IMG/VR virus record: IMGVR_UViG_3300031134_000466
Strand: one strand, 5' to 3'
DNA: 64,000 bases
Origin: a virus
Lineage: Duplodnaviria > Heunggongvirae > Uroviricota > Caudoviricetes
The translations under genes and the position numbers were made by a program. A model generated the notes under the pieces. It ran no database searches, had not been told where the DNA came from, and saw nothing but the letters and a program-made list of their open reading frames with translations. Positions 1 through 64,000 of this stretch are shown one piece after another. The first letter of the stretch is position 1. Each line of letters opens with the position of its first letter.

Positions 1-42
1 ATCAACGGTAAGATTCGTCCTGTAGAAAAAGCTCAAGGAGCA

Positions 43-1527
43 ATGTTCCAGTTGCGTCCCCACCAGCAAGAAGGTGCAGACCTTATCAAGAAGGCAGGAG
101 CGACCGGTGGACGAGGTTTCATCGTTGCTGACGCCACTGGGGTAGGTAAGAGTCTTACAGGTCTTATAGGGGCGTCAGAGGCTGCAAGAGCTAAAGGCTT
201 CACAGCTCAGAAGAAAGCTAAAATGCTCATCATCTGCCCAAACGGGGCTGTTCCTCACTGGAAGAACACCATTCGTCACTCAGGTGTTGACAATCTTCGA
301 TGCCTGGTCATCAACTACGAGCAATACAAGAAACTACTTACCGTTCCCAAATCTGCTGAGACAGTGAAGAAGACAAAAACGAAGAACAAGCACATTGCTG
401 AATCAGGGAAACCTTACATTTTGTGGGACTTCATTATCTGTGACGAGTCGCATAAAATCAAAAATCAGACTTCCCAGCGAACGCAGGCATTCGAACGGGT
501 TGCTCAATACAGTGCTGACGCATCCCGTGCACCTTTCGTGATTTGGATGTCAGCTACCATCGGGCAGACACCCTTAGAGTTAGGTTACTTAGCCCCACTG
601 ATTGGTCAATTCGCTGGACAGAATTTGACTATGGAAACTTACCCTGCTTGGTTGCATGCGAATGGTTTCCATGTGAAGAAATCAAAGAGTGGCACTTGGA
701 CTTGGGTGAAACCAGCAAGTCCTGAAGATGCAGTATCCAGAGCTCAACAGAAGCAGGACGTTGAAAGACTTGCTGCTACTCTGTTCCATCCTAAAGCTCC
801 TTCCATCCGCCGTAAACCAGAAGACATTGCCGGCTGGCCATCAGTGAACCGCATTGCTTTGCCAGTTACTTTAGGCATGGAGGCAGAGAAGGAATACCAG
901 AAACTGTGGACAGAGTTCCGCAAAGCCATGAATTTGAAGATGAAAGGTAAAAACCCTACATCAGTTCTTGCTGAGCAACTCAGATTCTCGCAGAAAGCAT
1001 CTCTGTTACGAACTGCACAAACAGTTGACAACATTGTTGATTTGTTAGAAAACGGCTACCAGGTTGCTGTTTCGGTTCGATTCATTGAGAGTCTGGAAGC
1101 CATCAAAAGTTCACTGAGCAAACTGGGAGTGGATGTATCAGAATACTCTGGACGTAAATTCATCAACAAAGAGCATGAAAGAATTCTGTTCCAGAAAGGT
1201 GACAACAAAGTTATCTTGTTCACAGTTGAAGAAGCAGTTTCTTTCCATGCGAAAGAGCAACTCCCTGACGGTTCGTTAGCTTCGCCATTCCCACGAGCCA
1301 CTCTTATTCATGACATGCGTTACTCCGCATTGTCCATGACTCAAATTATTGGTCGTACCCACCGTGATGGCCAGTTAGCTAACGCTTACTTCTTGTACGC
1401 AGAGGGTACTGTGGAGAAGACAATTATGGATATCATGCTGAACAAGATGGAGAATATGACTATTTTGTCGGGGGATGAAGAGGAAGATTCCATTATGGAA
1501 ATCATGGAGTCTGTCCTGGCAGGCTAA
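43..1527 (+). CDS. SNF2/DExH-family helicase (possibly 5'-truncated: frame is open to nt 1)
   Basis: Motif I-like LRPHQxEG, Walker A-like GVGKS, DExH box ICDESHK, motif VI QIIGRTHRDGQ; no stop between nt 1 and the first ATG. Confidence 0.8.
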   Translation: MFQLRPHQQEGADLIKKAGATGGRGFIVADATGVGKSLTGLIGASEAARAKGFTAQKKAKMLIICPNGAVPHWKNTIRHSGVDNLRCLVINYEQYKKLLTVPKSAETVKKTKTKNKHIAESGKPYILWDFIICDESHKIKNQTSQRTQAFERVAQYSADASRAPFVIWMSATIGQTPLELGYLAPLIGQFAGQNLTMETYPAWLHANGFHVKKSKSGTWTWVKPASPEDAVSRAQQKQDVERLAATLFHPKAPSIRRKPEDIAGWPSVNRIALPVTLGMEAEKEYQKLWTEFRKAMNLKMKGKNPTSVLAEQLRFSQKASLLRTAQTVDNIVDLLENGYQVAVSVRFIESLEAIKSSLSKLGVDVSEYSGRKFINKEHERILFQKGDNKVILFTVEEAVSFHAKEQLPDGSLASPFPRATLIHDMRYSALSMTQIIGRTHRDGQLANAYFLYAEGTVEKTIMDIMLNKMENMTILSGDEEEDSIMEIMESVLAG

Positions 1528-1533
1528 CTATAA

Positions 1534-1569
1534 TGGATAAGGGTCCTCCAAAATAAGGACCCTTATCCA
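1534..1569 (+). terminator. stem-loop (13-14 bp stem) downstream of helicase gene
   Basis: Inverted repeat tggataagggtcc ... ggacccttatcca immediately after the stop codon; no strong T-tract. Confidence 0.35.
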
Positions 1570-1635
1570 TTCATGAGTATGAATTGACCGATAAAGAGTA
1601 AGTAATTTCCTTTATCCCCTTGAAAGTTTCTATTC

Positions 1636-2751
1636 ATGCTTGCCCTCAATAAGGTTTTGCAGTCCTCTAAAGCTGCTATTGATTTAGCATCAATTATGGT
1701 TGGTGTCATCATCATTGGTTTGATCGGTGGTGTTATCGCTGCTACTGTTTTCGCTGTCATTCCTTGGTCTCAAGACAAAGCAGCGAAGCAGCAGCTGGAT
1801 TCTGTCCATACTGCAGAGAACGCGTTCTTTGGTTTATCCTCTGACCCAAGCCAGAATCTTGTTGGAGGCAAAAAGAACAGCTTTACGAACTCAGCTGAAT
1901 TAGCTTCAAATAATTTGCTGACTTCAAATGCTAACTACTGCGCAGTGAACACTGTTGACGGCAAAGACTACCACGCTTATGCTAAGTCTAGTTCAGGTAA
2001 AACATTCTATGCTTTGAACAGTAACAAACAAGCCCAGGTCTTCACTGGTGCCTACCCTTGTATCACTGATGCTAACGGAGTAGTTATTGTTGACCCTACC
2101 GTCGATAACGGCACAACTCCAGTGGGAACAACTCCTGGAACTGCCCCAACTACTCCTACCCCAACACCTGGTTCAGATTACGGAGTACCAGTCGGCACAG
2201 TAGTTTATTCTACTGATTTTGAAGGAGAAGCTTTCAACGCTCTTCCAGCTGGCTGGAATTACTATAATTCCAGCGGTACTAATGGCACTGGTGCGAACTT
2301 GAAAGTTAAGACAACAGACTCTAACGCAATATCCGCTAACCGGGCTCAATACTCTGGATTGTACGCAAACTTCAGTAGAATAAACGCCACAAAAGCCCTC
2401 GAAATGCGAAACGCAGCAAATAATGGTTATATAACCGGACCTACAGTAACTCTTACTCCAGGTACATATTCAGCTTCTGGTTATACGGCAAAAGGTGCAA
2501 ACGGTTCTTGGAACACCTGGACTTTGAGTGCTAAAAAAACTACTGGTGCAACAGTAGCATCGACAACATGGACTCCAGGGTTCCAATCTAACGGAGGGAC
2601 TTCAGCTTATGTTTGGGAGACCCATGGAGTAGATTTCACTGTAACAGAAGAAGGCACTTACTATCTCAACTGGACTGGAACTGATGCAGGGGAGACTACT
2701 TCTTATCTCATGATTGACGACGTGAAGATTATTAAGACCGGAACACTCTAA
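1636..2751 (+). CDS. Pilin/pseudopilin-like (TadE-like N-terminus) membrane-anchored surface protein, paralog A
   Basis: N-term basic stretch then AAIDLAS-IMVGVIIIGLIGGVIAATVF hydrophobic helix and VIPWSQDKAAKQQL, resembling type IV pilin/TadE N-terminal helix; Thr/Pro linker TPVGTTPGTAPTTPTPTPGS; C-terminal Gly/Thr-rich domain; first ~170 aa about 75% identical to the next ORF. Confidence 0.55.
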   Translation: MLALNKVLQSSKAAIDLASIMVGVIIIGLIGGVIAATVFAVIPWSQDKAAKQQLDSVHTAENAFFGLSSDPSQNLVGGKKNSFTNSAELASNNLLTSNANYCAVNTVDGKDYHAYAKSSSGKTFYALNSNKQAQVFTGAYPCITDANGVVIVDPTVDNGTTPVGTTPGTAPTTPTPTPGSDYGVPVGTVVYSTDFEGEAFNALPAGWNYYNSSGTNGTGANLKVKTTDSNAISANRAQYSGLYANFSRINATKALEMRNAANNGYITGPTVTLTPGTYSASGYTAKGANGSWNTWTLSAKKTTGATVASTTWTPGFQSNGGTSAYVWETHGVDFTVTEEGTYYLNWTGTDAGETTSYLMIDDVKIIKTGTL

Positions 2752-2846
2752 GTTATATAAAAATACGATAGAGATTCCAACAGTCAACTTAGAATCGTCG
2801 CAACCAATATCTTATCAAAATTATCCCCTAAAGAAAGTACCTAACT

Positions 2847-4235
2847 ATGCTTACCCTGAATAAGGTTTTGCAGTCCTCCAAAGCTGCTATTGACTTAGCT
2901 TCCATTATGGTTGGTGTCATCATCATTGGTTTAATCGGTGGAGTCATCTCAGCAACAGTTTTTGCTGTTATCCCTTGGTCCCAGGACAAAGCAGCAAAAC
3001 AGCAGTTAGAATCAATTCACACAGCTGAGAACGCTTTCTACGGCTTTAGTGCTGATGCGTCGACTACGCTGAAAAATAAAACAAACAGCACCCGCGAACT
3101 CAGGAATACATTTGCCGATTCAGCTGAACTGGCTTCCAACGCACTCCTGACATCAAACCCTAACTATTGTGTTGTACCTACTGCTGATGGCAAAGACTAT
3201 CACGCTTATTCAAAGTCTGGTTCAGGTAAGACTTTCTATGCTTTGAACAGCAACAAGCAAGCACAAGTTTTCACAGGCGCTTTCCCCTGTGTCGTTGACG
3301 CCTCTACTGGTGTTGTGGGTGTCGACCCAGCTGTAGACAACGGAACCTCCCCTGTAGGTGTTACTCCAGGAAGCACTGGCGGAACAGGTGGCGGAACAAC
3401 TGCACCTGGCACTGGTTCTGGTGGCACTGGCGGAGGAACAACTCCTACGGCTCCTGTGAATCCTCTTGCTTTGACCATCAACTGCCCTGCAAATATCAAT
3501 AAATATGCAACCCCAACAATTGATTTTGTCGGTAAAGCCCTTCTCAGCGATGGAGTAGAAAAAACTTACACGTCTCCTTCTAACCCAATTTTTGATGTCA
3601 CCCCAGGCAAAACTTACACTATTCAGATGACTGGTACTTACAGTCAGATGAGCAGTATTAGTGTAGCCAGTGCCCCTTGCTTGGTAAGTGTCGATTCATG
3701 GGGAGATACTTCTAAGTTCAACAACATCGCAAACGGTTTTTACGGTTCTACTAACTTAGTATCAGTTCCAGATACATTACCTCCGCTTATTACTACTTTA
3801 GCAAACACCTTTTACGGGGCAACTAAGTTCAACAGTCCCAACGTATCCAAATGGGACACCAGTAACGTAACAAAGATGAACAACACTTTCCGAGAAAATA
3901 CTGTGTTCAACCAAGATTTGAGCAAGTGGAACACCAGTAACGTAACAGATATGGTTGGTATGTTCTGGTTAGCTAATGCTTTCAATAGCAACATTAGTTC
4001 ATGGGACACCAGTAAAGTGACTGATATGTTTGCAATGTTCTACAAAGTGACATCGTTCAACCAAGACATCAGTGGATGGAACACCGTCAATGTGACTCGT
4101 ATGGCATCTATGTTTGATGGGGCTAAAGCTTTCAAGCAAAACCTGAGTGGATGGAATGTAGCGAAAGTTACAAATTATTCCAGCTTCAATACGAACGGCT
4201 TGTTGGTTGCAGCTGAACTTCCTAAGTTCAAGTAA
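2847..4235 (+). CDS. Pilin/pseudopilin-like anchored surface protein, paralog B, with C-terminal BspA/DUF285-type repeats
   Basis: Same N-terminal 170-aa module as paralog A; Gly-rich linker GSTGGTGGGTT...; about six repeats of the x(SKW/SSW/SGW)(D/N)TSNVT(x)M..MF..A..FNQDIS type typical of the Mycoplasma/BspA-like DUF285 LRR family. Confidence 0.55.
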   Translation: MLTLNKVLQSSKAAIDLASIMVGVIIIGLIGGVISATVFAVIPWSQDKAAKQQLESIHTAENAFYGFSADASTTLKNKTNSTRELRNTFADSAELASNALLTSNPNYCVVPTADGKDYHAYSKSGSGKTFYALNSNKQAQVFTGAFPCVVDASTGVVGVDPAVDNGTSPVGVTPGSTGGTGGGTTAPGTGSGGTGGGTTPTAPVNPLALTINCPANINKYATPTIDFVGKALLSDGVEKTYTSPSNPIFDVTPGKTYTIQMTGTYSQMSSISVASAPCLVSVDSWGDTSKFNNIANGFYGSTNLVSVPDTLPPLITTLANTFYGATKFNSPNVSKWDTSNVTKMNNTFRENTVFNQDLSKWNTSNVTDMVGMFWLANAFNSNISSWDTSKVTDMFAMFYKVTSFNQDISGWNTVNVTRMASMFDGAKAFKQNLSGWNVAKVTNYSSFNTNGLLVAAELPKFK

Positions 4236-4243
4236 CACTAATT

Positions 4244-4287
4244 AAATAGTTGAAGCCCTACTGAATTCAGTAGGGCTTCAACTATTT
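4244..4287. terminator. Perfect 22-bp-arm palindrome between convergent genes (bidirectional terminator candidate)
   Basis: aaatagttgaagccctactgaa|ttcagtagggcttcaactattt centred on GAATTC. Confidence 0.5.
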
Positions 4288-5107
4288 AACGACCGACATA
4301 ATGCTCTTTCAAAGCACTCCAAGACATAGGGATGATTTCCAAATCAAGAGTTGACAACTCCAAAAGAGCAAGGTTGTTTTTCGAACCATCCATGTCCAAC
4401 CCGATGCTGTGAAGAGTGTACTCATTCAGTCCATCATTCAGCACAGTTTCATGGTCTGCAAAGAAATGGTAATGACCATGAAGGAATAAGTCAGGTTTTA
4501 CTCCATCAACAGCTTGACGCATCATTGCACGTGACTGGTTTGCGTAACGCATCTCTGTTGGAGACCAGATACCATGGTCTTCTCGATGAGACCCGAACAG
4601 GTTCACCCCTGCAGGGCAGTCATGCGCCAGCATGATGTCAGCATGACCATGCATCACTGTCTTGAAGACATCATCCAGAGTAATCTGCTCAGCCTTCCAC
4701 CAGGTTCTATTCTCGGTACGACCAGTGAAGTCAATGCTGTTTGCTCCTCCAAGAGAGACAAAGGTACGACCATTCCACTCCCACCTTGCTCCACGGTCAG
4801 CTACAAGAATGTGAGGGTACTCAGGGTTGTAACGCCAGCCAGGGAACTGTGACGGTTGCAGCTGGCTGATTTGTACATAGTCCTCATGATTGCCCAAAGT
4901 CACGTACAAAACTTGCCCATTTGCCGCGAGACGTTTGTTAGTCTTGTAAAGATACTTTTGCCCATTGTTACCTGGCCAGAAACCGAAATCACCCAGATGA
5001 AGGATGTGCTTAATTCCAAGCTCAGCAAAACGTGCGATTGCGATACCAGCCCAGCCAGTATTACCATGCCAATCGCCTGCTACGCCAACAATGTCAAAAG
5101 TTTCCAT
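4286..5107 (-). CDS. Calcineurin-like metallophosphoesterase
   Basis: GDWHGN, GDFGFWPG, GNHED, HGHYH metal-ligand motifs in canonical order. Confidence 0.8.
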   Translation of the reverse strand: METFDIVGVAGDWHGNTGWAGIAIARFAELGIKHILHLGDFGFWPGNNGQKYLYKTNKRLAANGQVLYVTLGNHEDYVQISQLQPSQFPGWRYNPEYPHILVADRGARWEWNGRTFVSLGGANSIDFTGRTENRTWWKAEQITLDDVFKTVMHGHADIMLAHDCPAGVNLFGSHREDHGIWSPTEMRYANQSRAMMRQAVDGVKPDLFLHGHYHFFADHETVLNDGLNEYTLHSIGLDMDGSKNNLALLELSTLDLEIIPMSWSALKEHYVGR

Positions 5108-5148
5108 GACACAAGTGTATCACAGATGTTTGAAGAAAAGAACAAGAC

Positions 5149-5838
5149 TTAAGAACGCACAGCGATAGGGTTCAGTAAACCGTCAGTAGTTGGTGCCACT
5201 GGAGGGTTCTGCTCATCCCGTTCGGAAGAATACTTATTGGCGTTATCCATGAAGTCTTGGAAGGTTGGTTCTGAGAAAGCCATGCATGTTTGAGTTGCTC
5301 CCCATTGACTGAAAGCAATCAAACGACCAGAAGGCATGTCAGCATCAGCTGGCCAACTCAGAACAAGTAGCTTATCTTCATGAGTGTCATTCCATTTGTC
5401 AGCAAAGTCTCGAACGAACTCATACCCATCATCAGGGTAGTTAGTGGAAGTCCAAATAACTTTGTGACCTTCCCATTCAGCACGAAGAATCTCTTCGTTA
5501 CTGTAAGGATTACCTCGTGGTTCGATGCTCTCTATAGAGTCAGCGTCAAACGGAGCGGGTGACATGTACCCGTAAGCAGGGATAATCATTGGATGGCGGG
5601 GAACTTCTTCAGTGTAGTCTTCAGGAATGGTCCCGTACTGACCGTCCTTAGGGCTGAACACGAAAGTGTCACCACACTGGGTCAGGATACCGTTAGATGC
5701 GGGCGGAACACTGATACTGCCATAAGCGCTGTTCTGCTCAAGATTAGCTGAAGGTTGACTCAACGCTCCGAAAGCAAGCATAGAAACACCTGCCAGCAGA
5801 AAGCCAGACAAGATAAGTTTAGTTCCACGGTATAGCAT
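5149..5838 (-). CDS. Secreted protein of unknown function
   Basis: N-terminal signal peptide-like hydrophobic segment LILSGFLLAGVSMLAFGALS; no recognisable catalytic motif. Confidence 0.45.
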   Translation of the reverse strand: MLYRGTKLILSGFLLAGVSMLAFGALSQPSANLEQNSAYGSISVPPASNGILTQCGDTFVFSPKDGQYGTIPEDYTEEVPRHPMIIPAYGYMSPAPFDADSIESIEPRGNPYSNEEILRAEWEGHKVIWTSTNYPDDGYEFVRDFADKWNDTHEDKLLVLSWPADADMPSGRLIAFSQWGATQTCMAFSEPTFQDFMDNANKYSSERDEQNPPVAPTTDGLLNPIAVRS

Positions 5839-5887
5839 GATGACGTACTTATCGGCTTACACGTATAACCAGCCTATAATAGAGGTT

Positions 5888-6619
5888 ATGAATGATGTGG
5901 TTAGTGTCAACAGTCTGTTAGTGAAATACGAAGAGTTCACAGCAGTGAAAGATGTTTCTTTTTCCGTGGAAGCTGGTGAAGTGCGTGGTGTTCTGGGCGG
6001 AAACGGTGCAGGTAAATCCACAACCCTTCGAGTCCTTGGTGGAGTCATTAAACCCACCGCTGGTGAAATCACCATTGGAGGAGTGAGCACGAAAAGTTTC
6101 AAAGGCGCCAACAAAGCAAGAACGCTGACAGGGTATTGTCCTGACGTAGGTGGGCTTATTTCAGGAGCCACTCCTTTGGAACATGTTCGGCTTTTAGCTT
6201 CACTCCATCGAGACAAATCGCTGTATGAAAAAGGCCAAGTTGAAATCGAACGATTCAACTTAGCCGAATTTAAAAACACTCCAGTCTCTGGGTTCTCTCA
6301 CGGAATGATGAGACGACTCAGTGTTCTCCTTGCTTACATTTCAGCAGACAAATTACTCATTCTTGATGAGCCTTTCGACGGGGTTGACCCTCTTGGTGTT
6401 GACATTATTAACGCAGCTATCAGTGATGCTCGTGAAGCAGGCACAGCTGTCATTGTTTCCACACATCTTCAGAATCTTCTTGTTGATGTGTCAGACTCGG
6501 TAAACATCATGTCCAAAGGTGAACTGTTGCAGATTATCCCAGCTTCAGAGCTCATCGGTCCTGAAGGTGTGAACCGTTACACAACCATGCTGACTACCCA
6601 CACAGAGAAGAATGCATAA
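5888..6619 (+). CDS. ABC transporter ATP-binding protein (ABC-2/DrrA-like)
   Basis: Walker A GGNGAGKST, signature-like FSHGMMRRLSV, Walker B LLILDEPFDGVD, H-loop STHL; ATG at 5888 preceded by AGAGG; longer ORF begins 5837. Confidence 0.85.
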   Translation: MNDVVSVNSLLVKYEEFTAVKDVSFSVEAGEVRGVLGGNGAGKSTTLRVLGGVIKPTAGEITIGGVSTKSFKGANKARTLTGYCPDVGGLISGATPLEHVRLLASLHRDKSLYEKGQVEIERFNLAEFKNTPVSGFSHGMMRRLSVLLAYISADKLLILDEPFDGVDPLGVDIINAAISDAREAGTAVIVSTHLQNLLVDVSDSVNIMSKGELLQIIPASELIGPEGVNRYTTMLTTHTEKNA

Positions 6620-8191
6620 ATGAAACTGTTCTTTGCTGGGTTGAACGACTCATTCACTTTACTTGCCTTCCGTTTCGCTAACGCAAAACCATGGATGCAA
6701 ATAGCAGGCTTACTCTTCTTGCTTGGTGCAATCGGGGCTATTGCAGCGTCGCTGCAGACAACCTCATTCATCAGAGCAATCATGACAGCAACTCTGCCCG
6801 ATGATCCGACAGCAGAGACAGCCAGAGAGTTACAACAATTCCTGTCTGTATACCTGGAAATGTATACGACAGGTAACATGGAAGTATTCGTAACAGTAGC
6901 TGTAGCTCTGCTGTTAGGTTCCATTATCTTCGTACCGTTCTCAGGGTACGTAATTCACGGTATGGTGTCCCATAGTGAAATGGTTATTGTCAAGAATGGT
7001 GACACTTATAAAATCGGTGACAGTGTTCTGTTCCAGGTTATTTCATCCTTCACCCTTATCCAGCTCACTGGGTTGACCATTGCTGCCCAGCTGATAACTT
7101 TCGACTCGGCCTACCCTTCCTACGCTGTCATTTTTGCTTGGGGTATCTGGGTGTTCATGACAATCGTTACTGCTTTAGTTTCCTGGGTTGTCGAGTTCAT
7201 TTCCCGTAAGTTCGGTCGCAAAATGAGACTGTTGTTCTTAGGCATGTTCGTAGCAGTACTTGGACTTGTTCTGCTGATTGACCCTAAGCACGGAACCACA
7301 TTGTTCGGTGGAGCTAACACCGTGTTCGACTTCTTGAATCAGTTAGCAACTGGTGATGGAAAACTGCTGGTTGCATCGTTGGTCATCATTGCAGGCTTGA
7401 CAGCTGTTGCCATTTCAGCGTTGTCTTTGATGGCGTCACATACATTACAAATTCCAGAACCTTTGACGGTTTCTAAGACCAATGAGAAGCAAATCTCTGG
7501 AAGCTCTGTTCCTTTGAGTCCATTAGTGCTACTTACTCGTTTACTCTTCCGTTACAGCACTGTAACCAAACCAGTCATGACTTCCCTTGCATTCTCTCTC
7601 ATCATTGTTCTTCTACTCAAAGGTGAAAATGCTTTAACCACAACAATGATTGTGTTACCTCTTGCTGTTGGTGTTTCTTTCGGAGCGAACATCTTTGGTC
7701 TGATTAGCGGTTCAATCAACTGGTTGTTGTCAATCAACAAATGGCGGAGCAAGATGTTGAACGCTGGAATGATTGTCATTCTTGCCTCAATCGTCATCAT
7801 CTACGCTATTGTTTACGGCGTTGGTTTAGCTATTGGAACCATCGAATGGGACCAGTTGGTAAAAGTGATTCCCGCACTTATTTCTGTGACATCAGCAACA
7901 ACAATCATCTCCATCTACCTTTCAGTGAAGAAGCCTTTACCATTCTCAGGTAAATCTCGTGAGAACCTCATTTCTTCACCCACAGCTTTGATTGGTTATG
8001 TGTTTGTGCTGCTTGTCGGTGCCGGCGGTGCTGGTAACGTTGCACTCTTTGCCCCATCCCCATCATCATGGATTATCGCAGGAACAACACTGTTCATCAG
8101 CGTCATGAGCTACTTGTTACTTTACCGTACATGGATGAATACTGAAAAGTACACTAAGCGACTGTTGAAAGAAACCATCAACGCCGGTTAA
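6620..8191 (+). CDS. Polytopic membrane protein, probable ABC-2-type permease partner
   Basis: ATG overlaps/abuts the ATPase stop (TAAATG coupling); at least 10 predicted hydrophobic helices. Confidence 0.55.
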   Translation: MKLFFAGLNDSFTLLAFRFANAKPWMQIAGLLFLLGAIGAIAASLQTTSFIRAIMTATLPDDPTAETARELQQFLSVYLEMYTTGNMEVFVTVAVALLLGSIIFVPFSGYVIHGMVSHSEMVIVKNGDTYKIGDSVLFQVISSFTLIQLTGLTIAAQLITFDSAYPSYAVIFAWGIWVFMTIVTALVSWVVEFISRKFGRKMRLLFLGMFVAVLGLVLLIDPKHGTTLFGGANTVFDFLNQLATGDGKLLVASLVIIAGLTAVAISALSLMASHTLQIPEPLTVSKTNEKQISGSSVPLSPLVLLTRLLFRYSTVTKPVMTSLAFSLIIVLLLKGENALTTTMIVLPLAVGVSFGANIFGLISGSINWLLSINKWRSKMLNAGMIVILASIVIIYAIVYGVGLAIGTIEWDQLVKVIPALISVTSATTIISIYLSVKKPLPFSGKSRENLISSPTALIGYVFVLLVGAGGAGNVALFAPSPSSWIIAGTTLFISVMSYLLLYRTWMNTEKYTKRLLKETINAG

Positions 8192-8236
8192 ACGAATGAA
8201 GGCTGGAAGCCATATGACTTCCAGCCTTCATTCGTT
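8191..8236. terminator. 19-bp perfect stem-loop between convergent genes
   Basis: aacgaatgaaggctggaag ... cttccagccttcattcgtt. Confidence 0.5.
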
Positions 8237-8245
8237 TGTTACAGG

Positions 8246-8998
8246 TTAGCGAATCTGACGGTTTGCACGCTGCACCTGGATGTACTCAGGGTATTCGTCA
8301 AGGAGAGCGTTGTACAGCTCGGTGCTGGTCAGCTTGTCCACATCGCCAACAGGCTTGTAGTCAGCGTTGTCCACGTAACGAGTCTTCAGGTCGTCCAGCT
8401 TCACGAGGAAGGGGAACTCCTCGCTACCGATGGAGAGGAACTGCCAGAAGATGGGGACGAAGGAAGCCTTCACCAGGGACTCCTGGGCCAGCTTACGGCT
8501 GTCAGGGCTACCGTCTGTCAGGAAGGTGACGTGAACAGGAAGCTCAGCAGGAGCGGAGAGAGGAGCGTTAGGAGTGGCAGTCTTGCCGAAGAGGCCGCCG
8601 AGACCCTTCTTGGTGGGGAAGTAGTGGTCGCGGATGAGGTCGAAGGCAGCGTGGTAAGCGGTGCTGGTCTTGCGGCGGTTGCCAAGAAGCTTAGCGAGAC
8701 CGTCACGGAAGTTGTCGATGGTCAGTTCGCCCAGGTACTCAGCCTCACGACCGAAGATGAAGATGTCAATAGCACCATCATCGTCAATCTGCGAACCGAA
8801 AGCCAGAACCTTCTCAGCAAGACGCTGCATTGCACCGCTGTTGTAGTGGTTGGTCATGGACATGGAGAAGTCAAGGCAGAGGGCAACCTTCGCACGGTGA
8901 CCCTCCAGACCCTTGCTCTTCAGGGTGTGGTTAGCGTTCTTGGAGAGACTCAGAAGCTCAGGAGCCTTCTGCTCAATCTTATCAAGTGAAATAGCCAT
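8246..8998 (-). CDS. von Willebrand factor A (vWA) domain protein
   Basis: MIDAS motif D-x-S-x-S (LDFSMSM), later Thr and LTDGSPDS; overall vWA-like order. Confidence 0.65.
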   Translation of the reverse strand: MAISLDKIEQKAPELLSLSKNANHTLKSKGLEGHRAKVALCLDFSMSMTNHYNSGAMQRLAEKVLAFGSQIDDDGAIDIFIFGREAEYLGELTIDNFRDGLAKLLGNRRKTSTAYHAAFDLIRDHYFPTKKGLGGLFGKTATPNAPLSAPAELPVHVTFLTDGSPDSRKLAQESLVKASFVPIFWQFLSIGSEEFPFLVKLDDLKTRYVDNADYKPVGDVDKLTSTELYNALLDEYPEYIQVQRANRQIR

Positions 8999-9095
8999 AA
9001 CGGGTAAACCTTTCTAAAACTAATTGTTGTTACGTAAGTATTCGGTTCAAAACTGCAATAACTAAACCTTAGTCATCACAAAAGGGAAAGTCAAG

Positions 9096-9545
9096 TCAGT
9101 CCAGCAAAGACTCAATCTTTACTACCAACGGAGTCTTAGCAAGCCAGGTGTGAGCTGTCATGTCGATACATTTAGTTGCTTCTTCAATAAAATCTCGACG
9201 CTCCTGCTCAGAAGGCTTCAAATAATCATTCATGAACAGCATGATGTTAGTAGCATACCAGTCGATAATAGCAACCTGGTAATTTTCTGCTTCATTGAAG
9301 ATGAAACCCAGCACATTCACAAGGTAATCACGGTCCATTGATTCAAGCTTGAACACATCCCCTGTAATGTTCACCCAAAACTCATCCTGCATGAACACGC
9401 GTAAGTCAATACTACCATCAGTATGCTTTTCTTTAGGTTCAGGGAACTCTGGAAGCAAACCAGCTTCCACTAACCAAGTGTCATTCTGCACCTTCAAGGG
9501 CTGCCTCCTTCTCCTTGAATGCAATCCACTTCGGGCTAACCTCAT
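9096..9545 (-). CDS. Hypothetical protein
   Basis: ORF only; overlaps upstream gene end by 65 nt (11 nt if a GTG at 9491 is used). Confidence 0.4.
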   Translation of the reverse strand: MRLARSGLHSRRRRQPLKVQNDTWLVEAGLLPEFPEPKEKHTDGSIDLRVFMQDEFWVNITGDVFKLESMDRDYLVNVLGFIFNEAENYQVAIIDWYATNIMLFMNDYLKPSEQERRDFIEEATKCIDMTAHTWLAKTPLVVKIESLLD

Positions 9546-10065
9546 CCACGTAGGTGTTCACGTGGTCAAGAAGCTCGGCAAGGGTTGCGTACTGAATCTT
9601 ACCGTCAAAGCTCGGGGCGAAAGGCTGACCCTGCCATGTCATGCGACGGTAAACCCAGCCATGCTCACGCTTAGCGAAAGTGATGGTGTTGACACCAGAG
9701 TCGATGTCAAGCGAGCGGGCTTCAACCTGCTTCAGGTACCAACCAGTAAGCTGGGTCTTACGGTAACGGATGTACTGGGCGACAAGCTTAGCGTCTTCCT
9801 CATCAGGAGCAAGGTAGTTCATGTAGTTGCTGTACTCACTGCTGTTATCAGGAACCACCAGAGCAGCGATGAAGAACGTGCCTACATGCATGTCCCTAAC
9901 GACAGGGACACGGTACTGGGCGACCCACGGGTGGTTGATGTCAACCTGGCTCAGGGTGGTCTCAGTGTAACCTTCGGCAATATCTGTACTCATTTGAAGA
10001 ACTCCAATATGATGGGGAACAGGACGTATTAGCTCTACTCTACCAGACGCAGGTTCTAAAATCAA
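9481..10065 (-). CDS. Hypothetical protein
   Basis: ORF, 4-nt overlap with downstream-strand neighbour at 10062-10065. Confidence 0.5.
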   Translation of the reverse strand: MILEPASGRVELIRPVPHHIGVLQMSTDIAEGYTETTLSQVDINHPWVAQYRVPVVRDMHVGTFFIAALVVPDNSSEYSNYMNYLAPDEEDAKLVAQYIRYRKTQLTGWYLKQVEARSLDIDSGVNTITFAKREHGWVYRRMTWQGQPFAPSFDGKIQYATLAELLDHVNTYVDEVSPKWIAFKEKEAALEGAE

Positions 10066-10685
10066 CCCTTGTTCTGTTTAGCCCATTCTACACCAGCAAG
10101 GAAAGCATCACGAGGACGCTCGTCCTTCCAGGAATCAGCAATGGCAGCAGCTTCAGGGTCAACATCGTCCTTCGTCTTCACGAAAACATCGCTCACCAGC
10201 ATGAAAGTGATACGAAGTCTATCCTGCATGAACATCACATCTCGGGAAATGTACTCAAGCCCATCTTTGTACTTGACCTGCATAGGACTCTCATTGAGAA
10301 TTCCATCAGAAATAAAGTCGTCAATCTCCCAGCCTTTTGCCTGAAGTCGCTCAGTGATTGTCGATGCGTACTCAGTACGGTAAGCGTAACGCTCTTTCTT
10401 CTTTCGGTCGAAGTACTTGTCGCCGTAGCGATATGCAACGTAAAGACCTGCTGCAATGACTGCAAAACCGATGACGGTGCCAAAGAACTCGTTCACTGTC
10501 TTACCGAACATGGTGAAAAAGGGAACAAGGATGACAAGCGAGCCCAGGATGCCGGCAAGCATGAACAGGTTAGCTCGAAGCTTCTCGTCCCAGTCACTGA
10601 GACCGTAGAATCGCTTCATGTCAGGGTCAAAACTAATCCACTGCTCTTTGTAACGAGGAACAGGCTTGAAAGTCTCTACAGACAT
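10062..10685 (-). CDS. Membrane protein (2 TM), unknown function
   Basis: Two long hydrophobic helices (LFMLAGILGSLVILVPFF; VIGFAVIAAGLYVAY). Confidence 0.5.
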   Translation of the reverse strand: MSVETFKPVPRYKEQWISFDPDMKRFYGLSDWDEKLRANLFMLAGILGSLVILVPFFTMFGKTVNEFFGTVIGFAVIAAGLYVAYRYGDKYFDRKKKERYAYRTEYASTITERLQAKGWEIDDFISDGILNESPMQVKYKDGLEYISRDVMFMQDRLRITFMLVSDVFVKTKDDVDPEAAAIADSWKDERPRDAFLAGVEWAKQNKG

Positions 10686-10758
10686 TATGAATCTCCCAAA
10701 ATAAGTCTGGCGAATAATATAGTCGTCAGTCTACCAAGGAAAAGCAGGAAAAGCAACC

Positions 10759-11367
10759 TTAGTCGTCAGATACTTGCTGCCACGCAACTGCAGCATCATT
10801 CCACTCCAGAGCATTGTCGATGTCACCAACCCATTCTCTTACTGATGGCAGCCGGTCACCATTCAAGAAGTTCCGCTTGATTTTCAAGCGTGGGACATAG
10901 AAGCCACCGACTTTTTCTAAGGAACTATGCAAGTTCTCAGTGGGAAGGAACTTGTCAAGGATAGCTGCAAATTCGGGCACAGCTAACCATAGATTGTTCA
11001 CGGAAAGGAACGGAGCAGTGTCAACATGGATAGCACGGTAGAAGTTTACGTCTGAATCGTACATGTAACCGCTTGCTATCCCACCAAAGATTTGCGGTTC
11101 AAATTTGGGGCGGTAAGTGACTTTTCTTGTTTCACTCAACGGAGCATCAATTTTTATCAAGTCAGGAACATATCTTGATGCAGACTTCTCTGTTTTTAGG
11201 TGAAGCAGGTAACCTGTTTGGTCCCAAAAGATTAGACTGTTAGGTACGCTTTTCATCTGTTTCTTGCTCAATAAGTCAAGTTTCGCAAGTTCAGATTTTA
11301 GACTCAACCGACTGATGTCAGGATCGTTCGATAGCTCTTTTGTGTAAGAGTGTGAGGTAATGTTCAT
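10759..11367 (-). CDS. Hypothetical protein
   Basis: ORF only. Confidence 0.45.
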   Translation of the reverse strand: MNITSHSYTKELSNDPDISRLSLKSELAKLDLLSKKQMKSVPNSLIFWDQTGYLLHLKTEKSASRYVPDLIKIDAPLSETRKVTYRPKFEPQIFGGIASGYMYDSDVNFYRAIHVDTAPFLSVNNLWLAVPEFAAILDKFLPTENLHSSLEKVGGFYVPRLKIKRNFLNGDRLPSVREWVGDIDNALEWNDAAVAWQQVSDD

Positions 11368-11369
11368 GA

Positions 11370-12155
11370 TTAGTTATTCACCGTTTCAAAGTAGTATCTA
11401 TTATCGTCATGTTCAACGAAGTGACGTTCAGAAATGTTCTCATTCCCATCTACATACACTTTCAGCTTCCCGCTTCGAACAGTTCCTTCTGTGATAACGG
11501 AAGACTCTCGTCTGGTGGTGCCGTATTCAGTAGAAGCAACATTGTAGTTAGTGAGAATCCATTTTTCGACATCAGTACTGCTGTTGTCAGTGAACCATCC
11601 ACCAGGTAGGAACACTGATACCACAGCCGCGACCGCAAAAATAGATGTCAGAAGAGCTACATGAGCTCCCAGCACATGACCAACAACCTCTTTCCTCTCA
11701 CCCTTAGAGAAGACAACAAAAACCATAGCTAACAAACCAGCAAAAATGACTATGGCCACAACTCGTGCCACCCAGGTGATGATAGACGTTGAACCATCAA
11801 CCCACTCTAAATATTGTGGGTTGGTATAGATCAGATGACCTTTTACCCGAGGTCCGAACAAACCAAGAGAAATAGAGGTGATGTAGAACACAACCCCCAG
11901 GATGGCTAACCAGATCAGTGCTTTTGATTTGGATTTAGAATAAGCAGTTCCAATGTCATTGGCAGTGTCTTTGAAAAATGCTTTACTGTCACCAATCATA
12001 TTTTCTGGACTCAGAGGATCAGTTGAAGTGTTGGAAACAGTTTTAGGCTCAGGCTTTTTCTCTTCAAAATCATTTTTGGAGAAGCCGGTAATAAGATCAT
12101 CAGACATAGTATGTGATCCTATCATGAGTGCATTAGACGCATGAATAAAAGTCAA
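11370..12155 (-). CDS. Membrane protein, unknown function
   Basis: Three hydrophobic segments in the central region; 3-nt spacing from downstream gene. Confidence 0.5.
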   Translation of the reverse strand: MTFIHASNALMIGSHTMSDDLITGFSKNDFEEKKPEPKTVSNTSTDPLSPENMIGDSKAFFKDTANDIGTAYSKSKSKALIWLAILGVVFYITSISLGLFGPRVKGHLIYTNPQYLEWVDGSTSIITWVARVVAIVIFAGLLAMVFVVFSKGERKEVVGHVLGAHVALLTSIFAVAAVVSVFLPGGWFTDNSSTDVEKWILTNYNVASTEYGTTRRESSVITEGTVRSGKLKVYVDGNENISERHFVEHDDNRYYFETVNN

Positions 12156-12331
12156 ATCTTTAGCAAAAGAAAGTGTTTTAGGGGAATCAAAAATACTTTC
12201 TTAGCGTTATACAAAGACCACCAATACCCGATAGTTATTAACCCCATACCGCTCAATTTATCAAGTCTCAAAAACGTGCCTCAAAACAGGACGATGGTAG
12301 ACTTCCCGTACTGAACTACTAAGAAGGAAAC

Positions 12332-13324
12332 ATGTCAGAAGAAAACAACCTCGAACCTCGTGAGCAGCAGCACCCAGCTTATGAGGCAATCAACTGGAAC
12401 AACGTCGATGAGTTCGACAACGCTGTTTGGCAGAAACTTACCAGTAACTTCTGGTTGCCAGAAAAAGTCTCTGTTTCCAACGACCGTAAAACATGGGAAA
12501 CCTTGTCTGATGCAGAAAAGAAGCTGGTTCTCCATGTCTTTACTGGTCTGACAATGCTTGACACCATTCAGGGTCGTTTCGGTGCTTTGAGTATTATGAA
12601 AGATGCAACTTCGTTGTTCGAAGAAGCTGTGTACACAAACATTGCGTTTATGGAGAATGTTCACGCTAAGAGCTACTCTTCTATCTTCTCTACTCTGTCC
12701 ACCACAAAGGACATTAACCAGTCCTTCAACTGGTCACAGCATAATGAGTTCCTTCGTAAGAAGGAAGAAATCATCATGTCCTACTACCGCGACACCGAGC
12801 ACCCTTTAGCTCCTCAGCGTCGTAAGATTGCTTCAACCCTGCTTGAATCCTTCTTGTTCTACTCAGGTTTCTACCTTCCTCTGTACATGAACTCACAGGC
12901 TAAGCTCACAAACTCAGCTGACATCATCAAGCTGATTATTCGTGACGAAGCAGTTCACGGTTTCTACATTGGTAAAAAGTACCAGGACAGCATTGAAGAA
13001 CTGGATGAGGCTACTAAAGCTGAACTCAAAGACTTCACCTACGAATTGCTTCTCGACTTGTTCGATAACGAAATTCGTTACACTCAGGACTTGTATGATG
13101 AGTTCGGTCTTACCGAAGACGTAATTGCTTTCTTGAAGTACAACGCAAACAAGGCTCTTGCTAACTTGGGCTATGAGCCTTTGTTCCCTGACCCTGAAGT
13201 ATCTGCAGCTATCACTTCGCAGCTCAACGCAGGTTCTGACACGCACGACTTCTTCAGTGGAAGTGGAGCATCCTACGTGATGACCACTCGTGAAGAGTTG
13301 GCTGAAGAGGACTGGGACTTCTAA
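12332..13324 (+). CDS. Ribonucleotide reductase class I small (beta/R2) subunit
   Basis: Two ExxH di-iron ligand motifs (MENVHAKSY, RDEAVHGFY), radical Tyr-region SYSSIF, C-terminal acidic tail EEDWDF. Confidence 0.9.
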   Translation: MSEENNLEPREQQHPAYEAINWNNVDEFDNAVWQKLTSNFWLPEKVSVSNDRKTWETLSDAEKKLVLHVFTGLTMLDTIQGRFGALSIMKDATSLFEEAVYTNIAFMENVHAKSYSSIFSTLSTTKDINQSFNWSQHNEFLRKKEEIIMSYYRDTEHPLAPQRRKIASTLLESFLFYSGFYLPLYMNSQAKLTNSADIIKLIIRDEAVHGFYIGKKYQDSIEELDEATKAELKDFTYELLLDLFDNEIRYTQDLYDEFGLTEDVIAFLKYNANKALANLGYEPLFPDPEVSAAITSQLNAGSDTHDFFSGSGASYVMTTREELAEEDWDF

Positions 13325-13347
13325 TCTACACTGACATGTAGCTTCTT

Positions 13348-13391
13348 AGGAGGGCTGACACTGAATACAAATTTTCAGTGTCAGCCCTCCT
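13348..13391 (+). terminator. 16-bp stem-loop after RNR gene
   Basis: aggagggctgacactg ... cagtgtcagccctcct. Confidence 0.5.
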
Positions 13392-13537
13392 TGTGTTAAC
13401 AGACCAGAAACGTATCCCATTAGCCGCAGACGCCCATCTGCTGCCCTAATACCCTTCATTCACTCAAGTGGACGGCTTACACTACCCAACCTCTTAGACG
13501 CCGTTTTAGTAAGAAACTGCTTTATAGGGTTACCGAG

Positions 13538-14050
13538 TTGCATTCTTCGGACCTTCCTGCTAAGGTAAGGAACATACAGTCCTTATTCGTTCCACCAGGA
13601 AGAAACAAAGCTTTTATGTTTGATGAGATTGGCTCGGCGCCTCAGACCCGGTACAAGCCCCGTGCGGGCGTTGTGCAGTTCCCTGAGAAGACTGCTCTTT
13701 CCAACCGTCAGCGTTCCTACCTGGATATTGCTGTTCGCCTCGCTGAGTCCTCGGATGCAAGCTTCAAGCACGGAGCAGTTATTGTTCGTGGCGGCAGCGT
13801 TCTTGCTGTCGGAGTGAACAAGTGGAAGAATCGTGACCTTCCTCCGACTCCCCCTGATGTGTACAACCCTGACATCACTGTCCACGCTGAGATTGATGCT
13901 CTTTCCCGAGTGAAGGACGCTCGCGGAACCACTGTCTACATTGCCCGAGTCACCCGTAGCGGCGACGAGCGTTTCTCTCGCCCCTGCAACCGTTGCGAGA
14001 AGGCTCTCATCGAGGCTGGAGTCAAGCGGGTCGTCTACACGGTAGGCTAA
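13538..14050 (+). CDS. dCMP/CMP deaminase (CDA fold)
   Basis: Zinc-binding HAE (HAEIDAL) and PCxxC (PCNRCEKAL) motifs with dCMP-deaminase spacing; true start may be an internal Met. Confidence 0.8.
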   Translation: MHSSDLPAKVRNIQSLFVPPGRNKAFMFDEIGSAPQTRYKPRAGVVQFPEKTALSNRQRSYLDIAVRLAESSDASFKHGAVIVRGGSVLAVGVNKWKNRDLPPTPPDVYNPDITVHAEIDALSRVKDARGTTVYIARVTRSGDERFSRPCNRCEKALIEAGVKRVVYTVG

Positions 14051-14127
14051 GACAAATAATTCCTAAGGCTGAACGTTTTACTGATAAAGTAAACGTTCAG
14101 CCTTATCTGTTTAACGAAAGAACCCTG

Positions 14128-14343
14128 ATGACTTGTCCACACTGTGCAATGGTAAACGAATGGCATCAATACAATTGCCCCACTGTACCCAAATTCGAAG
14201 ACATCTATGATGGACACCATTATTGGATTGCCTTCATGGATAGCCCTTATGCTTCATGTGCCTGGTGTGGAAAGATGAAAGGCAAACTTTCGTCAGCCCC
14301 AGATGCCCAATGTCGAGGAATCGTAAGAGTAGGATTACGTTAA
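14128..14343 (+). CDS. Small Cys-rich zinc-ribbon-like protein
   Basis: CPHC ... C ... CAWC arrangement; ATG at 14128 with purine-rich RBS; longer overlapping ORF from 13993 is probably not used. Confidence 0.4.
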   Translation: MTCPHCAMVNEWHQYNCPTVPKFEDIYDGHHYWIAFMDSPYASCAWCGKMKGKLSSAPDAQCRGIVRVGLR

Positions 14344-14388
14344 CTGAAAGAAGCCCTGACTTATAACCAGTCAGGGCTTCTTTCAGTT
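14342..14388. terminator. 20-bp perfect stem-loop between convergent genes
   Basis: aactgaaagaagccctgact ... agtcagggcttctttcagtt. Confidence 0.5.
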
Positions 14389-14394
14389 AATCAG

Positions 14395-16512
14395 TTACAG
14401 TTCACGACGACCTGTACGCAGTTCACGAAGCATACGCTCGTAAGCATATCCTGTCATTTCAGCGTCATTGTAAGCACGGTGAGCGCCAAGGTAAGGAACA
14501 TTGTAGCGGGCAGTGAATGAAGAGAGCTTATCGTTCGGAACATCAGTCAGAAGACGACGAGACAGTTTCAAAGTGTCAAGAATTTTGATTTTCTTGTGCT
14601 TCACAGCATCAGCAAAACCAGGAACATGTGTGGACATCCAACGCTGTTCAAAAGTCTTGTTGTGAGCCATCATGATACCAACATTTGTCAGCTGGTCAAG
14701 AACAGCAGTACCTTCAGCAGGGTTCAAGAACTGACGCTTCTTCGCAATCTGAGTTTCAGTAATACCATGCACTTCACTGTTGCCTGTGCTGCGAGTCAGG
14801 AGAGCTTTCTTCGAAAGACCGTAAAGCTTGCTTGTCTTAGCTTTCTCAGTGTCATTACGAGTCAGAGTAGAGTTACGGTAGTTGGTACGAACGGATGCAC
14901 CATACTCGATGATGCTACCTGAAGTAGGCTGAGAACCGGCAGTTTCCAAATCAACACTCACATAGTCAGGAAGCGTTTCCTGCTTAGCTGCCGTGACGTA
15001 GAGGCTACGAAGCTGAGCCGCAACATAGGTTCGGTCTTTGCGATTCTCATCATCGAAGTTGCCAGCAAACTCCTGCTCAACAACCTTAGAATCAACACCA
15101 CGCATTGTTGCAACTTCAGTGAAGATTTCCTGCTTCTCTTTGTTACTCAAGCTGGAGTTCAGAGCGTTCTGAGAGAAACCACGAGCGCGGTTACGTCCTT
15201 CCCAAGTACCAGCCTTACGGGAAGCAAGCTCGGTGTTGAACTTCTTCACAGCTTCAAGGTTGCCAGCAGCTTCCTGCTCAAGCTCAGGAGTCATAGTGAA
15301 ATGGTATTCACGGTATTCACGGTCGTCAATGACAACTGCAACCATACCACGCTTGAAACCAGCAGCCTGAGCATACCAAAGAGTCTGAGCTCGGTAAGTG
15401 TCAGGAACACCATCCAAACCATCTTCAGGGTTACCCCATTTGCCAGCAACAGAAGCAGTCTTGATTTCGACAATACCGTCAGGGTTACCATCCTTGTCAG
15501 CCATCAGACCGTCAAAGTTAGCAAACTGGAACTCGTTCTCGTTGTGCTTCCAAGAAGACTTGCAGAAAGTGATGTTGTCGTCAGGGTTGTTCTGCACAAC
15601 CTGGAGGAAGATTCGCTTCTCCCAAGCGTTACCACGACCAGCCGCGCCAGCATACTCTTCGTTGTTCAGTGCCTGCTCAGCAACCTGCTCATCAGTGATG
15701 GGTTCAAGCTTGGACTGCATGATTTCTTCATAGCTGTTGTAAGCACCCTTGACTCGCTTGATGGCTCCAACATCTGAACCACCAATACCTTTCTGACGCT
15801 GCTCAAGCCATTCACGAGTACCTGACTCGAACTCAGCAGTCTTAGTGAGTTCATTCAGCGTCTCTTTGTCATACTCACGCCATTCGCCAGCTTCACGAAG
15901 ACGGTTCTCTTCAAGGTCGGCAAGGTGAGCCACAACAGGTGCTGCAACGTCTTTGTACTCGTTAATCTGACGGCGGAGGAGACTGACTTCTTCGTTGATG
16001 TCAATCATCGCAAGTTCCTTCTGACGAACATCTTCGTAAAGGAACGCAGGGTCTTCTTCCCACTTCTTCTTCAGAAGGTCACGGTCAGCTTTAGTCTCCT
16101 CAAGAAGCTGCATGTTTGCATCACGCTTCTCAAGCAGGGCAGTAAAGTCTTCAGAGTTGATACGGTCCTGGATGAAGCTTTCCATGGCTTCCTCATCACC
16201 TGATTCAATCAGGCGGGCAGCTTCAGCTTTATCCTCTTCAACGGTCTTCAGAGCTTTCTGGTGACCGTAGGAACTAACAGGAGTGTAGGTACGCTCCATA
16301 GCTTCCTTCAAAATAGACATAGCAAGCAGGCTCTCAACATCGTTTGTGTTGTTCAGCTGCTTCTCAACCAGCTCAGCATTCTTGTGCTGATGATACTGGT
16401 ACTCAGTCATGTGTTCTCCGTTTATCAGTGTGCATTTCTTCTGTGCAGGGCAACGGACCCAATCGCCTTGCCTCTTGCCTGATTGCTGTTTATGGTAGTT
16501 CTTCATGGTCAA
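14395..16512 (-). CDS. Dual exonuclease: YqaJ/lambda-Exo-like PD-(D/E)xK domain fused to C-terminal DnaQ-like DEDDh 3'-5' exonuclease, with N-terminal coiled-coil
   Basis: GIGGSDVGAI motif, DG...DGIVEIK, Y..Q.Q (YqaJ family); then DLETAG (Exo I), AHNKTFE (Exo II), HRAYNDAEMT (Exo III, DEDDh). Confidence 0.7.
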   Translation of the reverse strand: MTMKNYHKQQSGKRQGDWVRCPAQKKCTLINGEHMTEYQYHQHKNAELVEKQLNNTNDVESLLAMSILKEAMERTYTPVSSYGHQKALKTVEEDKAEAARLIESGDEEAMESFIQDRINSEDFTALLEKRDANMQLLEETKADRDLLKKKWEEDPAFLYEDVRQKELAMIDINEEVSLLRRQINEYKDVAAPVVAHLADLEENRLREAGEWREYDKETLNELTKTAEFESGTREWLEQRQKGIGGSDVGAIKRVKGAYNSYEEIMQSKLEPITDEQVAEQALNNEEYAGAAGRGNAWEKRIFLQVVQNNPDDNITFCKSSWKHNENEFQFANFDGLMADKDGNPDGIVEIKTASVAGKWGNPEDGLDGVPDTYRAQTLWYAQAAGFKRGMVAVVIDDREYREYHFTMTPELEQEAAGNLEAVKKFNTELASRKAGTWEGRNRARGFSQNALNSSLSNKEKQEIFTEVATMRGVDSKVVEQEFAGNFDDENRKDRTYVAAQLRSLYVTAAKQETLPDYVSVDLETAGSQPTSGSIIEYGASVRTNYRNSTLTRNDTEKAKTSKLYGLSKKALLTRSTGNSEVHGITETQIAKKRQFLNPAEGTAVLDQLTNVGIMMAHNKTFEQRWMSTHVPGFADAVKHKKIKILDTLKLSRRLLTDVPNDKLSSFTARYNVPYLGAHRAYNDAEMTGYAYERMLRELRTGRREL

Positions 16513-16555
16513 TCTCTAACCTACCGCATTAACGTTTGAACCGCAAATCGAGCTT

Positions 16556-17479
16556 TTAGTGAAGATGGGAGAAGTTTTTTACAGCATCAACAGAAACACC
16601 GTTGACTAACGGCTCTAACTCTTTAAGGAAAGAGTTCAGTTCACCTTCATCAGTAGCATGGAGTGTTTTTGAAGCGATTGTCAAAGCTCTACGACCAAGA
16701 AGAAGAGCTGCAAACTGATTCAAACCGTAATCACTCACTGATCTGCCCAGAAGAGTCTCATATTCTTGACGAGCAACTGTCCACAGTTCAGGACGACGCA
16801 TCCGGTGAACCAGGTGAAGATACAGATGAGCTAAATCATATTCGCGTGGAGCAGCTCTTGATTCTTCGAAGGAAGTCCAGACAACACTGTAGTCTTCTTT
16901 CATCACTAAGTTCTCTGGTGTGGCACGTCCATGACTGACAACATTGATTTCAGGTGTTGAAGAAATCATGTTGGTAACAGGCTGAATAATTACTTTGAAC
17001 AAATCCCGTAAACGGTTCTGATTCTCAGCAGTCAAATACTTGAACGAAGGAGAACCCAGCTTCTCTCCGTAGCGTAAGTAGTCATCATTGGAGCTTTCAT
17101 TCAACTGAGGATACTTCAAGCTGTTGTGGATGTAGAACAGTTCCCGTGCTGCGTGAGCTGCTTGCATGGGGTTCATGTTAGTCCCAATTGGATACAGACG
17201 TTCCCATTCCCAAGCGGACAGTACAAGAGGTAACCCTCGTGATGACCTATGGTGAACATTGTCGAATAGAGGGTTTGTACCGTAAGTGGTGTTTACTGCG
17301 AAATCAATTTCTGTTTGCAGAGGAGCTGGGTTAGTTTCTGGCCGGAGGAGCTTGACAAATACACGTTCGTTATCACTGAGAATGTGATGAGGGGAACGGT
17401 TCAAAGAGTCTAATCTCACGATACCGTAGGTGATGTAATTCTGGCTAAGAATTCGGCACACTTCGTGAACAAGATTCAT
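16556..17479 (-). CDS. Protein-kinase-like fold (APH/choline-kinase family-like) protein, possibly with altered catalytic Asp
   Basis: HGRATPENLV resembling HGDxxPGN catalytic loop with Asp replaced by Arg; downstream SFEES and YDLAHL resembling the DFE/DLA motifs. Confidence 0.3.
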   Translation of the reverse strand: MNLVHEVCRILSQNYITYGIVRLDSLNRSPHHILSDNERVFVKLLRPETNPAPLQTEIDFAVNTTYGTNPLFDNVHHRSSRGLPLVLSAWEWERLYPIGTNMNPMQAAHAARELFYIHNSLKYPQLNESSNDDYLRYGEKLGSPSFKYLTAENQNRLRDLFKVIIQPVTNMISSTPEINVVSHGRATPENLVMKEDYSVVWTSFEESRAAPREYDLAHLYLHLVHRMRRPELWTVARQEYETLLGRSVSDYGLNQFAALLLGRRALTIASKTLHATDEGELNSFLKELEPLVNGVSVDAVKNFSHLH

Positions 17480-17597
17480 GGGGGTTGGCGACTTCTTTCT
17501 TCCAGGTGCAAAGGCGTAACCCTTCTATTATCGGGTAATGAAAGCCTTACTGCAGAAACTGTGGCAAAAAGAGTTGATCCGATAGACTATTTTTACT

Positions 17598-18269
17598 ATG
17601 ACTGATAAGAAAACCTACCCCTCCCCTTCACTCCTGGTCCTTGCTTTCCACGAAACCTACGGCCAGCCTGTTCGCACTGAACCTGTTTATGATGTTCCTG
17701 AGAAGCTTATGCGATCCGAACTGATCCTTGAAGAAGCAAGCGAGTTCTGGGACGCCAACAAAGCTAACGATTTAGTCGAAATGGCTGATGCTTTAGCTGA
17801 CCTTGTTTACGTAGCTTACGGTGCAGCAATCACCCATGGTGTCGACGTTGACGCTTCCTTCGGTGGACACAAAGAAACCCCTGCTGAGGTCTTGCGTGTT
17901 GTTCACCGCCGCCAGCGTCAGAAGATTCGTCCAATTCCAACATTGAACGTTCTTTCCCGCAACATGACTGCCTCAGGTTTGAACAAAACAGCTGTTGCTT
18001 ACGACAACTACGTTCGTCACACTCTTGAAGGTAACCCAGACCAGATTCGTGCGTTATTGACCACAATCATCTCCAGTGCTTACTTTGCAGCTTTTTCCTT
18101 AGGCATCGACTTGGATGACGTTCTGGAAGAAGTGCAGCGTTCCAACATGTCCAAGCTTGGTGAAGACGGCAAGCCAATCTACCGTGAAGATGGAAAGGTT
18201 CTCAAAGGACCAAACTTCTTCACACCTGACATTGCAGCTGTTTTGAAGCGTCAAGGTTGGAAAGGCTGA
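17598..18269 (+). CDS. MazG-like nucleoside triphosphate pyrophosphohydrolase
   Basis: EExxE...E/D metal-binding helix pattern LILEEASEFWDA ... VEMADALADLVYVAYG typical of MazG/HisE all-alpha NTP-PPase. Confidence 0.7.
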   Translation: MTDKKTYPSPSLLVLAFHETYGQPVRTEPVYDVPEKLMRSELILEEASEFWDANKANDLVEMADALADLVYVAYGAAITHGVDVDASFGGHKETPAEVLRVVHRRQRQKIRPIPTLNVLSRNMTASGLNKTAVAYDNYVRHTLEGNPDQIRALLTTIISSAYFAAFSLGIDLDDVLEEVQRSNMSKLGEDGKPIYREDGKVLKGPNFFTPDIAAVLKRQGWKG

Positions 18270-18294
18270 AAAGCCCTGAACATTGAATTGTAAT

Positions 18295-18327
18295 TTTGTC
18301 CCCCACAAGAACCTTGTGGGGGACAAA
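18295..18327 (+). terminator. 15-bp stem-loop after mazG-like gene
   Basis: tttgtcccccacaag ... cttgtgggggacaaa. Confidence 0.5.
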
Positions 18328-18429
18328 ATACTTTAATAAACTTTCACTCACCCTTGGTTCAAACTGGCTTTTGTCGGAGGTTTCCGATAGAATAAAGTAA
18401 CCCAGTAAACAAGAAAGCAGGCACATTCG

Positions 18430-21147
18430 ATGGCCACCCTCATCGGCGTATCAGGAAAAATTGCGTCAGGTAAAGATTACTTGACTGACAAGCTTGTAAA
18501 CGAACTGAAACGTCTTGGTTTTACCATCGACTACACAGCCTTCGCTGCACCCCTGAAGCAGGAACTCAACGAAATCATCTCTCTGATTCGAGCTTTCCCT
18601 GAACAGGATGAACTGACTCTTTCTTTCTCCATCGCTCGTAATCTGGACATCAACTACGATGATGCTCTTCTGATTGCTACTAATCTGAGAACAGAAGTGC
18701 TTGCAGATGAAACTCTCAACGGTTACTCACGAACAGTCAAAATTCGTGAATCTCTTCAGTATCTTGGTACAGAGATTCGCAGGAAGCAGCGTCCTGAATA
18801 CTGGACTGACTTGTTCTTGAACTTCGTCAACAATTCAGAAACAGATTTCATTTTCGTTTCAGATGCACGTTTTCCTAATGAAATGGACACGGTTGTCGAC
18901 AATCAAGGTGTTGCTCTACGTCTTGACATTCCAGAAGAAGTTCTTGCAGAGCGTCGAAACAAGCGTGACGGCATCAAATACACTGATGAGCAGTTGAATC
19001 ATATCTCAGAAACTGCACTGGATGATTACACCAAATTTGACATGATGATTGGTGTGCAGTTCAACGAACGTGAAATCGTAGAGAATATCCTGAAAAAAGT
19101 TGAACGACTTCAGGAACTTCCTGCAAAAGCTTCTCGCGTCCTGAAAGCCAAAATCGCAGAGCATACACCTTCAGTGTCAGATAAGAAAGATGTTTACCCA
19201 GAGGTGAATTTACCTGAAGGCCAGTACAAAGTGTTGTCTTTGTTTGCAGGTGCAGGTGGATTAGATTTAGGTTTTGAGTTAGCTGGATTAGAAGCAGTTC
19301 ACGGTAAAGAAAAAGTGGACGCTGCTTACAAAGACAAAAAAGCATTTGACGAGCTCCGCAAAGAGAACCTCATTCACACGGTCTACGTAAATGACAACTT
19401 CAAAGATGCAATAGCTTCCTACCGTCAGAACTTTCCTGAAACGTTTATTGACGAACGAGATATCAAAAAAATCAGCAGCTTCCCTGATGCAGACCTTCTG
19501 TTAGGTGGATTCCCTTGCTTCCCTAAAGGAACAGGTGTAGCTACAGAGACAGGTTACAAAAACATTGAAGATGTCGAGAAAGGTGATTTTGTTCTCACTC
19601 ATGAAGGTCGTTACCGTGAAGTAACAGACACCATGACACGCAATGTGAACAAATCAGCCACTCTACATGCTTACGGTTCTCTTCCTTTGGTCTCAACGGT
19701 GAATCATCCTTACTGGGTGAAAGAAACTGTCGATTCTGAACCTAAATGGGTTCATGCTGAGAACATTCAGCCAGGTTGGTTTGTGTCTCATCCAATCAGC
19801 ACATTCAGTACAGATGAAGTAACCGAAAAAGAAGCCAAGTTTGCTTACTTAGCCGGCGTCTTCGCTCAGTGTGGTACAAAAACTTTGAACGACGAGCACA
19901 AGCCAAGCTATCTCACTCCTTACAATGATGAGGAGTTCCTGGCTTTGCTGGCTGAAATTGATGCTGTCTGTTCAAAAGAAGGCAAAAACGTCATCGTCCA
20001 CAGTGAACAGCTGAACAAGATGATGAAATTGTTCGGAACTACCAAATGGAACAAAGTCATTCCTGAAGAGGTCCACCAGAAACCACGAGCTTGGCAGAAA
20101 GCTTTCCTTGACGGCTTCCTGTTCCACAACTCTGACCAGGAAGTGCACAGCAAGAACTTGGCTGTTGGCGTGGCTCGAATTATTCGTAGTTTGAACCCTA
20201 CACAGGATGTTATCGTGTCCTCACCCAAATACAGTTCCTGGATTGTAACTGCAACTGACACTACCGTAGCTCATCATGATGACAACTATGTATGGGTTCC
20301 TGTGGAGCGTTTGCAAGTAAGAAACGAAATGGGAGTACTTCCTGTTTACGATATTACTGTAGCCGAAGACGAATCATTCGTAGCAGATGGATTTGTAGTT
20401 CACAACTGCCCTGGCTTCTCAGCAGCAGGTCTTCGCATGTTAGATGACCCTCGCAACTTCCTGTACCTGCATTTCGTACGAGCTGTTGTTGACGCTCAAC
20501 CAAAGATTTTCGTAGCAGAAAACGTAAAAGGTCTACTCACTCATGGTCAAGGTGAAGCTTTCAACCAGATAGTCGAAGACTTTGCAGCAGCAGGTTACAC
20601 CATCTACTACAAGCTGATGAAAGCAATTCAGCATGGTGTACCTCAGATGAGAGAGCGATTGATTATTGTTGGTGTGCGAAACGACATTGATTTTGAATAC
20701 CAGCATCCTGCTGCCACTCATGGTGAAGGTCTACTTCCATACAAAACTCAAAGAGACGCTTTCTACGATTTGAGGGACCTGAACGATGAACACTACGAAG
20801 GAGACTTCTCTTCTCGCTACCGTTCCAGAAGGTTCAAACTGGACTGGGATGTACCGTCAAAGACCATTTTGGCAACAGGGCGGCACCTGCCTTTGCACCC
20901 TGACGGAGTGCCTCAGGAGAAGCTGGAGCAGGACTTGTGGAGTTTAGACGCTGCAGACCGTAGATTCACTGTAAGAGAAGCTGCACGAATCCAGACATTC
21001 CCTGACTGGTATGATTTCGTGACAACCTCTCGCGGAACAACCAACACAGTCCTGGAGAAACAGTACCGTCAGATAGGTAACGCTGTTCCTGTCGAACTGG
21101 GACGAGTTGTTGCTGAACCTATTGTTCAGTTCCTGAAAAGTCTGTAA
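18430..21147 (+). CDS. Fusion protein: T4 gp1-like dNMP kinase (N-terminal) + DNA (cytosine-5)-methyltransferase interrupted by an intein
   Basis: N-term GVSGKIASGKDY...AAPLKQEL and SDARFPNEMD match dNMP-kinase P-loop and DxR motifs; MTase motif I FAGAGG, motif IV GGFP-C...PGFSAAG (split by intein), ENV (motif VI), QMRER (VIII), GNAVPV (X); one continuous frame. Confidence 0.85.
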   Translation: MATLIGVSGKIASGKDYLTDKLVNELKRLGFTIDYTAFAAPLKQELNEIISLIRAFPEQDELTLSFSIARNLDINYDDALLIATNLRTEVLADETLNGYSRTVKIRESLQYLGTEIRRKQRPEYWTDLFLNFVNNSETDFIFVSDARFPNEMDTVVDNQGVALRLDIPEEVLAERRNKRDGIKYTDEQLNHISETALDDYTKFDMMIGVQFNEREIVENILKKVERLQELPAKASRVLKAKIAEHTPSVSDKKDVYPEVNLPEGQYKVLSLFAGAGGLDLGFELAGLEAVHGKEKVDAAYKDKKAFDELRKENLIHTVYVNDNFKDAIASYRQNFPETFIDERDIKKISSFPDADLLLGGFPCFPKGTGVATETGYKNIEDVEKGDFVLTHEGRYREVTDTMTRNVNKSATLHAYGSLPLVSTVNHPYWVKETVDSEPKWVHAENIQPGWFVSHPISTFSTDEVTEKEAKFAYLAGVFAQCGTKTLNDEHKPSYLTPYNDEEFLALLAEIDAVCSKEGKNVIVHSEQLNKMMKLFGTTKWNKVIPEEVHQKPRAWQKAFLDGFLFHNSDQEVHSKNLAVGVARIIRSLNPTQDVIVSSPKYSSWIVTATDTTVAHHDDNYVWVPVERLQVRNEMGVLPVYDITVAEDESFVADGFVVHNCPGFSAAGLRMLDDPRNFLYLHFVRAVVDAQPKIFVAENVKGLLTHGQGEAFNQIVEDFAAAGYTIYYKLMKAIQHGVPQMRERLIIVGVRNDIDFEYQHPAATHGEGLLPYKTQRDAFYDLRDLNDEHYEGDFSSRYRSRRFKLDWDVPSKTILATGRHLPLHPDGVPQEKLEQDLWSLDAADRRFTVREAARIQTFPDWYDFVTTSRGTTNTVLEKQYRQIGNAVPVELGRVVAEPIVQFLKSL
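19516..20406 (+). mobile_element. Intein (297 aa) with LAGLIDADG homing-endonuclease motifs, inserted at the catalytic Pro-Cys of MTase motif IV
   Basis: Starts with Cys (CFPKGTGVATETG...GDFVL block A), block B TVNH, two dodecapeptide motifs (YLAGVFAQCGT; FLDGFLFHNSD), ends VVHN followed by +1 Cys; excision restores GGFPCPGFSAAG. Confidence 0.8.
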
Positions 21148-21762
21148 TCAGTTGATGGCGTGAATGCGGTTCAACGGCCACATCACGAACTTAGGCTGGC
21201 CCAGGATGCTATCCACTGGCACGAAAGGGTCATTAGGGTGGTACCTGGAGTCAGCTGAGTTCAACCGGTTGTCGCCCAGGACAAACACTTGCCCTGCTGG
21301 GACAGTGTAAGAGAATTCTTTGTTGACATCGTTCACACCATCTTTGATGTAATTCTCATTAAGTTCCTCGCCATTGAGAAGAAGCTTCCCATCATCAGAG
21401 CAGCAAGAGATGGTGTCACCACCAACAGCTATCACACGTTTCACAAACACTGTTCCAGCAGGTTCACCCCAAGATGCTGGAGGGTTGAAAACGACAACAG
21501 TGCCACGGTCAGGAGCCTGCCTGTTGTCCAAAGCAGGAACAGATACCATGTAATCCTTGACTTGCAAAGTATTCGTCATGGAGGAAGAAGGGACAACATA
21601 GCTGTCCACGAAGAATAGATTCAGAATGATTCCTACTACCAGACCAAAGATGATCGTGTCGAGGAAACCAATTTTGTGTTTTTTCTTAGAACGAGTTACA
21701 ACCTCAGAGGAGGGGGTAATGTCGTCGTCCATCAAAATTCTTCCTATCATTACAGTAACCAT
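21148..21762 (-). CDS. Signal peptidase I (S26 family)
   Basis: N-terminal TM anchor, catalytic Ser box SSSMTNTL, Lys box VFVKRVIAVGGD, box D/E GDNRLNSADSRY. Confidence 0.8.
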   Translation of the reverse strand: MVTVMIGRILMDDDITPSSEVVTRSKKKHKIGFLDTIIFGLVVGIILNLFFVDSYVVPSSSMTNTLQVKDYMVSVPALDNRQAPDRGTVVVFNPPASWGEPAGTVFVKRVIAVGGDTISCCSDDGKLLLNGEELNENYIKDGVNDVNKEFSYTVPAGQVFVLGDNRLNSADSRYHPNDPFVPVDSILGQPKFVMWPLNRIHAIN

Positions 21763-21881
21763 TCTGGGTACTGGATCGTTCTATATGTCTGCCGTGCTGA
21801 TATTAGAAACAGCAGCAAAGTGGGCTAAATCAGAAAAACTGTAGAATAGCTACAGTGTAACACAACAAATTAGGGTTTTCA

Positions 21882-23186
21882 TTGATTTCAACACTACGAC
21901 ACTCCCAGAAATTTCAAGACAGCTTTGTTGTCTGGATTTTTGTACTTCTTTTCGCCGGTCAGGGTTTCAGGAACCTAATCGGCCTCATCTGTTACGGCAC
22001 TATCAGCCTGGTGACTGTAAGCGTAGCCGTTTGGCTCTTTTGGAATACCTGGAGTAAACGCCGAACCCCGTTTTTGCTGGGTGCTTTTGTAACTTTAGCA
22101 GCTCTGTCCACAATTTGGTCCACTTACCGTCTGGAAACATTCATAGCCAGTATCATTCTGGCGGCCACCAGCCTCATAGGACTTTTAGTTGCCTCAGCTT
22201 ACAAATGGAAAAAACTGATAGTCCTTTTAGGTTACGGACTGCAAATCTGCGTGGTCGGCAGTTTAGTCTTTGAAACAATCGTCGCCACTGTGTTTAGGAG
22301 ACCAGTTCTACCTGTCTTCATGGAATTTGTGGGCCTTACTGACATTGAGAAAAATTCTGGTGTGTTGAACTGGTCAGAGAACAATTTGTTTGCAGGTGGT
22401 CCAATTCAGGGTTTCATGGGTAACAGAAACTTGTTAGGTTTTGTTGCATTGCTTCTAATTGTTGTGTCAGTAGTGACTTTGTTGGAGAAACTCACAAACA
22501 AATGGGTGAGCCTTAGCTGGATAGCTGTAGGGTTAGGAACACATTTTCTGACAGTCTCAGCTACCATCTCTTTGGCTCTGCTGGCTGTTGTCATCATCGT
22601 TGCTGGTGCGATGTTTATACGATTTACGCCAGAAAAGTTCAGACGGATAACATCCTGGTCCTTCGTGGGACTCTGTATCGTTCTTGGTGTTGCTGCGTTG
22701 AAGAACTACGACAAACTGTTTGGTGTTTTTGACCGTGACCCGAACCTTACTAACCGCACTGAAATCTGGAAACGAGTGGCTGATCTGGCTTTGCAGAAAC
22801 CTGAAGGTTGGGGATGGGTTAGTTACTGGCCTGTATGGAAAGAGCCTTTCAACGGAATACTCACATTAGGTGGAGTGCCTGTAGCTCATGCCCATAATGC
22901 ATATTTGGATGTATGGTTCCAACTGGGTGTAGTTGGCGTCATTCTTCTAGCAGCTATGACTTTGTACATTTTAGGAAGCTCTTGGCGTTTAGTGGAACAT
23001 GCAGGAAGGAGTTCAAGCTTCTTACCTCTTGGTTTGTTCCTTCTTGGTGGTTGCTTGTTCATTCAAGCTCTTACAGAATCCCGTCTGCTACTTGAGGGTA
23101 ATTGGATGCTGTTGACTGTGTTGCTTGTGTATACGCCATCTGCTTTCCGAAAAACAAACCTGAAGGCGTTAGAGCCGATATCGTAA
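21882..23186 (+). CDS. O-antigen ligase/Wzy_C-family polytopic membrane protein (PglL/PilO-like O-oligosaccharyltransferase candidate)
   Basis: About 10 TM helices and a periplasmic-loop motif AHAHNAYLDVWFQLGVVG matching the Wzy_C H-N-x-x-L signature. Confidence 0.55.
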   Translation: MISTLRHSQKFQDSFVVWIFVLLFAGQGFRNLIGLICYGTISLVTVSVAVWLFWNTWSKRRTPFLLGAFVTLAALSTIWSTYRLETFIASIILAATSLIGLLVASAYKWKKLIVLLGYGLQICVVGSLVFETIVATVFRRPVLPVFMEFVGLTDIEKNSGVLNWSENNLFAGGPIQGFMGNRNLLGFVALLLIVVSVVTLLEKLTNKWVSLSWIAVGLGTHFLTVSATISLALLAVVIIVAGAMFIRFTPEKFRRITSWSFVGLCIVLGVAALKNYDKLFGVFDRDPNLTNRTEIWKRVADLALQKPEGWGWVSYWPVWKEPFNGILTLGGVPVAHAHNAYLDVWFQLGVVGVILLAAMTLYILGSSWRLVEHAGRSSSFLPLGLFLLGGCLFIQALTESRLLLEGNWMLLTVLLVYTPSAFRKTNLKALEPIS

Positions 23187-23188
23187 CC

Positions 23189-23380
23189 ATGACTACGAAT
23201 GACCTTGCTCCCATGCAACTACCTCCTTTTAAAGAGGGGGAAATGAAGAAAGTTGCTTTAGGGTTCCGTGAAGTTGACGGTAAAGTGGAAGTGACAGTGA
23301 CTTCACACAATATGAACGATGATATTAACGAAATTGCTGTGTTCTTGTCATTTGCGTTGGAAAAAATGCTCGAAGACTGA
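23189..23380 (+). CDS. Small hypothetical protein (63 aa)
   Basis: ATG 2 nt after upstream stop; longer in-frame ORF from 23102 overlaps the previous gene. Confidence 0.3.
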   Translation: MTTNDLAPMQLPPFKEGEMKKVALGFREVDGKVEVTVTSHNMNDDINEIAVFLSFALEKMLED

Positions 23381-23433
23381 TATGGTGTGCAGCAGATAAG
23401 ATTTTTCTTGCTATCTGTTAGGAATACAAAACT

Positions 23434-24246
23434 ATGTGCAAACGCAAACCATACCCTCGTTGCAGCTACCATGCTCGCATCAAACTTGAAGCTGCAGAAA
23501 AGTCTGGTGATCTTGAACGCATCAAGCTTGCAAGAAGGAACTATTTCACTTCATTAGCTGGTATTGCTGACCTCAAAGCTCAGGGTAAAGATGCATTAGC
23601 TGCAAAATATGAGACTCGTAGAGCAAATCTCATTGCTCAAGCTGAACGTGAGACTAACCTCCGCAAGACACCCCTGGTTTTGGCGTTGGATGTAGACAAC
23701 ACCAGTGGTGACTTCACAGAATCCATTCGTAACCATGTCATGAAGACACAAGGACTTACTCCTGAACAGGCTGAAACACTTCTTCCTAGCCCTCCAACTC
23801 ACTACTCTTTCGTAGACTCAGGCTGGTTCACTGACGTTAACTCATTCCTGGATGCTTTCCATTCAGCGGAAGAGAATGGTGTTTACTCCAAGATGAAAGC
23901 TTTTGACGGAGTAAGCAAGACTCTTCGCACTTTGGTCAGTAATCGTGACGTTGAAGTTCGTGTTGTGACGGCCCGTGGTAACAGATGGAATGAAGAGACC
24001 CGTCAGTGGTTGCGTCGTCATCGTATTCCTTTCACTTCCATCACTCACACTGAGGACAAAGAGAAAGTCCCAGGTATCGATGTGTACATTGATGACTCTG
24101 ACAAGCAGATTAACACTCTGCAGAAGAACGGTAAGACAGTTATTGCGTTCGAGAATGCATACAACGCAACTGTTCCTTCTAAGTATCGTGTAAAGAAGTG
24201 GAAAGAAGTGCCGGCAGTTCTGAAACTCATCGCACAAGCCAAATAA
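23434..24246 (+). CDS. HAD-superfamily phosphatase carrying the N-terminal Cys-KP-RCS-H module shared with the three ADP-ribosyltransferases
   Basis: N-term MCKRKPYPRCSYHA; HAD motif I LDVDNT, motif II VVTARG, motif IV YIDDSD. Confidence 0.7.
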   Translation: MCKRKPYPRCSYHARIKLEAAEKSGDLERIKLARRNYFTSLAGIADLKAQGKDALAAKYETRRANLIAQAERETNLRKTPLVLALDVDNTSGDFTESIRNHVMKTQGLTPEQAETLLPSPPTHYSFVDSGWFTDVNSFLDAFHSAEENGVYSKMKAFDGVSKTLRTLVSNRDVEVRVVTARGNRWNEETRQWLRRHRIPFTSITHTEDKEKVPGIDVYIDDSDKQINTLQKNGKTVIAFENAYNATVPSKYRVKKWKEVPAVLKLIAQAK

Positions 24247-24260
24247 CAAACCATCAATAT

Positions 24261-24300
24261 GGCGGTCCAGGATGCTAATTGTCCTGGGCCGCCCTTGTTT
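24261..24300 (+). terminator. 12-bp stem-loop (one G.U) followed by T-tract
   Basis: ggcggtccagga ... tcctgggccgcc cttgtttt. Confidence 0.5.
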
Positions 24301-24391
24301 TCTCAATTAGGTGTTATGGGAACCTGTGAAAAGCTTGTTAATTACCGATACTTTTTTCAGCTACCTAACCCCCTTAGAGAGAAGAATCTGT

Positions 24392-26083
24392 ATGTCTGCT
24401 GGCAGCACGCACCCGACTATTCAAAACTACACAAAAATACGAGCAGCTTTTAGCTCCTCACAAGCCGCTATCGACTTAGCTTCCATCATGGTGGGTGTCA
24501 TCGTAATCGGACTTATTGGTGGAGTAATCTCTGCCACAGTATTCGCTATCATTCCTTGGGCACAGGACAAAGCAGCGAAAGCATCTCTCTCCTCAGTACA
24601 CACAGCAGAATCAGCATATGCTGGGTTCAGTGTTGGTGATGACGGAGAGAAGAAACAAACTTTTGGTAACTACGACGACTTGAAAGCTGAACATGGAGGT
24701 TTGCTTCAAGAATCTGAACGTCTAATAGTTTCCACCGGAACAAACAACAAAGACTGCTATGTTGCTGTCATTACCTCAGAGACAGGAAACCGTTTCTGGA
24801 TTGACAACAAGATCAGTGCACCTCGCATGTACCAAGAAGGTGACCAGTCAGAGTGTCTGAACCTTGAAGACATGTTCGGTGATGACAACGGTGGTATTGG
24901 ATACAACTCCTCCCTTGATGGTACTTACTTCGAAGGGCAAGGTTTTGCAGCTGTTGTTCACATTCGTAACAGTGCAATCAACTATGGTGTTGAACCAGAC
25001 CCAACTTGTGAGCCTACTGACCCAGCCACACAGGTAACACAGGTAAAAGCTTACTTAGACAGTGAAGAAATTGAAATTGCTGGTAGCTGGGAATACATGC
25101 AATCATCAGACGGAATTCAGACAGCAGTAGGCATCCAAACCACTAACGGATACATTGGTGCTACCACAGAGGAAGCTCAAACTTTCGCTGAAAGAGGACA
25201 AGTAATTTTCTTACCAGCTGGTTGTGCTGATTCAATCACCATCAACGTATCAGGAACATCCACTCCTCCAGGTGGTGACGACGGCGGTGGTGACCAACCT
25301 GTTGAACTATGCAGCAAGTACAATAACATGTTCACTGACGCCCAAACAACCAGTGAAACCACTGGAACTACTTTCTATGTTGACCCAAGCTGCAACACCA
25401 GCATGACTGCAATGTTCACATCCTTTGAGTCGATGTTCCAAACAATGGGACAGCCAACACTTACCGCTCGTACTGACGGTTGCTGGTCAGAACAGGGAAC
25501 TTATAAGAAAGTTGCCTGTGACCCAACAGGACAAGCTTACTACTACAGCCCAGGAAGCATGGAACAGTTCTGGACTTCAGCTAACGGAACAACAGTTGAA
25601 TTGTACCTCAACGGTTCAAGTACCCCATTCTTCTCCCAGGCATCAAACACTCCAAGTGAGTTCTACTACGAAGTTCCTCGTGAAGATAGGACAGATTCCT
25701 ACACTCAGAGCTCATACAACGCTGACGCTCCAACTGTCGGAATTGATGTCACAAGTAGCTACAGAATGACCAACTTCTACCGTGCAGCTAAACCAGCTGC
25801 AGGAACAACTTCAAACTCTTGCTTGGATGAACTTCAAGCGGGTAAGCTTCCAACCACTTACCAAGGCGAGTATGGTGTAGCTAACTGCCAAGGTGAAGAT
25901 GACTTCCGTATCTATGACTGGGACATCTCAGGTAACTTCGGTAATGCCGATGAAGCAACTTACGAAAACATCAAAACAGTCAGTGAACAAGGCGGTATGG
26001 TCAAGTTCACAACAACAGAAGGTAAAACTTCAACCATCCAGCTGAACCCAGGAGCTTTGAACCCAGAACCACAAGCTTCATAA
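24392..26083 (+). CDS. Pilin/pseudopilin-like anchored surface protein, paralog C, with Cys-rich C-terminal domain
   Basis: SSSQAAIDLASIMVGVIVIGLIGGVISATVFAIIPWAQDKAAK...VHTAESAYAGF matches first 60 aa of paralogs A/B; rest unrelated, at least 10 Cys; ATG 24392 chosen over the longer TTG-initiated ORF at 24311. Confidence 0.55.
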   Translation: MSAGSTHPTIQNYTKIRAAFSSSQAAIDLASIMVGVIVIGLIGGVISATVFAIIPWAQDKAAKASLSSVHTAESAYAGFSVGDDGEKKQTFGNYDDLKAEHGGLLQESERLIVSTGTNNKDCYVAVITSETGNRFWIDNKISAPRMYQEGDQSECLNLEDMFGDDNGGIGYNSSLDGTYFEGQGFAAVVHIRNSAINYGVEPDPTCEPTDPATQVTQVKAYLDSEEIEIAGSWEYMQSSDGIQTAVGIQTTNGYIGATTEEAQTFAERGQVIFLPAGCADSITINVSGTSTPPGGDDGGGDQPVELCSKYNNMFTDAQTTSETTGTTFYVDPSCNTSMTAMFTSFESMFQTMGQPTLTARTDGCWSEQGTYKKVACDPTGQAYYYSPGSMEQFWTSANGTTVELYLNGSSTPFFSQASNTPSEFYYEVPREDRTDSYTQSSYNADAPTVGIDVTSSYRMTNFYRAAKPAAGTTSNSCLDELQAGKLPTTYQGEYGVANCQGEDDFRIYDWDISGNFGNADEATYENIKTVSEQGGMVKFTTTEGKTSTIQLNPGALNPEPQAS

Positions 26084-26095
26084 ATAACCAAACTG

Positions 26096-26136
26096 TTGAA
26101 GCCTCCCACCTGTAGTAATAAGGTGGGAGGCTTCAA
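26096..26136 (+). terminator. 16-bp perfect stem-loop
   Basis: ttgaagcctcccacct ... aggtgggaggcttcaa. Confidence 0.5.
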
Positions 26137-26336
26137 CCATGCTAAGATGTATGAAACCCCATACCTAACGAAAGAAATCTATGGACGAGTATTCAGCTTT
26201 TGAGAAACGAAACAAAGTAATTCGAGTCGTCGCAATTGTCACAGTAATAGCTGTTGCCGGCTCAGGAATCGCAGCAGCCTTCTTCGGAGCATTCTAAAAA
26301 TACCTGATGAGAGCGTCTTTTTGATTCAAAATTAGA

Positions 26337-26365
26337 GTTGCAAACCTCCGAAAACGTGCTATAAT
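26337..26365 (+). promoter_or_regulatory. Near-consensus sigma-A/sigma-70-type promoter (TTGC(C)A - 16/17 nt - TATAAT) ending about 7 nt before the PARP ATG; implies a leaderless transcript
   Basis: ttgc(c)aaacctccgaaaacgtgc TATAAT aagagc ATG; no room for a Shine-Dalgarno. Confidence 0.45.
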
Positions 26366-26371
26366 AAGAGC

Positions 26372-27676
26372 ATGGGAAAAATCATTGAAGAGACAATGCT
26401 TGTCATGGTTGACACAAAGAACAACAACAACAAGTTCTACCATGTCACATTGGATGATGCTAACGTCGTCACCAAGCGCTGGGGACGTGTAGGAGCTGAA
26501 GGAGCGAGTTCCGTCGAGACAACAGGCAAGATTGGTTACGAGCGAGCCATCAAGTCCAAAGAGAAAAAGGGCTACAAGGTCTCACCTATTGTTAGCACAG
26601 GTGTCACAGTCAAGAGTTCTGTCAACCACCTTGACGAAGTAGCTAAGAAGTTTCTGTCCAAGGACAGCGGAGACAGCCTTATCAGCAACCTCATTGACCG
26701 ACTCATCGCATCAAACCAGCACCAGATTATGGAGCAGTCCGGTGGTATGATTAAGATTACCGACGACGGAACCGTAAAGACCGCTCTCGGTGTTGTTGAC
26801 CTTTGCTCCATCAACTCTGCCCGAGACCTCATTGGTGAGATGCAGAAGAAGAAAACAGGGCAGACCAAGCTCCTGGAAGATTACCTCACCCTCATTCCTC
26901 AGAACATTGGGTACCGTCGTGGTTGGGAAGAGGACTTCCTGAAGACGGAAAACTTTGCCAAGCAGATGGACTTCTTGAAGCAGCTTGAGGATTCTGTGCA
27001 GTGGCGAAACACCACCGCACAGGTCACCACAGATGACGAAGACAAGTTCGACATCGATGCTCACAAAGACCTGTTCCGCATGAACCTTGCGAAGATTTCC
27101 GACAGCGGAAAAGACTTCGACCGTATCAACAAGATGTTTAAAGAAACACGCAACAACATGCACACATCACGTAACCTCAAACTTGTGAACGTGTATGCAG
27201 TGGAAGATGTCAAGGGCAAGGAAGCTTACGAAGCTGCTCAGAAGAAGTATGGAAACGTACGTGAACTCTGGCACGGAACAAAAGCCTCCAATGTTCTCTC
27301 CATTCTCACAAAGGGATTGTTCGTGCCTAACGCAGGTAGCGGTATCCCTGTGACAGGAAGAATGTTCGGTGATGGTGTCTACTTCAGTGACCAGAGCACC
27401 AAAAGCTTGAACTACGCCAACGGTTACTGGGATGGTTCACGCACCAGCCAGAACTGTTTCATGCTTCTGAACGATGTTGTCATGGGTCATGAGTACCGCC
27501 CTCAGCGTTGGGACTACAGCTCTCTCCGTCAGGCACACAAGGGCGTTGGAACTTCAGGTAAGCCTTACCAGTCCATCAGCGTTCGTGGTGGAACCTGTAA
27601 CGTTCGAAACAACGAAATGATTATTTGGAACACTGACCAGGTGGCTGTACGTTACCTCTGCGAATTTGGTAGCTAA
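26372..27676 (+). CDS. Poly(ADP-ribose) polymerase (PARP)-like protein: WGR domain + helical regulatory region + catalytic domain with H-Y-E triad
   Basis: WGR motif KFYHVTL...VVTKRWGRVGAEG...KKGYKV; catalytic LWHGTKASNVLSIL (His), GVYFSDQSTKS (Tyr), YANGY, NEMIIWN (Glu) in PARP order. Confidence 0.85.
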   Translation: MGKIIEETMLVMVDTKNNNNKFYHVTLDDANVVTKRWGRVGAEGASSVETTGKIGYERAIKSKEKKGYKVSPIVSTGVTVKSSVNHLDEVAKKFLSKDSGDSLISNLIDRLIASNQHQIMEQSGGMIKITDDGTVKTALGVVDLCSINSARDLIGEMQKKKTGQTKLLEDYLTLIPQNIGYRRGWEEDFLKTENFAKQMDFLKQLEDSVQWRNTTAQVTTDDEDKFDIDAHKDLFRMNLAKISDSGKDFDRINKMFKETRNNMHTSRNLKLVNVYAVEDVKGKEAYEAAQKKYGNVRELWHGTKASNVLSILTKGLFVPNAGSGIPVTGRMFGDGVYFSDQSTKSLNYANGYWDGSRTSQNCFMLLNDVVMGHEYRPQRWDYSSLRQAHKGVGTSGKPYQSISVRGGTCNVRNNEMIIWNTDQVAVRYLCEFGS

Positions 27677-27745
27677 TTGACAGCTTTTAGCCTATCTGCT
27701 GAAAATCACCAGAAAAGAAATATCGTATCAGTGATGCTGGTAAAG

Positions 27746-28399
27746 CTAATTGTGTTTTTTTGCAGGTACAGGTCTACTCATTGAATTTGCACTTCCTAAT
27801 ATGAATATTAACGCTGTGCTGGCTAAATTCAATATATTACTAAACGTTAAAACTAAATTTAGCCTTGATTGTTTTGTTTCACGGATTTCAGGATTGTAAA
27901 CATATTCTGGTACTTCTGCCAAGCATTTTTCTTTAGGAGTTAGGTTGTTGTACCAGGCAGCTGTTTGGGGCATGGAACCGGCACTATTTGAAACATTCGC
28001 ACATCGTTCGGCGGGAGTCATATTCTCTATTCGGGCGTCATTCAAAGAAGTTCCAATTACAATACTTTGCAGAAGGAAAGATATAACACTCAAAGTCAAG
28101 ATAAGACCAGGTAATTTTGATAAAGATTTTGTGTCATTGCCTCTTCTAAACCATAGGCTAATTGTAGGGGCTAAAATAGCTATAGTGAATATCAACGTGA
28201 GTACGTAAAATTGTTTCGTACTTATAAACTCAGCATATCGCATAAGTAACAAAACGATATTTACAGAAACATAAAATAACATCCAATACCAAAATTCACT
28301 TTTACTGGCTGTTCCTTGGGGCTTGAAACTACGTTCAAATCCATGGCGTATTGCTCTGAAAAAATTAACAGATTCTGCAACAGGGGGTATATAAGTCAT
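27746..28399 (-). CDS. Membrane protein (4-5 TM), unknown function
   Basis: Multiple hydrophobic helices; no motif recognised. Confidence 0.45.
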   Translation of the reverse strand: MTYIPPVAESVNFFRAIRHGFERSFKPQGTASKSEFWYWMLFYVSVNIVLLLMRYAEFISTKQFYVLTLIFTIAILAPTISLWFRRGNDTKSLSKLPGLILTLSVISFLLQSIVIGTSLNDARIENMTPAERCANVSNSAGSMPQTAAWYNNLTPKEKCLAEVPEYVYNPEIRETKQSRLNLVLTFSNILNLASTALIFILGSANSMSRPVPAKKHN

Positions 28400-28538
28400 A
28401 CATCTATATTCGGTTCAAAAGAACAAAATAACACTTAGATAACAGGCTATTGATCGGATGTAGAGAGGATGACATGTTTCTATAGTGCGTGTATCTCAGA
28501 TAATCTAAGGTTGTAATTCGCCTTGTTAGACATAAACT

Positions 28539-29579
28539 ATGACCACTGCTACTAAATGTGCCAAACCAAAAGGGGTATATTGCCGTTTGCACAACCCTGA
28601 ACCTCGTGGGTATGCTTCTGCATCAGAAGCGTTAAATAAAGCAGAGCAGGACTTCAACAAAGCCAACCCGATCAAATCTTCTTCTCCTGGTGTTTCTTTT
28701 CATAAAAACGGTGAGACTCGCACATTGCACAAAAGTGTTCCAGAGAACATTGCTGACCATATTGCTTTGAATCAAGAACAACTGTCTCACTTGTCAGACA
28801 TGCAGAAGAAAGCTTTGAACGGTTACACCGGCTTTGCTGCAGGTGTTTGCAATAGTGTGTTGTTAGCAAAAGAATTCGCTTATGAGTATTACGAAGATGC
28901 CCCTCTATGGAAAGAAGCCCCAGGAGGAGCGTGTGACTTTGTTTCTCGTGAAGATTTAGTTGACTACATGGAAACAATGGATGGTATCCTTGCTTCCCGC
29001 CAGGAACAATCCCGAGTTCTATACCGTGGTATTCCTATTTACTCAGAACTGCATGACGAGATTGGTAATGGCATAGGTAAAAAGCTGCCTTTCGCTGATG
29101 CTACTGGCTTAGCAGAGGGTTTGAGTGAATATTACAAGCCTGGTACTGTCATTAAGCATGACCATTACTTGTCCACAACAGCATCAGCGTATTATGCAGC
29201 TGACCGTACAGACAATTCCATCGGGACAAAAAAGAGCTATTACGATAGCAATGATGTACCAGTCGGTATTGTCTTTGAGCTGAAAACCAATGCTGGTTTG
29301 GATGTTACAGCTGCAGCTCGTCATCATTCTTATGAACGTGAAGTGGTGTTACCTCGTGAAACTTACTTCAAAGTTGTCAACGTGGACGTGAATCCACAAG
29401 CTTATGACACTGTTTCAGGATTCGATACGCTCAACCATCCTGAGGAGCGAGAGCAGAAAACTTTCACTCGCTTAGCTGCTGTTGTTCAGATGGTCGAAGT
29501 AGACAAAAACGGCAAAGAAATAACAGGTACTGCACCTCATAATCCAGAGAGAAAAATCAGCGACATCATTCCTGGATGA
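28539..29579 (+). CDS. Mono-ADP-ribosyltransferase (R-S-E class) with N-terminal Cys-KP-C-H module
   Basis: N-term KCAKPKGVYCRLH; Arg motif VLYRGI, Ser-Thr motif YLSTTAS, catalytic YEREVVLPRETYFKVV (E-x-E). Confidence 0.7.
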   Translation: MTTATKCAKPKGVYCRLHNPEPRGYASASEALNKAEQDFNKANPIKSSSPGVSFHKNGETRTLHKSVPENIADHIALNQEQLSHLSDMQKKALNGYTGFAAGVCNSVLLAKEFAYEYYEDAPLWKEAPGGACDFVSREDLVDYMETMDGILASRQEQSRVLYRGIPIYSELHDEIGNGIGKKLPFADATGLAEGLSEYYKPGTVIKHDHYLSTTASAYYAADRTDNSIGTKKSYYDSNDVPVGIVFELKTNAGLDVTAAARHHSYEREVVLPRETYFKVVNVDVNPQAYDTVSGFDTLNHPEEREQKTFTRLAAVVQMVEVDKNGKEITGTAPHNPERKISDIIPG

Positions 29580-29610
29580 CAGCACCTTTGTTGGATTACT
29601 CCAAATATAG

Positions 29611-29660
29611 TTAAAAAGCTGTGGCGCCACCTCTACAAAGGTGGCGCCACAGCTTTTTAA
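29611..29660. terminator. 21-bp perfect stem-loop between convergent genes
   Basis: ttaaaaagctgtggcgccacc tctacaaa ggtggcgccacagctttttaa. Confidence 0.55.
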
Positions 29661-29884
29661 CTTCTCATTTTCCTCTTATTAGCCATCTCCAATATTCTGT
29701 TGTATTCAACAACCTGCAGTAGAGCAGCACGTAGAGTATCTTCTAAGAACGCACCGTCTTTGTTTCGGTAGTCGGTACTGACTGAGATGTGATTGCCGTT
29801 CACAGTGAAGCGGATGAAGTTGGCTTCATGAGGCTGTGAGGCCGGGGATGGTTTTCCGAGGTGGAGTGATACGTTTTTTGACAT
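29657..29884 (-). CDS. Small hypothetical protein (75 aa)
   Basis: ATG at 29884 with GAAAGGA RBS; longer ORF to 29953 lacks RBS. Confidence 0.35.
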   Translation of the reverse strand: MSKNVSLHLGKPSPASQPHEANFIRFTVNGNHISVSTDYRNKDGAFLEDTLRAALLQVVEYNRILEMANKRKMRS

Positions 29885-30049
29885 GGTTATCCTTTCAGTT
29901 GGTGTTATTGACTGAAAAGATAAATTTGCGTTACATGTCTTAGATAGTATCACATTCGTTTAGGACTCGGACAGAATCACTTATCGGCTACTTGCTCGAA
30001 AGTGTGATGTTTTCAACTAAGCTGCATTCAAATATGGTAACCTGTAATT

Positions 30050-30460
30050 ATGACTAACGAAAACCTGACCATGCATGATGTCGAAGTTGATGACCAAGTA
30101 GAAATTATTTTCACTAACGGTGACCGAATCACAGGGACTGTGACTTCTCCTAACATCAGCTCCACAATGCGTATCCAGACCATTTTTGCTGGGGACACAT
30201 ACATCTCTTTGCACAACGTAGACAGCTACACGGTAAAGAAGGTCCACGACAAGCAGGAACCTTTCGAACCTGAAGGTGAAGGAGAAATCTGGGGTTACAT
30301 CCAGTACCAGGTTCGAGGTTTCGCTGCAATCAACAAGAAGCAGGTCCACCGTGACGCTAAGGGGCTATGGCACATGGATGGCAAGTCAGGAACCTGGGCG
30401 AGACTTCAGTTCAACATTGGTCAGGACTTCACATTTGTTCAGTTGGTGGAAGCTAACTGA
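30050..30460 (+). CDS. Hypothetical protein
   Basis: ORF only. Confidence 0.45.
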   Translation: MTNENLTMHDVEVDDQVEIIFTNGDRITGTVTSPNISSTMRIQTIFAGDTYISLHNVDSYTVKKVHDKQEPFEPEGEGEIWGYIQYQVRGFAAINKKQVHRDAKGLWHMDGKSGTWARLQFNIGQDFTFVQLVEAN

Positions 30461-30499
30461 GGTTGGTAGCATATGCTTACATCTTGTTAGAGATTAGGT

Positions 30500-31465
30500 A
30501 TGTGCTACCCCAAACCTGGTCCTCGCTGTTCAGCTCATGCTGCAGTTAAACTGGCGACTGTAAAACTCGCTTCTACCAGCGGTAGTCAAGATTTTGCCGA
30601 GTACTTAGCTCATCAGGAGCGTCTTGAAGAAGCTCAGCTGGAGTATGACATCACGCCAGCAGGTTTGAAAGATTTACAGGATTTAGTGGGTCAACGAAAT
30701 GACCCTGACGCTGAGCTCCGTTATTCCAAAGCTAAAGCCCTGAGAGCAAAGAAGTTGGCTTTGTTGCATGAAGACCAGAAACAAGAGCAAGGTCATACTC
30801 TTGCAAGGGTTCAAGGGGTAAATGAAGATTTTTGTTCTGATGAAATTGTTCGTTCTAACAAAGATGCTGGAATCACATCCGCAGCTTTAGTAGCTGAAGC
30901 TGAACCGTGGTTTAATCAGTTGAACGATGATGAACTTTCTCAAATGCACTGGATGACCGACTATGGTTCAATGGAAGCTAATACGCACATCGCAGGAACC
31001 AATGACCATAAACGTTTTGGTGGTCTATTCTCTGCAGAGAACTTGGAATCTCGTATGGTTCAAGTTGACTCGGCTTTGAGTAAGTTTGAGTCACATCATG
31101 ATGAAGTTGTCTACAGGGGCTTTCGTGAAGGCTCTCTTCCCTCTGCTATGGCAAACAACTACCGGGTATCAGATGATGTGAAGCAAGCTGCAGTTCTGAA
31201 ATCTTTCACCGTAGGTGAAGTCTACAAGTCTGATTTCTACATGCCAACTTCTGTACAGCCTGAAGAGGCTGCTCGTTTTGCTGATTTCGGTTGCGTCATG
31301 GAAATCAAAACCCGCAAAGCTGCTCCTGTATCTGCCATTTCTGAAGTTCCCCGTGAGTCAGAAAAACTGATTGGTCGTAACAGTGAATTCAAAGTCGTGG
31401 CAATCAAAGAGAACATCATGTACGGCATTAAGAGAATGACTGTTGTTCAGTTAGAGCAACTCTAA
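30500..31465 (+). CDS. Mono-ADP-ribosyltransferase (R-S-E class) with N-terminal MCYPKPGPRCSAHA module
   Basis: Arg motif VVYRGF, Ser-Thr motif YMPTSV, catalytic PRESEKLIGRNSEFKVV (E-x-E). Confidence 0.7.
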   Translation: MCYPKPGPRCSAHAAVKLATVKLASTSGSQDFAEYLAHQERLEEAQLEYDITPAGLKDLQDLVGQRNDPDAELRYSKAKALRAKKLALLHEDQKQEQGHTLARVQGVNEDFCSDEIVRSNKDAGITSAALVAEAEPWFNQLNDDELSQMHWMTDYGSMEANTHIAGTNDHKRFGGLFSAENLESRMVQVDSALSKFESHHDEVVYRGFREGSLPSAMANNYRVSDDVKQAAVLKSFTVGEVYKSDFYMPTSVQPEEAARFADFGCVMEIKTRKAAPVSAISEVPRESEKLIGRNSEFKVVAIKENIMYGIKRMTVVQLEQL

Positions 31466-31547
31466 TTTTCATTCATAAGCCTTTTCTGAGGCGTTTCACA
31501 AGAATCTGCTAGGCTCCTGCTAAGAAACATTAGTTAAGGAGACTCTC

Positions 31548-32480
31548 TTGGTCGGTTTCATTATTTTTGCAGTGATCGCGTTCATCGCTGTTATTGTTTG
31601 GCGTAAATTCTCTAAACAGTCAAAACTTGTCAGTCGCACAGCCGGCGGTGCAGGTGTTCTGTTCGGTCTGATCGCTGCAGCATGCCTGGTAGGGGCTATG
31701 GCGTACACTCAGGACCCTGGTGAGGCTGTTGTGCAGCGTGACACCATCACAGGTAAGATCGTCGGTCAGACGACCACTGAAGGCTTGTACTTCAAAGCTC
31801 CTTGGGTTGACACTGTGACTTTCAACATTCGAAACCAGAAAGTATCTTTCGCTGGAAGTGCTGAGACCGGCTACAACGACAACGCTGGTGGTGCAGCTGA
31901 CGGAGCTCAGGTCACTGTGCAGGACAAAGAAGGTGTTTCTTCCAACATTGACATCACCTTACGTTATTCGATCAAAGCTGATTCAGTGACTGACATCTAC
32001 CGTCAGTTCAAAGATGAAGACAACTTCAAGAGTTCCTTCATTACTCAGGACATCCGTTCCGTAGTTCGTTCAGTGCCAACACAGTTCACAACCCTTGAAC
32101 TCATCACTAAGCGAGGCGAAATCGAAGCTCAGATTCTTGAAGCTTTGGAAGACCGTTGGAAATCAGAAGGCGTCATCATTGATTCAATCTCCTTACAGGA
32201 AATCCGAGTACCTGAAAGCGTGAAAGAAGCTTACGCTTCAGCCCAAGAAGCTCAGATTAACGTTGAGAAAGAACGATCCAACTTGGAAGCTGAAGAAGTG
32301 AAAGCTCAGCAGAAAGTCGCTAACGCTACAGCTGAAGCAGAAGCTAACCGACTGCTTACCGAATCTTTGAACGACAACGTTCTGAAGCAGCGATACCTGG
32401 ACACTTTGAGTGAACTTGGTAAAGACGGTAACGTCATTGTTGTTCCTGAAGGATTCAACGCTTTAGGTTCAATCAAGTAA
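31548..32480 (+). CDS. SPFH/Band-7 (stomatin/prohibitin/HflK-like) membrane protein
   Basis: N-terminal TM helix, SPFH core, C-terminal Ala/Glu-rich coiled coil (EAQINVEKERSNLEAEEVKAQQKVANATAEAEANRLL). Confidence 0.7.
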   Translation: MVGFIIFAVIAFIAVIVWRKFSKQSKLVSRTAGGAGVLFGLIAAACLVGAMAYTQDPGEAVVQRDTITGKIVGQTTTEGLYFKAPWVDTVTFNIRNQKVSFAGSAETGYNDNAGGAADGAQVTVQDKEGVSSNIDITLRYSIKADSVTDIYRQFKDEDNFKSSFITQDIRSVVRSVPTQFTTLELITKRGEIEAQILEALEDRWKSEGVIIDSISLQEIRVPESVKEAYASAQEAQINVEKERSNLEAEEVKAQQKVANATAEAEANRLLTESLNDNVLKQRYLDTLSELGKDGNVIVVPEGFNALGSIK

Positions 32481-32486
32481 TTTCTC

Positions 32487-32542
32487 CTTAACTAAGTAAC
32501 GGGAACCCATAGATATTACTGGGTTCCCGTTACTTAGTTAAG
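32487..32542. terminator. 23-bp perfect stem-loop between convergent genes
   Basis: cttaactaagtaacgggaaccca ... tgggttcccgttacttagttaag. Confidence 0.55.
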
Positions 32543-32545
32543 CTG

Positions 32546-32866
32546 TTAGTCGCAGCCGCCGCCTCCACCGCTGTCGCTACTGCCGCCTGAATCGCTTCCG
32601 CCAGAGTAACCTCCGCTGGAGCCGCTGTCACCAGAGTAGCTGCTGAACCAGGTGGAAGTTCCAGAATCTGAAGAACTTGAGCTGAAAGATGAACGAGACG
32701 AACGACCAGCGCTTGAACGGTGAGTGGTCTGAGTTGAGTTGAAACTCTCAGAAAGAGTAGGCTCTCGGTACGTCTGCGAAGATGACCTACTGCGGAACAC
32801 CAGCACTGCGATAACAGCTACAACAGCGATAGCTGCCAGAATCAGGATAATAGTAAGGGTTGTCAT
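32546..32866 (-). CDS. Small single-TM protein with Ser/Gly-rich low-complexity tail
   Basis: MTTLTIILILAAIAVVAVIAVLVF anchor then SSxSSSDSGGG repeats. Confidence 0.4.
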   Translation of the reverse strand: MTTLTIILILAAIAVVAVIAVLVFRSRSSSQTYREPTLSESFNSTQTTHRSSAGRSSRSSFSSSSSDSGTSTWFSSYSGDSGSSGGYSGGSDSGGSSDSGGGGGCD

Positions 32867-32920
32867 GGTCTGATGCTAACATAGAAGGAAGGCAAAAGTC
32901 AACAACCCGATAAGGTAGAC

Positions 32921-33580
32921 ATGGTAGACGTAAAGATTTTAGACTCATTTCCTTCTTCTGAAGAGCTGCAAAAGCGTGCAGAGTTGTCAGTAGAGATTCA
33001 GTTAGCGTTAGAAGAAAGTCAAGGCTGGACTCATCCGTTCAGTAAGAAAGATTTGTTTTCTCAGAAGTCAGACTCGGTTGGTGGTTACACTGAATACCAT
33101 TGGGAAGATGGTGGTGGACAGTCACTGACAATTTTCTTTGCAGACAACCAAATTCTCTTACTGGCTTATGACCACGAATGCTCATCTAACTTCTATTCAG
33201 GGGAAGACGAAGATATTGCTAATCAAATTGCTATGTATGAAGGCGTACCAGAAAACCTGATGCGTTTTGTCTCTAACGTAGATGAAAATCCTTGGAATCT
33301 GAACATCGAACTGGATGATGACGGAGAAAAGACAATCTCTTCTGCTTCGTTCGTTGCATGGTTTGATGGTGAAAAGTGGAACCATGCACCTAACCTGGAA
33401 CAGTTACTGGGTAGATACAATGAAGACGGCGGGTTAGGGTATTGTTCAGCACATCTCGTCCCAGAAGAAAAGGTTCTGTCCGAAGAAAGCGTTCGTCAGT
33501 ACTATTTCGAAGCTGGTTATGACGAAGACGAACTGCTGGAGGTAGTTGTAGCAACGTACAGAAAGTTCATGGCTTCATGA
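32921..33580 (+). CDS. Hypothetical acidic protein
   Basis: ORF; 4-nt overlap with next gene. Confidence 0.45.
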   Translation: MVDVKILDSFPSSEELQKRAELSVEIQLALEESQGWTHPFSKKDLFSQKSDSVGGYTEYHWEDGGGQSLTIFFADNQILLLAYDHECSSNFYSGEDEDIANQIAMYEGVPENLMRFVSNVDENPWNLNIELDDDGEKTISSASFVAWFDGEKWNHAPNLEQLLGRYNEDGGLGYCSAHLVPEEKVLSEESVRQYYFEAGYDEDELLEVVVATYRKFMAS

Positions 33581-34143
33581 GAGAACAAGAAGAACTGTTC
33601 TTCCAAGCACTAAGAGCTAAACACAACAAAGCAGCCATCCTCAAAGAAGTCACCATGCCTGACGAACCAGCTGCATTAATTTACCGCACTCGTCAAGCAC
33701 AATCGTCTCCACGGTACAGAGCCTGGTTCGATAAAAAAGGACTTACTTACGATGGTGTGGTTCCTGATGATTACGACATGGCTAAAGCTAAGCTCACCAG
33801 ACGTATTGACTTTCTCATGTTCGAAGGCCCCTCAGTAACAGCCATCGAGATGAAAGTTTCCAAAGCTGATTTCAGAAGAGATACTGAGGACAAAAGGAGA
33901 GCTTGGAAAGCTGTCACAAACCGATTTGTTTACCTCACGCCTAAAGGATTGTTATCCCCTGAGGATATCCCCGAAGGTTGCGGGTTGTGGGAGTTTGAGA
34001 ATGGAAAAATTGTTGTCATCAAAAAGTCTAAAACGAATAACGATCCAGAGCCTTTCCCAGCATCCATGGTGAAATATTTTGCTTGGAGAGCCTTCGCTGC
34101 TGAAGCAACTAATCCAAGAAGAGCCAGAAGACGTAGACGCTAA
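33577..34143 (+). CDS. Hypothetical protein, possible PD-(D/E)xK nuclease-like core, basic C-terminal tail
   Basis: D...EMKVSKADF arrangement; RRARRRRR tail; weak call. Confidence 0.3.
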   Translation: MREQEELFFQALRAKHNKAAILKEVTMPDEPAALIYRTRQAQSSPRYRAWFDKKGLTYDGVVPDDYDMAKAKLTRRIDFLMFEGPSVTAIEMKVSKADFRRDTEDKRRAWKAVTNRFVYLTPKGLLSPEDIPEGCGLWEFENGKIVVIKKSKTNNDPEPFPASMVKYFAWRAFAAEATNPRRARRRRR

Positions 34144-34350
34144 ATCGCTGAAAATGACTTTACCTCAAAAAAGCTGTTAAACTTATGGGGCAGTAGAAAA
34201 ACGGCAAGCGTCATCAAATTTCTTTTGAAGAAAATACCTTTTAGTTCGGTTAAGGATGAAAATCGTCCGATAACATTAAAAGGTTAGTTCTTCTTGATTC
34301 GGGGGATAAAGAAAACTGATGACATGTGTAACTTTCTTCCGTTACACACT

Positions 34351-34392
34351 GCGGGGCCCAGGTACTAAGTACTTGGGCCCCGCATCTTTTTT
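34351..34392 (+). terminator. GC-rich 16-bp stem-loop followed by T6 run (classic intrinsic terminator)
   Basis: gcggggcccaggtact aa agtacttgggccccgc atctttttt. Confidence 0.55.
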
Positions 34393-34403
34393 ACCTGTAA
34401 CAG

Positions 34404-35891
34404 TTAGCCTACGAAGGTTACTCCAGTAGTGGTTCTGTCATACTGTGTCCATGTTGTTCCGTTGGATGGTCCATAGAAATGGGTAGTCAAACTACCTGTC
34501 TTTGTATCAAACTCCAGAGTTCGTACAGGGTTGGTGGTGTTTGAATGGAATGTTCCCAGGTAAGAAACAATCTTGTTGCCGTTCACTCCCACATCTTCAC
34601 GGTAACCAGCTTCACCGACATGGCCAGATAAGACAACTTTGATGTTTGGGTACTGCTTGACAAGGTTGTCATACACATACTGAGCTGAGTTACTTCCATA
34701 ACTGGCTGACTGGTCAATACTTCCATCACCGTTCAAATACGAATGAGTGGAAACAATAACATTGTAGTCAGGATGTGCAGCTACGACAGTTTTTGCCCAG
34801 TCAACGACCTCAGTGCGTGGCCAGAGTTCCAGAGTCAAAACCAACCACTTTTTGTCAGCAGCGTTGAAAGTCTGGTAAGCATTGTCAACTTTTCCAGTTT
34901 CGAAGGTTGTGATACCTGGGTAACGTGAAGGACTGAAGTAGCTATTGAAAGTGGTGGTGTTTCGCACTAAAGTGCGAGTGTTCTTAGGGTCAGCAGCAGA
35001 ACCGCCAACACCTACAGCAGCTGTATCATGGTTTCCGATGGTAAGAGAATTCTGGATTTTGTTGTCATCTAACACCTTCATGGCTTTGGATGCAACAGCG
35101 TACTGTTCGTGATTTGGAGTATCCCAATTGACGACATCACCAGTATGGTTCACATATCGCAAATCTAAAGCGTTTTTGTTATCAACAAGCCATTGTGTAC
35201 GGTTCACAAATCGAGTGTCTGTTCCAACTTCTTGTTGGGTGTCTGGAATCACAGCCATTGTGAACTTGCCGTCAGCATCAGCAGGATTTACTGGCGGAGT
35301 TGTTGGTGGTGTAACAACAGGGGAAGGTTTAGCTCCGTAGAATGAGATTCCTTCGGCTGCCCAGCCGGCTGTTGTCAGGGCAGTTCTTTCGGCTTCAGTT
35401 GTCGCATAACGATGCTTACCACTTTTTTGGAAACGGTAGACTGGTTGGCTGCCAGAAAGGTTTTTGGTTGAAGCGTAGAAATTGATTCCTTGCTCTGTGT
35501 AACCATATTTACTTTGGGCAACGGCAAGTTCATTAGAGGAAGAAGATTTTGCTATCCAGATGAAATCGCCGTTCTTGTGAAGACGGTAGACTGGCACTAA
35601 CCCTGTTTTTTGGTCGTGGTTAGCTTTGAAAACAATCCCTTTGGTTTCTGTGAAGCCATAGCTGTTTTTAGCACTGTCAATTTCTTTTGAGTTGACAGTG
35701 AGTAGATTAGCTTGGCTTTTAGGGTTGATTGACTGATAAACATCTGTCGTCATTGAAGACAGAATAGATGCATCAGAGGGAGCGGTCGCAGCTGAAGCGG
35801 ATGTAGCTGTAGCGAAAGGTAGAACAAGTGTAGCTAATAGTACGACGCCTAAAGTCCTAAATCGGACAGGTTGCGTTTGATTGTGGTTCAC
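34404..35891 (-). CDS. Secreted metallophosphoesterase with N-terminal tandem ~45-aa repeats
   Basis: Signal peptide; repeats PVYR(L/F)xKxG....Y....E........GW..EGI.FY x2-3; C-terminal AVIPDTQQE, NHTGDVVN, GNHD, STHSY, GHVGE phosphoesterase motifs. Confidence 0.7.
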   Translation of the reverse strand: MNHNQTQPVRFRTLGVVLLATLVLPFATATSASAATAPSDASILSSMTTDVYQSINPKSQANLLTVNSKEIDSAKNSYGFTETKGIVFKANHDQKTGLVPVYRLHKNGDFIWIAKSSSSNELAVAQSKYGYTEQGINFYASTKNLSGSQPVYRFQKSGKHRYATTEAERTALTTAGWAAEGISFYGAKPSPVVTPPTTPPVNPADADGKFTMAVIPDTQQEVGTDTRFVNRTQWLVDNKNALDLRYVNHTGDVVNWDTPNHEQYAVASKAMKVLDDNKIQNSLTIGNHDTAAVGVGGSAADPKNTRTLVRNTTTFNSYFSPSRYPGITTFETGKVDNAYQTFNAADKKWLVLTLELWPRTEVVDWAKTVVAAHPDYNVIVSTHSYLNGDGSIDQSASYGSNSAQYVYDNLVKQYPNIKVVLSGHVGEAGYREDVGVNGNKIVSYLGTFHSNTTNPVRTLEFDTKTGSLTTHFYGPSNGTTWTQYDRTTTGVTFVG

Positions 35892-35979
35892 GTATTACCC
35901 CTTTATTATCCCCTGTTTAGGTTGCAAAGGTAATCGGCTTCTATCCCTCGTTTGGGGGTCAAGAACGTGAATTTATTAT

Positions 35980-36441
35980 TTAATACTCTGTACGCAGCTG
36001 ATACTCGCCCCAAGTCGTGAAAGGCTGAACAGAATTGTCCAGGATAATTCGTTCAGCAACATCACCAGATGCAAGCTTCTCATAAAATGCTGCATCGTCA
36101 AAACCAGCATTCGCCGCATCATAACGGTCAGCAGAAAACACAATACGGTCAACACGAGACCATAAAGCAGCACCTAAACACATAGGGCAAGGTTCACAGG
36201 ATGAATAAAGAACACATCCTTCCAGGTTGAACACTTTAGCCTTGGCACAAGCAGCCCTAATAGCATTCACTTCCGCATGAGCGGTAGGGTCAATCGTGGT
36301 GGTGACAGAGTTTCCCGCAGCAACCGTGCTGCCGTTAGGGAAAAGGATTACAGCCCCAAAAGGTCCACCATTGCCGCTTTCCACGTTCTTTACAGCTGTA
36401 TCAATAGCAAGCTTAAGATAGTCAGCGTCGTTCATATTCAA
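35980..36441 (-). CDS. CDA-fold nucleoside/nucleotide deaminase (TadA/guanine-deaminase-like)
   Basis: HAEVNAIR and CEPCPMCLGA zinc-binding motifs. Confidence 0.8.
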   Translation of the reverse strand: MNMNDADYLKLAIDTAVKNVESGNGGPFGAVILFPNGSTVAAGNSVTTTIDPTAHAEVNAIRAACAKAKVFNLEGCVLYSSCEPCPMCLGAALWSRVDRIVFSADRYDAANAGFDDAAFYEKLASGDVAERIILDNSVQPFTTWGEYQLRTEY

Positions 36442-36526
36442 AACTCCTCAATAGTGACAACTTCATTTTATGGCACTTTTCAGGTAAAAGCAAATCGCAG
36501 CAACAAACCTGTTAGAATGAATCATC

Positions 36527-37519
36527 ATGCTTACAGTCTCCTCTTCCCTGAAAAGCTATAAAGCGTCAGGGTTATTCTTTGGGAGTCTACTACTCATACT
36601 GGCAGCGTTTGCTCTACTCCCTAAGAAGAGCTTCACTGGGTTGCTGAATGATTTCTTCATGCTTAGCTTCAGTGTGATTGTTGAATCTGTGCCGTTCTTG
36701 ATCCTGGGTAGCGTCCTTGCTGCACTGGTGCAAATTTTTGTCTCGTTTACCTGGCTGACAAGAATACTCCCTAACAACCCTCACCTGAAACGCTTCTTCC
36801 TGTCATTGTTCGGTGTTTTCTTACCGGTATGCGAATGCGGGAACATTCCTATGGCTCGGGGACTGATGCTAAAAGGATTCACTGTGTCAGAAGCAATGGT
36901 CTTTTTGCTCGCTGCACCCATTGTTAACCCTGTCACCATAATCACAACCCATCAAGCTTTTGGATGGGATTCAGGCATCCTCATTTGCCGTATTTTAGGT
37001 GGACTTGCCATAGCGAACTTCATTGGCTGGCTCTTCTCCCGCCAACAAGATGCAACCCAGTTTCTCACCCCTTCATTCGAACATTCATGTCGAGTTGAAG
37101 CAGGCGTTGTAGAAAAGAAAAGCATTTTCAACATAGCAAACAAAACAGCCTCGGAGCTGATCCTTCTATTCCCAGCTTTGATCGTGGGTGCAGGCATTGC
37201 TGCGTTCATTCAAGTGATTGTACCGAGGAGTACATTGTTAGCCATTGGTGAAGACCCAGTACTCTCAGTTCTTGTTATGCTCCTACTGGGAATCATCGTA
37301 GCAATATGTTCAAACGTGGATTCATTCTTTGCTCTATCATTCGCTAGCACTTTCACGAATGGAAGCCTCATCACATTCCTTCTGGCAGGTCCCTTAGTCG
37401 ATGTGAAGATGATCGCATTGATGAAATCCACTTTCACATCCAGAGCTGTCCTATATATTGTACTACTGGTGGTATGTGCCAGCGTTAGCATTGGGTTAGG
37501 AGTCAATCTTGTCTCTTGA
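36527..37519 (+). CDS. DUF318-family (ArsP-like) permease
   Basis: 8 TM helices and the family's VCECGNIP Cys-x-Cys motif in a loop. Confidence 0.65.
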   Translation: MLTVSSSLKSYKASGLFFGSLLLILAAFALLPKKSFTGLLNDFFMLSFSVIVESVPFLILGSVLAALVQIFVSFTWLTRILPNNPHLKRFFLSLFGVFLPVCECGNIPMARGLMLKGFTVSEAMVFLLAAPIVNPVTIITTHQAFGWDSGILICRILGGLAIANFIGWLFSRQQDATQFLTPSFEHSCRVEAGVVEKKSIFNIANKTASELILLFPALIVGAGIAAFIQVIVPRSTLLAIGEDPVLSVLVMLLLGIIVAICSNVDSFFALSFASTFTNGSLITFLLAGPLVDVKMIALMKSTFTSRAVLYIVLLVVCASVSIGLGVNLVS

Positions 37520-38231
37520 TAAGATAACTAAAACCCTACAATGGGTGACACTTGCAGTAACTATGAGCTTCATCCTCTGGCTCATATTCACAGGTAAGCT
37601 GTCATTGTTCATTCATCCTCGATATAACCTCTTCACCGCCATCATGGTTATTCTGGGAGCAGCTTTAGTGACAATAAGCTTTACTAAGAAGCAACCTTCA
37701 GGACATGAACATCAGCATGATGAGAAAAAGAACCCAAAACAGAAGCTGGTGATTGCTGCAATCGTTTTGGTAGCCACTTCCAGCATGTTCGTTGTCGCCC
37801 CAGGAGCTTTATCTTCCACCTTTGCTTCAGATAAAGTTGTCAACGGAGGGGTAGTGTCCACAAATCAAGACCTTGCTAATCCTGAAGGAGACTACCAAGA
37901 TTTTACTGTCAAAGACTGGGCTTTACTTGCCGAATCTGACATCAAGTATGAGTTCACAGGAAAAGAAGTCGATTTAGTAGGATTTGTTGTTCCCATTGAT
38001 GAAAACAATTTCTACTTGTCTCGATTTGTTGTGTACTGCTGTGCTGTTGACGCCCAACCAGTTGGTGTGCCAGTACATCAAGAGAATTGGCAGCAAGATT
38101 TCCAAGAAAATGATTGGGTTGAAGTGAAAGGGGAGTTCAGTGATACTACAAGTAACAGCGGTTATCAAGCTGAGCTCATCCCTGTTCGTGTTACTAAAAC
38201 TGTAGAACCAGAGGCTCCTTATGAGTACTGA
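37509..38231 (+). CDS. TIGR03943-like membrane protein, conserved partner of DUF318 permeases
   Basis: Two N-terminal TM helices, His-rich loop, C-terminal VVYCCAVDAQP Cys pair; 11-nt overlap with permease gene. Confidence 0.5.
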   Translation: MSLDKITKTLQWVTLAVTMSFILWLIFTGKLSLFIHPRYNLFTAIMVILGAALVTISFTKKQPSGHEHQHDEKKNPKQKLVIAAIVLVATSSMFVVAPGALSSTFASDKVVNGGVVSTNQDLANPEGDYQDFTVKDWALLAESDIKYEFTGKEVDLVGFVVPIDENNFYLSRFVVYCCAVDAQPVGVPVHQENWQQDFQENDWVEVKGEFSDTTSNSGYQAELIPVRVTKTVEPEAPYEY

Positions 38232-39276
38232 ACAAACCAAATCTCAGCATAGTCTAAACCGCAGTATAGTGGTGTCATTGTTACTCGTCCTGGCGTTAGT
38301 TGCTGCTTTGTTCGTCAAAGATGGCATCGCTCAGCAAACAAAAGTAAACAATGTTGACGGCTACTATTTAGCTGATTCCTCTTTCTACCATCAAAAAGGA
38401 ACCAACCCAGGTGAGGAAGTCTACTCTGGTCCAGAGTCAATTCTTTCTTTTTCATTGACTCATTCACATGCGTTACTCGTTACCTCTGCCCAGAAGATAC
38501 TACTTGTAGATTTAGCTTCAGGTAAATCTGAGGACATCACTACTCCTGGTTGTTCTGTACTTCAGACCAGCTCTGCATTCGACAGGTATTTTGTGTACCT
38601 AAACTCTTGCGATACAGACACAACAGCCCAACGTTTTGTTTCATATGACACTCAAACGAATAAGGAAACAACAACAGAAGTACAAGCATCCTCACAATGG
38701 CAAGTGAACCCTAAAACAGGAAACGTTGTATACCAGGCTGGTTTGACCAGTACTGTTTATTCAGGAAACATGGATAAGTCTGGCCAATGGCAACCGTTTG
38801 TGCAGTTAGGTCAGATGGGTTATCTCGGAGGTTTCTACAACAAAGGGAACACTTTGTTCTTATGGGGAACCGAAGCTGATGCTTCAACCCCAATCTCGTA
38901 TAACCTAAACGACTTGAATACTGTGAAGCTAGTTTTACCTGAAGCTGCAGATTCTAAAACACAGATAGCGTCAGGAACAACTGCTATTGATAGAACCAGT
39001 ATTTTGTGGGCTGTGACCGCTTATTCTCCAGAAGAAGATGCATATTACGAGTACGTCATCAAAGACACAAATCTTGGAGCTACTTTACTGGTTGACTTAT
39101 CTACTCTCGGGTATACGTTAGGTAACCGATTATCGTATGATGCAAAGAATGATGTAGTTGCAATTCCGGTGACACAGTACAACGGCGGGGATGTGTCTAC
39201 ACTGTTTGCTGATGCAGAAACAGGAAAAATTCTTTACCAGTTGCAGTTCACTACAGCGTTTCAATTTGCACCTTAA
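38221..39276 (+). CDS. N-terminally anchored extracytoplasmic protein, unknown function
   Basis: Single N-terminal TM (IVVSLLLVLALVAALFV); overlaps upstream gene by 11 nt. Confidence 0.45.
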   Translation: MSTEQTKSQHSLNRSIVVSLLLVLALVAALFVKDGIAQQTKVNNVDGYYLADSSFYHQKGTNPGEEVYSGPESILSFSLTHSHALLVTSAQKILLVDLASGKSEDITTPGCSVLQTSSAFDRYFVYLNSCDTDTTAQRFVSYDTQTNKETTTEVQASSQWQVNPKTGNVVYQAGLTSTVYSGNMDKSGQWQPFVQLGQMGYLGGFYNKGNTLFLWGTEADASTPISYNLNDLNTVKLVLPEAADSKTQIASGTTAIDRTSILWAVTAYSPEEDAYYEYVIKDTNLGATLLVDLSTLGYTLGNRLSYDAKNDVVAIPVTQYNGGDVSTLFADAETGKILYQLQFTTAFQFAP

Positions 39277-39277
39277 A

Positions 39278-39326
39278 TTATGAAAGCCGACCCGACAGAA
39301 ATTCTTTGTCAGGTCGGCTTTCATAA
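39278..39326. terminator. 15-bp stem-loop between convergent genes
   Basis: ttatgaaagccgacc ... ggtcggctttcataa. Confidence 0.5.
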
Positions 39327-39327
39327 T

Positions 39328-40449
39328 TCAGTCAGCAGTTTTTCCGTTCAAGTTCCAGAATGGCTTCTCAAACTCAGGCTGAATCATTTTCCAGATGATG
39401 TCAGAGATTTTCTTCTCAGACCTGGTATCAAAATGACCTCCGCTGTGACGAGAGAATAACAAACCAGTAATGCGTTTGTCTTCTTTCTGTACAGCTGCAG
39501 CGTAGTCCTTCTGAGTGTATCCTTCAGGAAGTTCAGAAAGAATACGGTTGTAAGTTTCCTCAACTGTTGCACGCAATTCAGCATGCTCTGCAAGTAGTCG
39601 GTCACGAGTTGTTTCGACATACTCAACGAACTCATCAGGGAGACCAACAATCCATGAAGTGAAGTCACCGTCAGCTACAAGCAGCTCCCAGATGCGACGC
39701 GAAGAAGCACCTGTGATGACACGGTGAAGCTGAACGTAGTCATCCTGTTTCACTTTCACTCGAACATCACTATCCAGGAAGTGAACAACAACGCCTTCTT
39801 TGTTCTCACGACCAGGAGCGGCCAAAGCTTCAGTAAGGCTGTTGTATTCAAACTGCTCAACCTTCAACCAAGTCCATTCATCAACCTGTGATGCTGGTAC
39901 AGAGCGACCTGTTGCTGTGTTCACTCGGGCAATCAAGATGAGGTCATCCAAATCACCGTAGTTAACAACGATACGGTTTGTAGGGTAGATGATTTCCCAG
40001 ATGTAAGTTTCACCAGCAAGTGGCTCCCATTTTCCGTCGTACAGCTCCTGGTAACGTGCTGTGGCATGCAGAGCCTGCTCAGAGCTGAATGAACCTCGTG
40101 TGGAGATGTTCAGTCGACCAGTTTCAGGGTTTACATATGAAACACCCATAGAACCATCTGCTTTGTCTGTGACAACGATAGGTCCAGTCAGTGCATCCTG
40201 AGGAACATCTGGTTCGCCGTGGTTAAAGAACTTACCAAGAGGGCGGGAGACAATCTCCTGGGTGGAACCGTCAACGATAAGTCCTCGTGAAGCTAATGTT
40301 GCAGCGTTCCAGGCTCGGTCAAACTGGCATACCTGTGAGTAGTCAAAGATAGCCAGGTCAAGCGTAGGGTGAACCTGACGATTGATGTGCTTGTTCTGGA
40401 ATTCAGCTGCCCAAAGTTCAGCAGGAGCGATATCGTAAATGTGTACCAT
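39328..40449 (-). CDS. ATP-dependent RNA ligase (Rnl family), paralog 1
   Basis: Nucleotidyltransferase motif I TDKADGSMG (KxDG), same order of downstream motifs as ORF 54122. Confidence 0.7.
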   Translation of the reverse strand: MVHIYDIAPAELWAAEFQNKHINRQVHPTLDLAIFDYSQVCQFDRAWNAATLASRGLIVDGSTQEIVSRPLGKFFNHGEPDVPQDALTGPIVVTDKADGSMGVSYVNPETGRLNISTRGSFSSEQALHATARYQELYDGKWEPLAGETYIWEIIYPTNRIVVNYGDLDDLILIARVNTATGRSVPASQVDEWTWLKVEQFEYNSLTEALAAPGRENKEGVVVHFLDSDVRVKVKQDDYVQLHRVITGASSRRIWELLVADGDFTSWIVGLPDEFVEYVETTRDRLLAEHAELRATVEETYNRILSELPEGYTQKDYAAAVQKEDKRITGLLFSRHSGGHFDTRSEKKISDIIWKMIQPEFEKPFWNLNGKTAD

Positions 40450-40536
40450 GATGGTTCTTTCGTTAGATCAGTATTTCATCAACGATAGCAGAAGACAGGT
40501 CTCCAAGTCAACTAATATGCATCCGATTGTTTAGAG

Positions 40537-40809
40537 ATGGATGTTAGAAGAATGAGCGTTACTGATTTAGTAGCGATTGTCGTGGCTGCGGGCAAAAAAC
40601 CTCGACATGCTCAAAATGTTTTGCTTCGTCATGTTGTTACTGAACAGGTTGCTGTTACTTCCGATCATTACATTGAAGACAGTGAAGGCTCAGTATCAAC
40701 AATGCTATTGTTCTTTTTTGCTAAGTATAAGATTGATTACGATAAGCTCATCGATCATCCGGAGTTGAGTTTCGAAATCAAACAAAGGCTTTATCAACTT
40801 ACGGTATAA
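40537..40809 (+). CDS. Hypothetical protein
   Basis: ORF only. Confidence 0.35.
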   Translation: MDVRRMSVTDLVAIVVAAGKKPRHAQNVLLRHVVTEQVAVTSDHYIEDSEGSVSTMLLFFFAKYKIDYDKLIDHPELSFEIKQRLYQLTV

Positions 40810-40813
40810 AAGA

Positions 40814-41173
40814 TTGGTTATGACGTTTATGAATACTACAACACTATGGCGCCCAGTAGGACCAAAAGAACTGGAACTAATAGCTCAGACTGGATTTACC
40901 CATTTCCCACCCAGATTACCAGAACAACCCATTTTTTATCCTGTGCTGAATCAGGAATACGCAGTAAAGATTGCTAAAGAATGGAACGTAAAACATGATG
41001 GTGCTGGTTATGTGAGCGAATTCCAAGTAGAAACCAGCTTTTTGTCTAATTACCCTATCCAGCAAGCTGGAGGTAGAACCATTCTCGAATATTGGATACC
41101 TGCAGAGGATTTAGATGCTTTCAACGATTCGATAGTGGGTATTATTAAAATCGTCAACACTTTTCTTTCTTGA
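40814..41173 (+). CDS. Hypothetical protein
   Basis: ORF only. Confidence 0.45.
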   Translation: MVMTFMNTTTLWRPVGPKELELIAQTGFTHFPPRLPEQPIFYPVLNQEYAVKIAKEWNVKHDGAGYVSEFQVETSFLSNYPIQQAGGRTILEYWIPAEDLDAFNDSIVGIIKIVNTFLS

Positions 41174-41178
41174 AACCT

Positions 41179-41213
41179 TTATGTTGTAGTTTTTTACAGA
41201 TACTACAACATAA
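41179..41213 (+). terminator. 12-bp AT-rich stem-loop
   Basis: ttatgttgtagt ... actacaacataa. Confidence 0.4.
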
Positions 41214-41293
41214 GGAACCGCCTAATTTGCTTGTCATTGAAATATAATGTAAGCTGGTGCTAACGTTCAAAATACGGAAAGATTACTGTTATT

Positions 41294-42706
41294 ATGCCAA
41301 TTGGTCAAAAAATTGTAGGAGTAGCTGTAGCAGCTACAGTTTCATTAAGTGCGGTAGCTTTTGTGGCTTCTCCAGCACTTGCTGATGAGGCAGCTCCTAC
41401 GACAACACAAGACGTTCCTACGGAAGTAGAAACTGGGACTGAGGGAGTTGCTCCAGCAGCTGACCCTGTTGAGGAAGAAGTACCTGCTCCTGAGGTTGCA
41501 GTACCAGAAGAGACTGAACCTGAAGTAGTTGTTCCATCTGAAGAAGCACCAGTAGAAGAAGTACCTACTGAAGAAGCACCTGTTGAAGAAGTTCCTGTCG
41601 AAGAGGTCCCTGCAGAGGAAAATGCTTTGGTAGCAACAACATTTGCTTTGACTTTTGGTGGTGACACATCAACTGTTCCTGAAAACCTGACACTTGAAGT
41701 TCACTATACTTCTTTGGTGAATGATGAAGTGCAGGATAATGTTGTTTACCTAACCCGCGATGTCCCTCCTACTGCCATTGACATCCCTGAAGGTTCTACA
41801 GTTCAGGTTTCAGTAACTGGTTTACCTGACATCGAAAACACAACACTAAACCCAGTTGTTCTGCTCAATGGGAATCCTTTGCCTGCTGATGGTGTTACAT
41901 TAGTGTCTGGTGAAGTGTATGATTTTTCTGTAGCTATTGATGCAGTAACAGAAAACCCTGCACCTTCAGACGCTCCTGCTATTCAGCAGGATGAAGCTCT
42001 TCCTGTTGATGTAGAAAACCTTATTTCTGTAAATGCTGCAGTTGCTTTCCCTGGTGACACTATAACTGTTTCTGCTTCAAGCGTTGCTACTCCTGAATCT
42101 TGGGTTTCAGTATGGCTTCATTCCACTCCTGTGCTTCTCGCTGGTTGGGTTCAGACTGACGTGAATGGAAACATTGATGTCACAATTCCAGCAGGTACCG
42201 AAACTGGTGAACACCGTATTGTTGTGTCTGACGCAGACAACAACATTGTAGGTTGGACAAGCATTCTTGTTGTCAACCAGGATGATGAAGTTATCGTTCC
42301 TGGAGAAGACCCTGAAACCCCTGTAGACCCTGAAACGCCTACAGACCCTACCCTTCCTGTGGACCCTACAACTCCTACTGACCCAGAAGTGCCAGTTACT
42401 CCTACAAACCCAGATGCAGGAGTAACTCCTGAGACTGAACCAGAAACAACTCCTCGTGACCCTTCTTCTGGCGGAGTATCCATCATTCCTGAGGAAGAGT
42501 TCAACACTGGAGGTTACGACAATGATGAGTTGGGTAACGTAACAGACCGTGGTGACCGCTCAGACATTAACACCAGAGCTTTGGCTTACACTGGTTCTGA
42601 CTCCAACTCCACGGTGTTCCTCACCTTCATGGGTGGTCTCATGTTGATTGGTGGTTTCGTCCTCCGCAGACTTCCTCGTCTGCGTGCTGCACGTCGCAAT
42701 AGCTGA
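41294..42706 (+). CDS. Cell-wall-anchored surface protein with LAxTG sorting signal and acidic Pro/Glu/Val repeats
   Basis: Signal peptide; EEAPVEEVPTEEAPVEEVPVEEVPAEE repeats; DPxTPTDP repeats; C-terminal LAYTG + hydrophobic segment + RRLPRLRAARRNS tail. Confidence 0.75.
   Translation: MPIGQKIVGVAVAATVSLSAVAFVASPALADEAAPTTTQDVPTEVETGTEGVAPAADPVEEEVPAPEVAVPEETEPEVVVPSEEAPVEEVPTEEAPVEEVPVEEVPAEENALVATTFALTFGGDTSTVPENLTLEVHYTSLVNDEVQDNVVYLTRDVPPTAIDIPEGSTVQVSVTGLPDIENTTLNPVVLLNGNPLPADGVTLVSGEVYDFSVAIDAVTENPAPSDAPAIQQDEALPVDVENLISVNAAVAFPGDTITVSASSVATPESWVSVWLHSTPVLLAGWVQTDVNGNIDVTIPAGTETGEHRIVVSDADNNIVGWTSILVVNQDDEVIVPGEDPETPVDPETPTDPTLPVDPTTPTDPEVPVTPTNPDAGVTPETEPETTPRDPSSGGVSIIPEEEFNTGGYDNDELGNVTDRGDRSDINTRALAYTGSDSNSTVFLTFMGGLMLIGGFVLRRLPRLRAARRNS
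41527..41625 (+). repeat. Imperfect ~30-nt tandem repeats encoding (E/V)E(A/V)P(V/T)EE
   Basis: gaagaagcaccagtagaagaagtacctact / gaagaagcacctgttgaagaagttcctgtc / gaagaggtccctgcagaggaa. Confidence 0.5.
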
Positions 42707-42720
42707 GAATAGCAAATAAG

Positions 42721-42751
42721 AAAAACCTGAGTCACCACGACTCAGGTTTTT
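42721..42751 (+). terminator. 13-bp stem-loop followed by T-rich tract
   Basis: aaaaacctgagtc accacg gactcaggttttt cttattt. Confidence 0.55.
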
Positions 42752-42761
42752 CTTATTTAAT

Positions 42762-42790
42762 TTGTCTTATCCCCCAAAATGGTGTACTAT
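42762..42790 (+). promoter_or_regulatory. Candidate promoter TTGTCT-17-TACTAT upstream of dnaK, containing the TTATCCCCC motif
   Basis: ttgtct tatcccccaaaatggtg tactat; about 35-nt leader with AAAGAAAGGG RBS. Confidence 0.3.
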
Positions 42791-42792
42791 GA

Positions 42793-44685
<1,893 letters not shown>

Positions 44686-44697
44686 TTTCTGAGATAC

Positions 44698-44741
44698 TCT
44701 GAAAGGGACGCTACTGTGATAATGGTAGCGTCCCTTTCAGA
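44698..44741 (+). terminator. 17-bp perfect stem-loop after dnaK
   Basis: tctgaaagggacgctac ... gtagcgtccctttcaga. Confidence 0.5.
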
Positions 44742-44761
44742 TTGCATTTAAACGATAAAGT

Positions 44762-44795
44762 AGAAAGGCCCTGACTAAAGAGTCAGGGCCTTTCT
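44762..44795. terminator. Second 15-bp stem-loop between dnaK and convergent gene
   Basis: agaaaggccctgact aaag agtcagggcctttct. Confidence 0.45.
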
Positions 44796-44797
44796 AC

Positions 44798-45427
44798 TTA
44801 GTTCTTTTTAGCTATGTATTCCCAGGTGATGATACCTTTTTCACAAGTCAGAACATAATGGCTATTGTACCATTCTCCACCTGCGTTGTAGTTATATTCA
44901 TGATAACCAGTTGTGTATCCTTTTGCTACCCATGTGTCTGCAGATGGAGGAACATCTTGATGAGGTCGAGCGTCAGAAGGCTGGAAGCTTTGTACCTGAT
45001 TGATTCGTAACTTCAATTCCTTATGAAGTTCTTCGAACTTGATAGCGACAGACTTACGTCCCTGTTCATCTTCATTCACATACAGAGAAGTATCACTTTC
45101 GTTCCAACCATTGCTGTCACCTAACATGCTCAGGCGGTAAGAAATAACCACAGTAACCTGAAGTTCTGCTCCTGTGCGTTGAGCTTCAAAGATTTCATCT
45201 AAAGTCAATGCAGTGACTACTCGTGTAGCTTCAGGAACTGGGATAAGCTTAGCCCATTCGCCATGAGCGTAATGAGCAAGTTCTCTTTTAGGTAATGTGC
45301 CGAGGACATCAGCTATTTTAGCTGGTCGTTTGTTCGTTTCTTTAGCCATTAGGTGTTTCAACCATTCTGTCTTGGTATCCAAGTATATCAAACAAATTAG
45401 GTAAAAGGCATAAATAGTGTGGAACAA
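44798..45427 (-). CDS. Hypothetical protein
   Basis: ORF begins with TTG; internal ATG at 45349 (MAKETNK...) may be the true start. Confidence 0.4.
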   Translation of the reverse strand: MFHTIYAFYLICLIYLDTKTEWLKHLMAKETNKRPAKIADVLGTLPKRELAHYAHGEWAKLIPVPEATRVVTALTLDEIFEAQRTGAELQVTVVISYRLSMLGDSNGWNESDTSLYVNEDEQGRKSVAIKFEELHKELKLRINQVQSFQPSDARPHQDVPPSADTWVAKGYTTGYHEYNYNAGGEWYNSHYVLTCEKGIITWEYIAKKN

Positions 45428-45511
45428 AGAAATGGCATAGTTCGGCCTGGGTCATCACCATTGTGTTACAATTGACCTGTACAACACCAATAAAGCGTAA
45501 CAGGAGTTACC

Positions 45512-46171
45512 ATGGACAACATTAAAGTAGAAGCTAACGGTAAATGGGTCAAGCTGGTAGAAAAAGCAGCATATGATGCACCTCCTACGTGGCATTTGGA
45601 AACCCCAGAGGGCGAGTTCCATATTTCTGTACCTATGCAGTCCACTCAGTTTGAATTGGTAAAACAATACCAGCGTGTATATGACAGTCAGAAAGATATA
45701 GGAATTCCTATTGCTGACGACTTAATGGTTGAGTTAGTTGAATCCGACTGGGGTTTTGTCGGTAACGAAGATGATGTATGGAAGTTCATCTTTACTTCTG
45801 TTGGTTATGACCAGAAGAATCTGATTGAGGACAAAGCAGAGCTGAAAGAACTGGTTCAGGATGCAGCTGAGCAGTTAGAAATCCTCAAACATGATGTTGA
45901 AGCCTCTGCTATCAGCTTCGACCCTGAAGTTGACACTAACACTGGCGATTTCTTTGAGTTTACATCTGCAACATTGAGTGATATGACAAAGCTACTTGCT
46001 GAAACTAAAAAGTCTTTGAAGCGTTACAAGGTACTTTTAGAAGCAGCTGAAAGATGGGTAGCTAAAGAATCGATGGGCCTGAACTGGACTAACGAGACAT
46101 TCCTTAGTAACTATGGTGAAACTCCTGAAGCTAAAAGGCTAATGGCTACGTACGAAGCACACCAAAAGTAG
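45512..46171 (+). CDS. Hypothetical acidic protein
   Basis: ORF with AGGAG RBS 8 nt upstream. Confidence 0.5.
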   Translation: MDNIKVEANGKWVKLVEKAAYDAPPTWHLETPEGEFHISVPMQSTQFELVKQYQRVYDSQKDIGIPIADDLMVELVESDWGFVGNEDDVWKFIFTSVGYDQKNLIEDKAELKELVQDAAEQLEILKHDVEASAISFDPEVDTNTGDFFEFTSATLSDMTKLLAETKKSLKRYKVLLEAAERWVAKESMGLNWTNETFLSNYGETPEAKRLMATYEAHQK

Positions 46172-46365
46172 CGAACAACATACCAAAAAGTTGTCAGAGT
46201 GGAGTAAAGATGGTAGACTTGTCTCAGTTGGCGATAACAGTCGCCCGTCTCAAGTGGTTACTCCTACGCGGTTTCGCTGTTGAGAGCAAGGTCCCGAGGA
46301 TTCTGTTATCTCACCATCATTCTATTTGACGGTTGAGCGTAGGTTGACTGTCAGAAAATAGGTAA

Positions 46366-47154
46366 ATGATGACTACAAACAGTTTCCAGAAAAAAGCCAT
46401 TCGTGAACGAATGAAGCACACTGGTGAACCGTACCTCGAAGCTTCCCGCCAGCTTTATGGAACCTCTGACAAGTTTCCTACTCCATGGTCTGAACTCAAT
46501 AAAGTTTTGGACGGTGGACTAAGAAAAGGTTCAGTTACTCTTCTTGGCTCTGGACCAGGAGGAGGTGCCACAAGCACAGCTATCAGCATCGCAGAAGGTG
46601 CTAAAAATAAGAGAGCTTTGTATGTTTCCTCGGAAATCTATGGACAAGAATTTCGCACTTTGGACAGTAAGCGGGATGATGATTCTTCTGACCTTATTTT
46701 CATCTACATCGGGCGAGAACAGTTTGGTAACTTAGTCGGCTCTTTGAAAGGGATGGTGTCATCAGTACATGACATCAAAGATGAACCTGATGTCGAGCTT
46801 ATTGTTATTGACTCTTTCGACTTTCTGACTCCTGAACTGCCTACGGTCCAAGAAGCAGCTGCTATGTCTGCTCAAATTAAGAAAATGGCTATCGAGCTTA
46901 ACCTTCCAGTAGTTCTTCTTACTCATTTGAGTACACAATCTGCACACGAAAAAAACCACTTCAGACATTCTTCTGATTTGGTCCAAGACTCTGATGTAAT
47001 ACTCACCTCTCATGTTGAAGGAGAGGGTGTCAACTTAGTTGTTCGCAAAAACAGATTCGGGGACTACGGTCAAAAGATTGCTTTAGATTGGGACAAAAAG
47101 AACTGCTTAATGACATCGAAAAAGTCTACTAATAACTCCTCAGAAACCAACTGA
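46366..47154 (+). CDS. DnaB-helicase C-terminal-domain-like (RecA-fold) protein with degenerate Walker A
   Basis: LNKVLDGGLRKGSVTLLGSGPGGGATS (Walker A without Lys), Walker B ELIVIDSFDFL, LPVVLLTHLS, and DnaB hallmark VVRKNRFGDYGQKIALDWD; no N-terminal DnaB domain. Confidence 0.55.
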   Translation: MMTTNSFQKKAIRERMKHTGEPYLEASRQLYGTSDKFPTPWSELNKVLDGGLRKGSVTLLGSGPGGGATSTAISIAEGAKNKRALYVSSEIYGQEFRTLDSKRDDDSSDLIFIYIGREQFGNLVGSLKGMVSSVHDIKDEPDVELIVIDSFDFLTPELPTVQEAAAMSAQIKKMAIELNLPVVLLTHLSTQSAHEKNHFRHSSDLVQDSDVILTSHVEGEGVNLVVRKNRFGDYGQKIALDWDKKNCLMTSKKSTNNSSETN

Positions 47155-47248
47155 CGTTAGATATAGTAGTGCAGGTAAAACTGTGTTATCTAACTCCTTT
47201 ATTGCGCCGCCTTCTCACTGAGGCGGCGCAATTGGTTAAATTGCCGAC

Positions 47249-47668
47249 ATGAAGAAAACAAGCTATAATCATTGCATGCTCCCTGAAGGTATAATCACCC
47301 ATCGTAAGATCATTCAACTGCAATTTACTGATATTGCAGGCGATAATTACAGTATTGCTCAAATGGATGACAGCAATGCAGCTGTTGGACATTGCGAAGA
47401 TGTTTCCAGAACCATTCTCAACTCAGGTCTTCTTGAAAATGCTGAGTTAGTAAGTGTCGAAGCTCTCACAGGGAGTGAAGTCTGGTGGCATGTAGCGGTA
47501 GGTATCACTGATCCTGTTTCAGAAGAGCTCACAGTGTACGACTACACTGCACGTCAATTCAGTGCTAATTTGCCTTTCCCTTTAATTCAGCATTATGACA
47601 CATGGGTAAACACCATTGAAACACACGCTAAGAAAGGAACGCTGGCTTTCAGCGAACTCGTATGGTAA
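47249..47668 (+). CDS. Hypothetical protein
   Basis: ORF only. Confidence 0.4.
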   Translation: MKKTSYNHCMLPEGIITHRKIIQLQFTDIAGDNYSIAQMDDSNAAVGHCEDVSRTILNSGLLENAELVSVEALTGSEVWWHVAVGITDPVSEELTVYDYTARQFSANLPFPLIQHYDTWVNTIETHAKKGTLAFSELVW

Positions 47669-48114
47669 ACATGACCCCAACACTTGACTTGAAAGAAAGT
47701 TTCACAGTCCAACGCTTCTACTCTGAGCTGAAAAGGCTAATCAGTTCTTTGGAAGCTGGCACACCAGTTACTGATGACGAGCGTATTTGGCTTATCGTGT
47801 TGAATGCAGGACTTGATAACTTCCAAGGCAGTTTCTATGCAGCAGAAGAACCTCAGCCAGACACTGTAGAAAACTGGTTACTTTTTGCGAACAACATTCA
47901 GATTAGCTTGTACGCATTATCCGATGAACAAGGATGGTTCTTCTTTAGAACAGGAACTCCAGGTGCAACGGTAAAAGAACTGCTCAAGTCTGAAGTGTCA
48001 TCCAACCTTCTTTCATCTACTGATTGGGATGCTTTGGTGTCCCAGCTGGAGAATGATGAGAGTAACGAAATGTTTATCGATGGCGAAGTGTACGTTTGTA
48101 ACGTGCGGTTCTAA
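47662..48114 (+). CDS. Hypothetical protein
   Basis: ORF; 7-nt overlap with upstream ORF. Confidence 0.4.
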   Translation: MVNMTPTLDLKESFTVQRFYSELKRLISSLEAGTPVTDDERIWLIVLNAGLDNFQGSFYAAEEPQPDTVENWLLFANNIQISLYALSDEQGWFFFRTGTPGATVKELLKSEVSSNLLSSTDWDALVSQLENDESNEMFIDGEVYVCNVRF

Positions 48115-48133
48115 GAATCCGATATAGGTCGAC

Positions 48134-48655
48134 ATGAATAAACTTGTAGTTGCCTGTGATGGTTCATGCCTAAAAAATCCAGGCGGCGCAATTGGATGGT
48201 CCTGGGCGGACAGCAAAGGACGCTGGCAAGCAAACGGTTTACCCACCGGGACAAACCAGGTAGCTGAACTTATTGGGTTATTGTCTGTCCTTTACGCTTT
48301 TCCTAATACAGACCTTCACATCAAAATTGACTCACGTTACGCTATGGACATCTCAACCAAATGGATGTTTACCTGGAAGAAGAATGGTTGGTGGCGTGAC
48401 ACTCAGCAGACAAAAGCAGTTAGCAACCTCACCCACGTGAAAGCTCTTTATGAAGCTCTTCGAATTAGAAAAAAGAAGAACCTTGTAACAACATTCGAAT
48501 GGGTGAAAGGCCATGCTTCTGACACTTTGAACAACAAAGCCGACAAAGAAGCTCAAGCAGCTGCCAGGCGAGTCAAAGCCGGCAAACTAGCGTATGCTGA
48601 CTCAGCAAAGAACACAACTTCTGAACGACAAACAAGAATGTTAGAAACCCTGTGA
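48134..48655 (+). CDS. rnhA: Ribonuclease HI
   Basis: DEDD catalytic set in RNase H order: VACDGSC..NPG.GG, NQVAEL, IKIDSRY, KGHASDTLNNKADKEA. Confidence 0.85.
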   Translation: MNKLVVACDGSCLKNPGGAIGWSWADSKGRWQANGLPTGTNQVAELIGLLSVLYAFPNTDLHIKIDSRYAMDISTKWMFTWKKNGWWRDTQQTKAVSNLTHVKALYEALRIRKKKNLVTTFEWVKGHASDTLNNKADKEAQAAARRVKAGKLAYADSAKNTTSERQTRMLETL

Positions 48656-49461
48656 CTCTCACTATTGCTTCATACAACATCCAAGTGCCTGCCGCTAAAG
48701 CTGAATTCCATGGCTGGGAGGGGAGGAAAGAAGAACTGTTGGCAACGTTGCCAACTTTAGGTGATCTGTTTGGTTTACAAGAAGTTTCATACGTAGATAC
48801 TCAAGGGTCAGAGGTTTCAACCCAGCTACGTAACAACGGATTTGATGGTTATGAACCTTCACATAACGACTTTAGCGAATATGATGACGAATTCCATCAG
48901 AGAAATCCTATCTTCTGGAAAGCTGACAAATTTGAACTCAAACAAAGCCATGTAAGGCTACTCACTACAGGAACTGTCGAAGAGCAGCAAGAGCTTCCCA
49001 ATATTGAAAACAGATACAGCACTCACGTATTGCTGGAGCATGTTTCAGGTGATTTGATCCATTTCTTCAACCTTCACCAGCAGCATGTTCCCATTGAACT
49101 AACAGATGAAGAACTCATTGCCAAATATGCAGCGGTGCAGGTAAAAGGTCTGATAGCTTTGCACGAATTTGCTCAGGAAGTCAACCCAGAAAATAATCCT
49201 GCAATCATTGTTGGAGATTTCAACTCTGTTTCCCCAACTGTCATGGGGTTCACCTGTGCCAAGAAAGCCGCTAACGAAAACGTGAATGGCCAGTACAACA
49301 GCTACCACGGCTATGTAGAAGAAACGGCTGCTAACGGTGACTACATAATTGACCATATACTGTCAAATTTCCCAGCTGGTGACATTCTTCGCACTGAGAC
49401 TTTGATAGAAGACAAAGGCAGCGACCATTACCCTCTGCAAGCATCATTCAAACACTGCTGA
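48652..49461 (+). CDS. Endonuclease/exonuclease/phosphatase (EEP) family protein
   Basis: TIASYNIQ N-terminus, GDFNS, SDHYPL motifs; 4-nt overlap with rnhA. Confidence 0.7.
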   Translation: MTLTIASYNIQVPAAKAEFHGWEGRKEELLATLPTLGDLFGLQEVSYVDTQGSEVSTQLRNNGFDGYEPSHNDFSEYDDEFHQRNPIFWKADKFELKQSHVRLLTTGTVEEQQELPNIENRYSTHVLLEHVSGDLIHFFNLHQQHVPIELTDEELIAKYAAVQVKGLIALHEFAQEVNPENNPAIIVGDFNSVSPTVMGFTCAKKAANENVNGQYNSYHGYVEETAANGDYIIDHILSNFPAGDILRTETLIEDKGSDHYPLQASFKHC

Positions 49462-49519
49462 CGATAGTAAAAAATAGACTTCCGGTAGACTTGAACTCTG
49501 CCTAACCAGATTTGGAACC

Positions 49520-50176
49520 ATGAGAATAGTAGTAGCTGATTGTTCAGTCATTTACACAGGAAGAGGAGACACCCGTCTTCCCCGAGCAGTCCGAGCGATC
49601 ATTGTCAAAGATGATGGTTCAATCTCAGTGCATAACGACAAAAGTAACAAACCTTTGAACTATATGGGTAAAGGTAACGAGCTTTCAGAAGTTGAGCTGG
49701 AAGATTGTAAACTATGGTTCTTTGACACAAGGCAAGAAAGTCTCCGCATTACTTTACATGAAGTTATTTCTGACACTGATTTCCTCCTTGATCGAAACGA
49801 TGAAGGACTGATCCGTGACGGCACAGAGAAGCAGCTGCAGGCTTGGTTAGCAGAGAACCCAGAAGCATTAGGTGAAGGCTATACTTTCGTTCAAAGAGAA
49901 TATCAGACAGGTGCAGGAGCTGTTGATTTGTTAGTCACTGACCCTGAAGGTAACCCTGTGGCGGTAGAAGTGAAACGAGTGGCCATGATTAACAGTGTGA
50001 GCCAGACACAACGTTATGTTGAGTCGATGAAAGAGGACCCTGAGTTTGCCAATACCACTGGCATTATCGCCGCTTTAGACATTCGACCTAACACTGTGAA
50101 GTTAGCGGACAAAAAGAAAATCCGCTGTGTCACTTTACCAACATGGTGGCGTGACCCAGCGGATACTTCAATGTAA
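49520..50176 (+). CDS. NucS/EndoMS-like PD-(D/E)xK nuclease
   Basis: N-terminal beta-rich region then GAVDLLVTDPEGNPVAVEVKR (D...EVK) C-terminal RecB-like core. Confidence 0.5.
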   Translation: MRIVVADCSVIYTGRGDTRLPRAVRAIIVKDDGSISVHNDKSNKPLNYMGKGNELSEVELEDCKLWFFDTRQESLRITLHEVISDTDFLLDRNDEGLIRDGTEKQLQAWLAENPEALGEGYTFVQREYQTGAGAVDLLVTDPEGNPVAVEVKRVAMINSVSQTQRYVESMKEDPEFANTTGIIAALDIRPNTVKLADKKKIRCVTLPTWWRDPADTSM

Positions 50177-50177
50177 T

Positions 50178-50666
50178 TCAGCCGTCAAACTTTTCGACAT
50201 CTTGAGGTGCTACACGGTAAGCGTATTCTGTTTTTGCTGACAGGTAGTACACGTACAGCTTGTCAGTTTTGTCAGTACTGGTTTCCAGAATGTAATTACG
50301 TTTTGCATCTTCATCCAAGAACCCGTTCTGATTGTGAAGCATCTCAAGCGATTCTTCTTTTGTAAGGCCAAGATAAGAGTAGTTCTTGTCAAACCATTTC
50401 AAATAGCTTTTTTCTGAAATAGCTACTTTCTGTTGGGGCTGGAAGAATGAAATGTGCCAGAAGCTGAAACCGGCAGCTCCTACAAGAAGGAGAGTGAATA
50501 GCCAGGTCAGGATAACAGGAAGTTGCCTGATGGCAGGGATAATCATGCCCAGGATGAGTAACCCTGCTGGGATGAGGAGGAACCAGAAGTTGAAGTTCTC
50601 ATACCCAGATAGATCATGAGGAGGCAACCAACCAGTGAGGTCTTCCAGTGTGATGTCGTTGGGCAT
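50178..50666 (-). CDS. Membrane protein (3 TM), unknown
   Basis: Hydrophobic helices in N-terminal half. Confidence 0.45.
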   Translation of the reverse strand: MPNDITLEDLTGWLPPHDLSGYENFNFWFLLIPAGLLILGMIIPAIRQLPVILTWLFTLLLVGAAGFSFWHISFFQPQQKVAISEKSYLKWFDKNYSYLGLTKEESLEMLHNQNGFLDEDAKRNYILETSTDKTDKLYVYYLSAKTEYAYRVAPQDVEKFDG

Positions 50667-50800
50667 GATTCTAATGTTCCTTAATCGTTGTCAGCTTTAT
50701 GAGCGGTCAAAGAATTCTATCATCAACGGCTAAAGCACATAGTATTTGACAGCTGGCTGGGTTTCATGGTAAGTTGGAGTATCTTAAGTTAGGAAACAAA

Positions 50801-51706
50801 ATGTCACAGATAATGCGGATTCACCGTGGAGTGCAAGGCTCTGGTAAATCCACAGAAGCCATCCGTTGGGTGAACCAGGACCCGTTAAACCGTGCCCGTG
50901 TGAACCGTGATGACATTCGTCTCAGCCAGTTCGGCTCCTACGAGCTTCCTCAGGAACTCGAAGTTGCTGTTACCAAAGTAGAGCATGCCATCATCACCGC
51001 ACTTCTTGCTGCACGCAAAAGTGTTGTTGTTGACAATGTGAACCTGAAAGCCAAGTACGTTAAAGAGTACCTGCTTATTGCGGAGAAAGCCAACGTACCT
51101 GTTGTGCATCAGGACTTCCCTGTGGAGTTGGAGACAGCTCTTGCTCGTAACGCTGCTCGTGACCGTAAAGTCCCTGCACATGTGATTGAGACAACATTCA
51201 AGCGTTACATTCAGAGTGGCAAGTTCCCTCCGTTCCCCGTACTTGACTACGAAGCCGCTGCAGCAGGAATCTATGTTCCTGATGAGACTCTGCCTAAAGC
51301 TATCCTTTTGGATGTTGACGGCACAGCCATGAAGATGGGTTCACATCGTGGACCGTTTGACTGGCACAAAGTCATTGATGACGAGCCTAACCCGCCTGTT
51401 GTTGAAACAGTAAAAGCTTTGCATGCTCAGGGCTACAAAGTTGTTGTCATGTCTGGTCGTGATGAAGTCTGCAAAACAGACACGTTACTTTCTCTGGAAG
51501 TAGCTGGTGTTCCTGTGGATGAAATCTACATGAGACCCCACAACGATTACCGTAAAGACAACATCATCAAGCGTGAACTTTTTGATGCTCACATTCGGGA
51601 GCGTTTCAACATCCTGTTAGCTTTGGATGACCGGAACCAGGTTGTGGACGCTTACCGTCGTGAGCTGGGTCTTCCTGTCTTTCAGGTTGACTACGGAGAC
51701 TTCTAA
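50801..51706 (+). CDS. Polynucleotide 5'-kinase/3'-phosphatase (T4 Pnkp architecture)
   Basis: N-terminal P-loop GVQGSGKST and kinase core, C-terminal HAD phosphatase LLDVDGT ... MSGRDE ... LDDRNQ; ATG 50801 with AGGAAA RBS. Confidence 0.8.
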   Translation: MSQIMRIHRGVQGSGKSTEAIRWVNQDPLNRARVNRDDIRLSQFGSYELPQELEVAVTKVEHAIITALLAARKSVVVDNVNLKAKYVKEYLLIAEKANVPVVHQDFPVELETALARNAARDRKVPAHVIETTFKRYIQSGKFPPFPVLDYEAAAAGIYVPDETLPKAILLDVDGTAMKMGSHRGPFDWHKVIDDEPNPPVVETVKALHAQGYKVVVMSGRDEVCKTDTLLSLEVAGVPVDEIYMRPHNDYRKDNIIKRELFDAHIRERFNILLALDDRNQVVDAYRRELGLPVFQVDYGDF

Positions 51707-51717
51707 GTCAGCATGAG

Positions 51718-51752
51718 TAAAGCCCCGAATCGTAACTTGATTCGGGGCTTTA
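51718..51752. terminator. 14-bp stem-loop between convergent genes
   Basis: taaagccccgaatc ... gattcggggcttta. Confidence 0.5.
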
Positions 51753-51757
51753 CCTGT

Positions 51758-52729
51758 TTAAATTTCTCGCAGCTGCACAATTGTCAGTTCAGTTGCTTCA
51801 CCTTTTTTATTGACCCTTTTGACTTTCACATCATTAGCAACAACTTCGAATTTTGCACCACGAGGAATGATGAACTCATACTCTCTTGGACCTTGCGATG
51901 AAATAGCTGTGATTGGGGCTCCACTTTTTGTAAGAATCTGTAAAGAAACATTGATGTTGTCTTTGGAAGGTAAATCTTGAGGATTCAAACTTGTCGATAA
52001 GAAGAATTTAGGTTCGTAAGTGCTACCAACAGGGAAATGTTTGTCGAGGTTTTGAGCGTCATCACTTGAATGATATCCTTTTTCATCATAAAGATGATGA
52101 CGGCGGTAAACCATCACGCCTTCTTCTGCTGGTTCGTGTTTAGCAAAAGCATCATCCAGGATAGTTACAGCTGCATCCAACGTTTCAGGTGCAACATTTT
52201 TTGCGTACGGATTTGTTGAAGCTGAAAGATGGCCGTTGATGTCAGCATAGCCATCTTCTGAATACCAGCGAAGAGTAGCTATTTCAGTATCATCCAGTTT
52301 GGCACTCCAGTTTTGGGAATCTGCCATGCTGTTCAACAGGTCAGCATGTTTGTAATGCATCTCTTCAAGAGTGTCACCAGTTTCGAAAAACGTCGGAGAA
52401 GTGTAAGCAGCTTTTTGTGCTTTTTTGTGGGTGATGACTTTACGATCCGCAACAGCAGCTAATCTTCTGGCTCGTTCTTGAGAAAGCGCTTCGTATTCTT
52501 CTGCATGCCATTCCTGCGTTGGATTCTTTTTGATCTGTCTTTCCAAAGACTTTAGATAAGCTGGTGTTAGTTTGTACTCTGCTTCAGCTTTTCTTCTTAC
52601 CGCTATTAGCTTCTCAAGCTCTGGGTCTTTGCGGTTGTCCATGAAAGCACTGAGAACCGCTTGATGAGCTTTAGCGTAGGTGGCTGCAGCATGAGCTGAA
52701 CAACGGGGACCAGGTTTTGGGTAACACAT
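51758..52729 (-). CDS. Mono-ADP-ribosyltransferase (R-S-E class) with N-terminal MCYPKPGPRCSAHA module
   Basis: Arg motif MVYRRH, classic STS motif FLSTSLN, catalytic PREYEFIIPRGAKFEVV (E-x-E); N-terminal 100 aa paralogous to ORF 30500. Confidence 0.7.
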   Translation of the reverse strand: MCYPKPGPRCSAHAAATYAKAHQAVLSAFMDNRKDPELEKLIAVRRKAEAEYKLTPAYLKSLERQIKKNPTQEWHAEEYEALSQERARRLAAVADRKVITHKKAQKAAYTSPTFFETGDTLEEMHYKHADLLNSMADSQNWSAKLDDTEIATLRWYSEDGYADINGHLSASTNPYAKNVAPETLDAAVTILDDAFAKHEPAEEGVMVYRRHHLYDEKGYHSSDDAQNLDKHFPVGSTYEPKFFLSTSLNPQDLPSKDNINVSLQILTKSGAPITAISSQGPREYEFIIPRGAKFEVVANDVKVKRVNKKGEATELTIVQLREI

Positions 52730-52811
52730 GCTCCATTTCTAACAGCTTGACATCCCATCATTTATCCGATACTGTTGTTACTATACGAACCGAATAGCAG
52801 ATTGAGGTTAT

Positions 52812-53015
52812 ATGCCTGGAATGATGGCTTCCAACAAGAACCGTGCCGTGAACAACGTTGACAGCACTATGTTCGATGATGGTTTCTGGCAGCACCGACA
52901 CTTCAAAGGTAAGCGTCGCACTGGAGCTGCAACTGGTGGTCGCGGTTGGCGTCGAGCTCTTCGCAAGAAGGAGAAGCAGAGCGTCAAAAAGGACATCCGT
53001 AACGACGAAATGTGA
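52812..53015 (+). CDS. Small highly basic protein (67 aa)
   Basis: Lys/Arg-rich (GKRRTGAATGGRGWRRALRKKEKQ); followed directly by a terminator hairpin; alternative antisense ORF exists. Confidence 0.3.
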   Translation: MPGMMASNKNRAVNNVDSTMFDDGFWQHRHFKGKRRTGAATGGRGWRRALRKKEKQSVKKDIRNDEM

Positions 53016-53021
53016 ACTGTA

Positions 53022-53065
53022 AATAGGGTCAAAATCCTGATAAACTCAAGGATTTTGACCCTATT
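53022..53065 (+). terminator. 16-bp stem-loop followed by T-tract
   Basis: aatagggtcaaaatcc ... ggattttgaccctatt ttgtt. Confidence 0.5.
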
Positions 53066-53146
53066 TTGTTGCTGGATACCGTGTTCTGTGGTAGACTTGA
53101 GTAACATACAACGCAGCATCACACAGTTCACTGAAAGGGTTCCATT

Positions 53147-54028
53147 ATGACTACAAATTTAGGTTTCAGAGCTGAGGTCTCATACGACGCAGTGAAAGAT
53201 TTGACTCTCATGAGTTCATCATCTTCAGACTTCTCTTCTCCTCTTAACTTTGCCCTCACACGAGGTTCTGACGAGGACAAAGCCGTCAGGGCTCTCCTCG
53301 AAGACCAGGGACGAGTAGAATTCGTCAAGTCAGCGGTTTCTTTGAACAACCTTTCCCAGGTAGGTTCTTTCGGTGTTAGAACAGACGGTAATCCTTCCCG
53401 AGCTGACCTGGGTGTTCACAAGAACCTCACTATCGCAGGTAAAGATGGTTCAGGTGTTCTGAACTTCGTCAGAAACTATCTTCTTTGGGCTTACGCTACA
53501 AACACTCGAATCTATGCTGTGAACGCTCCAGCTGACATGTACGGTGCTGTGAATTACTTGCGTACTGACAAACTGGTTCGTATCGACTCAGGAGATGAGC
53601 CGAACATTGATTCCATCTGGAGTCAGTACGATGCTGATGTTGCTGCTGGTCGTCCTGTGCTTGTGTTGGTGAACAGCATTGGTGATATCGAAGACCAGGA
53701 TGAGGTGGTTGCAAGTTTCCTTGCCCATGTTGACACACGCAAGTTCGAAGTTTACGCTCTTTCTTTCTCAACATTCCAGGAAGAGCTTCCAGAAGACACT
53801 CATTACGAGAACTTCTTCTGGCGAGTTGGTGTTGACGCTGAGCACACTACAGGTTTCATTGGTGACACTCTTCCTGAGATTGCATCTTACATGATGAAAG
53901 AACATGTAGGAATTCCTCATGAGAACCCTCGTGGCGTGCTGTGGTTAAACAGAAATGCTGAGCGTTACGAACGAGTTATCACCTATGTGGTGCCTCGTCG
54001 TTTCTGGGAAGACAGCCTGAACTTCTGA
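53147..54028 (+). CDS. Hypothetical protein
   Basis: ORF only. Confidence 0.5.
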   Translation: MTTNLGFRAEVSYDAVKDLTLMSSSSSDFSSPLNFALTRGSDEDKAVRALLEDQGRVEFVKSAVSLNNLSQVGSFGVRTDGNPSRADLGVHKNLTIAGKDGSGVLNFVRNYLLWAYATNTRIYAVNAPADMYGAVNYLRTDKLVRIDSGDEPNIDSIWSQYDADVAAGRPVLVLVNSIGDIEDQDEVVASFLAHVDTRKFEVYALSFSTFQEELPEDTHYENFFWRVGVDAEHTTGFIGDTLPEIASYMMKEHVGIPHENPRGVLWLNRNAERYERVITYVVPRRFWEDSLNF

Positions 54029-54037
54029 TTTCAGACA

Positions 54038-54080
54038 ATTGAGGGACCTGTGCTTGTAATTAAAGTGCAGGTCCCTCAAT
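54038..54080 (+). terminator. 13-bp stem-loop followed by T5 (intrinsic terminator)
   Basis: attgagggacctg ... caggtccctcaat tttttg. Confidence 0.55.
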
Positions 54081-54121
54081 TTTTTGTATTCTGCTGTCTG
54101 TTTCTTTGTTAGTAATAGGGC

Positions 54122-55363
54122 ATGTCAACTACAAGAAAACCTCCTTATCATCACAGCGATGGTACAAACTGCTGGACTAAAGATTGTTCGATCAGAGGCC
54201 GTGAAGATACAGAAAAAGCTGCTTTCTTCAAGCAAGTAGAAACAGCTGCTGAGACTGTTGTTCCAACCAATGAATTGCCTCCTCTGTCAGCTTTTCAGAA
54301 AGCCTATGATGATGGTCGCATTGAGTGCAGCCGCCACCCTGAACATCCTTATGTGACTTACAAGTATTCCAGAACAACTCAGTTTGCTTCTGACTGGGAT
54401 GATGTGACCTTAGCGTCTCGTGGTGTCATCTTCAATGAGGAGACAGGCGAGATTGTTGCTCGTCCATTTGCTAAGTTCTTCAACCATAACGAACCGTCAG
54501 TTCCCAGAGACAAATTACATGGCCGTATTAGTGTAACTGACAAGCTGGACGGTTCTTTAGGAATTGGTTATGTTGATGAGAACGGTAAGTTCAACATTGC
54601 AACCTCTGGAAGCTTTATCTCTGAACAGGCAAAACGTTCTACAGAGCTCTATCATGAGCGTTATGAAGGCAACTGGAAGCCAAATCCTAAGTTGACCTAC
54701 ATGTGGGAAATCATCTACCCAGAAAATCGTGTCGTGGTCAACTATGGCGATGAAGATGACTTGCATCTCATCGGTGCTGTCAACAAACGAACTGGTAAAT
54801 CAGTTCCGTTGCGTGACATCAAAGAATGGAAGTGGAAAAGAGCTGAAGAGTACAAAGACTTCTCCTCCTTGGATGCTGTTCTTCACTCTCCTGAAAGAGA
54901 AAACCGTGAAGGTTTCATTGTTCATTACATCGATACTGATACCCGCGTGAAATACAAGCATGCAGATTATCTTGAGCTCCATCGTAACCGTACTGGCGTG
55001 ACTTCCAAAACTATCTGGCGTAAAATGCGTATGGGTGAAGATATGGCAGGTTGGAAAGAGAACATGCCTGAAGAGTTCAGTGAGTTCGTATCCACTCGTC
55101 AAGCTAAAATCACTGCCGGATATAACAAAGAAATTGCCCAAATTACTGATGAGCATGGCACTTTCAAAGCAACTCTTCCTGCTGGTTATGACCGTAAGAC
55201 TTTTGCTACCACTTTGAAAAACTCACCTCTTGTACCAGCCGAAAACAAAGCTTTCGTCATGAACCTTGAGTTCAACGGCAGTGCTGTTGGAAGTGTTGTT
55301 CAATCTCATAAGATTTGGGACCGTGTGAAACCTGAGGACGAGAACACCTTGTGGAACATGTAA
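54122..55363 (+). CDS. ATP-dependent RNA ligase (Rnl family), paralog 2
   Basis: Motif I TDKLDGSLG; collinear with ORF 39328 (SRG..F..E....ARP.AKFFNH.EP, GSF.SEQA, YMWEIIYPENRVVVNYGD, REG.VVH). Confidence 0.7.
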   Translation: MSTTRKPPYHHSDGTNCWTKDCSIRGREDTEKAAFFKQVETAAETVVPTNELPPLSAFQKAYDDGRIECSRHPEHPYVTYKYSRTTQFASDWDDVTLASRGVIFNEETGEIVARPFAKFFNHNEPSVPRDKLHGRISVTDKLDGSLGIGYVDENGKFNIATSGSFISEQAKRSTELYHERYEGNWKPNPKLTYMWEIIYPENRVVVNYGDEDDLHLIGAVNKRTGKSVPLRDIKEWKWKRAEEYKDFSSLDAVLHSPERENREGFIVHYIDTDTRVKYKHADYLELHRNRTGVTSKTIWRKMRMGEDMAGWKENMPEEFSEFVSTRQAKITAGYNKEIAQITDEHGTFKATLPAGYDRKTFATTLKNSPLVPAENKAFVMNLEFNGSAVGSVVQSHKIWDRVKPEDENTLWNM

Positions 55364-55364
55364 T

Positions 55365-55652
55365 TCAAGTAAAGAGGTTCCACAAAAAGTCTCCGACCCC
55401 GAAGATAATAAAGAACAAGTTTATCATTAGAGCAGAAAAGAAAATTTTTTGCGAAACATTGGAGGCTTGACTTTGATTATCAATAAGATTACCAGCTCCA
55501 GCAAATAAGAGGACCAAACCCCACCAAGCCGCTCCCTTAAAAACAAAAATATAAATTACAGCCAGAACAACCAAGATAACATAATAAAACGCGGCAAAAT
55601 AAAGAAGTGCTTGAGTATCTTGTTGTTCTTCATTGGTAGAATTAGTTTTCAC
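55365..55652 (-). CDS. Small membrane protein (2 TM)
   Basis: Two hydrophobic helices. Confidence 0.35.
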   Translation of the reverse strand: MKTNSTNEEQQDTQALLYFAAFYYVILVVLAVIYIFVFKGAAWWGLVLLFAGAGNLIDNQSQASNVSQKIFFSALMINLFFIIFGVGDFLWNLFT

Positions 55653-55746
55653 CTTGGACCTCCTAATTTTAAATCGGCTGATTATTTTACGAATTGTACT
55701 GTAATTATAGTCATTCTGACGATAAAGATGGTATGATTAGGATGTT

Positions 55747-56412
55747 ATGAAGAACACATACGGAATTCTCGGCGGATATGGGGCGGTAGCCACCCTACAT
55801 CTCCAGCAGCTGCTCGTGAAGCGAGTCCTCAGCACTGGACAGTACGCTGATATTGCCTTCCCTCGTATGGTAATTTCCAATCTGCCTGAAGACATCATCA
55901 ATGCTGAAGGACATATCAGCAGCCTTGGTAGCCTGCGGACTGAACTTGGTAAAACAGCTCCTCTATTCCAAGGAGCCACAGATGTTTATGTCATTTGTAA
56001 CACCTTCCATGTCGAAGAAGAGTTCATGCAGCGAGTCTTCGCTAACAAACTACATTCTGTTCCGGCTTTAACCAGTCAAGCTGTCGTAGATGCTGGATAC
56101 TCCAAACCTCTTATCGTAGGTTCCAAGCTGACTTCTCAGGATAACCTGTACAGTCATACAGCTTACACCTCAACTAACATGTTTGCGGATGAGCTAATCA
56201 CTGCTGGAATGAAGTACCAGACATCTCACTCTCAGCTGGCAGATGTCATAGCTGCTGCCAAACAGGCTAGCTCAGACTGCATTGTTTTAGGTTGCACAGA
56301 TTTGTCCGTGATGGCTGACACTCTCCGAACCATGACTGCACTTCCCGTAATCGACTCCGTTGAAGCAGTCGCCAACCATATTTACAACTCCCATACGAAA
56401 GATGAATCGTGA
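55747..56412 (+). CDS. Asp/Glu/hydantoin racemase-family protein
   Basis: N-terminal ILGGYGAVATLH (GGMG-type motif) and second-half VLGCTDLS (GCTE-type) with the two catalytic-Cys-region positions. Confidence 0.65.
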   Translation: MKNTYGILGGYGAVATLHLQQLLVKRVLSTGQYADIAFPRMVISNLPEDIINAEGHISSLGSLRTELGKTAPLFQGATDVYVICNTFHVEEEFMQRVFANKLHSVPALTSQAVVDAGYSKPLIVGSKLTSQDNLYSHTAYTSTNMFADELITAGMKYQTSHSQLADVIAAAKQASSDCIVLGCTDLSVMADTLRTMTALPVIDSVEAVANHIYNSHTKDES

Positions 56413-57374
56413 AAGTCTACAACGACACAGTAACCATGACTGCAGAGCTGGCTCAGACCTTAGAGCAATTGAGAGCTGTGCGGGCTTTTGACGCTACAGA
56501 ATGGATTGAGCGTAAGGTTGTCCTAATCAACCAGTACTTCGCTCAGAACAAGCTCTCAGGGGCTGTAGTAGGTGTTTCTGGTGGCATCGACTCAGCTGTA
56601 GCCCTTTCACTTCTTGTCAAAGCATCCCAGCAAGACAACAGCCCAATTCAGAAGATTGTCCCTCTTCTACTTCCTGCTCTTTCTTACGAAGGTGCAACTA
56701 ACCAAGACGGGGCAGTTCAGCAGGCTACTGACCTATGCCAGAACCTTGGACTGAAGCCAGCTGTTTTCACTAAGCTCACATCTCTTTCCCAAGTGATTAC
56801 TTCTGAACTGGAAGACATTCTGGACATCAAATCAACAGACTGGGCTAAAGGACAGCTAGTGGCTTACACCAGAACCCCAGTCCTGTACAACACCTGCTCA
56901 ATCCTTACTGACGCCGGCTACCCTGCACTGGTTGTAGGAACCACAAACCTTTCCGAAGGTGGATACCTCGGTTATGTCGGAAAAGCTTCAGATGGTATGG
57001 TTGACCTGCAAGTAATTTCTGATTTGTACAAGTCAGAAGTGTACAAAGTCGCAGCTTTACTTGAAGTTCCTGAAAGCGTTATGAAAGCTACTCCTACAGG
57101 GGACATGTACGACGGTCGTGAAGATGAAACAGTTTTCGGAGCTTCTTACGACTTCGTAGAGCTGTTTCATCTATGGCTACAGGCACGCAGCGTCCCATTG
57201 AAACTTCTTCGAGATGCCCACTTTGTCACAGGAGCTAAAAACCTGCAAAAACTGCACGACTACAACGCACATAAGTACACCTACGGAACTCCATCCATTC
57301 ACCTGGACATTATGAACGCAGCAATCCCAAACGGATGGAACAATCAGCCTTGGAGGCCCCAGAATGGCAACTAA
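56409..57374 (+). CDS. Divergent NAD+ synthetase (NadE)-like PP-loop amidotransferase
   Basis: PP-loop VGVSGGIDSAVA; GTTNLSEGGYLGYVGKASDGMVDLQVISDLYKSEVYKVA matches NadE GT.N.SE...GY.TKYGDG..D..P; 4-nt overlap with upstream gene. Confidence 0.7.
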   Translation: MKVYNDTVTMTAELAQTLEQLRAVRAFDATEWIERKVVLINQYFAQNKLSGAVVGVSGGIDSAVALSLLVKASQQDNSPIQKIVPLLLPALSYEGATNQDGAVQQATDLCQNLGLKPAVFTKLTSLSQVITSELEDILDIKSTDWAKGQLVAYTRTPVLYNTCSILTDAGYPALVVGTTNLSEGGYLGYVGKASDGMVDLQVISDLYKSEVYKVAALLEVPESVMKATPTGDMYDGREDETVFGASYDFVELFHLWLQARSVPLKLLRDAHFVTGAKNLQKLHDYNAHKYTYGTPSIHLDIMNAAIPNGWNNQPWRPQNGN

Positions 57375-58104
57375 ATTCGTAAACCAAGTCAACTTCGAAA
57401 TCCCTACTGTTGCTCACACAGTTCAAGTGAGACCGTTCCCTGAACTTGACCGTACAGCGGTAGTGATTCCTGAACTCGTCCCTGCCGAGGAAAAAGTCAG
57501 TATCATGGCAGCGTTGGAAGACTCCAACTGGCAGCCAGTGTCAGTGACAGGAATGTCAGGAAACTGGAAAGAAGGTGACCCTATTGGTTCTTACCGTGCT
57601 TCCAACTACACTCCTGAGTATGCTGAAGTTCTGTGGAACAGAATCAAACACGGTTTCCCTACTGTACGCACATTCACAGATGCTGATAACACCGACTTCG
57701 ATGGTCATGAGCTGTGGGAACCCATTGGCGTGTCACCTCTTCTTCGATTCATCAAATATGAAGAAGGCGGCTGGCTTGTAGTTCATTACGATGCTCCGTA
57801 TGTCGAATCAGAAGATGTTCGCACACTCCAAAGCCTTGTCGTATATCTGGAACACCCAGGTGAACTTCACGGAGGAGCAACCCGCTACCTTCATGACCCT
57901 CAGGCTCATCTTCCTGTTACTCAGCGTGAACTCAACGACGAATACCGTGCTGCTGAAGAAGATGAAGTGAGACTCCGCTTCGCTCCTGAAGATGGAACAG
58001 CTGTAGTCTTCGACCACCGCCTTCTGCATGACGCTGAAAAGGTCACAGGAACTGGCACAAAAACAATCATTCGAACAGACATTATGTACAGGAAAGTACG
58101 ATGA
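57364..58104 (+). CDS. 2OG-Fe(II) oxygenase-superfamily-like protein
   Basis: HYDAPY (HxD) and downstream His (LEHPGELHGG) with distal RxS-like region; weak call. Confidence 0.4.
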   Translation: MATKFVNQVNFEIPTVAHTVQVRPFPELDRTAVVIPELVPAEEKVSIMAALEDSNWQPVSVTGMSGNWKEGDPIGSYRASNYTPEYAEVLWNRIKHGFPTVRTFTDADNTDFDGHELWEPIGVSPLLRFIKYEEGGWLVVHYDAPYVESEDVRTLQSLVVYLEHPGELHGGATRYLHDPQAHLPVTQRELNDEYRAAEEDEVRLRFAPEDGTAVVFDHRLLHDAEKVTGTGTKTIIRTDIMYRKVR

Positions 58105-59624
58105 ATTTAGACAGATACTTCCAGGCTCTTTACGAAAGAACCAATAGTAAGCAGGACTTAGTAACAGCAGGTTGGATTGAAAACAAGCCGCTACGCATCA
58201 ACCCGCATGTGCGATTCTACACAACCCCTCTGCAAGCTATTCGTGACGCGGGCAAAAAGGACGTATCTGTCTTGTTCTACCCTGGTTGTTTCGCTCCAGT
58301 CCATGAAGGTCACCTTGGGGCTATGAGGCTGGCCAAAGAAGCAATTGAAACCCAGACAGGCGAGACTGTAGCTGCAGGCTATTTCACCCCTGACCATGAT
58401 AACTACATCATGCGTAAAACTCATGACGAACGTTTCATCGCACCTAACCGCATCGCTCTTCTCCATGAAGCAGTAGAAAATGAACCCTGGATGCAGGTGG
58501 ACGACTGGGCTTCACTGTACGCTCCCACTGATTTGAACTTCACAACACTATATGACAGGTTCAACCTTTACCTGAAGCGTTGGTTACCTGACTTGAACAT
58601 CAAGCTGTACATGGTTTTTGGTGGAGACAACTACATGTTTGCGAACAGTTTCACTGAATACGGACACGGTGTTTGTGTGCCAAGAGAAGGAGCTCAGATG
58701 GACTTGAGCTTAGTTCACCCTGATGCCAAAAAGCGGGTTATTTTCAGCGAAAAAGTCTGTACAGACCATTCTTCTACAGCTGCACGAGCAGCAAACCCTG
58801 GAGCTATCGATATCCACGGCAGAAGTGCATTAGGTTCCACCTATGTACTTCGTGAAGACTTGGACTTAGCTTTCCGAGAGAACCCTACTACTTACTCGAA
58901 CAAAATTATTGCTGACTCTGTAGCTATTCTTTTGCAGGCGCATGTGCCGTACGAGAAAGTCAAAGTGAAAAGAGTTCCCATTATCAGGCAGATGGCTAAC
59001 CATACTGAGACAGAGAATGTGATTTCCTTAGACTGTTTCTGGAAAGCAGAGCAGAACCTTGAAATTTCTCGCCTGTTTTCAACTGGAGGCAGTCAGCACC
59101 ATGCCATCAAATACGTCAACCGTCCTGGCTCGCCGGCTCTTCAAGAGCAGGTAGAAGCAATTCCTGCTGGAGTGTACACTCTCGTAGATGATGACATTGC
59201 TACTGGGGAGACAATGAGTTTTGTTTCCAACATGCTGGAAACGCACGATGTTGTTGTTGATAAGCAGGACAGCCTGATTTCCGAGCTGGGTTCTGACTTG
59301 TACGATGTAGTTGATTTGCGAGACTTTGTTCTTGGAACCGAACACGGCGGACTGACGGTTGCAACTCCTACAGGAGAAACGACAAGAATGCCTTACATCG
59401 CTCCTTATGTGAATCTTGTAAGCCGTGCTCGCATTAACCCTGACCGGGTGTTCAGTTTCTCCACCGAACTGTGGAAATTGAACTATGCACTTTACCGTAA
59501 TACGAAAACTACAGTAGGTGACATCAAAGAACATCAGGACTTCACCATGTTCGGTTTTGCCGAAGACATGACAGTGGCTGACTTGTGCCAAAAGCATCTT
59601 CAATTGATGACTGAATTGCAGTAA
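58101..59624 (+). CDS. Bifunctional NMN/NaMN adenylyltransferase (NadM-type) fused to a type I phosphoribosyltransferase-like domain
   Basis: Nucleotidyltransferase (H/T)xGH motif FYPGCFAPVHEGH and C-terminal SSTAARA motif; second domain with PRPP-binding loop VYTLVDDDIATGETM. Confidence 0.7.
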   Translation: MNLDRYFQALYERTNSKQDLVTAGWIENKPLRINPHVRFYTTPLQAIRDAGKKDVSVLFYPGCFAPVHEGHLGAMRLAKEAIETQTGETVAAGYFTPDHDNYIMRKTHDERFIAPNRIALLHEAVENEPWMQVDDWASLYAPTDLNFTTLYDRFNLYLKRWLPDLNIKLYMVFGGDNYMFANSFTEYGHGVCVPREGAQMDLSLVHPDAKKRVIFSEKVCTDHSSTAARAANPGAIDIHGRSALGSTYVLREDLDLAFRENPTTYSNKIIADSVAILLQAHVPYEKVKVKRVPIIRQMANHTETENVISLDCFWKAEQNLEISRLFSTGGSQHHAIKYVNRPGSPALQEQVEAIPAGVYTLVDDDIATGETMSFVSNMLETHDVVVDKQDSLISELGSDLYDVVDLRDFVLGTEHGGLTVATPTGETTRMPYIAPYVNLVSRARINPDRVFSFSTELWKLNYALYRNTKTTVGDIKEHQDFTMFGFAEDMTVADLCQKHLQLMTELQ

Positions 59625-59641
59625 GATGATAGACATGATGC

Positions 59642-60238
59642 ATGCTTGAAATACTTACAGCGGTAGGTCTTGCTTTAGCGGCAGGGTTGAACGCTTACAT
59701 TCCTCTGATTGCTGTCAGTTTGTTATCAAAGTTCACTGATTTTTTCACTCTTCCAGGAAACTGGTCATGGATGGAAGACAACTGGACATTAGCGATCTTG
59801 ATTGCTTTAGCTTTAGTAGAGTTCTTTGCTGACAAAATAGCTGCAGTTGACTCGTTGAATGATGTCATCCAAACAGCAGTCCGTCCAACATCAGGCGGAT
59901 TGCTGTTTGCTGCAGGTACCCATGTAACAGATGTTCCTGTGACTCAGATTAGTAATTTTGTGAGTTCTCCAGGCTTTCCTATGTTCATCATTGGTTTGAC
60001 TGTTGCTTTGCTTCCTCATTTGATGAAGATGTTCATCAGGCCGCTTATTAACGCAACGATGAGTGGAATGGTGACACCCATTGTCAGTTTTGGTGAAAAC
60101 ATTCTTACAGTAGGTTTGGTTGCTATGGCTATATTCATTCCAGTGCTGGTACCAGTAGCAGTAATACTGGTCATTGTTATAGGAGTACGGATTTTCCGAA
60201 ACCTCACCGCGAAAAAGAGTAAAACAGCAACAGCCTGA
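59642..60238 (+). CDS. DUF4126-like membrane protein
   Basis: LALAAGLNAYIPLIAVSLL ... LVEFFADKIAAVDSLNDVIQTAVRPTSGGL matches the DUF4126 pattern from memory. Confidence 0.45.
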   Translation: MLEILTAVGLALAAGLNAYIPLIAVSLLSKFTDFFTLPGNWSWMEDNWTLAILIALALVEFFADKIAAVDSLNDVIQTAVRPTSGGLLFAAGTHVTDVPVTQISNFVSSPGFPMFIIGLTVALLPHLMKMFIRPLINATMSGMVTPIVSFGENILTVGLVAMAIFIPVLVPVAVILVIVIGVRIFRNLTAKKSKTATA

Positions 60239-60330
60239 AGTTGTTCCGATAGACTGAGTTAGCATGCTTAGCATGTCTGCCCTGGCAGTAAACCAGTTTA
60301 TTCGATTTAGACAACAAAGGAGTACCTATC

Positions 60331-61548
60331 ATGGTGCAAAAACCAGAACGCGGGCGTTACTTAGAGCTTGAAGGTGTACGTGTTTCGTATAAACACAAAG
60401 ATGATTCCATCCACCTCACAGCAACAGACCCAGATGTTCCTCAGATAAACATCACCCTAAACAAAGGGACAGCGACAGAAGATTCGCTTAGAGATTTGCT
60501 CGTAGAGTACGGTTTAATTAGAGAATCAGAGTCTAATGCTGTTACCGAAATGGAACCTATCCCATATTACGCGGGTAACCCATTCTCAGCATTGCTGGCA
60601 GAATCACATATCCCGTCAGACAGAGCCAAGAACATTCTTCTTACAGGACAGCCAGGTTCAGGTAAAACCGTGGCCGCATCCTATGCAGCATTTCTTGCAC
60701 AAGGAATGAACATGCCTACTTTCGTCATGGGGCTTGCAGTTGACTATCTGAAAACGCTCAATGAAGACACCCAGGTTCTGATGCTGACAAAAATGGAATC
60801 AGGCTACCTGAATCCATTCAAAACAAAAATGTCAACAGAGCAGATTCTTCACTTTATCAACACTTTGACACTTCCAAGAGATGCTTACTATCAAGCACGA
60901 GCAAACCAGACGATAACAACACTCATCAAACAACAGTATGAAACTAAGCAGCCTTCATTGACTGGACTGCTACAAGTAATCAGCAAGTATGAAGAACTCC
61001 AATATGAAACAGCTGCTCTTTCCCATTTGGGTCTTAGCCCTGTAGGAGCTCCATTCTTTGGATACTCAGAGAACGTATTAGTGATTGATCCTGACAAGGA
61101 TTATGTCTTTGATGCCGCTGAAGTTCCGCTTGTAGCACCAGTAGAAGCATTGGACACTACTCAGGCAAGACAGAACACTGCAATCATTCAAGCAGTGTTC
61201 CATTTTGTTAGACAGCATTCACGACCAAGTAGTCAACCAAAAATGCTGATTGTCGACGGGAGGAATTACCAGTATGTTACTGAACTGAACCAGCTCAGTA
61301 GGTTAGCCCGAAGCCTAAATTTGGTTATGCTCACAGTAGGTGAACTTGAAGAAAATAACAGTCAATACTCTGACTTCATGGCTTACCGCTCTTCAACCGC
61401 AGAGACATCTGAACTTTTTGGTAAAAGGCTTGACACGCTTTCTTCAGGTCAATCTTATTGGAGAAACGAAGACGGAGAGGTCTTCTTTGTCCCTCGACCT
61501 ACCCTTCCAGCATCGTTTGCAAGAATTTTTGACACAATACCCAGATAA
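60331..61548 (+). CDS. P-loop NTPase of unknown function
   Basis: Walker A LLTGQPGSGKTVAAS; Walker B-like LIVIDPD/MLIVDG. Confidence 0.45.
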   Translation: MVQKPERGRYLELEGVRVSYKHKDDSIHLTATDPDVPQINITLNKGTATEDSLRDLLVEYGLIRESESNAVTEMEPIPYYAGNPFSALLAESHIPSDRAKNILLTGQPGSGKTVAASYAAFLAQGMNMPTFVMGLAVDYLKTLNEDTQVLMLTKMESGYLNPFKTKMSTEQILHFINTLTLPRDAYYQARANQTITTLIKQQYETKQPSLTGLLQVISKYEELQYETAALSHLGLSPVGAPFFGYSENVLVIDPDKDYVFDAAEVPLVAPVEALDTTQARQNTAIIQAVFHFVRQHSRPSSQPKMLIVDGRNYQYVTELNQLSRLARSLNLVMLTVGELEENNSQYSDFMAYRSSTAETSELFGKRLDTLSSGQSYWRNEDGEVFFVPRPTLPASFARIFDTIPR

Positions 61549-61590
61549 TACCTGCCAAACACACAGGTTATCTCATGGTAGAATAGTTAA

Positions 61591-62238
61591 ATGAACACCA
61601 TCCAGTTCCACGCCCAACACGGTGAAGACCCAAACACTGTAACTATTCAGCCCAGTGAAAGTAGCAAGTTTGCTGACATTATCAACAATATAGGTAAAGC
61701 TTTTCTTCAGCCTGCCTGGAATCAAGACATCCTTCGTAAAGCAATAGCAGCAGAGAACTCTCTTTCGCAAGAGACAAGAGATATAGTGCGCTGGGCTGAA
61801 CAGTTCACCACTAAGTTCAATAACAAGGAATTCAACCTTGTTGTAGAAGAGCAGGTATTGGATAGTTACAGTATCAACTTGAACACAGTGCAAAGCGTTG
61901 GCAACAACAGTATGAAACTCCTTGCCAGGCTTCACCATGCGACCCGAATGTGGATTGCTGTAGAAGATACAGACTGGGTAGCAGATATCATCCAAGATGC
62001 CCACCCCGACATCTTTCAGAAGGACAAAGGCTGGCTGGATGTCATCAATCTTCTCAGACAGAATCATGCTGTCCCTGTCATTGTCACCAGTAATAACAAC
62101 AGTTGGAATTGGAACACAGATAAGGCTGAAGAGTTGACGTTTGAACAGCAGCTCACTCCGCACACATGGGAAAGTTACATGTATGGGCACGGATATGATG
62201 CATTGGCAGTCGTTCGAAAACTTTCTCAAAGGAAATAG
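61591..62238 (+). CDS. Hypothetical protein
   Basis: ORF only. Confidence 0.45.
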
Positions 62239-62312
62239 TCACAAAAACGTGCTTTTTCGTCAATATGACGATATACTGTAATAAGAATGGTCTAAGGAAG
62301 GAAACCCGTATC

Positions 62313-63158
62313 ATGACCAAGCTCCAGAAACAGATTATTAACACTCTTGGGGTAAAACCCGTCATCAATGCCGAACAGGAGCTACGCACTCGTGTAGATT
62401 TCCTCAAAGACTTCACCCGTAATGCTGGCACCAGAGGATTTGTACTTGGAATCAGTGGTGGACAGGACTCTGCTCTTGCCGGCTACATTGCACAGACAGC
62501 TGTCCGTGAACTCCGCGACGAGACGGGTGAGAACTACCAGTTCTTAGCTCTTCTTCTTCCTTACGGGACTCAGAAAGACGCTGATGATGCAATCACCATC
62601 GCCCGTGACTTCATCAAGGCTGACCAGGTAATTGAGTACAACATCAAGCCTGCAGTGGATGCTTTCACTGACCAGTACAATGACATCGCTGGCTGGTCAG
62701 GCGATGAAGCTGATAACCTCAGCGATTACCATAAAGGTAACGTCAAAGCCCGCACCCGTGCCGTAACACAGTACGCTTACGCTGGTACCCATCAGCTGCT
62801 TGTTGTAGGTACAGACCATGCTGCTGAGGCAGTATCAGGCTTCTTCACCAAGTTCGGTGACGGTGCAGCTGACGTTCTCCCTTTGAGCGGTTTGAACAAA
62901 CGTCAGGGCAAAGAGCTTCTTCGCTTGGCAGGTGCTCCCGAGTTCGTCATCACCAAAGCTCCCACAGCGGACCTTCTGGACAACAAAGCAGGTCAGGCTG
63001 ATGAGACTGAGCTGGGTATTACATACGATGTTCTTGACGACTACCTTGAAGGTAAAGATGTCAATGTAGTTGCAGCTCAGAAAATTGAACTGCGTTACCT
63101 GATGACAGAACACAAGCGTCAACTCCCAGTTGACCCTGCAGCAACATGGTGGAAGTGA
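62313..63158 (+). CDS. nadE: NH3-dependent NAD+ synthetase
   Basis: Near-collinear with E. coli NadE from the N-terminus ([34 protein letters not shown]...[13 protein letters not shown]); ATG 62313 with AAGGAAGG RBS. Confidence 0.9.
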
Positions 63159-63173
63159 CCCTCTACTGAACAA

Positions 63174-63224
63174 TAGCGTTAGTGCTACAACTCCGTGTGA
63201 TATGGATTTGTAGCACTAACGCTA
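63174..63224 (+). terminator. 17-bp stem with 19-nt loop after nadE
   Basis: tagcgttagtgctacaa ... ttgtagcactaacgcta. Confidence 0.4.
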
Positions 63225-63269
63225 CTTAATGGGTGTGTCAACTAAGTGTGGGCTACTCTTGAATAGAGA

Positions 63270-63632
63270 ATGCTGTTACCTACAATTCGAGGTAGCAAAG
63301 TTGACAAGTTGAGCAAAGGTAAAAACGTGGACAGTTACATCTTTTGGAGAGTGTCCAACTCAGAAGACAATATCTCATGGATAGCCGCTCAAGAAGATTT
63401 TGGTGAACACCGAATTTTCGTGTGGGTAGGCAATACAAGACTTTGGCATCATCACGACGATTTGGAAAATGATTTCTATAACCGTGACAGAATAATGACC
63501 TACCTAAGGATCACTGCTGAAGAAGTAAATAGTCAGCTACCGTTCCAAGCATTGTTTGGTGAACGAACTGAGTGGATTTTGGACATTCTAAAGCAAGCTC
63601 CTGTTCGAACACATCAAGAAATAGGGTTATAA
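63270..63632 (+). CDS. Hypothetical protein
   Basis: ORF only. Confidence 0.4.
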   Translation: MLLPTIRGSKVDKLSKGKNVDSYIFWRVSNSEDNISWIAAQEDFGEHRIFVWVGNTRLWHHHDDLENDFYNRDRIMTYLRITAEEVNSQLPFQALFGERTEWILDILKQAPVRTHQEIGL

Positions 63633-63655
63633 CAATTTGACTTACTTTCAACTGA

Positions 63656-63973
63656 ATGGTAGAATCAGATATGACTATCAATATTGCTATTAACAGTCCC
63701 CTTACCGAGAACTATTCTTTGGATCAGAAGAACGCTTTAGCTAAACAAATTCTTGCTTTGATTGAAGCCAACAAAATCGATTTTGTCACCACTGTTGGAG
63801 AAGCTCGTCCTTACATTGGTCGGAATATCAGCATGTGGAGTTTTTCTGGGAACGATATTGAAGGTGTCCTGGAGCAGGTTGGATTCTCCGCTCAGGATAA
63901 TCGAGACTACGTTGTCGTAGACGGTAAAACTCATTACACTATCAAATCTTTCCCTATTACTGTAAAGCCTTAG
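63656..63973 (+). CDS. Hypothetical protein
   Basis: ORF only. Confidence 0.4.
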   Translation: MVESDMTINIAINSPLTENYSLDQKNALAKQILALIEANKIDFVTTVGEARPYIGRNISMWSFSGNDIEGVLEQVGFSAQDNRDYVVVDGKTHYTIKSFPITVKP

Positions 63974-64000
63974 CCTGGAGTCCCCTACCCTCATCATGAT

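Follow-up and report, generated by a model that had tools for sequence, protein, structure and literature searches.

A phage-borne fusion of an NMNAT-class adenylyltransferase and a type I phosphoribosyltransferase-like domain in a conserved module that probably makes NAD or a closely related compound

The window analyzed in this study is a stretch of 64,000 nucleotides from a caudoviricete virus record (IMGVR_UViG_3300031134_000466). The gene of interest is the fourth of four overlapping genes, which encode an Asp/Glu-racemase-like protein, a NadE paralog, a 2OG-Fe(II) oxygenase and the fusion protein ( Table 1 ). Since their start and stop codons overlap, the four genes were regarded as an operon: the stop of the racemase-like gene overlaps the start of the NadE paralog by 4 nt, and the oxygenase gene overlaps its two neighbours by 11 nt and 4 nt. 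The promoter candidate is the single promoter-like match on the plus strand between positions 55300 and 60400, and it was graded as suggestive because the match count in the region was below the shuffle expectation. The window also encodes consumers of NAD, a PARP and several ADP-ribosyltransferases (ARTs). No phage structural genes or tRNAs were found in the window; its gene content and its relatives point to a phage origin.

Table 1. Features of the operon and its surroundings, in window coordinates.
Feature	Position	Strand	Evidence or remark
Sigma-70-like promoter candidate (extended -10), directly before the operon	55708..55737	+	suggestive match
Asp/Glu-racemase-like protein, 221 aa, operon gene 1	55747..56412	+	Pfam Asp_Glu_race E 1.2e-9
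NadE paralog, PP-loop NAD-synthetase-like, 321 aa	56409..57374	+	Pfam NAD_synthase E 1.4e-31
P4H-like 2OG-Fe(II) oxygenase, 246 aa	57364..58104	+	Pfam 2OG-FeII_Oxy_3 E 5.9e-8, PhyH 7.3e-5
NMNAT/PRTase-like fusion, 507 aa	58101..59624	+	ATG-to-stop ORF
N-terminal helical extension, ~52 aa, specific to the fusion family	58101..58256	+	alignment and model
NMNAT/NadD-class adenylyltransferase domain, aa ~53-232	58257..58796	+	
GCFAPVHEGH, GxFxPxH/TxxH ATP-binding motif of the NMNAT domain	58284-58313	+	
HSSTAAR, (I)SSTxxR motif of the NMNAT domain	58767-58787	+	
Divergent type I PRTase-like domain, aa ~246-507	58836..59621	+	
PRPP loop VYTLVDDDIATGETM	59172-59216	+	
DxRDF, motif specific to the fusion family	59313-59327	+	
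DUF4126 membrane protein, 18 nt downstream of the fusion	59642..60238	+	Pfam DUF4126 E 7e-45
Second, canonical NH3-dependent NadE, 2.6 kb downstream	62265..63158	+	NCBIfam NF001979 346.9 bits (cutoff 250); Pfam NAD_synthase E 1.1e-65

The racemase-like protein matched the NCBIfam models of amino-acid racemase and CuyB, both under threshold, and aspartate racemase 1jfl in the PDB (E 1.2e-7). It carries two Cys motifs, ICNTFH and LGCTDL. It recurs upstream of the module at seven other loci (L004, L019, L028, L040, L041, L044 and L065 of Variovorax) and is an accessory member of the module. The NadE paralog has no glutaminase domain. Its score against TIGR00552 (107.6 bits) exceeds the cutoff of 63.65 and is far under the full-length equivalog cutoffs, and its top PDB matches are P. 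horikoshii NadE (1.6e-17) and 3FIU, the NMN synthetase of Francisella (7.2e-17). The paralog shares 21-30% identity with canonical NadE, as against 40-50% with the module copies in other phyla. The active site of the oxygenase is intact, and its residues H141, D143, H222 and R237 do not vary among 16 homologues. The nearest solved structures are prolyl-4-hydroxylases, matched only at E~0.02-0.03, and no characterised close relative was found. Downstream of the operon, the DUF4126 gene is kept only in the closest relatives (L001 and L002) and in L070, a Logan contig with the window's own sequence, and is absent at the other loci; its membership in the module is doubtful. L001 and L004 likewise carry the canonical NadE close to the module.

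The original prediction had described the fourth gene as a fusion of an NMN adenylyltransferase and a type I phosphoribosyltransferase (PRTase)-like domain. The present analysis confirmed this, with exact ORF boundaries and both motif sets present. Full-length matches were obtained in 44 protein clusters at 30-100% identity, and the ORF is therefore not due to chance. In an alignment of 33 members, which share ~30% identity overall across phyla, 40 columns are invariant and fall mainly within the motifs predicted to form the active sites of the two halves. The AlphaFold2 model shows two domains with confidence (pLDDT 91.1, pTM 0.90). In the N-terminal extension, D4 and G24 are invariant in the alignment, and helices were modelled at residues 5-14 and 17-22. 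A profile search with the C-terminal domain against 1.84 billion proteins returned 1,149 representative clusters (E<=1e-3), 531 of them at E<=1e-30, and the PRT-like domain occurred almost only C-terminal to NMNAT. We conclude that the gene encodes a genuine fusion of two predicted enzymes, an NAD-building adenylyltransferase and a very divergent phosphoribosyltransferase.

The NadM/NadD-type motifs expected at residues ~50-230 were both found. G62, F64, P66, H68, G70 and H71 of the N-terminal motif and S225 and R229 of the C-terminal motif are invariant in the 33 members. Both fold and sequence are nearer to NMNAT/NadD than to other nucleotidyltransferases. The protein passes the general Pfam model CTP_transf_like (35.7 vs 21) and stays under the curated NadD equivalog thresholds (TIGR00482, 37.9 bits vs a cutoff of 112.45; other NadD models, far below their cutoffs). 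Only the general model is passed, and this half is a distinct subfamily among the NMNAT/NadD nucleotidyltransferases. Its nearest relatives are the eukaryotic NMNATs, which use NMN as well as NaMN.

A PRPP-binding loop had been placed within residues ~240-507, and VYTLVDDDIATGETM indeed fits the pattern of a hydrophobic beta-strand, two acidic residues and xxTGxT. L361, D363, D364, D365 and G369 are invariant in the 33 members, and the loop aligns with those of APRT, ComF, HPRT and OPRT. The match of the domain to PRTase models is weak: the Pfam model Pribosyltran (PF00156) does not match the fusion protein of the window and matches 14 of 24 family members only weakly, at best with E 3.9e-4; the score of P0045 is 22.1 bits, under the cutoff of 26.3. 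Foldseek against the PDB gave noise-level matches only. Only ~100-123 of 272 residues superpose on type I PRTases. The fusion resembles the type II PRT barrel of NadV/Nampt, PncB, NadC and Namat neither in sequence nor in fold.

The original prediction had also considered that the second domain might be a pyrophosphokinase like PRPP synthetase or Adps, which would make PRPP or ADPR-PP as in the chemistry of NARP1. This part was not supported. The AlphaFold2 model contains a single PRT-type core in the C-terminal half and not the two tandem PRT-like domains of those enzymes. Prs ranked lower than the base PRTases, and hhalign against E. coli Prs covered 32 columns only (prob 43%). We therefore regard this reading as extremely improbable. 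Another explanation is that the PRT-like half has no catalytic role and serves as a ligand-sensing or oligomerisation domain that binds PRPP, a nucleotide or (p)ppGpp and regulates the NMNAT half, for which PyrR, PurR and ppGpp-bound PRTases offer parallels. However, ~20 polar residues outside the PRPP loop, among them six arginines and DxRD, stay the same throughout the 33 members at ~30% identity, as is typical of active sites. The alignment with APRT runs on upstream of the PRPP loop, into the region where the catalytic flexible loop of APRT is situated. In addition, the module has no other PRTase as a source of the mononucleotide. A purely regulatory role thus seems very unlikely.

The gene neighbourhood was compared at 66 loci from megaphages, CPR, Clostridia, Myxococcota, Legionella, Leptospira, Variovorax and Streptomyces; the carriers include Leptospira interrogans and gut Clostridia. 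The NadE paralog adjoins the fusion at 58 of the 66 loci, spanning phages and at least eight bacterial phyla, and is better conserved than the fusion itself (40-50% vs ~30% identity). Of these 58 NadE-linked modules, 57 have a single H-abstracting enzyme, which is the 2OG oxygenase or belongs to one of two radical-SAM families; two in one module were never seen. The oxygenase (27/66 loci) is joined to the NadE paralog in a protein of ~590 aa at about six loci. At 11 loci, including Legionella shakespearei (1,118 aa) and P0131, NadE, 2OG oxygenase, NMNAT and PRT form a single ORF. Modules with the oxygenase, which depends on O2, occur in Proteobacteria, Myxococcota, Actinomycetota and megaphages, whereas those with a radical-SAM enzyme occur in CPR and Clostridia and in viral contigs of human-associated (HMP/gut) origin; the split follows lifestyle. 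We read the ORF after the Legionella gene as a putative nitrilase-type CN-hydrolase-like protein; a domain of this type is contained in Gln-dependent NadE. NrtR-type regulators adjoin the module at six loci (L021, L041 and L044 of CPR, L006 of Clostridia, L040 of Gammaproteobacteria and L064 of Leptospira), and NrtR genes generally cluster with NAD genes (PMC2330246).

Searches of the region against deposited phages gave no match at the nucleotide or protein level, and hence there is no cultured phage model. An anti-phage defence system was also considered for the module and rejected for lack of PADLOC support: in PADLOC-DB v2, the fusion, the NadE paralog and the racemase-like protein matched no defence model, and the oxygenase and the c3 radical-SAM enzyme showed just generic 2OG and pVip similarity.

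The domain identities, the conservation of active-site motifs, the gene linkage and the gene fusions are directly supported. On these grounds, the module probably makes NAD, or a compound closely akin to it, through a pathway so far undescribed. We give about an even chance to the fusion being a bifunctional pyridine-nucleotide assembly enzyme inside the conserved module, for which we infer every substrate and product. In the first step, the type I PRTase-like domain, in place of the unrelated type II enzyme PncB, would couple a pyridine base that bears a carboxylate, nicotinate being the simplest candidate, with PRPP to give NaMN. The NMNAT domain would then adenylylate the mononucleotide with ATP to the dinucleotide (NaAD), and the translationally coupled NadE paralog would amidate the carboxylate to yield NAD+. 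The last two steps may also run in the Francisella order, NaMN to NMN to NAD, since the NadE paralog is as close to 3FIU as to any NaAD-specific NadE. The oxygenase, or the radical-SAM enzyme in anaerobes, would add one more, presumably oxidative step. In the phage, the pathway might keep up NAD for its own PARP and ARTs, against NAD-depleting host immunity, or both. The model is supported by the invariant catalytic motifs of both halves (33 members), the linkage of the NadE paralog, the four-domain Rosetta-stone fusions, and the NrtR and canonical NadE genes nearby.

Another scheme is two-step nicotinamide salvage, in which the PRT-like domain is an analogue of Nampt (Nam + PRPP to NMN), the NMNAT domain makes NAD+ as in NARP2 or NadV-NadM, and the genes alongside have functions of their own. 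At six jumbo-phage loci the fusion stands without module partners, with both motif sets complete and 37 of the 40 invariant residues retained; the neighbours there have no Pfam annotation. The kinship with eukaryotic NMNATs also fits two-step salvage. Nicotinamide is, moreover, the precursor that NADases would release in phages and at the Leptospira island, where the module adjoins a TIR-domain protein and an Abi gene. On the other hand, the NadE paralog, often coupled or fused, is conserved beyond the fusion itself, and an amidase step is useless where the base is already an amide. We consider nicotinamide salvage rather improbable.

A different possibility is that the product is not plain NAD+ but a non-canonical adenine dinucleotide of a pyridine or other base, or a nucleotide-derived metabolite. 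The H-abstracting enzyme would either form the base or make it aromatic, or else alter the (di)nucleotide at its base or ribose. Tailoring of the product would fall to the racemase-like, ATP-grasp, GNAT and methyltransferase-like genes. The near-constant presence of one of three unrelated H-abstracting enzymes, split by lifestyle, would be accounted for, as would the oxygenase being part of the same polypeptide at some loci. A C-terminal GNAT domain is joined to the fusion in P0049, ATP-grasp and c2 genes recur in the modules of Clostridia, CPR and Legionella, and the c3 radical-SAM enzyme is weakly similar to the nucleotide-modifying MoaA and viperin. However, all three core domains are nearest to NAD-pathway enzymes, and NrtR regulators and a canonical NadE lie close by. 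CPR bacteria and phages are unlikely makers of elaborate secondary metabolites, and the minimal viral modules lack the tailoring genes. We see this reading as possible, if on balance unlikely.

Also unlikely, in our view, is an undescribed route to a nicotinamide dinucleotide in which radical or oxidative chemistry puts in the amide nitrogen or the pyridine ring, or which leads to an NADase-resistant analogue. To install the amide, the racemase-like or decarboxylase-like enzymes might provide an amino acid, which the NadE paralog would ligate to the carboxylate of nicotinate; the 2OG oxygenase, or in anaerobes a RaSEA-like or MoaA-like radical-SAM enzyme, could then remove the alkyl group to leave a primary amide, with RaSEA in archaeosine synthesis as the model for the cleavage. 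An orthogonal analogue, in turn, would be immune to NADase effectors and usable by the PARP and ARTs of the phage.

NAD biosynthesis is considered fully mapped, and to our knowledge the pyridine phosphoribosyltransferases described so far (PncB, NadC, NadV, Namat) are all of the type II fold. A type I PRTase acting on a pyridine base would, if true, be a new enzyme activity, and the fusion with its dedicated NadE paralog and oxidative partner would represent a non-orthologous replacement or a new branch of NAD synthesis. The family is not marginal, since it is found in CPR with minimal metabolism, gut Clostridia, the pathogen Leptospira interrogans, Legionella, Streptomyces, Variovorax and jumbo/mega-phages. 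The module is a candidate for a fourth phage NAD-supply strategy, in a genome with a PARP and several ARTs. Since cultured carriers exist, its function is directly testable; WP_146039542.1 of Variovorax and WP_000659088.1 of Leptospira are orthologues of the fusion.

No description of the fusion or module was found in full-text searches of the literature on NAD pathways and phage NAD reconstitution. We take nrtX/nrtY, two NrtR-regulated genes, to be a RES/Xre toxin-antitoxin pair. Rodionov 2008 gives them as unknown genes, without sequences, for other taxa and not for Leptospira. A study of NAD pathways in jumbo phages lists only standard ones with nadD, nadE, pncB, NAMPT and nadR/nadM (PMC11662467). 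The Preiss-Handler pathway (PncB, NadD, NadE) shares the three proposed chemical steps with the module, and its NadD/NMNAT and NadE are homologous to the corresponding module components. Unlike PncB, NadC and NadV, which are of the type II fold, the PRTase of the module is type I-like and fused with the adenylyltransferase, its NadE is a separate paralog that shares ~25% identity with the canonical enzyme, and an oxygenase or radical-SAM enzyme, absent from Preiss-Handler, is nearly always present.

Type I PRTases such as APRT, HGXPRT and OPRT lack the large family-specific N- and C-terminal elements of the fusion, and DxRDF, the further PRTase-domain motif GGL and the six invariant arginines set its family apart from them. 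NadR (NMNAT and NR kinase) and NadM-Nudix likewise join NMNAT to the enzyme of a neighbouring step. Francisella NadE (3FIU) is as near to the NadE paralog as any NaAD-specific NadE; Francisella uses PncB/NadC and NadM and is not known to use an NMNAT-PRTase fusion.

Like the module, NARP1 (Adps and Namat), NARP2 (Nampt and NMNAT) and NARP3 (PnuC and NadR) are compact phage-borne sets for building NAD. An NMNAT-type or PRPP-type step is common to all, and NAD-depleting immunity and heavy use of NAD by the phage are the likely shared selective pressure. NARP3 was considered as an earlier description of the module and rejected, because it consists of PnuC and NadR. Family scans of the operon found no NARP partner components; the NMNAT-class domain alone is in common. 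The three NARPs contain no type I PRTase-NMNAT fusion, NadE paralog or oxidative enzyme (10.1101/2024.02.11.579819; PMC13464706). The module, unlike NARP1-3, is also common in bacterial chromosomes.

The window contains a 507-codon open reading frame with an ATG start that spans exactly 58101-59624 (+), the fusion gene. The motifs quoted for it in the original prediction were located at 58284-58313 (GCFAPVHEGH), 58767-58787 (HSSTAAR) and 59172-59216 (VYTLVDDDIATGETM). Full-length homologues in public metagenomes and MAGs form 44 clusters of 30-100% identity, mostly unnamed, with a few annotated as 'nicotinic acid mononucleotide adenylyltransferase' or as 'hypothetical protein'. A 33-member alignment showed 40 invariant columns in two groups, one per protein half, and the AlphaFold2 model showed two confident domains (pLDDT 91.1, pTM 0.90) joined by a short linker of low confidence (residues 240-242). 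The ORF is a conserved gene.

In the N-terminal half, residues ~53-232 matched Pfam CTP_transf_like (E 1.2e-8). The top NCBIfam model was the NaMN/NMN adenylyltransferase TIGR00482, at a score well under its cutoff. The family profile matched solved NMNATs (9rpk, E 6.5e-22; human NMNAT1 and NMNAT3, ~1e-15), whereas cytidylyltransferases and PPAT appeared at E>0.05 only; the NMNAT identity proposed originally is therefore preferred to an unrelated cytidylyltransferase. Since both NMNAT signature motifs are also invariant in the 33-member alignment, this half is assigned, by profile and motif, to the NMNAT/NadD class as a divergent member. It belongs to neither the NadM nor the NadR class.

Evidence on the C-terminal half is weaker, though consistent. 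Residues ~246-507 of the window protein have no Pfam match; among 24 family members, Pribosyltran was found below threshold in 14 (best E 3.9e-4) and PRTase_2 in six. A Foldseek search of the PDB gave no significant match. In the region of the PRPP loop, the family profile matched APRT, ComF, HPRT, OPRT and Prs (PRPP synthetase; best E 0.017), in agreement with the type I PRTase-like domain predicted originally. That prediction had left a PRPP-synthetase-like pyrophosphokinase beside it, but hhalign gave E. coli APRT a probability of 79% over 62 columns and E. coli Prs 43% over a 32-column loop only. We concluded that this half is nearer to base-transferring PRTases than to pyrophosphokinases, and a pyrophosphokinase is highly improbable. 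About 20 polar residues beyond the loop are invariant, including R251, D311, R324, Q332, R341, D405, R407, D408, R429 and R442. They favour an active site over a module that only binds, and a non-catalytic PRT-like domain is accordingly quite unlikely. Taken together, the results identify this half as a strongly diverged type I PRTase homologue that carries large additions peculiar to its family. When 1.84 billion representative proteins were searched with the domain profile, 1,149 clusters were found (531 at E<=1e-30). The domain is almost always C-terminal in them, either in NMNAT fusions of 500-640 aa or in proteins of 1,050-1,200 aa.

Four consecutive genes in the window overlap at their stop and start codons, and the fusion is the fourth; a promoter-like site lies upstream of the first, racemase-like gene (see table). 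The DUF4126 and P-loop NTPase genes that follow are conserved with L001, another fusion-encoding locus, and not with other loci. Pairing of a canonical NadE with the divergent operon paralog was also seen in L001 and in locus L004.

Features of the window
Feature	Position	Strand	Remarks
SNF2-type helicase	43-1527	+	
DUF285 repeat protein	2847-4235	+	
Class Ia RNR small subunit	12332-13324	+	
YqaJ/RecE-like + RNase T exonuclease fusion	14395-16512	-	
dNMP-kinase-like N-terminus + C5 cytosine DNA methylase	18430-21147	+	905 aa; methylase apparently split by Hint/intein
Wzy_C O-antigen-ligase-like protein	21882-23186	+	
WGR + PARP catalytic domain, poly/mono-ADP-ribose polymerase-like	26372-27676	+	Pfam PARP E 2.4e-29
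ADP-ribosyltransferase (ADPrib_exo_Tox)	28539-29579	+	E 4.9e-4
ADP-ribosyltransferase (ADPrib_exo_Tox)	30500-31465	+	E 2e-15
SPFH/Band7 protein	31548-32480	+	
Metallophosphatase with DUF5648	34404-35891	-	
ArsP permease	36527-37519	+	
Two T4 Rnl1-type RNA ligases and PNKP-type kinase/phosphatase	39328-40449, 54122-55363, 50774-51706	-, +, +	RNA-repair set
Hsp70/DnaK homologue	42826-44685	+	Full-length; Pfam E 5e-232
ADP-ribosyltransferase (ADPrib_exo_Tox)	51758-52729	-	E 8.7e-21
Asp/Glu-racemase-like gene	55747-56412	+	First gene of operon
NadE paralog	56409-57374	+	Second gene of operon
P4H-like 2OG-Fe(II) oxygenase	57364-58104	+	HxD...H triad and 2OG-binding Arg invariant among homologues
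Fusion	58101-59624	+	Last gene of operon
DUF4126 membrane protein	59642-60238	+	Directly 3' of fusion
P-loop NTPase	60331-61548	+	Weak STAND/AAA and PADLOC mad8 matches; after DUF4126 gene
Canonical NH3-dependent NadE	62265-63158	+	Second NadE in window; NF001979 347 bits, above cutoff; 2.6 kb downstream of fusion

We collected 66 non-redundant fusion-encoding loci. They include metagenomic contigs of 0.44-0.88 Mb, 18 IMG/VR contigs (mostly 130-465 kb) and 41 bacterial genomes or MAGs from Clostridia, six CPR lineages, Myxococcota (including the cultured Paraliomyxa miuraensis), Legionella shakespearei, Chthonomonadales and several Proteobacteria. Also included are replicons of cultured Variovorax, Streptomyces, Leptospira interrogans and Paenibacillus, on which the fusion is annotated 'hypothetical protein'. 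The NadE paralog adjoins the fusion in 58 of the 66 loci. Its copies from different phyla share 40-50% identity, against ~30% for copies of the fusion, and its identity to canonical NadE is only 21-30%. In 57 of these 58 loci there is exactly one hydrogen-abstracting enzyme, and two never occur together. In 27 loci it is a 2OG oxygenase. In another 23, from Clostridia and human-associated (HMP/gut) viral contigs, it is c3, a MoaA/viperin-like radical-SAM protein that frequently shows translational coupling to the NadE paralog. The remaining seven, which comprise five MAGs of CPR, one of Pseudomonadales and a single viral contig, carry c11, a RaSEA-like radical-SAM protein. The O2-dependent oxygenase goes with aerobic lineages and the radical-SAM enzymes go with anaerobic lineages, which would be the pattern usual for non-orthologous replacement between aerobic and anaerobic enzymes.

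Gene fusions reinforce this linkage. NadE, 2OG oxygenase, NMNAT and PRT domains form one ORF in 11 loci (e.g. L035:6234-9590 of Legionella shakespearei, 1,118 aa, and, as a separate example, P0131), NadE-2OG fusions some 590 aa long are present in about six, and family member P0049 is an NMNAT-PRT-GNAT fusion. The fusion stands alone, without the module, in one clade of six jumbo-phage contigs, where it keeps 37 of the 40 invariant residues.

Other neighbours also recur. NrtR-type regulators (Nudix plus NrtR winged helix) flank the module in CPR (L021, L041, L044), Clostridia (L006), Gammaproteobacteria (L040) and Leptospira (L064), the Leptospira copy being 42% identical to a CPR copy. The nrtR genes cluster mostly with NAD genes, and some govern pentose use (PMC2330246). 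A cyanophycin-synthetase-like ATP-grasp ligase and c2, an uncharacterised protein, recur in Clostridia, CPR and Legionella. The conserved Clostridia cluster (MAG loci L005-L020, L024 and L038) comprises a DAP-decarboxylase-like PLP enzyme, c3, the NadE paralog, the fusion, a GNAT protein, a second radical-SAM enzyme (SPASM-type c7), an uncharacterised 616-aa protein and c2; the upstream ORFs c15 and c18 looked, by eye, like replication-type genes. Of this cluster, the human-associated viral contigs compared (L055-L063) retain c3, the NadE paralog and the fusion only. In Legionella, the ORFs after the four-domain gene look, on inspection, like a nitrilase-type CN-hydrolase, a SAM methyltransferase and a PhyH-type oxygenase. 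In L. interrogans sv. Bataviae p1 (L064, 8823-13246), the NrtR-nadE-2OG-fusion operon has as neighbours a tyrosine recombinase (integrase), an HNH endonuclease, a TIR-domain protein and a putative Abi protein, which places this putative NAD-building module in an apparent mobile defence island. The module is also carried by a 359-kb 'plasmid' of Paenibacillus thiaminolyticus (L067) and the 816-kb 'plasmid 2' of Variovorax (L065). Most genes on these replicons are hypothetical, but FtsH, IF-3, RNase H, a macro domain protein and SmpB are encoded too, and from this gene content the two may be giant phage-plasmid-like elements.

The window itself is likely part of a very large phage or phage-like element. 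Its nearest relatives sit on 0.7-0.9 Mb metagenomic contigs, and it is rich in ORFans and in large-phage-type genes (RNR, RecE-like exonuclease, helicases, T4-type RNA ligases with PNKP, an intein-containing methylase and Hsp70). No tRNAs or recognisable phage structural genes were found anywhere in the 64 kb, and a nucleotide search against deposited phages gave no match. The DUF285, Wzy_C, ArsP, SPFH/Band7 and DUF5648 genes are of cell-envelope or membrane type, unusual for a phage. The NAD operon is closely preceded by the second RNA ligase, a synteny kept in L001, where a ClpB-like AAA+ chaperone is also near the module. One PARP-WGR protein and two to three ADP-ribosyltransferases suggest that the element is a heavy NAD consumer.

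The three constant domains match the Preiss-Handler steps one-to-one, and the nicotinate route is therefore the most economical explanation. The PRTase-like half would convert nicotinate and PRPP to NaMN in place of PncB, the NMNAT half would convert NaMN to NaAD, and the NadE paralog would convert NaAD to NAD+. Since this paralog resembles the NMN synthetase 3FIU no less closely than any other NadE, the Francisella order (NaMN to NMN to NAD) would be equally possible. That the module is a NAD assembly line whose PRT half acts catalytically on a pyridine carboxylate is the leading view, at about even odds. The almost constant presence of the NadE paralog implies a base with a carboxylate; direct salvage of nicotinamide by the fusion, which had been raised originally, is unlikely. 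The nicotinate route does not explain the oxygenase or radical-SAM partner, which clearly belongs to the module. This partner may make or aromatise the base, or, if the NadE paralog first ligates an amino acid where ammonia would normally go, it may strip off an N-alkyl group oxidatively. The latter reading draws on analogies with RaSEA in archaeosine synthesis and with PurC/PurB. It may also modify the nucleotide to give a NAD analogue; a product other than NAD, or an analogue of it, is a less favoured candidate.

We infer every function assigned here to the module from sequence, and on this footing it would represent a new form of NAD(-like) nucleotide assembly that could realistically conceal new chemistry. 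Public annotation calls its parts 'NAD(+) synthase', '2OG-Fe(II) oxygenase' and 'hypothetical protein', and a full-text search of the literature on NAD pathways and phage NAD reconstitution found no description of the fusion or module. The components of the phage pathways NARP1-3, and those in the jumbo-phage NAD survey, differ from those of the module. The Preiss-Handler pathway has the three steps proposed for the module, which differs from it by its type I-like PRTase and its oxygenase or radical-SAM partner.
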